Shown one piece after another: positions 1 to 64,000 of a stretch of DNA of 64,000 nt. The DNA lies in NCBI RefSeq assembly GCF_024521635.1, contig NW_026250412.1, forward strand, positions 930,001 to 994,000, read 5' to 3'. Each line of letters begins with the position of its first letter. Position 1 is the first letter of the stretch. The position numbers were made by a program, and so were the translations under genes. Source of the DNA: Tricharina praecox. Its lineage: Eukaryota. Under the pieces are notes generated by a model. The model ran no database searches, had not been told where the DNA came from, and saw nothing but the letters and a program-made list of their open reading frames with translations.

Positions 1-39
1 TGATACAGAGCCGGTGGTCCGTGGTGAGGAGTGGTCCTA

Positions 40-490
40 AGATTGCCCGTCACCGCCCTAGCTTCTGGGTTGATGTGCTTCTGTACTAGGTAGTAGGTCG
101 CTTCTTCTTCCTCTTCTAACCGTGCCCCTGGAGGCTGGGTGTTCTTTCAGGAACCAGGGTCAGCTTCCCAGAGAGTCCAGCCAGACCCCTAGGTAGCCAC
201 CGTGTTGCTTGCTTGTTGAAAGGTGAAGGGGATCTCCAGCTCTTCTACATACCTGGATGACCGCTTCCGGGGGGGTGGGTGTTCCCGCCGTCTGGTGAAG
301 AAGATCGCCTGTTTTGCCGTGCTGTGGTCAAAACCGATGTCGATGCCGTTGTTGGCTGCCCCGCCCCAGCCACTCTAGGGCGGCTCCAGCATCCCGCTGC
401 TTCCTCCGGTTTCTTGGACATCTCTCCCGCATCCTTTCATCCGGCTTCGGCCTGCCTACCAGGCCACATCGTCTACGAAGGAGAGGACTT
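40..490 (-). mobile_element. Degenerate non-LTR (LINE/Tad1-like) retrotransposon RT fragment
   Basis: Minus-strand reading across several frameshifts and stops gives VLSFVDDVAW (SFVDD at 482..468), AALEW, IGFDH..K.AIFFTRRR, FNKQATRWL and LGVWLDS, in the order typical of fungal LINE RT C-terminal motifs. Boundaries approximate. Confidence 0.7.
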
Positions 491-1083
491 TGGCTTCTGG
501 AGAAACAGAGAAAACTCAAGAGGGTTGTTGTAGAAGGCAGTGAGATCACGTGAAGCGTCGCCACGGCGAACGCCAAGGGATTCGGAGATGGGGAATCGAT
601 CCCGCCACTGAAGGACATCCGTATTTGCCTGTGGGGAATCACATTTCGCAATCTCTGTAGGCGAACAAGCAGCGGGAAGGGAATCTTGGCTTTCACCCAG
701 CGGGTATCGTGACGGCGTATGCAGATATCACACACTCCGCGCATCTTTACAATCAGGAAGGGAACGCTCCCCCATTTTATTCGCAACACACTCATACAAA
801 CTACAAAAAAACCAAATCATCCACAGTGAGGACAGGAAAGGAAGTAAATCGGCCCAACACACTTCTCGAAGCATCATTCAAAAGTTTTTTTTGCTCGAAG
901 CAATCCAGTTCTGTTCAAGTCCAGTCCAGTCCAATCGTACCCTAACATTACCCGGGGTAGCATCCAAAAAAAGGAAATCAAATGAAAAGGTCAGTCAGAA
1001 GTGAACCAAGAAAAGAAAGAAATGTCAATATCCAAGAAAGGACATGCAGGTTAGTACACAATCGCGCGCCTGTGATTCGGTGT

Positions 1084-3251
1084 CTACCGGTAGTACCCAC
1101 CAGACGAAGGAGGTGGGGGAGGTGGCGCATCGTTCGAGCTGGGCGGAGGTGGTGGAGGCGCACCGCCCGGAGGAGGAGGAGGAGGAGGAGGAGCACCGCC
1201 AGGAGGAGGAGGCGGAAGCCCATAGGACCCGGGTGGCGGCGGCGGAGGGGGAGCGCCGTACGAAGCACCAGGAGGGGGTCCATAGGCTGAGCTGTAGCCC
1301 ATACCAGGTGCACCGGGAGCTGCACCGGGGGCACCAGGGGCGGCCGCGGCCCAAGGGAGGACACCACTGGCTGGCGGGGGAGGTGGGGGAGGAATACCAC
1401 CACCGGGTTGTGCCCACGGCGCGGCTGTTCCTGCTGAAGGACCGGTTGGGGCGCCTTGGGGCTGCTGCCAGGGGGTGATATTAGATCCACCGGAAGGTCC
1501 AGTAGGGGCCTTGGTGGGAGGGCCATCGCGACGTTGCCATGGAGCGGGACCGCCGGTGGGACCACGCTGCCAAGGCTTGAGAGGACGGCCGTCTGGTCCA
1601 AGCTCTTCCTGACCACCACCAAAGCCTCCCTCACGACCACCGTAGTTGTCGCCATATCCACCGTCGCGGCCTGGGCCTGCCTCGATGCGAGCTTGAGGAC
1701 CAGGACCCTCGATGGCAGGACCGGAACCTCCAAGTTCTTGCATGAGTTGCTACACTCAGGTTAGTAGCCGCATATGAGGCGCAGTGGGAAATGAAGTTGA
1801 AGTACCTCGTACTCTCGGTCCACAGCATCTCCGTGACCCAGTCCAGCGGCACCAGGCCTTCCGGGGGTTGCGCCGGGCCGATCGTTGCGCCAGTTCTGGC
1901 CGCGTTGACGATCCGCACAATCGCGAGCCATATGACCGGCGTTACCACACACGCGACAGATGATGTTGGCGGTGAAATTACGCTGCTCGGGACAGTCGTA
2001 CTTGCGATGACCAATCTGTCCACAGTTCTGACAACTGCTGTTTTCATCATCTCTCAGCGTTCCGTTGAGGGCGGCGAGCTCTCTAAGTTGGTTGCGCTTG
2101 AGTTCGTTCTGGCCTTCGGGGATAGAAGCAGCCTGTTTACGTTAGGATATAGGCAATGGAGGGAATCACGGAGAAACAAACCGTCTCAATAATGTTGTTG
2201 ATCAGCTTCTTCGCCTTGTTAACCTTCTCCTCCGTGTCCGCCATGATGAGACAGTGCAGATCCTCCTCCTGGTTCGAAGTGTGGGCAGCATCGGAGCGAC
2301 CCTTTCCTTCCTTGACGGATCCCTTTCCGCGAATGGCGATTTTGGCGCCAGATTCCGTCTCCATTTTCTTGAGTGTGTTTCCACGAGGACCAATGAGCAA
2401 TCCAATAAAGTTGATCTCAGGGTAATCATTAACCGGCACGTAAATCTTCTCCTGCGTCTTCGTCGGCCTCCGATAATCACTAGGCGGATGGTAGTTCGGG
2501 ATGGTCTTCATGGCCTTGTCGATCAGCTTGTGGCGCTCATCCTCGAGGCGTTTCCGATAGCGGTATTCCCGAGTGTTCACACGGCGACCGAAGTTGTCGT
2601 ACTGGGGAGCCGGCGATGGCGATCTGAGCGACACGAAAAAGTTAGTTGGCCAGTAAGCCATGCCAGACACACGTCATGGCATATATCGCGACAAAACTCG
2701 GGCCAAAGCCGTCGCCGAACTCACCTGTCACCGTCTGCGGGCACAACATCGTTGATGCGAAGTTTCTGCGAGATTTCCTCGATGCGCAGATGCAGCGCGT
2801 AGGCCTCCAACTGCTCGCTCGTCATAGTCGCGAAGATTGCGGTAGGAAGACCCATCAGTCCGGCGGCCTTGTTGTCGGTTTGGTCTCCCCATCGGTTCTT
2901 CTTCTTGCGCTTCCTGGGTCCCTCAGGTTCCGTTGTCGCTGGTGAGGGGAATGTGTGAGTATGGTCAAGTCAAGCAATAACACGGGGAAAATGGAGGGGG
3001 CAAAATGTCGGAGGAAAGCTGGCGAGCGAGCGAGTATGTCATGTCATATTGCCAACTCCACGCGCAAACCACCATAAAAACATACTTCTAATCGGCGACC
3101 TCCCCCGCTTCATGGCATCATCCCTCGAGTAATCGGCAGCAGCTGGCGGTGGGGGCGATGAAGACTCGCTTGGGCCATCGCCGCCGAATCGACGTCGCGT
3201 CCCGAGCGGGATGTTGTTCGTGCCGGTGATTCCTCCACCGCGGTAAGACAT
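1084..3251 (-). CDS. MSL5: Branchpoint-bridging protein / splicing factor 1 (KH-QUA2, two CCHC knuckles, Pro-rich tail)
   Basis: Five exons inferred: 3251-3086, 2938-2725, 2623-2182, 2132-1806, 1749-1084. Motifs [47 protein letters not shown], two zinc knuckles; all junctions GT-AG and in frame. Confidence 0.95.
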
Positions 3252-4488
3252 GGCTGATACCGAGGAGTTCTTGCGAAGCTGGATTGAATTCCGTGCGTTG
3301 CGTGTCGGGGGTTGGGGGTTGTGGGAGGGGGATGTGGCGGGTTGGATAGGAGAGGCGGAACAACAACAGTGAAAGTTAGTTGTGCGGTGATGTTAAGAGA
3401 AGACGGCGAGAAGAGGCTAATGTTGGTAACGAGGAGCAAGGCAGGATGGAGCACGACAAGCCGGGGTCACAAGAGAGAGTGATAGGAGAGAGAAGACAAC
3501 GCCGGCTGAGAATCTGACCGATGAGACAGCATTGTTATTGTTAATGAATAGCTGAGTCAGCGATCCATTCAGGATTATTTCTCGTTCTCTTTCTTCTTCG
3601 TTGAGGTCCCGCCGGACTCGGGTTTCCAGCGGTTATAGGTCGCATCATCTCCAACGAGTGGCTGGCGTCAACTCAAAGAAGTGGCTGGTGGCAGTGTGGC
3701 GAATGACCTGCTCGGCGGTGATTAGTCAGTGCAGCCCAGTGGCTGATGCAAGTGTGGCAAATGGCCTGTCCGGTGGCGATTAGTCATCGTGACTTGGCCT
3801 CTGAGTGGACACATGTGATGCATCCTTGCCGCAGCTCGCTCGCTCGCTCAATGCAGGGGTCAACGGGGGCTGAAGTGAGGAAGAGGCCACGATTTCCAGA
3901 GAAGGCCGCAGAGACAAATGAAAGAAGTGTGAGGAACAATAACGACGTAGAGAAGACAAACACAGGCTCGCAAACCCACTCACATCTCGTGCTCGCCCAT
4001 ACATACCTCTTCTCTTCCCCGTCTCTTCAGGTGGACGGCAGTCTGACTGGGCAGCTCGGTCAATCATTTTAACCCAGCTTGTCGGCCAAACATTCAGTTC
4101 GGAGAAAGTGCAACCTGTCCCAACCGGAGATATCACTCTTCTTCTTCCCTTCTCTCTCACGCGCCATCTGTCTCGTCGCTTGTGTGCATCTGTCCTCATC
4201 ACTGTCTTTCCATTCGCATCCCGGTTCTAGGCTACTTCCTACCCTCACTTATTTTTGACCCCTTCCAAGGACTAGACAGAACGTCAACCTTGGACGACCG
4301 GACCGTCACAACTTTTTTTGGCGACGACTCCCCGTTTCCCTTACAATCCACACCTCGGAGCTCCCAACATCCACCCACTCCGACTACAACTCAACACGAC
4401 CGACGCGCCCCGCCAGAGAGAGAGTAGACGAATACACGCCACCGGTCAAGAATCAAAAGGTCCAAAATAGACCGTACCGCCCGACATC

Positions 4489-6872
4489 ATGTCGACGGAT
4501 TACAACTACGACGATAAGGTGCGTCTTCTTTCCCGTGCCACCCGTTCCGAGCCCAGAACGTAAACTGATCTGTGCTCAATCCAGGGACAATTCTTCCCCT
4601 ACTTCGTCCTGACCATCTCAGGGCTGGTATTGGTCCCATTAACATACTCGACCTTCAAGCCCAGTAGACGTACGTAGCTCCCTCTTCTCCTAGGCAGCAC
4701 GAACGAACGAAGGAAGCTAGTGGCTGATTCCCTCCCCCATGTATAGAGCTCGGAACTTCAAAGGAACCTTTAATAAAGTGTCCCGACTACTCTCCACCGC
4801 AGCATGAAACCGTCGATGCTGCCCGCCGGCGGCAGGCCAAGAGAGAACGCCGGCTGAAGCGCTTCACTGCGCTCGTTCTTGGGTGGGCTCTGTTTGGCTA
4901 CATGTGCTATCTTGTTGCTACCAGTGAGGCTATCACCGCGGCCAAGCTATGGAATCCGTACCAGATTTTGGGAATCAGCGAGGTATGTAGCTTGCTTCCT
5001 CCCCGACCCGCAGTTACTCTCGGAAGCTTTGCTGATTGAATGCGTCCAGTCCGCCACCGAGAAAGAAATCAAGTCTCAGTATAAGAGAATGTCCCTAAAG
5101 AATCACCCTGACAAAAGGCGCCCAACTGGCAACGAGACGATCGAGATGCTCAACGACAAGTTCGTGGAAATCACTAAGGCCTACAAAGCTCTGACCGATG
5201 AGGAGATCCGCAACAACTTTATCCAGTATGGCCACCCCGACGGTAAACAGTCCTTCTCTATTGGAATCGCACTGCCAACGTGGATCGTCGCTTCGGGAAA
5301 TACCTACTACGTTCTTGCTGTGTACGGACTGATATTCGGCATTCTCCTGCCCTACACCGTTGGAAAGTGGTGGTACGGAACCAAGAAGCACACTAAGGAC
5401 GGTGTCATGGTTGAGAGCGCTGGAAAGCTGTTCACGGAATATGACGAATTCGCCGCGGAAGATAAGCTCGTTGAGATCTTAAGCGTTGGCGAGGAGATGA
5501 AGGAGATCACCGGTGGAGACCACGAGAAGGATTGGGTCAACGGTGAAGATGCCACTGTCGAGAAGAAACTTGCCCAAGCCGGACTGCCCGAGAAGGAGAT
5601 TGCTATCTTGAACAAATATGAAGGATGGAGACGCCGTGCTTTGGGCCTGCTCTGGGCTTACCTGTACCGCGTCGACCTTGATAGTGAGAAGCTGGAAAAT
5701 GGTACGAGATCTCCCCTAGTCAGATAGAGCTTCCTTTTTGACCCTATCTAGCTAAACTCGACGTTGCTCCTGCCGCGATTGCTCTTAACCGTTCATTCCA
5801 CTCTATCTGTCTGGCTTTCGGAAATGTCCAGCCTCTGGTCGCTTCCATCCGTCTTTCCCAGTACCTGATCCAAGCTATTGCCCCCGGTCAATCGCCGCTC
5901 CTTCAGATCCCTTACTTCACCAACAAGATCGTCTCCTCTATCGAGCGTGACGGCGGCAAAAACCACTGGACCGTCCAACGTCTGATGTCCGTCCCGGAGG
6001 TTGAGCGTAAGAAGATGTGCACCAGCAAGGGCCTACTCACCGAATCACAATACAAGACCGCCATGACCTTCGCCAATTCCCTGCCAGCCCTCAAGATCGA
6101 ATCTGCCTTTTTCAAAGTCATGGGCGAAAAGTTCATCACCCCCTCGAGTCTGGTCCAGTTTGTCCTCAAGATGCGTGTCGTCCCCCCCGGATCCAATCCC
6201 CCGCCCGTCAACCCTAAGGACCTCCTTGACGAGGACCCAGATGAGACCGACGTTGATGCTCTCCTTGGCCGTAAGTCTCGCTGGTCCGACAGCACCAAGG
6301 AAGGCGACGACGGTGTTGACCTGCCACTCTCCCATGCGCCCTTCTATCCCCGTGACCACCACCCCGCATGGTACATTACCCTCGTCGACCTCCGTCTGGG
6401 TAAACTCGTTGTCCCCCCACAGGCCATCACTAGCTTCGATAAGAGCCCCGAGGGCTTCGCGGTCGTCACGGCAAAGATGCAGTTCCAGGCACCACCGCAG
6501 GCGGGCGAATACGGCTTCACCATGGTTTGTCTCTCAGACTCGTACATCGGCCTCGATATCCAGCAGACAGTTACCCTTGTCGTCTCCGATCCCAGCAAGG
6601 TTTCGAGAATTGAGGAGGTGGACGATATCTCTGAGCCTGAAGAGGGTATGTCCCCCCATCTAACATCCTCCCTAGCACCTGCTAACACGACAACAGACTC
6701 TCTCGCCGGCCAAATGTCTGCCATGCGCGGCAGCGGTGCTCCCGTCAAGAAATCCAAGAAGAAGGGGGCGGCGGAGACCAGCGATGATGACGAGGACGAG
6801 AGCGACACTGAGGGAGAACAGGAAGGCGTGAGTGATACTGACACTGACACGGATTCGGAGGATGAGTCGTAG
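4489..6872 (+). CDS. SEC63: ER translocon subunit Sec63 (TM segments, J domain, Sec63/Brl domain, acidic tail)
   Basis: Start MSTDYNYDDK|GQFFPYFVLT, WNPYQILG, HPD motif, QYGHPDGKQSFSIGIALP, FQAPPQAGEY, acidic C-terminus; multi-exon. Confidence 0.95.
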
Positions 6873-7640
6873 TGTATCTTATTGGTGTTTTTTCATTTTC
6901 GGTTTTTTTCTCTTTCTTTTCTTTTTCTTTTCATTCTTACGGAGCGGTTTCTTTTTTTACGTTTCTGGTTTGCCTTACTTCATTCAATTCTCTGGTTTGG
7001 TTTGATTCGTGTGTTTTGATATTTGATATTTGACGATTGAGAGATGTGATGTGATGCTCGAGATGCGGGTAAATCAACAGGATTTCTTTGTGAGTCACAA
7101 GATGCTCGATGCAGATAAAACAATAGGATCTCTTCGTCACTCGAGTGACTCGAAGTGGCTTGATTACATGCTATCTATCGCTACTTATTTTGTAAATCCA
7201 CCCACTTCATTACAGCAATGCATTTGTCACATACGAATAGTCGTTTAGGACCGTACGCGATTTCTGGCGCTGCATCGGCCATGATCCAGCAGTAGACACA
7301 CACCAGGCGGAGGCCTTGAGGTTCACGTTTTCGAGTCGAGCAACAGTTACCCATGATGATGAATGATTGGGTGGCAGGCACGAGTACTTTGGGGCAGTGG
7401 CGGGCGAAGTGGGTTGCAAAGTACGGTCGAATGGATCACGGATGAGGGGCGTTCTTATGGAGTTTGTGTCAGGTTTCATGTCGATTGGATTTTCACAAAA
7501 TGGTCTTCAAGTCATGACGGGGGAGCGATGAGTGTTAGAACCAGAACGCCCCCAAAACGCCAATCCCATTATCAAACTCCGGTCGAACGTGTATGCCCCC
7601 AGACAGAAATTGACTTTTTTGTTTATATCAACATCAACAT

Positions 7641-8409
7641 CTAGTAACCCTCACCGCTGACGGCAGGGAACTCAAAGACGACAGTCTTTCCAGTGAGCTT
7701 GCGGTAGACCTCGCCGAAAGTGTCGACCTTGTAGTCAACGGCGGCACGGTCCTTGGCGTCAAGGAAGACCTTGATCACCTTGTGGCCGTCCTCCTTGGTG
7801 CGAACGCGCTTGCCGACGATCTCGGTGGGGTACACAAGGTCGCCCAGGATCGCGTCGTGAACGGCGGTCAAGGTGCGGTTGCGGGGACGCTTCTGCTGGA
7901 CGCGGCTGCGGCGTCCCGGGAGGGGCAGGATGCGGCGCTGAGCAACGAAGACGACGTGGCGGTCGGAGAATTTCTTCTCGAGCTCACGGGTCAGGCTAGT
8001 TGGATGTCAGTGGTGGGAGCGGACAGATGTTGCGGCAGAGGAATGCATACCGCTGCTGGACCTTGTGGAAACCCTGGAGGAGGGGGACTGGAACGAAGAT
8101 GACCACCGCCTTGCGTCCCTGAGAAACCTCGATCTGCCCACCACGTAAGACGTTCCCGCCGTTAGCATCCCGTACCATCCTTCATTCGAAGGGAAGACTG
8201 GGAGTTGTCCGTCCGCATCGTTTTTTTCTTTCTTTTTCAGGAGGTTTGTAAATTACCTCCTTGGCCGAGGAGAACTGGAGAGGGCGCAGAGACGCCTTCA
8301 GGTCCGACACGGAGGACTCAAGGTCGAAGAGAGCCTGAGCAATCTGGGTCTCCAACTCTGAGGGGTTGGCGTGCGAGGGGGAGTTGTGGGCGATCTTGTT
8401 GGTGGCCAT
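7641..8409 (-). CDS. RPS7: 40S ribosomal protein S7 (eS7)
   Basis: Exons 8409-8257, 8133-8051, 7995-7641; [46 protein letters not shown]. Confidence 0.97.
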
Positions 8410-10603
8410 TGTTTCGGTTGAAGGGTTTCCGGTGGGGGTCGGTTACGTGAGGCGTCGGAGGTCGGTCGTTCGTTCGTCGGGTTGTCAGTGTGAGGCTGCG
8501 CAATTGGAATATCAAAGTTTGGTGATTGTGCGGGTTGTGGATCTGTGGGATCTGTGGTGGGACTGCGTTTTTAGCGAGCCCTACACTAGCTACGCTAGCG
8601 TGCTACGCAAGACTCGAGTGATTGTTGGTGGCGGATTTTGCCGATTAGCTTCTGTCACAACAGAGAACTCTCCACTTGGCCTTGTCACGTCCCCAATAGT
8701 TGAACCCACTGCATAACAACGGGGGGTAAAATCTAAGTATCGATAGCGTTGAAAAGAATCGCATGTCTTACTGCGGGGTTACAATGGTGACGCCCTGTGA
8801 ATAAATACCACCAAAAGGGTGATAGATGCGGCTTTACATGTGACCATGTGTAGCTGTACGGACTACCTATCATAGCGTCATCAGGGGTCTTGTCTGATGT
8901 CCAGACAAGAGTGTTACCGATCTAGATTACCGCCTTTCGTAGGAAAGCGAGCTGTTGGACCTTGCACTCTGAGCCTAAGCATGTCCTCCCAGCATCTGAT
9001 TGCACCACCGTATGATTCATGGGTAAATGTCTGATGCAGATATTTTCTCATATGGTAACAGTACTAAGAATCTGAGACTTCCATATGTGTAGTTCGCCAC
9101 ACTACTTTCTCCACGATACTATACACTTCGACTACGACTTGCTGGAGCAGGAGATCGCAGAGTGAACGTAGGGGGGAACCGTTCCGATGCATAGCGAACC
9201 TCAGCTCGCTTCAGTGACCTGACACCTCCGAAGGTGGCCAGACGAGTGAGAAATCCGAGGACCTTACAACCTACATACCGTGCGTTGTCACCGTTCTCCA
9301 ACTGAAGTGAAGTTTTAGTGAGTCCAACTTCAAGGGCCTTCGCTGCCTTGCAAAATCCTACCTCAGGATAATCAATGCAAGGCCAGCGCCATCTTGGACT
9401 CCGTGTAAGCCCCTCCCCCTCCCCCGCCTGGTTCCATATCCCCTCTTTTCCCATCATTCAACCAATGAAGCACTATCAGCACTCAAACTGAGGAGAAAAA
9501 CATCACTAGACACCGTGCGAATTCCTCTTCCAAAGGCTCGGGCATTGGAAGACATCCGACCAACGAGAAAGAGAAAGAAAACGTGGAGAAGAAGCCGAAG
9601 ACGAAGACGAAGCATTCGTTATTGTGGACAAAATAAAGAACACATGATCACACTCCCACTACATATTAGACTCGAGTTCGATGGATATACTATTCACTAC
9701 CAAAACTCCACGATGGACATACTCAGCCGACACGGCCAACATGGCCACACCACTATCACCATATAAGAATTCGGTGCGGCCGACTGCGTGGCCATGACGT
9801 GGCCGGACAACTTGATCGCAGTCCACGGGAATGGCCACTGGAATCACTTCTACTATTATTCATCTTAGAGTGAAAGCAAGAAGGCCGTTCGGCTGAAGCT
9901 AATCCAGTAACACGGTTCTACTCCGTCCATTCCACTACCCAGTCCACGATCCTCGGGCCTCGGTCGCCAGTGAAATTAACTACCTCATGCTCAGCACCAT
10001 TTTTGCAACTTGCTACCGGTACTCAGCATCGTTTCAACGTCTCCAGACCAATTGGCCACTGGCCAGTGGCCACTGATTCCCACCAGCTCCCAGAAAGTTC
10101 AAAGTTCAAAGTTCAAGAACCTGACCAACATGCCCAACTCGACCAACTCGACCGCACCATCAACGATGCCCCAAACCAACCTCTTCGGCAAGCTCGCTGG
10201 TGTACAATGTACATACAGTCGCTGCGTGGTCCGTCCGGCCGCCGAGGTGTCCGTGCTGCGGAGGGCAGTAACTATACCTAGTAGGCAGTGAAGAGAAAGT
10301 CATGGAGCTCGAGGACCGCCGGCACCGCATGATAGGTACTCGCCCCTGAGTCCCTGACCAAGCTGCAAGCTGTCCTCCCGCTCTCGGGAGACGAAACGAG
10401 ACGAGAAAGTCAACCCGAACCTGACTGCTTTCTGCCGTTTTGGGCCCACGGCTGCCCCCGTGCTCGTTGCTCTCGAGGCTCCCCGACGTGGCGTCCGCCG
10501 CGGTGATGGTTGTGGAAAAAAGTCCTCAGCGCAGTGTTATCACGGCCGGTTGTCCGTTGACTACCTAGCAGCTAGCTAGTCTCCGCGGCGAAGGTTTGAT
10601 ACC

Positions 10604-10688
10604 GAGTCCAGTCCAGTGTCCAGTCCAATCCAGAGTCCAATCCAGAGTCCAGTCCAGAGTCCAGTCCAGAGTCCAGTCCAGAGTCCAG
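10604..10688. repeat. Tandem repeat of ~12-mer TCCAGAGTCCA(G/A)
   Basis: Directly visible, about 5-6 imperfect units. Confidence 0.85.
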
Positions 10689-11968
10689 AATCCACAAATT
10701 CTATGACTCTACGACTAGTTACAGGGTTCATAGAGTTCACTGTTGAGAAATTATGAGCGTGATCGATGTTTCAATTGCTTCGGTTGCTTGATTCATTCGC
10801 AGAGCACAGCGGATGACCAGCTAGACGTACCTACCAGACAGAAGTAGAAGAAGAAGCAAGTATGAGAATAAACAGGATTCTCAAGGCGCACTCGACTTAG
10901 CGCATACATACGACCAATATGGCAAATGTGCAATATCTTGGACGAGTGACGACGGTGGCTTTTCAACCAGAACGAGAAACCCAACATTCGCAAAATCCAC
11001 GGTCGACGAGTGACCACCTGTGACCACCCTTCACCACCCGTGCCCACTCATGACCACACTTGACCGCCCGTCACCGTTCTTGCTCACTCTTGACCGCCCA
11101 TGACCGCCCCACATCCGCATCGCATCCTAAACATTCCTTCATCATTCCTGTATGTATGATACCTACCATTGCCCACCATTGCCCCACCAATGCCCACCAA
11201 TGCCCATTTCCCACCGCCAATCTATCCAGCCCCCTTAATCCCCCCAATCCCCCTACCGCCCCCCTGGCCCCCAGGCCCCAAGAAAGAACGAAGAAAGAAG
11301 AAAGCAGGAAGAAAGAAAGAAAAGCACCAGAGCACGAGAGCACGAAAGCACACACCCAGGTCCTAACTTCCAAGTAGGTAGGTAAATGAGTTACCATGTC
11401 ATGTCATGTATCCGGAAAGGAACAAAGAACGAACACACACACACAAACCGGCACAAACCGGCACAAGAATACGGTAAGGTAAGGGTAAAGCATCGGTAAG
11501 GTAAAGCATCCACCCGACGAAGTCTGAAATCTGAAGTCTGAAGATGACCATTGACCATTGACCATTGAATCATTGACCATGGAAATTGATCGGTAGAGAA
11601 TGGAGCAAAAAAAAAGAAGAAAAAAACACAAAACACAAAACACAAACGAGACGCCTCCCATAAGCATATACAAAGTAAAGTAAAAAAAAAAAAACAAGAA
11701 GAAAAAAAAACCAATCAAACACCATCCCCATGAACATGATGAAGCTTTCTAGCCACCTTGTGCCTTCCCCGTTGCCCGTTGCCATTGCCCAATGTCCATT
11801 GCCCATTGCCCATTTTTCCCACACAACCATACCATACCATCCATTGTACGTCGTCATCGTCCCATCTGGTACAGGTTCTAATAGAAGCAAGAATATTACA
11901 ACAAAGTACCCCTCACTCGCAGTCCCAGTCCCAGCCGTTGCAAGAAAAAAAAATCTTTAAAAAATCTT

Positions 11969-13822
11969 TTAAAAGCTGAAGCCGGGAGGAAATCCTCCCT
12001 GCGCACTGTTACGGCCGCGTCGTCCGCCACCGCCGCCCGGGAAGCCGCCGCCAGGGAAGCCGCCTCCTCCTCCGCCAAAGTTGAAGGATCCTCCGCCGCC
12101 GCCGCCGTTCATCATGTTGAATAGCACGCCTGAGACGACAATCAGTAGCTGACCCCGATACCAGAAACCGACAGAACTTACTTGGGTCAATTCCGCCTCC
12201 CATTCCGCCCATACCCCCTCCCATCCCACCAAACATGTCTTCGGGATCCTGAAGATCAATTCCAGAGTCATACCGCTCCTTCTTTTGAGGATCCGAGAGA
12301 CATTCGTACGCCTCACCGAGATCTACAAGCAGCCATCAACATCCATCACGTGATCACTGCGCACGAAGAAAGAAAAAAGAAAGGAAAAAAGAAAGGAAAA
12401 AAGAAAAAAACGTACCCTTGAACTTCTCGGCAGCTTCCGGATTGTCGGGGTTCTTGTCGGGGTGGTACTTGATGGCCATCTTTCGGTACGCCTTCTTGAT
12501 GTCGGTCTCGGTGGCATCCTTTTCAACACCCAGGATCTTGTAGTAGTCCTTCCGTTTGCTCTTCTTAAGCTCCAGCTCCGCGTTCCGAATCTCCTTCTTG
12601 AGCGTAGCGTCGGCGGGATCGGCCTCGGATGCGGCTTTAAGTTCGCGCACGGCCTCTTCCCAGTTACCGCTTTCGCCGAGAGCCTTGGCACGAGTCTTTC
12701 GCGCTTTGGTGTAGGTTGGATCGAGCCGCAGAGCTTCGTCGCAGTCCGTGATGGCTTCCGACCATTCTTTGAGCTGTTGACAGTCAATCCGGCGTTCCAC
12801 GGCGACTGCACCAAAACTCAAGTGAAAGAACACTGTACCTTGCTGCAAGCCATAGCCCTGTTCTGGTATATTTTGGCGTTGGTCCCCTTATTGTCCGGGT
12901 CGACGCTCAGAGCCTGCGAGTACAGATCCTTGGCCTTGGCATAATCGCCCTTCTTGAAAGCTTCGTTACCGTCCGACTTCTTCCTTTCGAGCTCCCGAGA
13001 CTTCTTGAGGTATATTCTGGCCGTCTTCATGTCGGGATCGCACCGGAGAGCTTCCTGGAAGTGGGCGGCAGCCTTCGAATTGTCGCCCTGGGCGTACAAG
13101 ACGCGTCCCCGCAGCACCAACGCGTCGGAATCCTGCTGGTTCTGGCGTAACAAGCTCATAGCCACGTTCTGCGCCTCACCCCACGAGTGCTGTGTACCCA
13201 TCTTGAGATTGGCCTCTCCTCGCAGAATCTTCCACTCCTTGGGGGGGTCGACACCCTGGCCCAGCCCCGACTCAGCCCTATCCAGAGCGTACAGGGTCAT
13301 CGAGCCGTGAGTACCAGACTCCACGCTCTGCCTCGCAGATCTGAGGTGCTGCAACATTTGTGAAGCGGGGGCCTTATCTTTCGCGGACGGGGGCGGCTGG
13401 ATCCTGTCGTACGTCTCGAGGGCATCCTCGGGACGTCCCAGGGCGAGCTGGATCCTGGCCATCCGGAGGAGAGTTTTGGGGTTGTTGGGGCTGAAGCGGT
13501 CGGACGAGATGCAGTCCGCCAGGGCCTCGCGGAATTTCCCAGCGAGCATGTATGCGGCGGCGCGGTTTGACAGGAACGTTCCGTTCTCGGGCTCGCACTC
13601 GATCGCTTTGGAGTATTGCTCGACCGACTTCAGGTACTCCTTCTGCTTGAAGAACTTGTTTCCGGCTTGCTTGTAGGCTTCGCCGTCGAGATCCTCCTTT
13701 GGCGGATCGGGGGGGAGTGTGTGTGTACCGTTGACGCCGTTGGTGGCGGGAGCGGCGGTGGTGGTGGAGGCAGCAGGTGGAGGGGTTGGATCCATGTCCA
13801 TGGGGGTGGAGGAGGGCGGCAT
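11969..13822 (-). CDS. TPR-repeat DnaJ co-chaperone (DNAJC7/Tpr2-like)
   Basis: Exons 13822-12839, 12773-12416, 12322-12182, 12129-11969. TPR motifs (GNKFFK, SNRAAAY, GNEAFK), J domain [10 protein letters not shown]...YHPDKNP...[14 protein letters not shown]-rich tail. Start codon less certain. Confidence 0.92.
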
Positions 13823-16325
13823 TGTAGCGTATGCGGAGGTGGTGAAGGTTGGCGGACCAAGAAAATCAAGCCAATGAGGGCTGAGTGTGGAAGCGTTGAC
13901 ACTGGGGGGACGGCACAGAGAGCGGCAATAGTAGGGTTGCTGTTGCTATTGTTGCGGCGTGCGTTGCTTTTGTTTCGTCTCGGGGTTCCCTCGTCGGTGC
14001 GTGGGTGTGTGTAGCAAAGAGAACAACACGGATTAAGTCTGGGGGGAGGTTATCTCGTGAGCGAATGGACAGCGGCGGTGTGCGGGATTCGTTCGGTGCA
14101 AGTGAGAGGGTGGGAATCCACAGGTACGAGGACAAGGGAGGGTACAGAGAGAGATAGCGAGGGGGGGTGGAGGCGTAGAAAAGGGAGGGGAGGGGTTATT
14201 ACTGCTCAGCGGAGTAGGAGTTGAACTGTGTTGAGAAGTCTGAGGGAGGCTGGAGGGAGGGAGTGAGAAGGAAAAAAGTGGGAGCGGGAAGCGGAAGTGG
14301 ACACAGCGACCAATGACTTTTGTCAACTAATTTGAGGGACGGGGATCTGGTGGAGAGAAGAGGAGGAGGAGGAGTGAGTGCAGTGCGGCCCAAAAGTTAG
14401 CGTCTCAGTTGGTTTAACCCATGGAAGGTTCTCGTCGGTTTTTTGGGGGCAGGGGGAGGGCGGGCGGCTGATCGATGCGATAAGATAGCCATTGTCCAAA
14501 CGGCAATGTACCCCACCCGAAGCGTGGTCAGGCTGAGCTCAGCAAGGGCCCAAATCTCACAGCCACACGTGACCAGAGGAGGGATTGTCCGCACGTGTCA
14601 TCACAGCTTTATCTTGAGCTTCGCACAACGCGCTGTCTGTCGCCCGAGCGTACTCGTCCCTAGTCCCGTCCGTCGAGGTTCGGACCACTACATAGATTAG
14701 ATAAGCCAAACTCGTGACGGAAGAGCCGGCCGACCATGGAGTGAGCAGGATGGCTCCGGCAAAGCTCCGGATAGTTACGGACGACGGCGGAACATGCGCC
14801 TTCCCGCCTCATTGGTGCACCACCTTAAGAGGCGGATCAGCGACGAGAAATGGAGAGAGGCCCATGGTGGAGAAGCCGGCAGAAAGCCATGTGTGCGAGC
14901 AAAGGTTGGGAAGGAGACGAAGGGGTAGTCAATCCATAGCGGAGCTATTCGCCGATCAGCGGCGCAGAGTTTCTCGGAACGACGGACGTGGAGACCCTAC
15001 ATATATCCACAGTCTATACAGGTACCTATGCGAGAAGCGACGATAAATATGCGATTTTCTTTCCCTGGTGCGAAACATACAAAACATACGAAACATACGA
15101 AGCAAATTGAAGATCTTTCTCTCTCGGGCCACTGGATGCCACGCCCTTTCTCCGAGCCACTATATAGGTAGATCGCCCTCTCCCTAATGCTGCCCTCTCC
15201 CCCTCTCTACTCGTATATATACCATCAGAGTACACTCCCGCAAACTCCACAGAGCCCCAGGGCCCACACTATAGTACACAGGGGCCGCAGCCTCGCAGCC
15301 GCCATCCGTCTGCCCAATACCCACGCAGCGAGCCTGCGAAGGACGGACGGATAACTACATCTACTACATATACGGATGTACTCTATGGATGTACTCTACT
15401 CTACGTATCATTTATGTACACCCGCATCCTACAGGCTACGTAGAGTACTCAACACGGGATCTCTCAGCATTTGTTATAAAGCTCTAGTTCCAGAAGTCAC
15501 GACTCACGATGCGATAATTAAGGTAATCCGAGTCCAATGCTAGGTATTACGGTACAGTATAGTAGTCTAGTCTAGTCCAGTCAATTGCTTAAATCCCCAT
15601 CTCGAACAAACCAAACCAAAACAAAACAAAATCAAACCGCGCCAACCTCTAACTAAAGAGCCGTATCTAAGTAGAGTAGAAAGTAGAATACAGAGGACCA
15701 CCGACCACCGAATAACAAAAATAGTAGGAAAAAAAAGGAAACCCAAGGTATATCAGAATCTTGAAAAACATGATAAGAAAAAGAAATCAATAAACCCCCT
15801 CCATTCCCCCCATTCCCCTAAAAGTTTCTGAAGGCTATAAGTCCCTGAAAGCTCCCGTAACACCTCCCTCCAGTATATGATGAAATCCGCACCGTAAACC
15901 CCAGCGTAACCCCCAGCGTAACCCCCAGCGTAAACCGTCCCAAAAGCAAAAGCAAAAGCAAGAGCAACAAACATTTTCAAAGAAAAGAAAGATAAGAAGA
16001 AAAAAAACCACAGAGCTTCTCCAAAGCCAAAGCATGCCGTGCAGTCCAGCCCAGTCTAGTTAATTCCTCGAGTCCATCCACGCCGTTTTGTCCCCCCAGT
16101 ACATCGTAAAGTAAAATCAAAATACCGAAAAAGAAAAAGAAAAACAAGAACAAAAAACAAAACGACAATTGCAAAACTCCCAAATCATCCCATTAATTAC
16201 CCCCACCCCCCTCCCCCCCCCCCCCCCGCGCGCGCCCCCGATGATGGAAAAAATCCTAGGAAAGGCATATAGTCGTGATAGCATGCAGAAAACAAAAAGA
16301 AAGAGACAAAAAGGAAAATCATTAG

Positions 16326-17885
16326 TTACGTTGACGCCGCCTTAATCTTCTTGTTCAAACTCCCCTCCCTCCTCCGTTTCGGAGCGTCGCGGATCTTATT
16401 ATGCGTGTGACACTTGTAGGCGTGTCGGAACCAAGTTGTCCCCTTCTTCTTGTTGCTGACGAGCGGGACCCACTCGGCACACGAGTGGCAGAGACCCTCC
16501 CATACGTCCGGATTCCCATCCATGCGGCGCATGTCCCTGGGTTCGGCAAAGGGCTGGCCGGTGGCCGCGCTGATGCCGTGCGTGAACGATTTGTCGTACC
16601 AGAAGGCCGAGTTCTTGAGCACCAGCCAGCGGCCGGGCTTGCAGATTCCGCACCAGCCTTCGCGCTTGTTGCCGTGGCCGCGGACCCAGCGGGGGGTGTA
16701 GAGGTCGCCTTCGAAACGGAGGTCTTGCTCGTGGGGTTTCATCTCGGGGTCTGCAGGGTTCATGTCTTCCTCTGGGGGTGGAATCTGCTCCTCGGTCAGA
16801 CAGGAGTAGAGGTCCGGTCGCTCGGCGTAGTCGGCGTACCGGGCGTGGTGGTGGTTTTCCGGGTGAGAGGGGATGTAGAAGGGGCTTGGCATCAGCTGGG
16901 TGGGTTCGTGGTGGTGGTGGTGGGGGTGTGGGTGGTGGGGGTGGCCACGGTCCAGGAATCCCGGAAGATAGGTCATGTTCCGGGGAAGGGTGTGTTGGTG
17001 AGAAGGCAGATACGACTGTGTCGATGGGGGAAGCGTGTGGGGTGGTGTGCGGATGGGCGACGAGTGATGCGAACGGAGCTGGCTACCCTGCAACTGCGGA
17101 TCCAGGCTGAGACTGTAGAAATTACTGGAATCTCCGGGAGCGGACCACCGTTTCTTATCTGTGGCGGAATAAGGGGTGACGCGGTAGATGGGAGAGCAAG
17201 ACCCACGGCTCGTCCGGCTGACGCTGCGGACGGAGGGCGAGTGCGGCGTTGTGACGGCCGACATCAGGGGTGTCCTGAACTCGGTGGTGTACAACGAGCT
17301 GTCCGATTCGGCGTAGTAGCTTGTTGTGGACGTGGCGATGGGCTCCGCGCTCGAAATCTCATCGGATAGATGATTTCTCGCATCGAGGTCGGTGTTCAAT
17401 CTCAGAGGATCCGACGGCTGCTGTGCGTACTGGTAGCTCGGGACGGGCAGGAAACCGTTTCCGCCGCTCGAGCTACCGTAACTGGACGAATGGTCGGTTT
17501 CGGCATTGCCCTCCAACAGGGAATAGCCGACTCTGGGCCGCCAATCCCCACTTACACCATCAGTATCGTTGCCCCACCAGGCCGACACGACTGTGGATGG
17601 CTCACTCTCTTGCTGCTGTCCGTAGTGCGGAGAGCAAGGGATATCCACGCCGTTCGGTGCCATGTGGGGGGTATGCGGCGTGATTTCGCCCGCCCAAGGA
17701 GCCGTGACCCCGTCGCCGCTCGGGCTGCAATCGGCCATGGAGAAAGGGTAGTGCGAATCAATGACCGTCGGACTGTCCTCGACGTGGCGGGGCGTAGGCG
17801 GCCATACCGTGAAGGAACCAGTGGAGATGGGCGAGTCCATAGCTAGGGCTAGAGGCTGCTGGAACGAGCGAGGGAGGTTGTCCAT
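16326..17885 (-). CDS. Rua1 C-terminal-domain (DUF4451-type) putative transcription regulator
   Basis: C-terminal block DLYTPRWVRGHGNKREGWCGIC...LKNSAFWYDKSFTHGISAATG...EGLCHSC...WFRHAYKCH after a long S/P/H-rich region. First in-frame ATG is at 17885 (the ORF track starts at a GTG at 17909). Confidence 0.8.
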   Translation of the reverse strand: MDNLPRSFQQPLALAMDSPISTGSFTVWPPTPRHVEDSPTVIDSHYPFSMADCSPSGDGVTAPWAGEITPHTPHMAPNGVDIPCSPHYGQQQESEPSTVVSAWWGNDTDGVSGDWRPRVGYSLLEGNAETDHSSSYGSSSGGNGFLPVPSYQYAQQPSDPLRLNTDLDARNHLSDEISSAEPIATSTTSYYAESDSSLYTTEFRTPLMSAVTTPHSPSVRSVSRTSRGSCSPIYRVTPYSATDKKRWSAPGDSSNFYSLSLDPQLQGSQLRSHHSSPIRTPPHTLPPSTQSYLPSHQHTLPRNMTYLPGFLDRGHPHHPHPHHHHHEPTQLMPSPFYIPSHPENHHHARYADYAERPDLYSCLTEEQIPPPEEDMNPADPEMKPHEQDLRFEGDLYTPRWVRGHGNKREGWCGICKPGRWLVLKNSAFWYDKSFTHGISAATGQPFAEPRDMRRMDGNPDVWEGLCHSCAEWVPLVSNKKKGTTWFRHAYKCHTHNKIRDAPKRRREGSLNKKIKAAST

Positions 17886-19166
17886 GTTATTATTGGACCG
17901 TCCGTACACCGGGCTTGTCTGTGCGAGTCCAAAAACACTCTTGACGTGGTCCCGTACCCTGCAGTTACGCAGTTTCCGTCAGCACCGAGTCTTCGACTTC
18001 CCCTTCGCCCCTTCGCCCCAAAGAAGCCGCTGCCTCTTCCATTTCCGTTTTTAGGGAGGGCGAATCTTACTGGGAGAGCACAGGATCCATCGCTGACATA
18101 CGTAGAATCTCAGAAGTGCCGTAACACGGGCAGTGCAGGATGCAGTAGTGCCACAAAGAGTGATAACCAAGCAAACAGGTAACTTATCGACATGCGAGCA
18201 ACCGTTAGCCTTCATCGTGCCTGTCAAACCTGGGAGAAAGAAAGAAAGATTCGCATGCATCTCGCTTCACTGCCTCTTCCGTGTGACGATCGTAGCTTCT
18301 TCCGGTGTGCACACGGGGGAGCCACAAGAGGAAAAGCCGGAAGACCACGCAGGGGCCATGCTGAGGATTCACGGGAAGGATTTCGTAGCAGGGCTGTAAC
18401 TTACGTAAGTAAATCTAGCGGCGGGATGTACGAAGATCGCCGTGGGATTGGATGATTTGCGGGAGAGCGCCAGCCGGAAGGAGAAATAAGACGACGGGCT
18501 GCCGAAGTATAGGAGATGCCGCAACGAACGAACGTCCCGGATTAAGAGTTATAGATAATACAAAAAAGTGCGGGCCAACTCGTCCGAACGATTGGTGTAG
18601 TGCAAGCTGTGGGAAGCTGTGGGAAGCTGTCGATTGGTGGGCGGACCGAACGAAACGTTCTATGCGGTGCGATGCAGGACGATTGTCGATGTAAACAAAC
18701 AGCTGTATGTATTGATCTCGCGTTTCGACTCGGCGTAGGTAGCTATTGCCGGGGGTGTGTGTACGAAGAGAAACCAGCTCTCCAGACGAACGAAGGTAAT
18801 AATATGGAGGATGCAAGAATCGAAGTGTAGAGGCCAGTAGTTAACGGCGACAGTGGTATGTAGTATGTAGTATGTAGTAGGCAGTAGGCAGTAGGCAGTG
18901 GGGCAATGGGCAATAGGCGGTAGGCAATAGGCAGGTATGTAGTCTATGTATGTAGGATTCGAAGCAGCAACCAAAGCGAAGGGAAGAAGCTGAAGCAGAA
19001 GCAGATCAGGAACTGGGGGGGTTGATGGACGTCTAAACGAATGACGGGGACTGACGATGGGATTGGGGGAGGGGAGGGGAGGGGGGAGGGGGGTAGTGCG
19101 GACGGTAGGAGCTAGTTAAGGAATTCGTGAACCTGGGTCGTGAGTGAGTGATGAAGCTGCCGGGGG

Positions 19167-19172
19167 TTTATA
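19167..19172 (-). promoter_or_regulatory. Candidate TATA box (TATAAA) of the Rua1-type gene
   Basis: CCTTATAAACC on the minus strand, followed by a pyrimidine-rich, ATG-free stretch leading to two apparent 5'UTR introns. Confidence 0.5.
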
Positions 19173-22100
19173 AGGGAAGATTGAGCTCGACATTGTTGCG
19201 TTGCCGTCGACGTCTCGCGGAGAAATTTCGAGGCAGAGCTGCGGTAGAGGTGGGTGGAAGGGACAGGGATGGGCGGTAGCGCAATGGGCCAGGGATGGAG
19301 GCAAGGAGTGGAGGGAGGTGGTGGTTGTGGTGGGTGGTGAGGGTGAGGGTGGTGAGGGTGAGGGTGGTGGGGGGGATGGGATGGGGGGATGGGGGGGGGG
19401 GGGGGGGATGGGGGGGGGGGGGAGGTTGCAGTTGCAGGGGCGGCGACGACGAGGAGGCTCGAAGCGCTGGGCCATCTCGTCTCTCGTCTCTCGTCTCTTT
19501 TGGTCTCTGGCAGGACTCTTTGCGGCTGTCCCATCGGCCGTCTTCGTCGTACGCAGCTAGCCAGTTTACCATGGTACTTACGCACCCACATTACATGGAG
19601 TCAGAACCGACTGCGCAGCGAGATAGTACTTGCCGTCCACACGCAGCATACGCACGGCAAGGTAAGTAAGAAGTAAGTAAAGCAAGCAAGGTAGGCAAAC
19701 AGGTAGGCAAGCAAGTCAGTCAGTAAACAAGTGCCAGGTGCATTGGACAGTACAGTACAGTACAGCACAAGGAGCACCCGCCAGGCTGCCAGGCTGCCAG
19801 GCTGCCAGCGTAGAGTAGTAGCAACTCCCAGTCCCATCTGGCTGCTCTCGCTCCACTCCGAGTGTCCCCCGCCCCCCCGCCAGGGCCACAACCACTGCAC
19901 GTCTGGTAGCGGGGCGTCTATCCATCTCGACCGACCCGTCGCTCTAGCCTCTAGCTCCTTCTCGAACCGCCGCAACGCAAGCAACGGAAGCATCGATGGA
20001 AGGGACGTACACACGCGGTTTAGTGGCCGCCCGGCTGGAGATGCGACGCTCTTGTCTGGTCTGATGATTGATCGATCCGGCGCGGTGCGATGGAAGGGCA
20101 CAGAATCAGGTATGCAGACATGTAGCTGCAAGTATCTATCCGCGCGATGGCCGCTTGCGCATAGAGTACGCATTGCGAGTTCGCGAGTTCGCGAGTTCGC
20201 TCTCTCTTTCTCAGCATGGACGCCCGACAGGCCGACAGACCGATCGAGCGAGCGATCTCTGTCGGGTAAGAGACAAAAGAAGAAGAAGCACAAGCAGCAG
20301 CGGATGAAGAAGCAAGGTAAGCCTGCCAGGTACGGGCAGGCAGGCGGGCAAGTACTCAGTGTATGTACCTACATCACACATGCTCCTTCCACGCTCCGGT
20401 CAAAGGCCTGAGGAGGCCCAGATGGATGGATCGATGTTCGGTCAGGTATAGTTACTGCGTGGTACAAACGAATCCACAGTCAGTCAGTCCATCGGCCGGT
20501 CAGTCGGTCGATCCTGCACTGCACTGCACGGCAATCACTGCAACGAGTATTACCACCGGCCCAACCCAACATCCATCTGCAGATTATTCTACCTATTGAT
20601 TGTTGATATTGATTAAAGAGGCTATGCACTGTCGCCGCGATGGATGGATATGGTTGTGCACATATATCCATCGCGGGTGCTCTACCTAGCTGCATGCTTG
20701 CTGCTGCGCCGGCGGGATGTCACCTGTGGAGGAAGATTCTGCTGCTGCTGCTGCTGCTTATGGTTATGGCGATGATGCTACATCAAGCACCGAATATAAT
20801 CCATCGCCAGGATACCGTGCGGCCGTGCCTAATATCGCCGTGGAACGGACGATTGAAAGCACATGTATAGTAGACGGGCACACGAGCACACGAGCACGAA
20901 AACCGACACAACACCGCCACAAGTCCGTCCCCGCTGCCACCGCTGCCACCGCTATGTATGTGCCAACCGATGAACGCCCAAACGTCGGAACAAACAGACA
21001 GACAGACAGAAAGAGCCCGGCGCTTCGTCGAGATCGTCAAGTACTGGTAGCGTCAGCCGAAATTATGTACACACCGGTACCTCCCAAGCGGCCGGAGCAG
21101 GACTTCTCGGCTCTGGAGTAGAGTAGCCACAACTTACAAGTCTCCTCCCCCGCGACTCGCGACTCGCGAGCGCCTCCATGGCAACAACAGCAACAACAGC
21201 AATTAGAGTAACAACAGCAACAGGAGCAGCAATTAATAATAGCCCATCGAGCCCCACCATCAACTCCAACACCCGTGACACCGAAAATAGTGACACACAC
21301 ACGCCCACACTCACCCTCTCACCCTCTCACCCCCCCACCCACGCCCACACACGCTCTCACACACGTCCATCCCAAACGTCAACGAGGAGGTCGTTCGTGC
21401 GCTGATACCGAACCTGAAACGGGGTGGGAGAAAGGCGCGCAGGGGTTTGGTGGGTTTGGGGGTGGTGGCTCCCGTCTGGCGTCGACGCCCATCATCATCG
21501 ACGCCCCATCATCGTCGGCGTCCCACTCGAACTCGAGAAAGCACGCCCCGCACTCACATAAGCCTAGCCTAGCCTGACGGACAGGATACACTACTCTACC
21601 TACACTACACCGATACACTGACACCCGGGCGAAACGAGGGTGGGTGGAGTGGGTGAGTGAGGGTTGGCCTCGGTGTCGGTGGAGTGGACTGGTGGAGTGG
21701 TGAGACCGCAACGTCGAGTGCGAAGCTCATCCACCCCCCCTCACTCGCTGCTGCAGGGAACCGAGCCCGCCCGCTCCTTCAGACTTTAGACTCCAGAGAG
21801 CGAGCTGCTCTACTCTAGTTACCGTACCGGGTCGCACCGCACCGCACGGCGCGGCGCGGCGCGGGAATCCTAGTCCACCCACCGCATCTACATCTACATC
21901 TGCATCTACATCTGCACTCGGGCTGTGCTGTATGTGCTGTACCTGCTGTGCTGTTTTGTGCTGCGATTCTTTCTCCTCTCCCCTCCTCGACTCGACTCGA
22001 CTCGATTCGGCAGGATGAGATGAGATGAGATGAGATGAGTGCCGCCCGTGGATTCGGGACCGGTCCTTGCAGCGACAAGTTGGGCGTTCAGGGTTCGGCA

Positions 22101-23189
22101 CCTATTTTGGAATTGGAGATGGTACAACTACTGAAGAGTAGATAACAATTGAAGAAGCCGCCTACATAGGTAGATCGCGGCCTGTGGCGCGGCGAGAGGC
22201 GGGAGGCGGGAGGCGGGGCGGGAGTCGTGACTGCGACGTCACGATGCTGGTCTGGTCGCTCCGTCGATCGGAGTGACTACCGTAGTTACCGGAGGGACTC
22301 GAGAAAAGCCAAAGGCAGCATCACCGCAGTCCGTAGTCCCTCTCAAGCACGGTCATCGCCGAAAGCGGATACCTAAAGGCACAAACCAAACCTCCTCACA
22401 TCAATGATGAAAAGAAAAAGGACGCAACCGCCAGTCGAAACGCCGAGCCCAGGAGGGGGACTTTTACTTTTTCCCGCCGGGCGATCAAAAACTAGAGTAT
22501 CCGCTGCCTGCCAACAGACTTTAGCGCCTGTGGGCGGGGGGGGGGGGGGGGGGGATCGATCATAGAGCCTTTCTGTTTCTGCCTCCGTTTCTGTTTCTTG
22601 TGAGCACTGAAAACCGAACATCGACGAAGCGCGCACGCGGAGCGCCGGTCATGTCAGCGGCGCATAGAGTGCATAAGTCCAGCGCATACGGTGCATACAC
22701 TACGGTGGTGGATGCATCCCACCGCACCGCACCGTCCAAAGAGATTTCATGGCGGTATGCAGGGCTGACCAACACCCTTCCATCCCAAACACGGGCGGGC
22801 GGGCGGGCGAGTGGGTAGTAGGGAGTAAACATTCACTACGGCTCGCGCGGGCGAGCGAGCGACCGAGCAGAGCAGTTAGAGCGGGATAGTGACGTAGCCT
22901 TGGAAGAAAGCTTGGAAGGGAACGGCGAAAATAAAGGGCGACGGAGAATTTGAGGTTCTATTCAGCTTCAACTTCGAAGAGCCATCGAATATGGCGCTCC
23001 TCCGCTGCCGCCTCCTCCAACGTGAGGTGCTACTAGATCCGGCTAGGCTGGCTTTTAGTTACCGCTATTCGGATCCACCGATCCGACTAGTTAGCACCTT
23101 CTTCGACGATATATCTTATCTGATCTGCTATGTATCCTGCATCATATGCTCCTCTCATGGTGGTGGCAGACAACGCAAGTCTGCAATCC

Positions 23190-23306
23190 GTCCAGTGTCC
23201 AGTGTCCAGTGTCCAGTGTCCAGTGTCCAGTGTCCAGTGTCCAGTGTCCAGTGTCCAGTGTCCAGTGTCCAGTGTCCAGTGTCCAGTGTCCAGTGTCCAG
23301 TGTCCA
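23190..23306. repeat. Perfect heptamer array (TCCAGTG)~16
   Basis: Directly visible. Confidence 0.97.
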
Positions 23307-24602
23307 CACGCCATACCCCGGCGGCGGACGGCACGGGGTACCTTACTATCATCGGTACCCTACATACGTGTTACCACCAGTACAGTACAGTACCTACAGT
23401 GTCGACGACGCCGCGTGTACTGCGGCTACCTACTAAGTATAGTGTCGTGCCGTGCAGTGTAGGTACAGTACATCATTCCGCATGTCGAGTTGGTGGCGTG
23501 TGTATGTACAAGTACACATGCACATATGTCGAGTACAGTACAGTACAGTACAGTACCGTATGTAGGTACAGCAGGTACAGCAGGTACAGTACAGCAGGTA
23601 CGGTACAGCAGGTACACGACATGTGTAGGCTGCGCACCGGACGCTGACCCGAGAACCGAGCGAGAGAGCTGGGGAGGGAGCCGGGGAATGAGCCGGGGAG
23701 GGGGCCGGGGAGGGGCCGGGGAGGGAGCGTGCGAAGCAAGGGCCACGCTCTGGCCAGTGGCTGTTGGCTGTTGACTGATGAAACTTGACAGTGGCTGTGG
23801 CAGTGAAAGGAAAAAGCACAGGCAAAACACAGGCAAAAGTACAGGCAAAGGCTAGGGGTATTTTTAGCTCAACTGTAGTCACTCGGTACTATGTATCTGC
23901 TGTAGTATCACCAGTACCACCTGGCGCCGGCAGCCTGTACTGTACATGCTTAGGTACTCTATGTACTCTATGTAGGTGCTCTAGGTACTCTACATACCCT
24001 TTATGTAGGCAAGTACGTCCACCGCGCCTCTCCTCGCCTCGCCTGTACATACACAGGTAGGCGGTCAGTAACTAATCGGGGATCTGGAGACTGGAGATGC
24101 GACACGTCTCGTCGTTTGGCGGTAGGCACATACCTCATACTAACTTACTACCGAGTGTATTGATTACCGCACCGCACTGTACCCCGCCCCGCCGCTCTCG
24201 CTGTCTAGGACTCTCGCTGGCTGGGCCCAGAAAGCTTTGTAATGTCCAGAGCACCTGCCGATAGTTCGTACGTAGACCTCCTACGTACGGCAGTTGCCTT
24301 GAAGGCTTGGCCAAGAGTACTCAGTGCTATCTATTCGCACCCGGCGGATAGAATCATGGATGATGTGCCAAGTTAGCGAGCGCAGACTCGATTCCCCGTC
24401 TAGAGTCCAAATCCATCCATCCCGCGCGGATATTGAACCTCGCGCCCCCGTCACATCCCATGCTCTTTGCGGTTCCCTCCATATTAACTACCGGTAGACG
24501 AGACGAGTGTAGTCGAGTCGAGTTGATCGGGGACGGGGAACCGGGGGACGGGGGACGGGGGACGGGGGACGGGGGACGGGGGGGGATAGTTCTGCAGAGT
24601 AA

Positions 24603-24660
24603 GCCCAGTGCCCACCGCCGTTCCCAGTGCCCACCGCCGTTCCCAGTGCCCACCGCCCAC
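24603..24660. repeat. 19-mer tandem repeat (CCCAGTGCCCACCGCCGTT) ~3x, preceded by a GGGG(G)AC array (~24528-24585)
   Basis: Directly visible. Confidence 0.85.
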
Positions 24661-25151
24661 ACCGTGCCCAGCCCAGCACACCAGAGCCAGAGTTTCTTTA
24701 TTTAGAATTATCCTCTGGGTTCTAAAGTTCCAAAGTTCTGCAGTCAGGCTCAGGGTCAGGGCCAGGCAGGGCAGGGCGGGCGCTTGTTTTGCTTTCCCTC
24801 CCTCCCCGGGCACCCCCCGCACAGAGGAGTCGCGGACCCCACCACACACCCGTCCTCGGTTAAACACGTTAGTCCACGTTCGGACGGCAGCCGACGACCG
24901 TGCGCCGTGCGGTGCTGACGCTATCTACTCTACACGCTTTGGCTTCACCGGGCCAGGCTACATATGACCACGACAGCGACAGCGACAGCGACAGCGACTG
25001 CGACATCGACAGTGATCAACGGCCAGGCGTAGCTAGAGTACGTAGGACCGTATGTAGGAAACTCGTGGCTGTCTCGACTCTCGAGCATTTGCCGCGAACG
25101 ACGCCGCGCACGCAAGCAGCAAGCAGCAAAAAGTGCCGTCTTACCTAAGCC

Positions 25152-25238
25152 AACGAACGAGCGAACGAACGAGCGAACGAACGAGCGAACGAACGAGCGA
25201 ACGAACGAGCGAACGAACGAGCGAATGAGCGAACGAAT
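25152..25238. repeat. 12-mer array (CGAACGAACGAG)~6-7
   Basis: Directly visible. Confidence 0.92.
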
Positions 25239-28200
25239 GGTTCGTGGCGTAGCCGCCGGTGCGGGTGCGGGGCGGGTGCGGGGCGTACTTACTTACTTAC
25301 TTACGCTAGGTACCGTCGAGACTCGACACTACCAGTCGGCGACCCGGGTTCGGAGATGGAAGGGGAAAACGCACAGTCAGTCCGGCACGGGGCGGGAACG
25401 TTGAGAGTCGAGCATGCAGCGTAGGATGGGATGGGAGCATGCAGAGTGGCAGAGTCGGATGGGATGGGAGCAGGCTGAATGTGTAGGCAGGCACGACATC
25501 GTGCGGCCTGAACCAAGTACGCAACTGGTGGGTCACGGGACGGGGCACGACAGACGTCGCCAGGTTCTACTCCCCGGCTGCAAGCTGTTGCAAGATCCTG
25601 CACGTATGTATGTACAGTACATACATGCGGTGATCGATCGAGGGGTGACGCACTTTGGTTATGTACCAACCGGTCTCCGGGAACGCTCTATGTCGACGAC
25701 AGTAACAGCACTCTCGCCGCCTGCTGTCTCCAGTGTGCACTCCGCATCGTGCGGATTCCAGACGTTCTGGAAGCATCCCTTGCACCCCTTGCATAGGATT
25801 GGCATGGGATGGACCCGGACCTGGCTGTGCATCCCCCCGGAGCAAGCATGGACGATTACGCATAAATTGTATGCATGCATACATAAGACCTAGTGAACAG
25901 GCGACGGCATTGAGTGGGCGGAAGCGGATTGGAGATCTCTGGATGGCTACTAGTGATTACGGTCCTGGCTTACTACGCCGACAGTTTTTTAGCGGCCGGC
26001 CGGTGTTCTTCGGATTTGAACTTGACAGGCTGAAGTCAATTAATGGCTGCCTGTGAGCGGCGTACCTGAGCGGCGTACCTGAGAAAACGGACCATCATCT
26101 AGAGCAGCAGCAGCAGCAGCCAGATACGGTACCGTATGTACATATCTGGCCTTGCATCGTCGGCCCGATAATTGACGTAACCTATCGTCCACAGTCAGCG
26201 GGATACGACGACGACGACCCCCACCTCATCATCTGATCTTGCGACGGAACACGCCGCACGAGTACAGTAACTACGGTAGTTACACTGCAATCATCAATGA
26301 GAGTGGGAATCCCCACTCGTGTCAGCGTCTACCCCCCCCAGGCGGCAGCGGCAGCGGCGGATCCAGGCCTCCTCTCATCACCCCCATCGATGCATACATG
26401 CATCGCGCAGTGTCATTCAGTCAGCGTTTAATATCAGCACTGGTATCATACATACCTGCATACCGTAGGCGCGAAGTATGGAATCACTCTAACCAGAATT
26501 CCGCTCCAGCAACGACGAATGGATAAACCCTCCGCACCGTGCCAGCTGGAGTGCGGAGTGTGGAGCTGCATTCTGCAACGACGAAAAAAGGAAATTTCAG
26601 CTCCGCGGCATCGCAGCATCGCGATTCACGAGAGCTTTCACGATAGCGAGAGCTTTGGAGTCTGGACGGCGGCGGCGGCGGCCCCCACAATCAGGAATGG
26701 AGTCCAATCTGGGGAAGGGGAATGCAAGTTGCTCATCCACCTTCTGTACGTACTCTGCTAAGCTAGATCTACATACATACGGGTATGTAAAATAAAACGC
26801 GCGATTGGGTGAGCACTGAGCACTGATGATTGATTGGTGAGGGGGCCATCCCGCCGCTTCGAGCTTAGATGGATTTGCGGCGGGAAATATAACCTTTTCG
26901 CCTACATACATGAGAAGTAAGAACTGCCGGTCCGCGGCCGTAGGGCTCACATACTTTACTATTCTGCCTAGGTACGGCGCATCGAGACGCGCCTTCAACC
27001 GTCAACACTCGTCCATCCATTCGTCCGTTCATTCGTTCATTATCTAGACTCCACTGACCACCGGCATGCAGATTTGCAGTCTGCAGTTTTTGCATTCCGA
27101 AGTCAAGACATCGACATCGACAACGCCCTCTTTGAGGGGATAGGACAGGATAGAAATATGATCGGTATGTACTCTACCTTCCCCGGAGGCGGGGGGAATT
27201 AGTTGGTTAGATACCTTCCTTCGCCGTGTGGCCACTGGCATGCATTCCAACAGATGGCGACACCCCCCCATGTAGCGGTATGCACGGTACATATTCGGTC
27301 TCTTAGCCCAAGTGGCCAGTTGGCCAGTTGGCCAACCACAGAACGAAACCAACTAGCCTTTCAATCAGAAAAAAAACAAAAACAAAAGAAGAAGAAAAAC
27401 ATAGCGCGGGATTATACCCCCCACCACCCACCACCCGCGCGTCGAGACTCGAGATCAACTTGATCATTGCCCCGCGGTCGGCGGCTATTCCGTGGCTTGT
27501 GTGACATGTGTGACCATTAACGCTCCCTCCCAGTGTACTCGGCAGCTATTAATACCATACATGTGGTTTTCTTCTTCCGCAGTCCGTGGAGCAGTGAGCA
27601 TTCTATGTACCTACTCTATCTGCAACGCTCTCGTGTAGCGCACGTGATTTCCCCGCGCAATCAATCATAAGCACAGCCTGTCCGACAACCTTCGAATAGT
27701 ACGATGTAGGTAACGTGTATGTAGGTACGGTAGAGCACCTACCCCACGCCTCGCCGTGCCCCAGCCTTACCGTGCCCCCGCACCAGCACCAGCACCAGCA
27801 CCAGCACGTCGAGGGGAAAGCCAGCCAAGAATATCGGAAGCCCCCGGAAGATGCCGGTGCTCGTCCTACACTATGTGTTCCGGAGAACACAGACGGTATA
27901 GTATACGGTATAGCTACTACTGGTATGATAGGACTTGGGTAAGCACTTGGCCGGTAACTGCTCCACCTGACGGAAGTTAGAACCAGCGCCTCTCGAACCG
28001 CAGAGGAACCCAGTTGGGAATCCAGCTTGGGGGTGAACCATCGCTGCAGCAATTGCGCCCTCCCACACCCGCCCCCACTACTCAAACTGGGTTTTTAGGT
28101 GCGAATCGGGCCGTCCCGTCGACCGGCGAGACTACTACATACTACATACATAGCACTAGATAGCCGCTACATACACAACAACCACGGCGCAAAACTCCGC

Positions 28201-31200
28201 AAGCGCGCAGTTTTGGGGTTACAAATAGTAATTTTTGTTTTGCGTTTCGTCACGACTGTGGTCATGGACAGTGGGTGTGGTCCGCACTAGGTAACCATCC
28301 AACCACCAAACCACCAAACAGGTCCGCCAGCGAATCGGACAGTCGTGAATACGACGGTAAAGGCACGCAGAGGGCGTGTACCTTATACGGTGTGCGGTTG
28401 GTATTATAAGTGGGAAGTGGCGACGGTAGGTTCCGGACCATGATGAAGTAGCTCGTCTCGCCTCAGCGGCAAATCATCCGTATGGTCTACTCTATAGGAT
28501 GTAGTTTATCGCTGGACTGGAATGCAACTGCCGATAAACGTGAGTACTCAACTGTACCTACCTGTCAACCATCGACGTGATCTGGGCCGTGTGACATTTG
28601 AGCCTTCTAGAATGTTGGTATTTGCCATTTGGGCATTTCGCCGAGACTTCACTCGACTCGAGGCGTTGCTCGAAACTTCGCCCATCACCACCGCCAACCC
28701 TGTCCTGCTCAGTCCGATTGCGCGCATTCGCCCGACCTACACACACACGAGGCTGCAACTTGGGAATGATCCCTAAGTACATACCGGTAGTAACTTACGC
28801 TGGAGGAAGGGAGGGACACTGCAAACTGCACACTTGAAGTTGCCACCAGAGATTAACGCCCCGTCCAGCTGCAGCGGATGGACAGTCGCAGCAGCAGCAC
28901 TACTAACTACCTAGCACCTATCTAGATGTCGCCACCACCAATATTATGAGCGGATGAAAAGGAGGTTAGGTTAGGTTATGTACACCCCATCACGCACTCC
29001 CGCCTCCCGCCCCTCCCGCCTCCCTACTCCCCACTCCCGCCGTTGCCGCGAGAAATCTCTTGCGCAAACTGCACGTGCACACCACACCGCACACTGCACA
29101 CCGCGGACCGTACCGCACACGCACACGTACACCGCAAACCACACATCACATGCGGACCACCACGACGCACATGCGGCCCAGCCCCAGCCCCAGCAACTGC
29201 CGCGGAAAGTCGTACAGGCCCCCACTCGTCGCCTACCCGTATCGGAAACCATTGGCTGGCTGGCTGGATGTTTGGATGAAAGTTTGGATGGTTGGCCGTT
29301 TGGTTAGCTGCTGGCTAGCCGGTTGGAACTTGGTTGGCCGTTTTTCTACGGTATGATACTGGCTAATCGCGATCGAAGTGCGTAATCGAATTGCACTCTG
29401 ATCGTGATACGGTACCAGTAGATCATAGCTGTACGTACATACCCGGCTGCCGCGGAAAGTCGTACATACAGGCCCCCAGACTCCAGTCATATGATCAGAG
29501 ACGCGCCGTAGGCCGTACCGGAAACCATTGGCTGATCACTTGACTGACCGTTTGGCTACGGTACTGGCGGATGATCATGTGAGTAATTGCGTACTGATCG
29601 CAACAGCTGTACGCGGCTCCTGCTGGCGCTGCCATCGCTGCTGGTGGTGGTGGTGGTCGTGTAGACACTCCCTTGCGCACTCGTTCCTGGCCACCTCATC
29701 ACAGAGCTTTGGTCGAAACTGCGTCTGGAGCTGCCGAGTACGTACGTGTGGATTAGAGTACCAAGTGCAAAATTACGCCCAAAGTAAAGCTCGATGGTAG
29801 TTGAAACCAAAGTTCCAGATTGTTTTAGGTATGGAAGATCTAGCACCCAAAGGTATCCCGTTTTTTCTTCGGCCATAAGTGCAAGTTCTAAGTAGGTAGA
29901 CATCAGACTGTAGTCGACTGTAGTGTAGTCCGCACCTATAGTAGTCCACGAGATCCATGGACTACCTAGACGGACTACTTTTACGTAGTCCGTCCGGACT
30001 CCAAGCGGCCGGACGGGACCAGATCTTGGCAATCCGTCCAGTCCAGTTCAGACGGCAGTCCGGGCCGGACGATGGAGAATACTGCCATGGCGGGTGCGAA
30101 AAATCACTTTCTGAATGATGTCTGATGGCCCTCACCTGTCCAACAGTCCCACAGAAGGGACAAAATTTCTGGTCGAAAACACCCAGCGATAAGTACAGTG
30201 GCAAAAACTGGGTGCGATTGATCATTGATGCCGAAGGACTCCAGCAATACTACCGCACGATTCAAATCCAGCAGTCTTGGATAATACAGATTTACTCTTC
30301 TATTTTCCCTTCTTCTATATTCGCAATTCTACAGTAACGAAAAATACCGGTATGATACGCAGTGTTGTAAAGATACGCTTACTCGTAACTCAACTACAAC
30401 GCCGGAAGGACTGCCGCAGTTCTTCCGAATGCAGGATATTACGATTACGCACTGTACAGATTACTGGAGAACTACCAGAGAACTGCCTACTTCGCACACC
30501 AGCATTGTGCAGAGAAAATTTTAGTTCATAGACTGTAGTAGTAAGCCCACGATGACAAGAGTCCTACAGACGATACGCCATGGTGGTGAGCAGAAGCCTA
30601 CGGTCACTGAATCCGGTATACACACGGTAGATACTAGAAACCCTCTGGTTTCAACAATACGTAGGTACTGTGAGTACCTACATAAGACGTGCTGTACGCA
30701 AGCAAACATTTCCGAAATTCTTGTACCTAGTGTAGTGCAGGAAGTGCCGTAGGCCTACGGAATAAATAGTGTACTACAGAGGAAATTACGGATTGAGCTG
30801 GATACCTCTACCTACAGTAGAGCTGCCAAGTCCCAGTCCCTACAGAATTGCGAAGTATCAGTCCGTGCCTACACTACACTACGCAAATTCTACGCCGCTG
30901 TACATAGTTCTACCGGATTTCCCCAGTAGCCCTTCAAGAATTAAGATTCCTCCAGTGGCAAAAGCCTTTCCTTACTTTCGTAGGTATTTGCGAATTCCAG
31001 ATTAATGTCACAATACCTATCATCGATGCACTGTGTGGTTTGCAATATTCGTCTCATTTCAGGTATTACTACTGTAGACAACTCATGCTTCATTTCTTCC
31101 AATAAAAGCACCCGGCCACCGCGGCCACCGCAGGCCGACCGACTCCGTCCCTGGGCTCGTTGCGGTAGCTACGAAGCTGGCCTCGCCGTGGATACTGTAC

Positions 31201-31817
31201 TACCCAGTAGTCTTCGCCGTGGTTAGTACACTGCCTAAGTCGCGGATAGTACGCTGTTGGTTGTGGCTAAGTGATGGAGGAGCTGTCGGAGAGAGGAGGT
31301 GAGGCTATCGGCGAGAGGAAAAGAGGAGGAGCTGTCGGCGAGAGGAGGAACCATGGGCGAGAGGAGGAGATTTCAGCGAAAGAAGAAAGTGATATCGCCC
31401 GCAAAAGGGTTCAGCAGGGCCAGAAGCAGTAGGGGGGGGGAATTCACAGCGCAGCCAGTGCTCTATCCCCGGCGGGTCCAGCATGGCGAGTAGCAGTAGG
31501 AGAAGAAGGTATCCTCGGGAGATCAACTGCGGAATTATAACAAATCCGTATTCCTTGGCTGTCAGTCAGGTGTCGACGAAAGGTCAACACCAACCGGCGT
31601 TGAAGCAGAATACCTACGTATTGTCAGAAACACGCGATTCACACTTGATTGCTCAAACACCGCACAACCCAGCGATATTAGAGTGCAAAAGAACCACAAG
31701 TATATACCGTTTCCCACAGCGCAAAAGTGCAAGTATTAGTTTACAAGAAAGAAGAAAACCGTACCGCCCAACCATCTAAGCGCAGCTAAGCAAGTTCCAA
31801 CACCATACTAGTATCCA

Positions 31818-34800
31818 TCACATCACGCCCCCCGCCCTGACCAGTTCGCAATCGCCACAATACTCCTCGAGGCCGTGCGCACCCTGGAGGCCGTCTATGC
31901 CCTCGACGCCCTCCATACTCCTCAGCAGCCTGGCGGCGAACCTACACCTCTCTAGCTCGCCATAGACCCACCTCTCCCACTCGGCCTTGACCAGCTCCCG
32001 CTCGAGTGCGTTAACGACTCTGACGGCGACCACCAGATCGTGGCGGTAGCGCCCCAGCGTCTCGCGGCCACCGTGGATCCGCTGCCCCATCGTCCCGTCG
32101 CCGCTGGTGGCGCGAGAGAGGAATTTGCTCCAGCACATGCCGCCCGAGGGGTGCGTGATGTTTCCTGCGGGCGCGACGGCAAGCTCAAGGTCAGAAATGG
32201 TGATGGCTCGGGCCATGGTGCCGTCCGGGGCTGCGCTGATGGATTCGAGGAGGGCGTGCGCGCGACGCTCGCTCCAGTAGGCCGTTACAGCACGGGTTGA
32301 TAGCGCCGTGTTAGCCACGACCGAGAAGCCGAGGAGCCCGAGGAGAATCCAGTGCGCGGAGAACAGGCCGGCTATGCCCTTGACCACGGCGACGATCGAC
32401 ATGATCACGTTGCTGACGGCGCTTTCGGCCAGGCTCAGGGTGTTTTCGAGGAGCATCTGTGAGAGTGAGTGCTGCTTGATCGGAATGCGGGGAGCGTGTA
32501 TGGGCTTGGGTGGCGTGTCCTGTTTGGGCTGGATGCCCGTTATGGCACCGGCGGACGGAGTGGCGGGAACCACGGTTTGGCCGTTAATGCCGCCAAAGAT
32601 CTGCATGGCGGTGAGAACATTTGCTGATTTGCCGAGCTTGCCAATTGCTTCGGCAACAACGTCGCCTAGATCTAGCGCATCGTTGTCCAGGTCCTCCTGG
32701 GCTTGCTGTTGGACGATATCTGGGCAATCTCGTATTAGTTTCCGCCACCACGGCAAGTGGCCATTATGCAATACATACTTTTTGAGAACATTGGATCCTT
32801 AAACCAATCGACTCTTGTCCATACCGTCAACTTGCTTTTGCTTGCGGTCACATGCGTAATCACAATCTTGCTGACCATGATGAAATTCATGCGGTGCGGG
32901 AGATGCCAGGGTGTCTTCACATCCGTGACCACATAACAGCTATGCGCATACATCGGTTAGCTCGTGAATGGAGAAAAACAAAAACTCCGGTTGGAGTGAC
33001 ACGGGAAACACACATATGTTCATCCTGCTTCTCGATGGTCTGATGGTCGACGACATCTGCTCTCCTATTGCGCCCTGCAACCACGGGGTAATCAGCAGGG
33101 GAGTCCCGCAACATCGAATGGTGGAAACCAACCAAAGGTGTCTAGGAAAGTCGCATGATAAGCAAACTGCCGTCTTGCCTTTCCCTTATCCAGTTCCTTC
33201 CACGGGCTCTGTTGAATTGCTAGACCCCCCACACCGTCAATTTCCGTCTTCCGCGCGGCACAGCTCGGGGTTGACATGGAACCATACGTTGAGCTCTCCT
33301 CTGCGCGTACATCATCTGGAACACAGTCGACTTGTCCCCGAATAGGACATGAAACAGTGCCTTCGGGGGGATTTCAAATTCGCGCTCCAGTGACCTTCGG
33401 CTCATTCCTGGCGGGTGATACACCACAGGCGCTGAAGGGAGTTTGAGTTTGGCCTCCCTGGCTGCAAAGGGGAAGCGGTTATCAGCGAGATGTACACATC
33501 GAAACGAGGGGCGGCAAAAGCGTACCTTTCTCGTCGAGAGCCCGATCACCGTCACTAAAACGAGATTAGCATCGCTTCCCACAGCTGGTGGACGAGTGAC
33601 AGCTTACTGATCAAGCCGGAGTCTGAACTCCTCTGGTGCGCCCCTCCTCCTACTGATAGGTTCGTCGCCGCGGCCGTCGGTGTACAACCCCACGTCTTCC
33701 CAGCTCATATCATCTGAGCCCCTACTTTCGACCTCCTTCTCGAGCTCTATTAATTGCTGCAGTAGTTCCTGACTATTCATCTTCGTACCCTCAATCGCCG
33801 CCTTGGGGTGTGCATTCCTAACCATGAGGTCCAGCCGTCTGTGAAGCAACCGGAGAGGCTCCAAGAACGTCTTGATGGTGATTAGCGACTTCTCACCGCC
33901 CGCTCCTAGATTAAGATGGAGGAAGAGATAGTCGCAATCTTTCTCTGGCGCTGCCTTGACCTCTGCGATGGTAGCTAACGGAGTGATGCTGGTGAATACT
34001 AGTCCTAGATAGTGTGAATAGAAGTACAGGTTCCGATCGGTCACGAAGCAGCGGCCGGGAAGTTCTTGAGTGTCATTTGGACTCCAGATGGCACGAAACA
34101 CTGAGAAGTCAGCCAGCCAGTCAGCCAGCCATTAAGCTTCAAATACCAGGAAGGACATACCTAATTGCACCACATGATCGTGCGTCCCGGGGAAAAGCAT
34201 CCTGAAGTGCTCATCCTGCACTCTTAACGCCATCGGATAACCCGGGAAATACTCATACTCACCAGGCGTCGAATCCCCCTTATTCCCACCGACATCTAAG
34301 CTCATGGTTTTGCGATGTCCCTTCTCCGGAGCGGTGACCGGTGATCTCTCGGTGATTCCCGTGATTCCGGATCCGGAGGTGACCGTGGCAGCTGTCAATA
34401 GGTTAACCGGCGATGGAGTGCTGCTGAGTGTATTCGGCGCAAGACTGCTAGCTGTAGGAACCTGGACCTCCGGCAACGTCATCGTTATTTGCTTAGCCGG
34501 GTCCGGAGAGATGGGGAGAAGATTGTGGCTCGCTGCGATCAGTGCCGAAATTCCTACCGGTGTTGAGCCCATTCCAACTGGGGAGATGTTGCGTTCGCCC
34601 ATGCCGAACGATGCCTTGCGGGGATCCGATTTCACTGGATTCGACGGTTCCGGTGCTCCTCCTCGGTTGGCATCCATCGACGTTGTTCCTCGGGAGAATG
34701 CACCGCCGGTACCCGGTCCGAGTGTGGTAGCGCGCTCAAAGCCGTGGTTGTCGGCGTCACGTCGGATGGTTCGGGGTAGCAGTGAGAGACCTTCGGGGGG

Positions 34801-36405
34801 TACAACCGAGCTGGCCGAGTTCCCGTCGTGGCCTCTGGTAACATATGCCGGTTCCGCTGGCGGCGCAGGAGCCGAGGGAGGTAGGATAGAGAATGCCTGC
34901 GAAGAAGCAACGAGTGATGAGGACTCCACGGCAGCCCTCTTTGCCTGCTCGAAGACAGCCATCCACATGGTAAGATCGGACTGTGTTTCTGTTTGTAAGA
35001 GTATCGTAGTATCCTTTGTCTTGACCTCGAAGCAGAACCTGCGTTCCTCCTGGAAAGCCGGCTTGATATTGCACAGAAGCACTCCAACCTTCTCACTCTC
35101 CTCCGCACCTCCTCCGCGATAGCCCTGTACCAACCAACCAAAGATTCCCGCCTTGATGAAGAACCATCTCCGAATCCACAGCGTCCGTGTAGGCTTGCCG
35201 GTAAGCGTGCGCATGAATAGCCAGCCCTGCTTCTCGCTCGGCACCTCCTCTCCCTCGACGACAGCGGGGGGCCGTGACGTCAGGTACGGCACCGTGTTCA
35301 AAGAGTACTCATCCAGCTCTCTCGCCGGCTGGTACTCCATCTTCGCCCTCCGCTCCAACTCTTTCCTGGCCGTCGTAAGCTGTTTCCGGAAAACGCTCTC
35401 ATTGACCTCCATAGAATCGTAGCAGCTCCGTATCCTCTCAATGTCCGAACTGCATTTCTCCACCAGCCCCGCCATATCCTTGCGCAATCCGATCTGCTCC
35501 CTCCATTGATTCGAGATGACCTTGGTGAGTAGCCGATCGAGATTGATCCGGAACGCCGGCGCCGCAATGCAAAAGTCGAAGCACGTCTTGCTGTAGGCCT
35601 TCCTCGCTTCGTACAGCTGAAACGCGTCCTCCCGCAGCGCCGATGGCTCCTTCGATTTCGACTGCGACAGGTACCGGGCAAGTAGCGCATCGTATTTCGT
35701 CTGAGCGGCCTCGAGCAGTCTCCTCGTCTCCTGTCATCTCACATCAGCACCTCCTCCTCATACTCCTCCTCCTCCGCCCCCTCCCCCCCCTCCCCGCGAG
35801 ACCCCCGCGCAGACCGACCTTGAAGTTCTTGACCTCCCCCCGCTGAAACGTCGTCATCGGCTCGATGATATTATTCTGCACGCGCCTTGCGCCGACCACA
35901 ATGTTCGTCCAAAAGCCCTTTGAGCCCTCCGCATACCTCTGCATAGCCAGCAGGGTGTAATCATGATCGACGACGCTCTCGGAGATATTCCCGGGGACGG
36001 TGCGGGCCAGGAAGTTATTGATGGGGTCCTCGAGCGCTGTTCCGCCGTCAGCATTCATCCCATGTTATGTTACTCCCCTGCGTGACATAATCAATCGATC
36101 AGCCGTACCAACAACCTCACTCACGAGCTTCACCGACGCTTTGATGAACCCGTCCAGCCATTTCTCGACCAGGTCGACCTGCTCGGCGTAGTGGATTACG
36201 GTGCCGCGGAACGTGGGCGAGTCGAGCGACGCTTCCTTGAGCGTTGCGGGACTGGAAGTTGTCAGTGTCAGTGTCAGTGTCAGTTTTTGAAACGTGTTGG
36301 AGCGGCTCAGGGTGGCATATGCAGGGAGGGGGGAGGGGCGCGGGAAGGAAGGTATTAGGTTCGCGCGCGAGAGGCTCACACTAGAGTTATCGGGCCACTG
36401 GCCAT
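31818..36405 (-). CDS. SIP3: Sip3/Lam1(Ysp1)-family BAR-PH-GRAM-VASt membrane-contact lipid transfer protein
   Basis: Spliced start MASGPITLV|PATLKEASLDSPTFR; PH domain EKQGWLF...WIRRWFF...ERRFCFEV; FRAIWSPN...PGRCFVT; VASt-like EFEIPPKALFHVLFGDKS...KTPWHLPH...KIVITHV; C-terminal TM segment. Many introns, internal junctions not all resolved. Confidence 0.88.
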
Positions 36406-37445
36406 AGCGGCGCTGGATAGAGTGCGAATGGACGGGCCGAAGGTTCTTTCTTTCCTGCTTTCTTTCTCTCGGGCTGAGTTTGGGTTTGGGTTTTCGCGGG
36501 CGTGTTTGTGACGTGACGACGGTAGAGAATGGAGAGAGAGACGAGGAGCGAACGAACTCCTTTGTATGTAGATCTCTGAGAGTTCTTCTTTCTCCTGTTT
36601 TACGCGCTCGGAGCGCCTCGACTCGAGGGAGGTGATTCAACTAGCTAGCTAGGGAGGGACGGAGGGACGGGGGACGGAGGACGGAGAGTGCCAGAGTAAC
36701 TCTAGAGTGGAGTCTGTAGTATCGAGGTTCTAGTGCACCTGGGATAGGTATGCGTACGTGGATATTGACGGAGACAGTACGGTAACGTTACGAGTACGGG
36801 TACGTGGGTGATATGTGGTCAACCTACCGGCGATGGCGAAGAGGAGCAAACACCGTCAATGCCCGCTTACTGGCCGCAGCAAGGATGGCACCAGCTGCTG
36901 CTTAGAGGCAAGACTGGGCAGATATAGTACCCAAGGTACGGTAGCTATGATAGTTGTGAAGAATCGAGGCTCGAGACTTGCCTTCGAATCGCTGTCCCGT
37001 GACTGTGATATACGTACCGGTTACCTGCACGGGTAGGCAAGTGCTAGAGGATATAGTACTTGTTAGTATGAATAGCACACAAGCCCGTCAAGGAAAAGTT
37101 GGCAAAGAAGAATAAGAAGAAGAAGAACAAGAAGGGAAAAAGAAAAGAAAGAAGGTCATGCTGGATGATGCAGGCGGCTTAGTCGCTGTGCCACAGCCCG
37201 TTCAAGCCAATAGGGGACCGCAGCACTCGTTCAAGCTGTGCTCGGGCTGCACCAAGAATCGGTCAGTCCAAGAGTCAAAGTCATCTCTTGACTCCCCCAA
37301 ACTTAATCGAACACACCAACCCCATCTCCTCCCTCAACCTCATCTCTTCCCCCCACAATCTACCCGCCCCACTTCGCCCTTGAAGATCTCCCCGATACAT
37401 ATACACAAACCCTCCGATAGGTCCATACAATCCTCCCCCGCCACC

Positions 37446-38546
37446 ATGTCGAACCAACTACAGATCAGCATTCCGACCACCTCCGAGTCAGCCGAAGGCG
37501 GAAGCAAACAGTACACGCTGTACCACATCCTGTGGCGCCTTCCCATGCGCAGCAACTACGTCAAGAAGCGCTACAACGATTTCACCGCGCTGCACAAAGA
37601 CCTCGAGACACACACGGGGCAGTCCCCACCACACCCCATACCTCCCAAGCACTACTTCGGCAGCACCGTCGGCAACCCAGCGCGAACCGAAGAGCGTCGC
37701 GCCGCGCTCGAATCCTACCTGCACGCGATCCTCTCCTCGCCCGACAGCCGGTGGCGGGACTCGCCGGTCTGGCGAAGCTTCCTCGCGCTGCCTGCCGCAG
37801 CGGTCGCCGGCGCATCGGACAACACTTTCAGCTCGCGACTACCCTCGGGGCCGATCACGGATCCCACGCACTGGCTCGACTCTCACCGCGAGCTCAAAAC
37901 TCTCCTCCACGACGCGCGCATCTTCCTCAGCAAGCGCGACGGCGCGAACACGACAGCGGAGCAGCACGAGGCGTCCGCCGCTGCCAAGCGCTGTCTCGTC
38001 AAGGCGTCAGCCATCATCTCAGCGCTCGATCAGGGCCTGCAAGCCGTCGCGCTGGCCCAGCAGCGCGAGAAAGAAAAATCCCACCACCCGGACTACCTCC
38101 TCGACGGCGAGATCCGGCGGCGCCGGGACCTCGTCGCCGCCGCCCGCCAGGAACGCGACGCCCTAGAGTCGCTCGCCAGCGTTAAGCGCCACGCGAACAA
38201 CAATCAAAACGCCTCCCACCCCACAGCGACGGCAGATAAGTCCTCGCTGCTGTTCTCGGCACGCGCGGGCGGCGGCCGCGTCCTCGGCGCTCCTCTGCCG
38301 GAAACGGAGCGCACGAGGGAGCTGGGCAATGATGGCGTGCTGCAGCTGCAGAAGACTATGCTGCAGGAGCAGGATGTCGGCGTCGAGTCGCTGTTCAACA
38401 TTGTGCGAAGGCAGAAGCAGATGGGGCTCGCGATTGGTGAGGAGCTAGAGACCCAGAAGGAGCTCCTGGAGAGGCTGGGTGAGGATGTTGATAGGGTCGA
38501 TAAGAAGACGAAGATCGCGAAGAAGAGGGCCGATAGGATATCATAG
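37446..38546 (+). CDS. VAM7: Vacuolar Qc-SNARE Vam7 (PX + SNARE)
   Basis: PX domain (YTLYHI, KKRYNDFTALH, PPK, EERRAALESYL) and C-terminal SNARE coil (EQD...RQKQMGLAIGEELETQ). ATG 37446 in strong GCCACCATG context; intronless. Confidence 0.92.
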   Translation: MSNQLQISIPTTSESAEGGSKQYTLYHILWRLPMRSNYVKKRYNDFTALHKDLETHTGQSPPHPIPPKHYFGSTVGNPARTEERRAALESYLHAILSSPDSRWRDSPVWRSFLALPAAAVAGASDNTFSSRLPSGPITDPTHWLDSHRELKTLLHDARIFLSKRDGANTTAEQHEASAAAKRCLVKASAIISALDQGLQAVALAQQREKEKSHHPDYLLDGEIRRRRDLVAAARQERDALESLASVKRHANNNQNASHPTATADKSSLLFSARAGGGRVLGAPLPETERTRELGNDGVLQLQKTMLQEQDVGVESLFNIVRRQKQMGLAIGEELETQKELLERLGEDVDRVDKKTKIAKKRADRIS

Positions 38547-39552
38547 GTTCTGGGTGCTGTGTGATGTGTGATGTGTGATGTGCGATGTGTTCTGGGTTCT
38601 GTGTGCTGTGGTTTGTCACGTGTGTAGACTGCGTTTGTTGGCTTGCTGGTTTGTTGGCTTGGTGCGTTATTGATTGGTTGATTTGATTGATTGGGCTTGG
38701 TGGGGGAGTTTGGTTTCGTCGTCTCATTTGCATGTGTGTGTCTATAGTCTATAGTATAGTGTCTAGCTGCTCGTTCATATTCGTATCGCATCTTGCGTCT
38801 TTGTAAGTAAGTAAAGGGGAGGTTACCTTGGGTCTTTGGTCTTTGGTCTTTGGTTAATATTTTGTCTGTCTGTCTGTCTCTTTCGGTGTATTGATGATCT
38901 TGTCTACATGTACTCTACTTAGGTTACTGCCTACATTACAACTCGTGCGGTGCTTTAGATGTTACACCTGCAAATTCTCACTCGATGGACAGTCACGCGA
39001 CTATATACACTCGATGGGTAATCATATGACATTGCTTGAATCTGAGTAACTCAGCCGTCGACTCACTAGCGATGACTCCTTCCACTTCCCATTCCCATTC
39101 CCGTTCTCGATCGGTCGACGGAGGCATTAGGTCTGACCGAGTGATCTCCGTGAGACTCACTAATAGTACTGCCGCAAACACCCGTCAGCCAGTGAGCCAG
39201 GGACTCGACAATCGTATTTGCCATACCTACTAGTATTCTATATCTAGTATTATTCTAGACATGATACTCCAGATGCAGCAAAACGGCACAAAGCACGCAC
39301 GCACGCAGAAGTTATAGCAAGCAGCCAAAGAAACCCGAACAACAAGCACAAGTACAAGCACAAGCACTTTCAACAACCAACCGACCCCTTGAAGAAGTAC
39401 TCAGGTACCAAAACGGCCAAACATTTAACATCCGAACATGCACCAAAAAGAGCTCAGGCTGTCAAAACAATTAGCCAAACCGAACGAGCACCCAAACTGC
39501 CAAAAGAACCTCCAAAAAAATCAGTCAACCAAACAAAAATCAAAAAAAAAGT

Positions 39553-41799
39553 CTACTTGTGACGTTGCGGCAAGCCGGGGCACAGGGTATTAATCTTCGC
39601 CTGGTCCGCCTTCGCCAGCGCTATAGCAAGCGTGTTCTGCTCCTTCGGTATATCTTGGACTTCCAGTGCGATATGGTGAGCGGCGACGATCATCACCAGC
39701 TCGCGGAGCGGAGCTATGGCGGAGCCGCGTGTGGTGCTTTTGCGGATGAACGCAGCGACGAGCGGGTTGCAGCAGTGCAGGACGACGGTGCTGTCGCGGA
39801 GGATCTTGTTCCATTTGTTGAAGGCGTGGGCGATGGCGTACAGCTCCTTGTAGTCCTTGGACTCGGCGTGAAGGCTGCTGGGTACGTCCTCGGTGAAGAG
39901 CTGGCTCGCGTCTGCGTGCGCCCCGATGTTCTTCTGATCGGAGCGCAGGAAGTGCCCGCCCATGCTGTCGGGGATGGCGTCGGTCCATACCCGAAAGGTC
40001 CGCGTGGGCGGCCGCAAAAGCGTGATCCCGTTCCATTGCGGAAGGAATGTCGACCACCAGAGAAGATCCTGCTTGGCGCCCGAGGAAATCACTATGTTGT
40101 CTTCGCGGTTGTGGGCGTTTTTTTCGTCGTGGAGTCGTCGCAGGAATGGACGGCCGCCGGGGATAACCTTGCAAACAGACGACAAGTGGCCAACCACTTT
40201 CTCCAGCTTGGTGTAGGGAACTATCGTTTCTTGCATGAGACCGTTGACCTCGTTGATGGCCCTCTGGTGTTTTTCTCGTGGTAGGCGAGCCTCCATCGCG
40301 ACGGTGTCAATTTCAATTCCGAGGAAGGTTACTCGCGTGCCTTCTTCGTTCTTGGAGGTTTTGATGTTGAAACCGAGGTCCGCACAGATGGTATTGAAGT
40401 CCGTGACGAAGGCGAAGTCCTTCCGGTTCGAGGGTATGACCGCAAGGAAGTCATCGAGGTAGTGCAAGGTGAGCTCCCAGCCCTTTTCCTCCCGCAGGAC
40501 CCATTCGAGCGCTGACGAGAATTTGTCGAAGATGATGGGCGACGTGCGCAGGCCAAACGGGAGGAACTGGTCGCACCAGTAGCGCCCCTGCCAGCAGAAT
40601 CCAAGGAGCCACCAGTCTTCGGGGTGGACTGGAATGTGGCGGAACGCATCGGCTAGGTCGCGTTTGACGAGCTTTGAACCTGGTCCTGCTTTCTGGATGG
40701 CTTTGATGGCGTCATCGATTGTAGTGTATTTGAGCGAGCTCCACTCCTGCGGGATATGATCGTTTACAGATCTTTTACGAGGGCAGGACAAATTGTGGAT
40801 ACGACGGAAAGTTCCATCCGACTTTGGCCGGAGCCCGAGAGGCGATGAAATAAACTTGTCCGGGAGCTTTCCTGGTGGCATTGCAAGGAATTGGCCCAGA
40901 GCAACCCGTTTACGAACATCGTCGGTAAGGCTGCTAGGATCCTTGAGCGCGGAACGTTGATTTTCACTGATGATGCGCTGCGGAGGACCCGTGTAGCCGA
41001 TTTTGGCCCCATAGGTAGCAATATCCATGAGTGTGTTCTTGTAGCCGGGCTCGGGGTGGTTCCGTAACCAACGCTCGAAGCCAGCCGCTTTCAGAGGGCC
41101 GCGATTCATAAAAGCAGGGTCACAGGGTGCAGTTAGAGCGTAAAAGAAGCGAAGCTGTGGGTCTTGGAGGCGGTGTTTTGTTAGAGAAGAAGACGCTGCG
41201 GAGCCTTTGGCTGCGGGGCCTTTGGCTGCGGGGCCTTTAGATACGGGGGCTTTGGTTGCGGGGCCTTTGGCTGCGGGGCCTTTGGCTGCGGGGCTTTGGG
41301 CACCTAGTAGGAGGGGTAGAAAAGTGGCCCACCACTCCGGCTGAGTCTGGGCAGCAGGGGCAGCAGCGGCCCGTTGGGCGGGTTGAGCCTGTGCAGCAGT
41401 GGTAAGAGCGACCTGTCGGGCGGGTTGGGCCTGGGCAGCAGGGGCGGTAGCGGCCCGTCGGGCAGGTTGAGTCTGGGCGGCAGGGGCGGCAGGGGCGGCA
41501 GTAGCAGCAGCGGCTCGCCGGGCAGGTTTGGTCTGGGCAGGTTTGGCCGGGGCAGCAGAGGGAACAGCGGCCGGGAGTGTACCGAAGATACTCATGAACC
41601 CAGTGAAGAGAGCAGGTAGCAATACTGGTGGGACCGCTGCGGGGCTCTTTTCGGAGCTCTTTGCGGCGCTCTTGGCGGTGTTGGCTGGTGGGTTTTTTGC
41701 GCCGCTGGCTGCGTTGCCGGATGCGGAGCTCTTTGCGGAGCCATTTTCGTTGTCGGCTGGCGGGCTGGTCGTGAGGCCAGTGGCCTTGCGCTTAGGCAT
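39553..41799 (-). CDS. Stand-alone reverse transcriptase + degenerate RNase H of DIRS/Ngaro (tyrosine-recombinase retroelement) type, with low-complexity N-terminus
   Basis: Uninterrupted ~748-aa ORF from ATG 41799 (MPKRK). RT motifs SPLGLRPKSDGTFRRIHNLS, KRDLADAFRHIPV, LPFGLRTSP, YLDDF (YLDD at 40461..40450), FLGIEIDT. RNase H-like VWTDA, KELYA, HCCN, NTLAIAL. Confidence 0.9.
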   Translation of the reverse strand: MPKRKATGLTTSPPADNENGSAKSSASGNAASGAKNPPANTAKSAAKSSEKSPAAVPPVLLPALFTGFMSIFGTLPAAVPSAAPAKPAQTKPARRAAAATAAPAAPAAQTQPARRAATAPAAQAQPARQVALTTAAQAQPAQRAAAAPAAQTQPEWWATFLPLLLGAQSPAAKGPAAKGPATKAPVSKGPAAKGPAAKGSAASSSLTKHRLQDPQLRFFYALTAPCDPAFMNRGPLKAAGFERWLRNHPEPGYKNTLMDIATYGAKIGYTGPPQRIISENQRSALKDPSSLTDDVRKRVALGQFLAMPPGKLPDKFISSPLGLRPKSDGTFRRIHNLSCPRKRSVNDHIPQEWSSLKYTTIDDAIKAIQKAGPGSKLVKRDLADAFRHIPVHPEDWWLLGFCWQGRYWCDQFLPFGLRTSPIIFDKFSSALEWVLREEKGWELTLHYLDDFLAVIPSNRKDFAFVTDFNTICADLGFNIKTSKNEEGTRVTFLGIEIDTVAMEARLPREKHQRAINEVNGLMQETIVPYTKLEKVVGHLSSVCKVIPGGRPFLRRLHDEKNAHNREDNIVISSGAKQDLLWWSTFLPQWNGITLLRPPTRTFRVWTDAIPDSMGGHFLRSDQKNIGAHADASQLFTEDVPSSLHAESKDYKELYAIAHAFNKWNKILRDSTVVLHCCNPLVAAFIRKSTTRGSAIAPLRELVMIVAAHHIALEVQDIPKEQNTLAIALAKADQAKINTLCPGLPQRHK

Positions 41800-42869
41800 T
41801 GGCGAGGCGTTGGGTTGATGGAACGGGCTTTTTGTTTCGGTTGTGCTGGGTAGTAACAACCGGAAGGTAGACGTGTTATAGATGAAATCCGCAAACCCCG
41901 CCCGGCCATAGCTACTTTATTTACACGTCTGCCTGCATACTCCCGTGACACGACTCCCCCAGAGTCCAGAGTCCAGAGTCCAGACTACCCACGACCACGT
42001 ATGTATCCTGTGTCACCTCAAGGCCTCCAAATCCATTTCTTCGTCATTGGATAGGTAGCTCACAGCACCCAATCCGTCCCATGAATTGTGGTGTTCGAAT
42101 GATGCTACGCATGGGTACGTGTAGTTGAAACATGGTTGGTTACGCCGTTGCGGGCCGAGGAACGGGCCGGCCGTTATGGGCCATTAGCGGCCGCGCCATG
42201 CTGCAATAGTGCCGTATGTATACAAGCTGTTGGTCATGGATAATCAACTAACTAGGTTGCCCGGCCCGGGATCGCTGTGGGCTGTAGGGCGAGAGTGCGG
42301 GATGTATAGTACCAGTAGTAATATGAAGTAGGTACCCGAGTTGTCCGAATTCCGTAGCCTGGTTTCGATATGGTTTCGTTCCAATTTCGATCCGATGCCG
42401 ATGCCGAAGAAGGCTGATCAGTGGTGCCAGGTAAATACCTAATACCTAACACCGCTATGGTGGGCCGTGGGACGGTAGAGTAGAATAGTGATATGAGGTG
42501 GTTAGCGCGTCCTGACTACTTTACCATACGGTAGTACTCGGTCCGTGGGTTACAACATGCGGATGTAGCCAGCGGCCAGTTATTGGGCTTATTGATAGGG
42601 GGGGTTTTTGTTTTGTTTAATGATTGCATACGACCTATATATCTAGATCTAGTCATACATATTACACACTCAGTTCCGCACCACTGTCAATCCGACTCTC
42701 ATCGAGCGGCCCGGTGATGCTTTCCCTGCCCGCCGCCACCCTGGTCTGTCCCATCGATACATAGAGGTAGAGGTCGAAGTATATACTAGAAGTAGAACGC
42801 ATCAATGAAATAATACAAGAAACCTAAAGAAAAAAAGAAACATCCTCCTTCTCCTTCTCTCGCCTCAAC

Positions 42870-44300
42870 TCCCTTTCTGCTCGCTCCCTATCCTCCTACT
42901 CGGACATCTCATCCACTGCCTCCTCCTCAGCGACCGAGTAGTGTAGTGCTTCGACAGCTAGCATCACCAGTGGAGATCCGGGCCACGGGCGGTGGTTGTG
43001 CCGACTGCCGAGTGATTTCCAGTCCGTTTCGTCGGGAGTCCGGGAGTCGCACGGTGGTGCGGCTGTTTACTTTGTTTTGTTTTGCTTTGTTTTTGCTTTG
43101 CGTTGGTATTTTGTCTCCATCTTCATCTTTGTCTTCTCCGCCGCCGTGTTCGCCTTCGCCAAAAACATTTACCCTGGTGGGTGATAAATATTGATCCGCG
43201 GTCCGTATCCTTTTGCCAGCGGCCCGCCTCAATAGTGACGTGCGCAGTCTATGATTTGCAGCACGGTATCTTCGTCCAGCTCGGCGATCAGGTCAAGTGG
43301 ATGTAGGCGCAGGAGCTGGTGGTTATATGGATTATATGCCCGTTCAACATGGTGAGAGTGCGGCCGTGACTGAGTGGTCTTTGCGATATTTGAAGATGCT
43401 GTTTTCGGTTTTGTTTTTAGTTTTGATGGTGCGCTCGTTGGCATTGGGTTGGTTTGGGTTGGAGAGATGGTTGTAGGTTTGGATGGTTGGTTGCTGGCTC
43501 CTTCGTAGGACTCAGCTCGATCGCAGCCGTGGTGGAGGTGCGTTCTATTGGACTCAGTGGGTATGAGTATGATGTAGGGGGGACCTGGTGGTCGGAGTTC
43601 TGATGATGTTTGTTTGGTGGCTTTCCGTCTTCTTCACCTTGATCGGTTTCGGTTTCGGTTTTGTCTTTTTCGTCCGTGTTTGGCTTCTTCGTTCTTCGTT
43701 CTCCTCCTCCTCCTCCTCCTGCTTCTGTAGCTCCTCCCTCTCCTCCTACTGCTTTCGGAGCTCCCCCCTCACCTCCTCCACCACCGCCACCTCCACTCCC
43801 TTCTCCCCTCCTCATCTTTTCTCACTTCTTTCTTCTCCGCTGAATAACCGATCCAACTCTTCACTCTGCTGGGCGATGCATAAGCAATCCCCCCGTTAGT
43901 AGCTTGCGCAGTCAATGATTTATTCGTCGGCTTCCCATCTTAGTCGTGGTGTATATGCGTCCTATTAGACTCGATCGGTAGGTAAAAGTGTGATGTAGAG
44001 GGAACCCGGCGGTCTGAGCTGTGAAGCCTGAGATGTTCCAACAATCTATTTTCATTTCGGTCGCCTTGTATACCGAGGTGCTGGGTTGAAGAGATTGAGA
44101 TTGGCCTCGTGGCCTGGGCTCCGCCGCCGGCGGCGGCGACGACAGGTCGGCTCCTTCGTCCCCTCCTTCAACCGGGGGTGGTTGCCGCAGTTGTAGTTTG
44201 CCATGGTGTTTTTTGGTTGTTGGGCGTCGAGTTTCGGAAGCGGAAGCGCCAAAGGTGCCTGGATTCTCGGCGGCCATGTGATCGACCTTCCACTTCTCCT
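42870..44300 (-). pseudogene. Decayed ORF(s) of unknown family
   Basis: Coding-like Gly/Glu/Lys-rich and S/T/P-rich segments broken by stops and frame changes; two related IIDCA motifs. Boundaries approximate. Confidence 0.35.
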
Positions 44301-45241
44301 CTTGAAGCCCCGCATCCTCCTGCGCTTACACCTCTCCCCTCAGTTTTTTTTGGTTGGTTGGTTCGGTCGGATTGGATGTCACATGCTTGTTTTTCGAGTT
44401 TTGGTTTCGTCGCCGAATAGGATTTGGTGAAGTTGATGTCCTCGTTCTCCGGTTGGAGTGTTGATAGGATGATAGGATGATTGAATGATTGTGTGATTTA
44501 ATGATGAGAAGAAGAGAGACGAGACCTGAAGGGGGAGGGGTTTTATAAGAAAAAAATTGGCTTGAATGGGCGGCCATAAAGGTCGTCTTTCTACGGAAAA
44601 CAGTAGTGTGATCCATTAAAAATTGCGGAGATGGGAGATCATTGAAAGGACTATGGCGGTTGATGGTGGAGAGCGGAGGTGCCGGTTGTCATGGGGATGA
44701 ATGGCGAGTTCTCACGTCGGAGTTGGGATCATCAGTCGGATTACATAAAACTTGGAAGTTACGTTACAATTCATCACCAAATGTCCCTCGTATTACATAA
44801 ATGAGCATTACTACGATACTGCTGCCATCTGGCTTTGCAACTATTCTCCTGCTCTTACTATTCATCTTCTCTCCGTCTCCGCCCACTTCACTTCCACCCG
44901 CTTCCCCCAAGCCCCTCCTCTTCAGCCCCTCCTCTTCAGCCCCTCCCCCGCCCACTCATCGCTTGGTGATAGCATCGACTGACCGAATGATCTTTATCGC
45001 AAGTCGTAAGGAGTGTTGGAATGTCAGGGTTGAATTGGTAGTATCTTTGGTTCGTAGGGGAAAATCATCTGCCGTGTAGTGTAGGTGTGCGCAGTGGCAG
45101 CGTTCTTCTTGCTAGTGCCCGGGGCGGTGTCTTCGCTGCTCTTCATCCACCTCATCCTCCTCATCCTCCTCAGCCTCATCCTCTCCATCCTCGTCCTCCT
45201 CAACTGATATCCCCTTGAATTCCTCCAAGTTGAAGTGGACT

Positions 45242-46286
45242 CTATCGTGGTCGATTGTTGATGCTTAAGATGTATCCATGACCTATTGGTCTGTAGAATT
45301 TTGAGTATAGTAGGGCGTCGCGCTCATCGTCAATCTCCGGCTCCTGGCCATCACAGCGGACCATCTTGAAGCGGTAGTAGCCCTCCTCCGCGTTCGTTCC
45401 CTTCACCTTCCTCGTGGCAACCTCGTGCTCCACAACGGTATACAAACCGTCGTAACGATAGCCAACACTCGGCGCCCATTTGCTCGCTCCCTTAGCCCTG
45501 GCGACCCGTACGGGCCGTTGGCTCTCGTAGCTGCGCATGAGCACCTTCGTGTGCGTCGTTAGCACAGGCCCCGTATCCCCGTTGGCCTTCCACCCATTGG
45601 TTCCAGAGTAGAACAGGACATCCCCGTTATCCTCATCGGTGGCCTCATACCCACTGCCACCCGACGAGATAATCGAGAATGCCCCGACATCTAACTGTCC
45701 ATAAATGCCTGCAACAGGCGCACAATGGGCTCCATCGCGGCGCGCGGAAATCCGCGGCGGCCACCAAGTTCCGAGCTCGATACCGTCGTAGCCAAACCCG
45801 TTCGCTGGACATGACCTATTGGTCTGTAGAAATTTGAGTATAGTGATGCCGTCGTGGCCGAACCGGTTCGCTGGACGTCCTGAGCTCGCCAACTTGGGAT
45901 ACCTCTTGCCGGCTGGAGAGATGTGGTGGATTACTCCTGCCACCATCTGCTCGTAAACCGGCATCACCGTCTGATCATCGAGTGGAGGGACGTTCTCATC
46001 CTCCCCATCCTCGTGATCAGGGTGTGCCATCACCTCTTCATCATCGGCCTCTTCCTCATCCTCTGGCTCCCGGGTCGGTGCGGGGCCGGCAGTGAGTAAC
46101 CTCTGTGCCAAATCCCCCTCCTCCCACTTGGTACACAACTCCCTTGCCATCTCCTGCAAGTCCTTCCGGGAATCTAGCTGCCCATAATCCCTGCAACCGG
46201 AAGATTTGATTGTCTGAATGATTGTGATTAGAAAGAAAGGAAGAGAAAGTGGGAACGAAAGATGGGTTGATATACCTGAAGTCCAT
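45242..46286 (-). CDS. SRA/YDG domain protein (putative modified-cytosine reader), rearranged and possibly pseudogenic
   Basis: FGYDGIELGTWW, RDGAH...AGIYG...GAFSIISSGG.GYE..DED.GDVLFYSGT, PVRVAR, APSVGYRYDGLYTV (YDG at 45454..45446), YRFKMVRCDGQ. Intron with GTATAT donor at 46275. 5' end unresolved. Confidence 0.8.
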
Positions 46287-46501
46287 AGAATGAATTCTTT
46301 TCTTCTAGGGACCTGCCCGCAGAATATTCTGAAGGAAGTTCTGCAGGATTGCCGGCTCCTTGAAAGGTTTCTTGTGTGCCGGGTTTAGAACAGCCTACCG
46401 TAGGTGTCAGTGGATGACCTTCGAAGATCTTGTATGGCAGAATTAGGGATCAAGGAAGAAGCAGAGCGTACATACTTAGTGAAGCTGATCAAAACCTAAG
46501 C

Positions 46502-46567
46502 CCCGGAAAATATGTTTTGGGAGGTTGTTCTCCCGGGAAAAGATGTTTTGGGAGGTTGTTCTCCCGG
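46502..46567. repeat. ~30-bp tandem duplication (..ATGTTTTGGGAGGTTGTTCTCCCGG) x2
   Basis: Directly visible. Confidence 0.8.
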
Positions 46568-47614
46568 TTAAGTGCGTACTTCGAATGGTGGCGACCGGAG
46601 TCCACATAAGGTTGGCGGGAGGAGAGACGAAGTAGGTAGAGGCAGGAAAGTAAGGAGAGGTAGAAGTGGGTAGAGGTAGAGGTGACCGCCGCGATCTTGG
46701 AATTCGAGTATAGAGAAATTGTATGAGAAAGTTGAAGCGAGCCCGGAGACTTGATACCTATTAGAGAGAGGCACACTTGAAGAAAGCAACAAGAAAAGAA
46801 ATTAGATGATGAACGATATAACCTTTCAGAAAAGTGGGCCTCCCTAGGTTTAAATAACACAGGTCGGCCAACTTTCGCCGACACTGCATCGTCGCACCAC
46901 CACCGACAACAACAAAAGCCATCAAAACAAACCAGAATCAACGGGCAAAACAAAACAAGTCCCCCCTGCAGCCCCAGGATCGACAGCCGGTCCCAACATC
47001 TTAACAGCAAGTCCGCCCAAGGTCCGCAGCCAAGGGTCGAAAAATTCTTCCAAGACGTCAGTTCCAGCAAGTTTAGACTGGTCGATGGTATCAAAAGAAA
47101 CCGTTCCAGCATGTTTACAGTGGTCGACAGTGTCAAAACAAACCGTTGTTTCCCTGGCTTGGCGACTTTATTAGCAAAATCAGCGTGTTTGTTTCGGTTT
47201 TCAGCTGTGCACCTGCTCTGCACCTGCTCTCCAAGCTGCTGCACTTCAACTCGGTCTTACGTAGTGTGCCTTGGCTGTCTGCAACAGGTTGTAAAATTCT
47301 TTTATTCCTGCCGTTGCTGTCCTCCCTAGAGATCCCGCTGCCCAAGAACACACTTCACCAGCAGAACCTCCTTATTTCGCTTACTTAAGTAGCAAAACAA
47401 TGAAGCCTTGCCGCTTTCATAGATCTCCGAGCTCTGCCCCCCCTCTCGGCACATTTCGGCCACGTGAGTTGATAGCTTCAATGTCCGTTCGTGCTGAACC
47501 TCTAGGCAGTTCAAGAAGGACCTGAGAACCTACCATAAATTGCAACCCTCCTCAGCGGTCCGCATAACGGTATCATACTAACCTAATTCGCCGACTTCCG
47601 AGTTCTTTGAAATC

Positions 47615-48769
47615 ATGCCACCGAATCCCCTTCCACCGACTGGAACACCCACAGGCGACCCGCCAGCGACACCAAAACCCCAAGGACCGAAACCTACAGT
47701 CGCAACAACCGAAGACCGGACAGCCCGGCATCATTCCAGTGCATCGCCTTCAACCTCGAGGATTCCAAGGGCTGCTACAAGTTCTTCGCCTTCGCCGGCG
47801 GGGAGCTCGAAAAATAGTACAGCTTCTGCACTGCCGGCGTCAAAGCTGCCGGTGAAGTTGAAGACACCGGTTCGTACAGAGGTTCCGAAAGTGGGCGTAG
47901 GTGCGCCGACAAAGAGCCTGCATACAGCTAGTGGAGCTGGAAAGGCTGTGGCAAGGCCCTCGAAGCTGCCGGTGTCTGTTTCGCCAACTGCAGCACCTGT
48001 GGGAACTACTGTAACTGCGACCTCAATCTCTTGCGGAATCGCAAGGAACACCAAGAGGCCGTCTGTCTCTGCCGTTCCGAAAACAGAGTCGAATAACCAG
48101 AGGCAGGAGAATCGGGAGTCATCCGCCCTCCAGCGGAAGCCGGAGGATAGACTTACAGAAATTAAGGAAAATCTTCGAGATATGGCCATATCTGCAGCCT
48201 CGAGCTCTCGTCTAGCGGTGGGCATGGTTCCAGACTCCAAGAGCTTAGGTAGCGCAACTATAGCAGCTACCATTGAGCCCCCGAGGCCACCGACAACAAC
48301 AGTGCCAGTGGCCATCTCCCCCGTAAAGCGTCCCGCAGATCCAGTAGTAACTCCGGTAAGGACAACCATACAGCACCCCTCCCCTTCCTCGAAACATGAG
48401 CCCAGCCCACCTATAACCACTCTTGTCACCCGCCCCTCTTCCACCCGCTTCCCAGTCATGCCCTCCACCCCGCCCAGGCACACCTCGACGCCAACCACTC
48501 TCACCACTCCCACCATGCACCCCTCTTTCACCCGCTTCCCAATCGCGCCATCCACCCCGCCGAAGCGCACCTCGACGCCCTCACCACACAGCATCCCTGC
48601 CAGTCCGAGCACCGGATTCCGCTGGAAATGTTGTCAGTGCAAAAATAAGGGCGCCGTGGGGAGCAATGTGTGCCAATCGTGCGCGCACCGGAAGTGTGGT
48701 TATTGTAAGCTAAAGAATGAATCGCTGGGGACGTGGATAAGGGGGAAGTTTTGGAAGAAGGACAAATGA
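47615..48769 (+). CDS. Hypothetical S/T/P-rich protein with C-terminal Cys/His cluster (putative zinc finger)
   Basis: 384-aa ORF; WKCCQC-x10-CQSCAHRKCGYC near the C-terminus; internal duplicated PS.TRFP..PSTPP..TSTP. Confidence 0.65.
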   Translation: MPPNPLPPTGTPTGDPPATPKPQGPKPTVATTEDRTARHHSSASPSTSRIPRAATSSSPSPAGSSKNSTASALPASKLPVKLKTPVRTEVPKVGVGAPTKSLHTASGAGKAVARPSKLPVSVSPTAAPVGTTVTATSISCGIARNTKRPSVSAVPKTESNNQRQENRESSALQRKPEDRLTEIKENLRDMAISAASSSRLAVGMVPDSKSLGSATIAATIEPPRPPTTTVPVAISPVKRPADPVVTPVRTTIQHPSPSSKHEPSPPITTLVTRPSSTRFPVMPSTPPRHTSTPTTLTTPTMHPSFTRFPIAPSTPPKRTSTPSPHSIPASPSTGFRWKCCQCKNKGAVGSNVCQSCAHRKCGYCKLKNESLGTWIRGKFWKKDK

Positions 48770-49169
48770 GGAAGTGGGGGTGTGAGTATATACAACCCAT
48801 TTGATAGAATCTCTTCGCTGAGGGGGTAGGTAGCATGGACGGTCGGGTGCAAGGGGAATAGAGATGCGACTTGATTTCGAGCATTATTGAATCTTTCCTT
48901 TCGCCTCATCACTGATGACTTTTCTTAGCCGCCTGCACTATCGTTTCAGAAATCGAGTATCCGTGTTCTTTCTTCCAACTGTATAGCATCGCCGAGAACG
49001 CTGCTGGATGTGTTCATAGGAATCACTCGTTGCTCGAATGACATCTTGGGAGACCTCCACCACCTCATACATTTACAGAAGTGGCCCAAATAAACTGTAA
49101 TCTCCTACCAGAAACACGCAGACCGGACTGATCGGAAATTGCCCGGAAAAATAAAACACCAAAAAGTAA

Positions 49170-49243
49170 CTCCTCCGGGTGGGCTTGAACCACCAACCTC
49201 TCGATTAACAGTCGAACGCGCTAGCCAATTGCGCCACGGAGGA
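49170..49243 (-). tRNA. tRNA-Asn(GTT)
   Basis: TCCTCCG acceptor stem paired with CGGAGGA, D-arm TGGCGCAATTGGCTAGCGC, anticodon loop CT-GTT-AA, T-loop GTTCAAG, downstream T5 Pol III terminator (49165..49161). Confidence 0.97.
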
Positions 49244-49564
49244 TGTTTGATGTAATTTGAATAACAGTATGAAATATGAAATAAACAAATAATAGTCAAG
49301 TGGTTACTTAACAGAGGCTGTATCTACCAGACTCTACCGCGCAATATCGCCGTCGTTGGCACTCCTACTTATCCGTTAATTACCTCAGATCATTCTCGTT
49401 CAGTTCATTCATTCATCATTAATAGCAAGCAAACAAATGGTATAAGCGTTAACAACACGAACAAAATGCAGCCTTCATAGGAAGGCAACACACCCAACAC
49501 AGCTACTCAACTCGCCCGTCTTCTGTCCCTCACCACCAGAAGTGTATCTCCTCCTCACTAACTT

Positions 49565-51484
49565 TCAGGCATCCAAATCCCTCGCAACAACAACCTCGAC
49601 CTTCCGCCTAAACGTGCCGCACCTCTTCTTCTTCCCAACCTTTTCGACAGCCTCGACCTCCTTCCCCACCATGACTCCATCCGTGAGCGGATCACCCTCG
49701 CAGAACCGTACGCGGAGCAAAACAGTCTGCTTCTCCCCCGTATTCCTGTCCTCGCCAAAGAAGCGCACGCGCTCCTCACTATCGACCATCACGCCAGCGG
49801 GGTAAACCGAGCCGATGACGCCAGCGACGGCGCCGAGGTAGCGACACCAGAACTCCATCTCACTGCCGACCAGCAGGGACAAGCGCTGTTTGAGCGTGGT
49901 ATCCGAGACCTCGCCGCCCCAGCGCTGGCACAGTGCGAGTGCGAGGAGGGCGCGGGCGCGGTGCGTAAGTCCGTGGACTGAGGCGAGGACTCCGGTCGTG
50001 GTGGAGTGGAGACCGCAGCTGGCACGGGATTCTTTCGGGATGTTGGAATGGTGTAGCATTATATTTGCGAGGGGCCGCACAATCCGGCGGATTTCGCGGG
50101 GTGCGGATTTGGGAAGCGCGTGTTCCATGAGTTTGATGAATTCGCGGGCGGCGGGCGCGGCGAATGGCTGGGTTGCTACCTCGAGCGGGTCCAACTTGCG
50201 GATACTCTTAGGCAGTGTGGAGAAGAGCGCGCCTTCGCGGACGCCGCCTTGACAGAAGATCACTGAGTTGATCTTGGGGAGGATCTCCATCAGCGTGTTG
50301 ACAAGGAAGGCGACGGCGGGGATCTGGCGTGCTCGGCGCTCAGAAATGCGGAAGGTGTCGTTTAGAGTGTGGGTTTGTTTTGCGGTGAGATGGAAGTCGG
50401 CCATTTTGAGGAAGGAACTTCCTGGCGCCGAGAAGCCGTTAATGATTGGGAGCGGGTAGGGCTGGATCTCGTGCTCTTCCAGTAGAAGATATCCAAAACC
50501 GCGGAAACCACCACCGGAGAGATATAGATTGAAACCATCTTCCTTCTTGGCCAGCAACTCTTCCGGCAGTTGCAAGGAATTGAAGGCGTCGACAAGCCGC
50601 GTCTTCATCTCGTACCGGATCCGCTCGACAGCGGCCTCATTGATCGCCGTTTCCATCCGCTTGGTCAGTGCCGCGGCACCGTATGGCAGAGAAACCGGCT
50701 CAGGCGCAATTTGTGTTTCCCCCTCCCTCGAAACCAACCAAGACAGCTGTGTGCTCCCACCACCCAGATCCATCACAAGCCCGCTAATCTCGTTCAAGCT
50801 GCTGGCCACACCCCACGCACCAATTTTTCCCTCATCCGCTTTCGAGAGCAACTCCACTTTCCAGCCCGTAGCCTCCTCGATCGCCTCACGGAACTCGAAC
50901 GAGTTCTGAGCCTCCCGCGTAGCCTCCGTAGCGACGACACGGATGTGGGACATCAGCACGCCAAAGGTCGTGCAGATGTGTTGGAAGCGCACCAGCGTCT
51001 TGACGACAGACCTGATGATGGGCTCCGCTATCGGTGCTTTGCTGGTGCCGACGTATTGAGCATCGTAGAGCGAGATCGGGGCGCGGTCCTGGAAGACCGT
51101 GGGCATAACGCGCGTAGTCGGAGACGCGAGATTGGAGATCGAGAAGCGGATGCCATTGCTTTTAGGATTATTTGTCAACCTTTGGTGAGCAAAACAGCGG
51201 TGGGAATGGTTACAGTACCTGCCGATATCGACGAGCCCATGCAGGTCTGGGTTGGGGTTTGGATACCGTGGGACAGAGCCGTTGGCACCGTCTAGGTTGA
51301 GCGAGGAGAAGCTCATCTCTCTTAGGCGTCTACCGTATCTCGTCAGGATGTTCTGGAGGTTCGTGCGGTTCGGTGGTCGTGAGGGTGAGATACGAGAGAT
51401 GCTTGGGCTGAGCTGTGAGTAGGGGTGGGGTCTCAATATATTTTCCAGTAGCCTACTCCGCGGGAAGAATGTACGTGGCCGCAT
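49565..51484 (-). CDS. RTG2: Retrograde regulation protein 2 (Ppx/GppA-family ASKHA ATPase)
   Basis: LVDIGS|NGIRFSI after removal of intron 51218..51159; VVATEATREAQN, MDLGGGSTQLSW, SLPYGAAAL, LYLSGGGFRG, FCQGGVREGAL. Confidence 0.92.
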   Translation of the reverse strand: MRPRTFFPRSRLLENILRPHPYSQLSPSISRISPSRPPNRTNLQNILTRYGRRLREMSFSSLNLDGANGSVPRYPNPNPDLHGLVDIGRYCNHSHRCFAHQRLTNNPKSNGIRFSISNLASPTTRVMPTVFQDRAPISLYDAQYVGTSKAPIAEPIIRSVVKTLVRFQHICTTFGVLMSHIRVVATEATREAQNSFEFREAIEEATGWKVELLSKADEGKIGAWGVASSLNEISGLVMDLGGGSTQLSWLVSREGETQIAPEPVSLPYGAAALTKRMETAINEAAVERIRYEMKTRLVDAFNSLQLPEELLAKKEDGFNLYLSGGGFRGFGYLLLEEHEIQPYPLPIINGFSAPGSSFLKMADFHLTAKQTHTLNDTFRISERRARQIPAVAFLVNTLMEILPKINSVIFCQGGVREGALFSTLPKSIRKLDPLEVATQPFAAPAAREFIKLMEHALPKSAPREIRRIVRPLANIMLHHSNIPKESRASCGLHSTTTGVLASVHGLTHRARALLALALCQRWGGEVSDTTLKQRLSLLVGSEMEFWCRYLGAVAGVIGSVYPAGVMVDSEERVRFFGEDRNTGEKQTVLLRVRFCEGDPLTDGVMVGKEVEAVEKVGKKKRCGTFRRKVEVVVARDLDA

Positions 51485-51759
51485 CTGGGCTCCGTTATCG
51501 TCATTGGTATTACAGGTACACAGGCAGATAACATTTACTGCCGGAAACTTTATGAATATGGAGTCAAATAAGTCGGTTAGCTGCCGGACTCTTCAGATCA
51601 CATCGCAAACGTCACTGTAGCGACCACAAGTCACCCCGCCGGCAACTTCCGCAACCAGTATCCTTGGCGTACGCCACATGTCACATGCAGAACTGAGCTC
51701 CCCACCACTCGAGATACCTATCGTTTGTCCTCCCACCCAAGTAGCATCACACGCTCGCG

Positions 51760-53550
51760 ATGGATGACTTCGCCCTCCCCTCTCTAGAGTGGGACGTCAT
51801 CGTCTCCGGTACAGGCGTAAAGCCATCTCTTCTCGCCGCGTCAGTCCGTCCGTTCACTCTACCGTCCCACACCCCGCACTAACATCCTCGTAGCGCCCTC
51901 AGCCGTGCTGGAAAACGCGTCCTCCAGGTCGACGATAAAGACTACTACGGTGATACGCAAGCGGCATTTTCACTCGACGAGCTTGAGGGTTGGGCTGCGT
52001 CCGTGTCCGCACCCTTCTCTCATGCCTCCTGCGAACGAAGAGCTACCATCGCCCGTCCTCGGAGCTACACGCTCACTCTTGCGCCGCACTTGGTCTATTG
52101 GAGCAGTAATCTGCTGGAGCTGCTGCGAAATGTTGAGATGACTACGTCGTTTACTTGGCAGGCGGTGGGGAGTTGGTGGATTTTCCTGACAGACGAGGAC
52201 GTGGCACAGCGCTCTTCCGGTGGCGGCGGGATCGGTGGCGCACTGGTGGATGCGGGAGTCAAGGCTGTGAAAGTCGGAGACACGGTACGCAAGAAGGCAG
52301 GCTGGAACAAAGGGCGGAAACGGGAGAGCCGTGATCTCACCTCCGACCTCCCGCCCGAACTCCAGCAAACCGGCGACGCCCCGACACTGCGCAAGCTCGG
52401 CGGGGTCCTCCGCGAGGTTCCATGCACGTTCGAAGATGTAGCGTGGAGCCCCGACTTGCAGGATCGAGATCGCGGGTACTTGGGCGGGCTGTTGCGGTTT
52501 ATCTCGAAGTGCTCGGACCCAGAGGATACGAAACATCATCAGCTGTTGGCCGAGCACGCCGATACTCCGCTATCTGAGTTTCTGACTACGGTGTACCCAC
52601 TTCCCCCGTTCACTATTGCCTCGATCCATTCCCTTACACTCCTCCCAACGCCTCCTGAGGCAACACCGCTACGTACAGCGCTGGACGCACTCATTCGTCA
52701 TGTATCCAGCATCGGTCGTATACCCGATATCCGCTCCGCGGCCGCACTAACAATCGCCTACGGAGGCAGCTCGGAGCTATGCCAAGTTTGGTCCCGGGGG
52801 GCGGCTGTAGCAGGTGGAATCAACGTCCTTTCTCGTGGGATGACATCCATCACCCCGGGCGATGACGGAAAACATTGTATATCGCTATCCAATGGTGAGG
52901 TGGTGACAGCACTGTGGGTTCTCACCACCGCCACCACCGCCACTGCTGCCCCCTCCTCTATCACCTCGCTGGCAAAAGGGATCTTTGTTATATCTGCCCC
53001 GTTACACGCCCTCTTCACTAAGAAATTTGCCGACGACCGTATCCCGCCTAATGCCGCGGTGTTGACCTTCCCCTCCGGCTCCCTGAAGACCGAAGACCAA
53101 GTATGCAACAAGAACCCCGTCTACATTATCGCACATGCCTCCGCCACCGGCGAGTGCGGGCCCGGAGAAGGTACTTGCCCCCCTCTCGCCTCTCCTTCTA
53201 CTGAGCTAACCTTACCAGCGGTCCTCTACACCTCCACTCTTTCTCCGCAACCTGTGGGGTACGTCTTCTCCGAGCTCGCTGTGCGCCGGGTACTATCAGC
53301 TTGTGGTGAGGAAGGAGCCGATATTTCCTTCGTGTGTAGATTCACGCAAGAATTTGCTACCCCCATTGCCGCGGATAGTAAAGAGGATGGTTTGGTGGAG
53401 CTAAGCCCGATGAGTGGAGATTTGGCATTTGATGCTGGTGTTGTTGAGGAGTGCAAGCAAGTCTATGAGAGGATCATTGGGACCAAGGAGGGGTTTCTGG
53501 AGATGACGGAGGAGATGAGGAGACAGTATGCGTTGGCTGAAGAGGAATAA
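51760..53550 (+). CDS. MRS6: Rab escort protein / Rab geranylgeranyltransferase component A (GDI/REP family)
   Basis: WDVIVSGTG..PSLLAA|ALSRAGKRVLQVDDKDYYG, RSYTLTLAP, REVPCTFEDV, YGGSSELCQVWSRGAAVAGG. Two introns (from ~51840 and 53171-53218). Confidence 0.85.
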
Positions 53551-53888
53551 TAGGTAGGTAGATACCTGGAATCATTGGCTGCATAGGAGAGCAAATGCAT
53601 GATTGATCGCCCGGATTTCAAGTGTCTGCACTACATCTTATGCGGTGAATGTGATTTTGGAAGAAAAAAAAGACTATGTATTCTGGTACCGTAAGGTTCG
53701 CCTTGGAATTTGAGCCTGATAACTTGATAAGACTGTCCCCTCGACGGAACGCGCCAGGTGCATTGACTGGCTCGCTTACGGCGCGCGCTAGTTACCTCAA
53801 AGTGCGGCTCTCAGGAACACGTTCCATTTCGTCGCGTCTCCCACGCCATATCTTCAACCCGCGCCAATCCAAAACCACCGACCACAAG

Positions 53889-55519
53889 ATGGCATCTAAG
53901 ATGTATGTCCCTACGCCCGGTATTCCTGCCACCATACGCTGACTCTTCTCTCCAGTATAGTCATCGGCTCCACCGCCGGCCACCTCCCCGAAGCCCTTAC
54001 CAAGCTCACGGCGCTGCACAGCAAAAATAACTTCGCCTTCGCAATCATCCTCGGAGACATCTCTTCAAGTACCGAAGCCGAATCCCTCCTCAGCGGCGAC
54101 TTGAAACTCCCACTACCAACCTACTTTACCATCGGTGCCACGCCACTCTCTCCCGCCGTCGTCTCGAGAATCGAATCCAACGCTGGCGAAGTTGTCGAAA
54201 ACCTTTTCTTCCTGGGCAAGAAGGGCAGCATAGTCACATCCGAAGGTATCCGCATCGTTGCTGCGGGTGGCGTATTCTCCAAGGACGGTGACAAGTCCTC
54301 ATTCTTGGCCACGCACGCGCCCTTCGAGTTCTCGGCACTGAAGAAACACGATCCAGCGGACATCTTGATTTCCACAGATTGGCCCGTTGGGATACACGAC
54401 GGGCAACGCAGTGGGTCGCCAGCGGTCACGGAACTCGTTGTGGCGGTCAGGCCCCGCTACCACTTCGTTGCTGGCGGAACAGAGCACCTGGCGCGCACGC
54501 CGTACCGGAACGAATTGCGGAAGGGCGAGAATGAGACACGGTTCACACTGTTCTATTCGCTGGGGGACTGGGGCAACGCCCAGAAAGCGAAGGCCATGGT
54601 CGCGTTTTCCCTCGATCCCTCTGCGCCACCGGCCAGCCCGGGCTATTCCACACCGTCGCCCTATTTGCGAGAGGAGCGGGAAGCGAAACGGGGTGCGAAG
54701 CGGTCAGCTGAGGAAGGAACCTTTTTCTGGGGCGATCATACCTCTTCCGGCCAACAGAAGAGAACCCACAAACGCCGGCATCCCGAGCGCCCACCTCCCC
54801 CCGGCCCGGAAAACTGCTTCTTCTGTCTGTCCAACCCCGCGCTCGAAAAGCACCTCATCGTCTCAATTGGCAATGAAGCGTATCTCACCACGGCCAAGGG
54901 CCCGCTCACATCCTCCGCCACCAATACCGACTCGATGCCGTTCTCAGCGCACATCCTAATCATCCCGTTTTCGCACACGCCGATGCTGCAGACGATTGAA
55001 GATCCAGAATCGAGGAAAGCAACAGTGGCCGAGATGAAGCGGTATCTGTCCACGCTGGAGAAATTCTTTGCCGCGCACGGCGCCACAGCCGTCGCCTTCG
55101 AGGTGCGCAGGGTCAACGGCATCCACGCGCACTGGCAGGTAATCCCGGTCAAGAAGGAGCTCGTGGAGCGCATCGACGCCGCCTTCGACGACGCGGCAAA
55201 AGATATCGCGCACTCCTTTGAGGATGAGCACACCACCACCACCACCACCCACGACGACGATGGTGAGGAAGACGCGGCGGATAGGGGCAACGCATTCACG
55301 TATTGGATCGGCGGCCAGGAAAAAGGAAGGACCATGCACTTGGCGCAGGGAGAGTACTTCAACCTCCAGTTTGGACGGCAGGTGCTCGCCGAGGTGATCG
55401 GCACCGAACAGAAGCGCATCAACTGGAAGGAATGTGTCATGTCCCTACCCGAGGAGATCGCCGATGCGAAGGCGTTCAAGGAGGCGTTCAAGGAGTACGA
55501 TTTCAGTTTAGAGGAGTAG
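53889..55519 (+). CDS. DRN1: CwfJ/CWF19L1-like debranching-enzyme cofactor (Drn1/Mug161)
   Basis: MASKI|IVIG start; metallophosphoesterase-like ADILISTDWP and RPRYHF; CwfJ C-terminal CFFCLSNP..EKHLIVSIG.EAYLTTAKGPL, HAHWQ, QFGRQVLA. Confidence 0.88.
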
Positions 55520-56354
55520 AGGGGTGGGGTGGGGGGGGGGGGGGGGGGGGGATGTTCTCGTCTTTAGACTTCGGCATGTAGAAGTTAAAAGATTTAGAAG
55601 TTGAAAGAGTTGACGACGAGGAAAAATGTACATTTACTGCCGGAGTGCAGAGTTACTTGGGGAAGTGAGCTGCTGGATCCTGCTGATCTAGGTATGCATA
55701 CTTAAGCTACATTCTGGGGCGATACCAGGACAGTATAGGTAGGTATGCGTTTTGCCGTGATCCAGACGGGGATCTTATGCAATCCAATGATGGAATGAGA
55801 ATGATGAGAATGAAACTCGGTCTGTGGGCGGATCCGGAGATGGAAGCTTCCAGATGGTGAGGCACACACTTTATGCTTTCATTTCTTGACTCCACCAATT
55901 TCCAAGTGCTAGCGCACCTACTTGGTAGTTAGTACGTTGAACTCAAATTCCAAGCCCCACGCCGACCACAAATACCCCTCCTCTTCCCCAGGCTCCCTCT
56001 CCGCTTCCCTCCTCCTTCCTCCTTCCTCCTTCCTCCATTCATATTTAGTCCTTCACGAGTCAAGAGTCAAGAGCGGGCACAACAGCGTGGCAAGAGCAGA
56101 GCGAACTGACAAAGGTTTTTCTACCTTCGGGTTTTCCTCTATAAAAAACATCGTCTTCCTGGCCGCTGTGCGAGGGGATGAGGTTTTTTTTTGCTTTGCT
56201 TTGCTGCTGTCCTCGACAATCGATGGGGACGTGTTCACGCGTTATCACTCGCGCCGTGCTGCAGGAGTAATAGGTATCCACTCCTGATGTATCTTTGGAA
56301 GAGCGGCGGCAGTGTAGTTACTAGTGGAGCACACGACATTCTCTCTATTCACCG

Positions 56355-58214
56355 TCACAGGTCGCCCTCATCCGCAACAATCCCCTCAGCCGCCACCTCC
56401 GCCATAACCACAATCGCACCGACCGGATTCGACGCCACCATTCCCGGGAATATACTCGCATCAACAACGTACTTTCCCGCCATCCCTCGTCAGCCATAAT
56501 CCCCTTTCGCCCGCAGCAGCACGAAGAAAGGAAGAAAGGAAGGAGGGGGACTCACCAAGTTCCGCATCCCTATCACCTTCGCGTTGACATCAACGACTTT
56601 CCCCACCGCCGCAGTGCCCAGCCAGTGGTTGCTTCCTCTGCCCTCGGTACTGCCGCGCACGTACTCCTCGATAGTAGTGCTCTCAAGATCGGGAAGCAAC
56701 AGTTCCAGCCCCGGCACGGCTTTGACGCCGGCTAGGACGTCGTGGAAGCTCCGTATCACCGCCGCGGTATCCTCTTCCGTCACAAGGTACGGAGACTCGT
56801 AGATGATGAGGTTGAGCTCCGGGGTGAGACTTATACGCCCGCGTGATGTTTGGCCGGATGATAGGTAGTTCGTCATTAGTAGGAGATCCGGGCCAGTGAA
56901 GTTGTGGAAGGCGCTGGTACGGCCGGTCCATTGTAGCTGTGGTGGGTTAGTAGGGTGGGAGAGAGTTAGAGGGGAGGACAAACAGTGCGGCTCGCCCCGT
57001 CTCTGCCGGGGATATTCTGCCATAAGGTTATACGCGCGTTGGAGGAGGCAAGGGGACCGGTTCTGTGGTCTGTGTAGGTTCGTCAGTCGATGAGAGTGAG
57101 TGGGGAAGGGGGGTACACAGTACCGAGATATTTCTGAGCATCCTGGGGATTTGGGTTATCGTATGCGTCTGAGTAGTTGTAAGCCTCGCCGACACCGGGA
57201 TATTTAAACACCGCGTAAGTGGCGGGGTGATCCATCAAGTTGTAGCTTCCGCGAATCAGCATTCGTCCATGATTGGCACAGATGCACGCACCCAACCGGC
57301 AGATCGATCCAATCCTTCTCGTCTACTATCCCCTCGCTGCCTTTGGCAGCTCGAACGATCTCGAGCTGATCCCTCGTCCCAATACCGCTCTGCCACAGTA
57401 TCTTCGGCGATCCAAATGCGCCAGCGGAAAGAACCACCTTTCCGCCCTCCTTCAGCATTGCGATGCGTCGCTCTCCGTCCTGTATATACTCCACACCCGT
57501 AGCCGTACCGCCATCGCGTAGCACCCGCTCCACCCTCGCCCCAAACACAATCCTAAAATTCCCCCTCTGCGCAGCGCGGAGATAATACGCCTGCAGCGGC
57601 CCGCCACGTTCTCCGCTAATACTCATAAACGGCACTCTAGCATACCTCCTATCACCCGCCGTTTCCCCCTCCTCCGCGCGCGTGCACCCCGCGCCCCGCG
57701 CCATCATTCCCAACACGGACCACGCCTCCTGAAACCACGACTTCTCGCTCCGTCCGGGGATCCTGTGCTTGACCCTTGCCACCGCCACCGCCACCCTCTC
57801 CTTCCACTGCCCACCGAACCCATCCCAATCCCTCTCGGCAGGCAAAAACCATATCCCACTGTTTATTGCCGTCCCACCGCCGAGGACGCACGCCGCAGGA
57901 ACAGGGATGTCCGGACACTGGTGGCTGAACGTGCCAAAGAACGCGGGGACGTCGAAGCGCGTTAGCGGGTGGTTATGTAGCCAGGCCGGGGTTTCACGGC
58001 CGCCTGAGGCGTAGGTACTGCGTGGACCGGCTTCGAGAAGGAGTGTGGGCTCCCCTGGAGAGGAGAGGAGGTCGGCGAGGACCGAGCCGGCGGCGCCAGA
58101 GCCGACGAGGATATACGAGTACTGCGTACTGGCGGTGCCGTCGTTAAGGGGCTGTTGCGTGGATGCGTAGGCGAGCGAGAGGAGTGGGAGTATTGCTGTG
58201 GTTAATAGCCGCAT
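56355..58214 (-). CDS. Secreted GMC oxidoreductase, cellobiose-dehydrogenase flavin-domain-like (no cytochrome domain)
   Basis: Signal peptide, YILVGSGAAG, LTRFDVP, CVLGGGTAINSG, LSAGAFGSPKILWQSGIG, YNLMDHP, SNHWLGT, YVVDASIFPG...NP; several introns; stop at 56357..56355. Confidence 0.85.
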
Positions 58215-58727
58215 TGTGTTATGGTCTTTGTCGCACGCTGTGGAGGTCGGTCAATGGATGGCCTCAGCTGCTGGACTGGTTGAGCTGACGTCAAATTTAA
58301 GGTTGCACAAGGTTATCTATGGAGCTGGAGTGCCTGACCCCGGCCCGCACGCTCATTATCCAGGCGTGCAGGTGTCGCCACCATTTCGGCCCACTAATCC
58401 GTTCATCGAGCATTTTCATGGACGCTATCATAGTACCTACCCAGGTAAACAATAACACGCGATATCACTCGAAGGACCTCGATTTTCTCTGGCAAAGTTT
58501 CACAAAGCTGCAACCAAACAGAATCGCTTATTTGCATCTGCTCTCCATCTAAGAATATTCCATTTTGCTACAAAAGATGGATTAAGTACTACTAGTAGTA
58601 ATGATGCTCCTCGAACTAAAGCCAAACTGAGAAAAGTACAAAAGCGCAATCAAACAAACCCCCAAAACCAAAAGCAAGAGTATGTAAACTAGAGAAACTG
58701 AACTCATCGCATCCCCATAGAAACCCC

Positions 58728-61700
58728 TTATTTCTCCTTCTCAGTATTGACAGCTCTGAGAGCCGCCCAGTTACCAGGAATTGGCGAAAACTTGTTCGGC
58801 GTCGACGTCGAGTTCTCGGGGGAACCCTGGGGGCTTCCATGGTTTACGTTATCGGGACGCAACTGTTGGCTTCCGGTTGGAGTGTTAGGTACCGAGTCCC
58901 GGAATATTCGTCTCGCCGAGCCCTCGCCGGGAGGAGTGCCAACCTTCGACTTCCTTTCTTGGTGCTTCTTCGCCGGCGTCATTTCCGGGCTCGGCTGCGA
59001 AGCTTCGGAGTGAAGCTGCCTCTGCGGCGGAGATGAGGGAAGCGGGGCGGATGATGGTGGTGGAAAATATTGAGGCACCGATGTGGAGGATCCACCATTC
59101 TTGGGGAGAGATGTGACACCCTGGGAAGGGGAAAACAGGCTTTGCTGGGAAAACAGTTCGTTCAGTGGCGGTCCGGGGTCCGAGTCCTCATCGTCAGAGA
59201 TAACGATGAACGTAGTGGGAGCGGCCGGCCCGCGCTTGGCTGCCCGCGGCGAAGGACGGGTTGTGGACGGAAACAAATCCAAGCTTGGGGCGCCACCTCC
59301 TTCAGTCTTTAATTTGGGAGAATCATCTTCAACTGCTGGAGAACAGGAAGCGACCATCGCAAGAGAGGTGGCTTCTCCTTCCTCTGGGGTGGGAGTCATC
59401 GCTTTCTCCGCCTCAATCAAGCGTCGATCTTCTTCCCCTCCTCCCGCAGGAGAATCCACTTCTTTGTCGGATGCCTGCGCCCGCAGACCGTTGTGGGTGA
59501 CTTCTGCTTCCTCAGCGGGAGGGGAAGCGGGAGGGGAATCCACCTCATCATCTGCCTCATCCACGCGCTCGTCTACGATGGGAATCTCATCGACTATATT
59601 CACGTCCTGATTACCCTCCTCACAGTCGAAACCATTGAGCGCCGCAGTCAGGCCGTCATCGTCATCATCCTGAGGGGGTGATTGCGGATGTTCTTTCGCC
59701 GACTCTTGAGTCCGGTTATTTTCCATGTAGATGTCGTCGCCGTAGTTCAGCTCCAAAGAATCTTGGCCCACGTCCCGTTTCAAACCAGACTCCTTCACCA
59801 TTGCAGCCTGACGAGACTCCCCGTTACTTGGGGATTTCTGTAGCTGCACTGACTCCACCACTGACTCGTCCATTGGCTCTTCCACTGGCTCCGTACCACG
59901 CTCGGGAAGCCTCACTACCTTGGGCTCCAGAAATTCTCCCCACATCAGGTACACTAGGCCCTCTTCTACTTCGTCTTCGAGACCAGGCATAGCGAATCTA
60001 CCGAGGATTTTTTCACCGGTTCGTTTGTCGAATTGTGGCTTCGGACGGTCCCTGATCGCGAGCCTGAGCTCAAGCTGCGGCCCATCCTGTACATCGGTAT
60101 GTACCTTTTCGATGGTGGCGGTGAGGTAATCCGTGAGGATCGGCACATACGTCCGGGGGTCCATATCAAGGCGCTTGAAAGCGATCACCGTCCCACATAC
60201 AAGTGGCTGTGTGAGTGCAGCCAAGGACGAAATGTCGGCGGGTAAGCTGGGGAGATCCTCTTCCGTTGAAATATCTTTTTCGGTCGTGGGGTGCTCGCTG
60301 GGTTGCTCTGGTTCATCATAATTTAATATCGCCACATCCGGTTGTTCCAGAGAGTCGGTATGGGCGGTGCTTTGTTCTTGGCGTTGGTTCTTCCTCTTCC
60401 TCTTTTTCCCTGGATTCATCTGCAGCTGCTGCTGCTGGAAGGGGAAATCGGGAGTCGGGAGCGTGGGGTTCTCGTTTTCGCACTCATACGCGCTCAACCA
60501 GATCTTGGAACGCCAGGCATCCGGGTTGCGACTAGCCCGAATCATGTAGCTGCCTTCTGGCTGGCCATGCGGAACAAGAGTCTGCGCCATTTCGTCATCC
60601 TGCACAGAACCTTGGCCGCCGATATTCCCGGGTAGATTGCTATTCGTAAGGGCGGTTTGTTTCCCACGGGCTTTCTTCGACTTTCTGTTGTTTTTCCCTT
60701 CCGTCCCACGGGGCTGACCAACGCCGACATCCTTGCCTTTGCCAGCGTCGACCGGATCGACACCTGTCGTAATGTCCATGATATCTGCGCTTTCACCGAC
60801 TCCCACTGGTTTTTGGCCATTCCGTATAACCACTTTATCTTTGACTTTCCCACCAACCACGTTATCTGTGCCATTCGTGGCAGACACGGAATCGGCAGTT
60901 TTCTCAACATTCGCAGGTAATTCGATTGATCTTGGGAGATGTTCTTTCAAGTGACGTTTCAGCAAATCCGCCGGCGCGGTGATGTCTAGTCCGCCCGCGC
61001 GAAGGCACGCGGTGAGATGTGCCAAGCTGCAATTATCGCCAATGACGCCTTCAAGCTTCAGCATCTGTAGCAACCGACATCCCTTCTTGCGATTCCTTCG
61101 TCGTCTTGTCAGTTCACTCCCCTGATGCGGCAGAGTGCCAGGAGCGGTAGCACGAGGTTTGTACGTAGTAGTAGCGGTGGCCGCAGAGGGTGCTGGTACT
61201 TTAGCAGGGACGGTTGGTAATTTGGTGGCAGTGGTGGTGGATTGCGAGGTTATATCGCTTTTCCTTCTCTTCGAAGACCTCCTACGAACTATTAGCTCCT
61301 GCTCTGAGGTACTTTCTGCTGGGGGGAGATGTCGCGCTTACTCTTCCGGCCTCTCGTCCTCCGAGCTTGAGTCCGAGCTTGAGTCCGAGCTTGAGTCCGA
61401 GCCTGAGTCCGAGCCTGAGTCTGAATCGGAACTAGAATCAGAACTCGAGTCGGAACTTGAGTTGGAATCCGAATTAGAGCTCGATTCATCCGAATCTATA
61501 TGGCCCTTGGTTGCAGGTACAGCAAAGCGAACGAGAGCGTTATGGTTGTGTGCGGTAAGCTCTCTCTTGGCATCCTCCTCCATCTGCTTCCTCTTTTCCT
61601 CTTCCTTCTGCTTCCGCTTTTCCTCTGCCTTCTGCTTCCGCTTTTCCTCTTCCTCCTGTTTCCGCTTTTCCTCTTCCACCTGCTTCCTCTTTTCTTCTTC

Positions 61701-62523
61701 CTCTTTTTTCTTCCGCGTCTCCTTCTTCCTTCTCTCCTTCTCCTTCTCCTTCTCCCTCTTCTGTTTCGATTCCTTCCTGATCTTCTCCTTCTTCCTTTTC
61801 TTCTTCCTCTCCTCCTCCTCCTTCCTCCTCTTGTCCACCTCCTTCCGCATTTTCTGCTTCAATCTCTTCTCCCTCTTCTTCGTTTCCTTCACTTCCCGCT
61901 TCCTTGCTTCTTCAAGCTCCGCCTCATCTTCCTCGGCCTCATCCTCCGCATCATCCTCCTCGGTATTCGCATCCCCCGCTGAATTCTCTTCAACCGTGGG
62001 AATATAATCCTCATCTTCCTCCTCATCTGCATCATCCTCCGCATCATCCTCCAGCAGTCTCAGTGTCGAGGCCCTCAATTCCATCCCCAATCTCCTCCTC
62101 TTCCCGCTCGGAACCAACATCGGTTGCGTCAACAGCAGCCTATTATTTTGCGCCCCCAGCAGCTTCAACTCCTGTAGTGCCAGTGGCCGAACCCTATCCA
62201 CCATCAGCACTTCCCCCTCAACCCTCCACTCTTCCCGGAAGAACTCACGTAATCTCATCACCATCTTGAAACACCGCAAAGACTTTCATGAAATGGAAGA
62301 CGATGCACCCATCCTTCTCGACGCGGTAGTCCTCGAGCGCATGGGTTTCGGTTTCGAGCAAGACGCCACTGTTGATGCTGCGTAGTAGGTCCGACACCGC
62401 GTAGTAGGGTCCTGCGTCCGGCGGTGGTGACCACAGGATCTTGAGGAGCGGGAGGTTGGGGCGGCGGAGGTGCACGCGGAGGCAGAGGTTGAGCATTGAG
62501 CCGGTGGTGGGGGTGAGCGACAT
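58728..62523 (-). CDS. Coilin-like (Mug174-like) nuclear protein
   Basis: Introns 62248..62194 and 61341..61282 join three ORFs in frame. N-terminal domain LEDYRVE..G..FHF...FQDGDEITVRPL, K/E coiled coil, SSSD tract, PEERSSK, basic HQGS..TRRRRNR, and Tudor-like GTVIAFK.L......P...DY.TA. Family assignment from memory. Confidence 0.55.
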
Positions 62524-63167
62524 CGCGAGATGTCCGTGTGTTGTGCTTTCGCCAAGCGTGGTGGTGGTCGTGTCTGCGTGGTGAAGGTTTGGAGATATGG
62601 GGACTCGAGCGTCGCGCTGGTGGGACTGGGTTTTGGGGGTTTCTAGTTCTCGCTACAGGTGTCAAGGGTCAAGTAGGCTAGTGGGATTAGCGTACCACGT
62701 GACTCGATGGGCGCTAACTGGGCTCTTCATGCAGACCGATCACTCGCGCTTGGTTTCGTCTGTGACAGATATCCAAGCGACAGCGTTGAACTTACAGACC
62801 CTCGGACGGCGGTAAGTGAACCGCCGCCACCGAGCTGGCTACTCAGAAGGCAGACACGCTACTCGGCGTACGGGTGTCATGCTCATGCTACAGATCGGTC
62901 GAATGCACGATGATGAAACAAGCGAAGCGTTTAGGCTGATAACGCTCGGGGCTGTGGCGTCTACACATATCATTAGGCCGTTTCTTCGGTGGAGACGGAG
63001 ATGCCGGGCATCCATGGAACGTACTCCAGAGACGCAACCGAAGGTGGGGTAGGAGTCAAGGTGGAATGGAGAGCGGAATGTAAGCTCATACCGGTCGTTA
63101 ATATGATACATCCTACCTAGATAGCTTGCGCGTGTGGTGTCCTGGTGGTGGGCAGACGAAGTACCTA

Positions 63168-63333
63168 CTGTATAGTGAGGGGGGGGGGGTAAAAAATACG
63201 CTTTTTGGCGTCTCGGGACGGTTAAATAGCGTATAAATACGGTCAAAATACGTATTTTCACCGTATCGATACGCTTTTTTCCGTATCGGCATGGTCACAA
63301 AGCGTATTTTTTACCCTCCCCTTCACTATACAG
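63168..63333. mobile_element. 166-bp MITE with ~35-bp terminal inverted repeats and TA flanks (Tc1/mariner-like)
   Basis: Left TA|CTGTATAGTGAGGGGGGGGGGGTAAAAAATACGCTTT versus reverse complement of right TA|CTGTATAGTGAAGGGGAGGGTAAAAAATACGCTTT; no ORF. Confidence 0.8.
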
Positions 63334-63576
63334 TACTCAATGAAGCTCCATCGAGTTATGAAATTCCACAACAGCCATGAGGGGTCTATCACTGTATTTT
63401 GTGCGCAGGTCTACGGTGTCGAACACAGCTCTCAAGCATCTAGAGCGAACAAGATATGAAGAGAGAAACACTCTTAGTTGACCGGATAGAGCATGCTGTA
63501 AACCCATGCCTCAGATGATTCTCATCCTGTAGGTGTATCCATACTCCAGAATCCCGTCATTTCATTCTCCCTCCCC

Positions 63577-63918
63577 TCATCCGCCCACAATGATGCCCTT
63601 CCCCCTTGCAGACCCCTTCCTCCTCAGGCTGATCTTCCTTGCAAACCCCTCCTTCTTATCGTCCTCGACAATCTCAAAGATGTCCCGTCCCGTCTTCTTA
63701 CCGCGAGAAATGTCGACCCCGTTCCAGCACTCGCCCCAGCCGCGGTGGACCTCGAAAATAAAGCAACCGGACATCCCCAACAATACCGCGCCGCCAATGC
63801 AGCCCCACAGTAGATCACCCTCGAAGGTGCGGGTAACCCCGGATGTTACCCCGACGACGAGAATTAGAAGGATGACGGCTGGAATTGCTGAACGTTTGCT
63901 GGCAAGTGAGAATAGCAT
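63577..63918 (-). CDS. Small hypothetical membrane protein (two hydrophobic segments, basic tail)
   Basis: 113-aa ATG-initiated ORF in ACAATG context with two TM-like stretches. Confidence 0.5.
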   Translation of the reverse strand: MLFSLASKRSAIPAVILLILVVGVTSGVTRTFEGDLLWGCIGGAVLLGMSGCFIFEVHRGWGECWNGVDISRGKKTGRDIFEIVEDDKKEGFARKISLRRKGSARGKGIIVGG

Positions 63919-64000
63919 TGTGCTGTGCTGTGTTGTGGTGAAGGTACGCTGTGCGGCTGTGGTGATGGTTGTAAGATGGCGATGGTTGTGTGACGGTTGT

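Follow-up and report, generated by a model that had tools for sequence, protein, structure and literature searches.

The reverse transcriptase (RT) gene on the minus strand of the Tricharina praecox window (the whole 64,000-nucleotide stretch of DNA analysed) is probably a host-retained, or domesticated, gene of a Pyronemataceae (Pezizales) fungus that derives from the pol of a Ngaro-type tyrosine recombinase (YR) retrotransposon. A domesticated RT had been proposed in a first-pass annotation of this DNA, and that reading gained support from synteny, dN/dS (omega) values, transcription, clade-specific loss of RNase H residues and the lack of near-identical YR-bearing copies. Specifically, an ancestral Ngaro pol copy would have lost its gag, YR and split direct repeats and gained a strongly basic, disordered tail. 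The resulting gene would then have split into several lineages, each passed on like any ordinary chromosomal gene. A related fungus keeps the gene at the same place, and the host thus appears to have adopted it.

The reading frame, its strand, its 748 codons and its MPKRK start were reproduced to the base, as were the annotated positions of DLADAF, LPFG, YLDD, TDA, KELYA, HCCN, NTLAIALAK and the Ile codon (Table 1). The frame can be extended upstream to a TTG at 41859, and its first ATG opens the MPKRK sequence. An open frame of this length has a chance of ~8e-14 when calculated on the base composition of the window, and it is the only RT-like locus in those 64 kb. The tail that precedes the conserved core is rich in A/P/S/K/T/Q, carries a net charge of +19 with a pI of 11.6, and holds two hydrophobic islands (residues 54-79 and 153-168).

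Table 1. Positions of the solo RT gene, its parts and motifs, and the neighbouring genes in the window.
Feature	Position	Strand	Remarks
VAM7-like PX-domain gene, convergent neighbour	37158..38546	+	Pfam PX; 83-86% aa identity to L001/L002; synteny anchor
PH-domain gene	34132..35475	-	Pfam PH; 86% aa identity to L001/L002; second synteny anchor
Solo RT gene, CDS	39553..41799	-	748 codons (748 aa) + stop; RNA-contig-covered parts without visible intron
Transcribed 5' leader, minimum extent	41800..41828	-	X2 record 12 extends to 41828
N-terminal basic low-complexity tail	41155..41799	-	Residues 1-215
Coding tandem repeats	41182..41572	-	15-nt and 42-nt periods; encode AKGPA and AAQxQPARRA repeats of tail
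Pre-RT N-terminal region	40846..41154	-	Residues 216-318; conserved in Ngaro pol alignments; folds confidently
RT polymerase domain	40240..40845	-	Residues 319-520; Pfam RVT_1 match (E 7.8e-12) covers 362-497
RT motif DLADAF	40659..40642	-	
RT motif LPFG	40563..40552	-	
RT motif YLDD	40461..40450	-	
RNase H-fold domain, incomplete active site	39595..39999	-	Residues 601-735; from alignment and predicted fold
RNase H motif WTDA	39987..39976	-	
RNase H motif KELYA	39849..39835	-	
RNase H motif HCCN	39777..39766	-	
RNase H motif NTLAIALAK	39636..39610	-	
3'UTR, minimum extent	39015..39552	-	RNA contigs; T-rich directly after stop
3'UTR intron, spliced, 58 nt	39169..39226	-	GTATGG...CTGAC...CAG; joint 39168->39227 in RNA assemblies X2 and X3

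A careful maximum-likelihood (ML) tree of 26 rows joins the window gene with four other YR-less lineages in one clade (support 100/100). The sister of this clade consists of P0005 and the elements L004, L010 and L008 (91/80), within a clade supported at 100/99, and a quick tree of 64 rows agrees. The homologue at locus L001 is the sister of the window gene (99/98). The first-pass annotation had described a solitary RT lacking element context; the lack of context holds for the window, but the gene is not a lone case: it belongs to a group of at least four or five YR-less lineages that are related to each other. Open frames of 715 to 911 codons occur in the four lineages read from DNA (the window, L001, L007/L013/L003 and L005, the last read as far as its contig extends), and P0004 is a 754-aa predicted protein only. 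All five YR-less lineages carry basic low-complexity tails (net +19 to +47), unlike the element pol proteins (~550 aa).

The exact window protein sequence is absent from the protein collection searched. The clade is narrow: only two representative clusters among 1.84 billion score near the self-match. As a hint at copy number, relatives inside the clade are singleton clusters, whereas those with an intact RNase H group into clusters of 10-24 members spread over many contigs. No relative comes closer to the window protein than ~60% identity. Near-identical copies bearing a YR, which had been named in advance as evidence against domestication, were not found.

The sister elements reveal what kind of transposon the gene descends from. 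Their gag-like ORF1 has a Cys/His knuckle and matches no Pfam family, and of 18 PDB matches to the profile of their ORF3, 17 are Cre recombinase (E ~3e-7), with the GHSxRxG...W...Y segment included; in Pfam, ORF3 has only a weak Phage_int_SAM_1 match. In element L010, split direct repeats are laid out as A1 (8383-8682), the ORFs, B1 (12743-12941), A2 (12941-13240) and B2 (13452-13650). No signature of RIP was found in the Ngaro copies, where CpA accounts for 0.03-0.21 of C>T changes (0.32 expected). Among fused, longer forms, only two proteins exceed 1310 aa, one of which, from Cryptococcus, has a sub-threshold Phage_integrase match.

These features narrow the original assignment to a DIRS/Ngaro type. 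Its Ngaro half stands, given the split direct repeats and the absence of a methyltransferase in the sister elements, and its DIRS1 half does not. DIRS1-type elements are marked by inverted terminal repeats, an internal complementary region and a methyltransferase domain. None of the three occurs in the window gene, in whose protein Pfam finds only RVT_1 and no methyltransferase domain after the RNase H. The sister elements likewise differ from DIRS1 in lacking inverted repeats and in an ORF3 that directly overlaps the end of pol. According to two surveys (PMC3783388, PMC13465315), Ngaro and DIRS1-type elements belong to the same broad RT-RNase H lineage and use a YR instead of an integrase. 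Fungal Ngaro elements, which belong to the order DIRS, were described by Muszewska et al. (2013), who report only one remnant Ngaro in Ascomycota and YR retroelements as nearly absent from that phylum (PMC3783388), and a 2026 survey places YR retroelements mostly in Mucoromycota and Basidiomycota (PMC13465315).

With its RT and RNase H fold, the window gene is nested among complete Ngaro elements and has the pre-RT region and all RT motifs in common with their pol. It differs from them in having no gag, YR or A1..B1-A2-B2 repeats, in its lost RNase H carboxylates and added basic tail, and in occupying a syntenic single locus in an ascomycete host.

The missing parts were sought with several methods. 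A tblastn search of the 64-kb window gave no match to ORF1 or ORF3 of a sister element at E<=1e-3. In unfiltered HMM searches of all six frames of the whole window, the best match to the gag profile had E=5 (positive control 1e-130) and the best match to the YR profile E=8.7 (positive control 1e-203); controls of the tblastn and HMM searches for the YR scored 1e-47 to 1e-203. Neither gag nor YR was found in L001, L003, L005, L007 or L013. At the N-terminus of the window protein, the low-complexity basic tail stands in place of a gag. No terminal or split repeats flank the window ORF, where the remaining matches, apart from the coding tandem repeats, are short, of low identity and chance-like. 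There is no inverted pair between 30000 and 52000 of the window, and a second repeat search returned only two short, weak inverted pairs, one of 29 nt (72% complementarity) and one of 21 nt (86%). The reported absence of gag, tyrosine recombinase and terminal or split repeats is upheld, whereas the decaying accessory ORFs said to lie nearby could not be recognised even as remnants. The gene exhibits the loss of mobility hallmarks that marks a domesticated sequence.

In contrast to these losses, the polymerase site is complete. The catalytic residues comprise D381 of motif A (40657-40659) and Y447-L-D449-D450 (40450-40461), together with LPFG (40552-40563). Five places after the motif A Asp lies F386, in what we take to be the position of the steric-gate aromatic of retroviral RTs (HIV and MMLV). 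Having the motif A Asp, Y-x-D-D, the LPFG primer-grip-like motif and this aromatic, the window RT matches the sequence pattern of a catalytically competent enzyme. None of 15 RT carboxylate positions is changed across the five YR-less lineages, and D381 and Y-x-D-D are invariant in all five, over a tree length of about two substitutions per site. An AlphaFold model (pLDDT 94.7, pTM 0.88) confidently folds the whole core, with the RNase H fold complete, and in the PDB it most closely matches the RT-RNase H enzymes of CaMV, foamy virus, Ty3, MMLV and HIV. Since purifying selection has preserved the polymerase active site, the protein most likely remains able to make DNA on an RNA or DNA template.

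The RNase H domain has a different history. An alignment of the four carboxylate columns in 119 rows (the window and 118 relatives) reads D-E-D-D in 102 rows and D-E-C-I in the window, in line with the initial observation that only the first two acidic residues persist. Specifically, D607 (39979-39981) and E652 (39844-39846) are retained, and positions 3 and 4 are Cys677 (39769-39771) and Ile726 (ATA, 39622-39624); the four residues are placed on beta1, alphaA, beta4 and alphaE of the predicted fold. Judged from these columns, the domain lacks the full set of four carboxylates of a competent type 1 retroelement RNase H. Its RNase H-like Pfam matches are sub-threshold (E 0.022 and 0.04), and neither Pfam nor the predicted fold contains a second RNase H domain.

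Decay of this site is a feature of the whole YR-less clade. The carboxylates are changed in 11 of 20 positions over the five lineages, each lineage has its own combination of changes, and none has kept the core D-E-D triad whole; outside the clade, D-E-D-D is kept in 102 of 111 rows. Furthermore, when RNase H identity is divided by RT identity, the median is 0.64 for 10 solo pairs versus 0.82 for 365 element pairs of matched RT identity, which indicates a relaxed RNase H domain in the solo clade. RNase H changes are not unique to YR-less genes, since L004 (an intact tandem unit with His at position 3), L011, L014 and L034 carry some. Accordingly, the question of whether full-length elements show the same loss has a divided answer: the substitutions seen here are specific to the YR-less clade, but the complete sister elements are only mostly D-E-D-D.

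With its essential carboxylates gone and its fold kept, the RNase H domain is most likely unable to cut the RNA strand and probably serves only as a duplex-binding module. A kept polymerase beside a dead RNase H would be expected to yield cDNA still paired to its RNA template. The basic tail is probably used for nucleic-acid binding or nuclear targeting.

In the related fungus (L001/L002), a 715-aa homologue is intact and oriented as in the window, with the VAM7-like and PH-domain genes on the same side. An orthologue beside VAM7 in a related species, which the first-pass annotation had suggested looking for, is therefore present at the same chromosomal position, as would be the case for a domesticated gene. 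This is the only other species with a syntenic copy, and the synteny is one-sided: on the far side of the gene it is broken, and L001 carries there, inverted, homologues of window positions 3807-8583. The stop codon lies ~1 kb from the VAM7-like gene in the window. The corresponding 4.6 kb in L001 may be non-LTR (LINE-like) debris, a reading based on a sub-threshold zf-RVT match only (E 0.0066). Both L001 and L007 adjoin sequence that resembles transposon debris, and the 41.9-45.2 kb stretch near the window ORF is gene-poor with low RNA cover.

Between the window and L001, omega for the core is 0.29 (NG86), 0.17 (YN00) or 0.25 (ML), with 0.12-0.20 for the RT domain and 0.10-0.41 for the RNase H domain. 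When the four lineages read from DNA are paired, RT-domain values lie at 0.11-0.22 in six of six pairs. These values are well below 1 rather than near it, the latter having been named beforehand as evidence against domestication, and they indicate purifying selection on the resident copies, to be read with a saturated dS and with the single recent comparison. In that comparison, L007 differs from L003 by five nonsynonymous changes and one synonymous change plus a variable tail length, which fits relaxed constraint in that lineage, though n=6. Saturation, with dS at ~1 (0.94 for the presumed orthologue versus 1.07-1.33 for paralogues), makes dS uninformative as a discriminator between orthologues and paralogues, and it was rejected for that use. 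The solo RT protein accumulates changes at about four times the rate of its neighbours (dN 0.30 vs 0.07). Sequencing runs that match the locus show 0-1 differences to the window and yield no dN/dS because their contigs are nearly identical to it.

The gene is also transcribed. Over the ORF, contigs of assembly X2 are colinear with 39227-41232 and 41265-41828, and X2 and X3, from two studies, splice the canonical 3'UTR intron in the sense orientation. Both are RNA assemblies, given that three GT..AG introns of the adjacent gene are spliced out in their contigs; a spliced RNA assembly from a third study, X7, has two short contigs on the ORF. These data show expression as a host-type mRNA, as seen in assembled contigs, from which neither an expression level nor the start or end of the transcript can be read. 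Transcription is also common among transposons. The flank 3' of the ORF is T-rich, matching the U-rich 3' region noted at the outset. Two joints with short sides, 40617->40988 (20 letters) and 39367->44119 (27 letters), were dismissed as repeat artefacts.

Other explanations have to account for the same observations. It is rather unlikely, in our estimate, that the gene is domesticated with its polymerase chemistry unused, as a Prp8-like nucleic-acid-binding scaffold or regulator whose RT motifs serve folding or binding only. The RNase H site is already dead, the long basic tails suggest binding rather than catalysis, and the whole core is confidently folded, all of which would suit a scaffold. 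However, D381 and Y-x-D-D did not vary in five lineages over about two substitutions per site, the RT carboxylates stayed unchanged over the same time in which more than half of the RNase H positions were altered, and the lowest omega belongs to the RT domain. Improbable, too, is a sequence that is still selfish, namely a pol-only, non-autonomous Ngaro derivative that is mobilised or copied in trans by an autonomous Ngaro and survives by occasional transposition. The existence of several related YR-less lineages implies at least three or four multiplication events; the gene evolves fast, debris-like sequence adjoins two of its loci, and its closest relatives are complete Ngaro elements, which are also found in metagenomes of the same series. 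A mobile sequence of this kind is nevertheless hard to reconcile with the absence of split direct or terminal repeats, with a syntenic copy in the same orientation in a second species, with protein clusters that are singletons, and with lineages that each have their own tail and their own set of substitutions instead of being near-identical copies. In DNA run X1, contig depth over the ORF is 5-9, similar to the 7-10 of the flanks, a weak hint in the same direction, since contig depth neither gives a copy number nor ranks expression.

We consider it very improbable that the ORF is a decaying, functionless solo remnant whose open frame and transcription are leftovers of a fairly recent truncation. 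Two missing RNase H residues, the gene-poor neighbouring stretch with its low RNA cover and the excess of nonsynonymous changes between L007 and L003 are what such a remnant might display. Yet long frames remain open in all four DNA-read lineages although the closest relative is so distant, omega is 0.1-0.3, and close relatives display neither an omega near 1 nor frame-breaking alleles. At a dS of ~1, a neutral 2.2-kb frame would presumably have gathered many stops.

For the favoured domesticated gene, we tentatively propose a possible function. The Pyronemataceae may keep a small family of host genes, descended from Ngaro pol, whose products are active RTs that are stripped of RNase H activity, bear histone-H1-like basic tails, and make persistent RNA:DNA hybrids or cDNA in the nucleus. 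Such a protein could be a dominant-negative restriction factor that captures the RNA of still-active sister Ngaro elements, or could possibly have a genome maintenance or stress function by analogy with rvt genes. The clade amounts to a natural experiment in which the polymerase site is kept over about two substitutions per site and the RNase H carboxylates decay independently in each lineage. This combination points to selection for an activity in which DNA has to be made and the template left intact.

Host genes with a working RT are rare, telomerase and rvt being the examples that can be named, and most domesticated retroelement genes stem from gag, protease, integrase or env. The rvt genes form an RT class of their own, outside the retrotransposon families, and have no RNase H domain. 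The window gene resembles them as a single-locus host RT gene of a soil fungus, with intact catalytic residues and under purifying selection. It is set apart from rvt, described in PMC10680173 as single-copy domesticated RT-like genes of fungi, bacteria and rotifers, by being nested in Ngaro pol and folding like the RT-RNase H of LTR retroelements.

A carboxylate-less RNase H fold beside an RT fold, probably acting as a duplex-binding or structural module, also has parallels. The connection, or tether, of retroviral RTs is a catalytically dead RNase H fold, and Prp8 keeps RT-like and RNase H-like folds without catalysis. In retroviral RTs a second, active RNase H follows, whereas the window protein has none.

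No fungal host RT of DIRS or Ngaro descent was found in the main texts of the literature searched; element coordinates are given in the supplements of PMC3783388, which might include Pezizales. If the gene does make persistent RNA:DNA hybrids, it would be, as far as that literature shows, the first RT domesticated from a YR retrotransposon. The gene seems not to be among the public proteins of the closest named species, and repeat masking may therefore hide such genes from annotation. The present data place both Ngaro-type elements and a gene descended from them in the Pezizales. Among atlas look-alikes of the RT core, which serve as leads only, the nearest clusters are labelled Mollusca, Basidiomycota and Cnidaria.

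The 748-codon open reading frame described in the first-pass annotation was recovered, and every motif coordinate assigned to it proved exact. The chance of an open frame of this length, computed from the window's composition, is approximately 8e-14. Pfam finds RVT_1 in the protein (E 7.8e-12), with sub-threshold RNase H-like matches only. The first 215 residues make up a low-complexity tail of strongly basic character (net +19, pI 11.6), encoded in part by 15 nt and 42 nt tandem repeats. There is no second RT-like sequence within the 64 kb window, and its other genes are ordinary fungal ones (RTG2, VAM7-like PX, PH-domain, Rua1, SAD/SRA, TPR and GMC oxidoreductase).

Coordinates of features in the window and in metagenome contig loci (L handles)
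Sequence	Feature	Position	Strand	Remarks
Window	Solo RT ORF	39553..41799	-	748 aa; first residues MPKRK
Window	Intron	39169-39226	-	GTATGG...CTGAC...CAG
Window	Hydrophobic island in tail	41563-41640		residues 54-79
Window	Hydrophobic island in tail	41296-41343		residues 153-168
Window	CT-rich, low-complexity stretch	41860-45240		3.4 kb
Window	SAD/SRA-domain gene	45242-46150	-	next upstream of RT gene; Pfam E 4e-30
Window	Direct repeats in SAD/SRA gene	45277/45810; 45779/45845
Window	Homologues inverted in L001	3807-8583
L001	Homologues of window 3807-8583	15616-20160		reverse-complement
L001	Degenerate sequence	12170-16781
L007	Degenerate sequence	5183-6331
L004	Tandem Ngaro units	1-9039		two identical 4547-bp units
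L004	pol	1645-3297		intact tandem unit
L010	Repeats and ORF1-3	8383-13650		A1 8383-8682, ORF1-3, B1 12743-12941, A2 12941-13240, B2 13452-13650

Identity of the window RTG2 falls from 97% (a Tricharina praecox protein named by NCBI) through 89% (a metagenome protein) and 80% (Wilcoxina) to ~72% (Pyronema, Sphaerosporella and Trichophaea). Because of these identities, and with an Atlas look-up also indicating Ascomycota, the host is placed in the Pyronemataceae (Pezizales). The exact RT protein is absent from a collection of 15 billion proteins, which holds none at least 90% identical and whose best match is only 58-60% identical. Since T. praecox proteins are present there, the gene seems unannotated in that collection; it is probably missing from the T. 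praecox annotation, perhaps through repeat masking.

Seven sequencing runs from four studies contain this stretch, and four were compared over 35500-45500. Contigs of X2, X3 and X7 were recognized as RNA assemblies because three introns of the neighbouring gene are spliced in them, with GT..AG ends on the minus strand. X2 and X3, from two studies and with two different organism codes, each yield a contig that is colinear with 39227-41232 with zero differences and in which a joint removes the adjacent canonical fungal intron. This intron lies on the minus strand, and the transcript is therefore sense to the RT ORF. The first-pass annotation had regarded lack of a transcript as telling against a host gene, and these contigs supply one. 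X2 also covers 41265-41828, reaching 29 nt upstream of the ATG, with no cover of 41846-42513; X7 adds two short contigs on the ORF, and X1, a DNA run, bridges both ORF ends into the flanks. The CT-rich stretch upstream is without a convincing ORF; RNA contigs cover it barely or not at all in X2 and thinly in X3. Beyond it lies the SAD/SRA gene with its internal direct repeats; the SAD/SRA fold binds methylated DNA.

Among 8000 scored candidates from the large protein collection, 434 were relatives, most of them RT-RNase H proteins of 500-600 aa, and 38 loci came from scanning metagenome contigs. Most of these loci carry two partner ORFs beside the RT-RNase H ORF (pol): upstream, ORF1 of ~400 aa with a Cys/His knuckle at its end and, downstream and overlapping the pol end, ORF3 of ~350 aa with motifs HSFRRG...LGRWSSNAYQAYI. 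Cre recombinase accounts for 17 of 18 PDB matches of the ORF3 profile (E ~3e-7, catalytic C-terminal segment included). The layout of L010, which has no inverted repeats, matches the Ngaro architecture described in PMC3783388 and PMC13465315. Relatives with intact RNase H group into protein clusters 10-24 strong, spread over many contigs, which is what a transposon family should show. The complete family (gag, RT/RNase H, Cre-like tyrosine recombinase (YR), A1..B1-A2-B2 repeats) is represented by many copies with 83-96% DNA identity (L004, L006, L008-L012, L014, L016, L019-L028, L032-L034). If the host of these contigs is a Pezizales fungus, they contradict reports that YR retroelements are almost lacking in Ascomycota, to which PMC3783388 ascribes just one remnant Ngaro.

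The window gene belongs with L001/L002, L003/L007/L013, L005 (identical to P0002, from the protein collection) and P0004, known as protein alone. Near these genes, tblastn and unfiltered profile searches for ORF1 and ORF3 reached at best E=0.23 (positive controls 1e-47 to 1e-203), upholding the absence of gag and YR read earlier from the window. These YR-less sequences form one clade (SH-aLRT 100 in a 64-row quick tree; 100/100 in a careful 26-row tree that omits the near-duplicates L003, L005 and P0003, a truncated model of the L001 gene) on a stem of ~0.33-0.35 substitutions per site. Sister to them (91/80) stand P0005 and the L004/L010/L008 Ngaro elements, within a 100/99 clade. From the original DIRS/Ngaro assignment, Ngaro ancestry is thus retained by tree and sister elements, and a DIRS1-type origin is dropped. 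A clade profile run against 1.84 billion representative proteins found two clusters near self (980 and 900 bits), the next scoring 557 bits. The clade is real but narrow, and its sampling may be incomplete if such genes are masked during annotation. The window gene was rejected as a Ngaro element itself, since gag, YR and split direct repeats were sought in the window and not found; DIRS1-type elements and rvt genes, the latter set apart by description, were also rejected.

L001 and L002, two contigs 99.7% identical, encode an intact 715-aa homologue built as in the window, a 180-aa basic S/P/A/K repeat tail preceding the core. RT orientation is equal, and the VAM7-like and PH-domain genes (83-86% and 86% amino acid identity) lie on the same side, so that the counterpart beside VAM7 sought since the first reading exists. 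DNA identity is 77-81% over neighbouring genes and 70.7% over the RT core. L001 has 4.6 kb extra between RT and VAM7, with no YR inside; this insert may be transposon debris. The degenerate sequences adjoining the L001 and L007 solo genes are related to each other, include one ORF with a sub-threshold zf-RVT match, and may be old non-LTR retrotransposon debris. On the side away from VAM7, gene order in L001 is rearranged, with a synteny breakpoint at the RT gene: inverted homologues stand just upstream of RT in place of the window's 41.9-46 kb region.

Between the window and L001, omega for the core was 0.29 (NG86), 0.17 (YN00) and 0.25 (ML), with 0.12-0.20 for the RT domain, 0.10-0.41 for the RNase H domain, 0.04-0.08 for the VAM7-like neighbour and 0.12-0.14 for the PH-domain neighbour (an ML estimate of 0.64 is unstable). 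The ratio near 1 once named as contrary evidence is therefore not seen, with core dS ~1 and saturating; each of the six pairs of YR-less lineages with DNA gives an RT-domain omega within 0.11-0.22. Because dS is saturated, the orthologue is not separated from paralogues. L007 and L003 differ by five nonsynonymous changes and one synonymous change, with tail-length changes (911, 903, 872 aa), and the window RT protein evolves ~4x faster than its neighbours. Saturation, these counts and the fast evolution weigh against a strong claim.

All five distinct YR-less lineages retain the RT motif A Asp and Y-x-D-D. The RNase H carboxylates D-E-D-D read D-E-C-I in the window, S-E-E-R in L001, H-K-D-D in L007, D-K-D-G in P0002 and D-K-D-N in P0004; 11 of 20 positions are changed, 10 of them to non-carboxylates, and in no lineage are the first three all intact. 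No RT site is changed (0/15 versus 11/20; Fisher p=0.0005, the lineages not being independent). Outside the clade 102 of 111 aligned rows keep D-E-D-D, in keeping with the earlier proposal of a disabled RNase H; changes at these positions also occur in a few individual Ngaro copies. The nine exceptions are two truncated proteins, L030, P0067, P0087 and four individual Ngaro-family copies (L004, with His at position 3, L011, L014, L034). The L004 pol reads LHCHNEA versus LHCDNES in sibling copies, and either this copy would rely on siblings in trans or position 3 would tolerate change. P0067 and P0087 make up a separate lineage within the family, with N-E-N-D in RNase H and YLDN rather than YLDD in RT, and catalysis may be altered in this lineage as well. 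Median RNase H/RT identity ratios are 0.64 for 10 solo pairs and 0.82 for 365 element pairs of matched RT identity; the RNase H domain is relaxed overall, but not free. AlphaFold (70-sequence alignment) predicts a complete RNase H fold (pLDDT 94.7, pTM 0.88), with the four positions on beta1, alphaA, the end of beta4 and the start of alphaE. The best Foldseek matches are RT-RNase H enzymes of CaMV, foamy virus, Ty3, MMLV/XMRV and HIV.

The simplest account is a Ngaro-derived host gene. A pol copy would have lost gag, YR and repeats, acquired a basic disordered tail, multiplied a few times, and would now have the inheritance and expression of a host gene, with selection acting on the polymerase site and overall fold, not on RNase H chemistry. 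A decaying remnant, with which the lost RNase H residues and the L007-L003 counts might be squared, is less well supported beside the intact frames and low omega. So is a scaffold without catalysis: a complete fold would serve it, and the RT catalytic residues are kept throughout the clade. A still-selfish, non-autonomous element could explain the several copies, and it too is less well supported beside the shared neighbours of the window and L001 genes.

We class this Ngaro-derived gene among transposon-derived host genes, specifically as a domesticated RT. PMC13465315 (2026) calls domestication of fungal YR elements 'less explored', and in the literature searched we met no account of a fungal host RT that descends from a YR retroelement. 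By analogy with retroelement RTs, the protein would be an RT whose RNase H has turned into a dead connection-like module. Its residues suggest that it polymerises DNA and is unable to cleave the RNA strand, and its tail would bind nucleic acid or target the nucleus. Short hydrophobic islands interrupt the basic tail and occur also in the L001 tail (residues 134-150) and the P0002 C-terminal tail. Three of the five lineages share a G-[FW]-[LM]-S-x-[VLI]-F-[GS]-like pattern in these islands (LFTGFMSIFG, GGFLSQVFSIF, GGGWLSSLFGS), which may represent a short linear motif.
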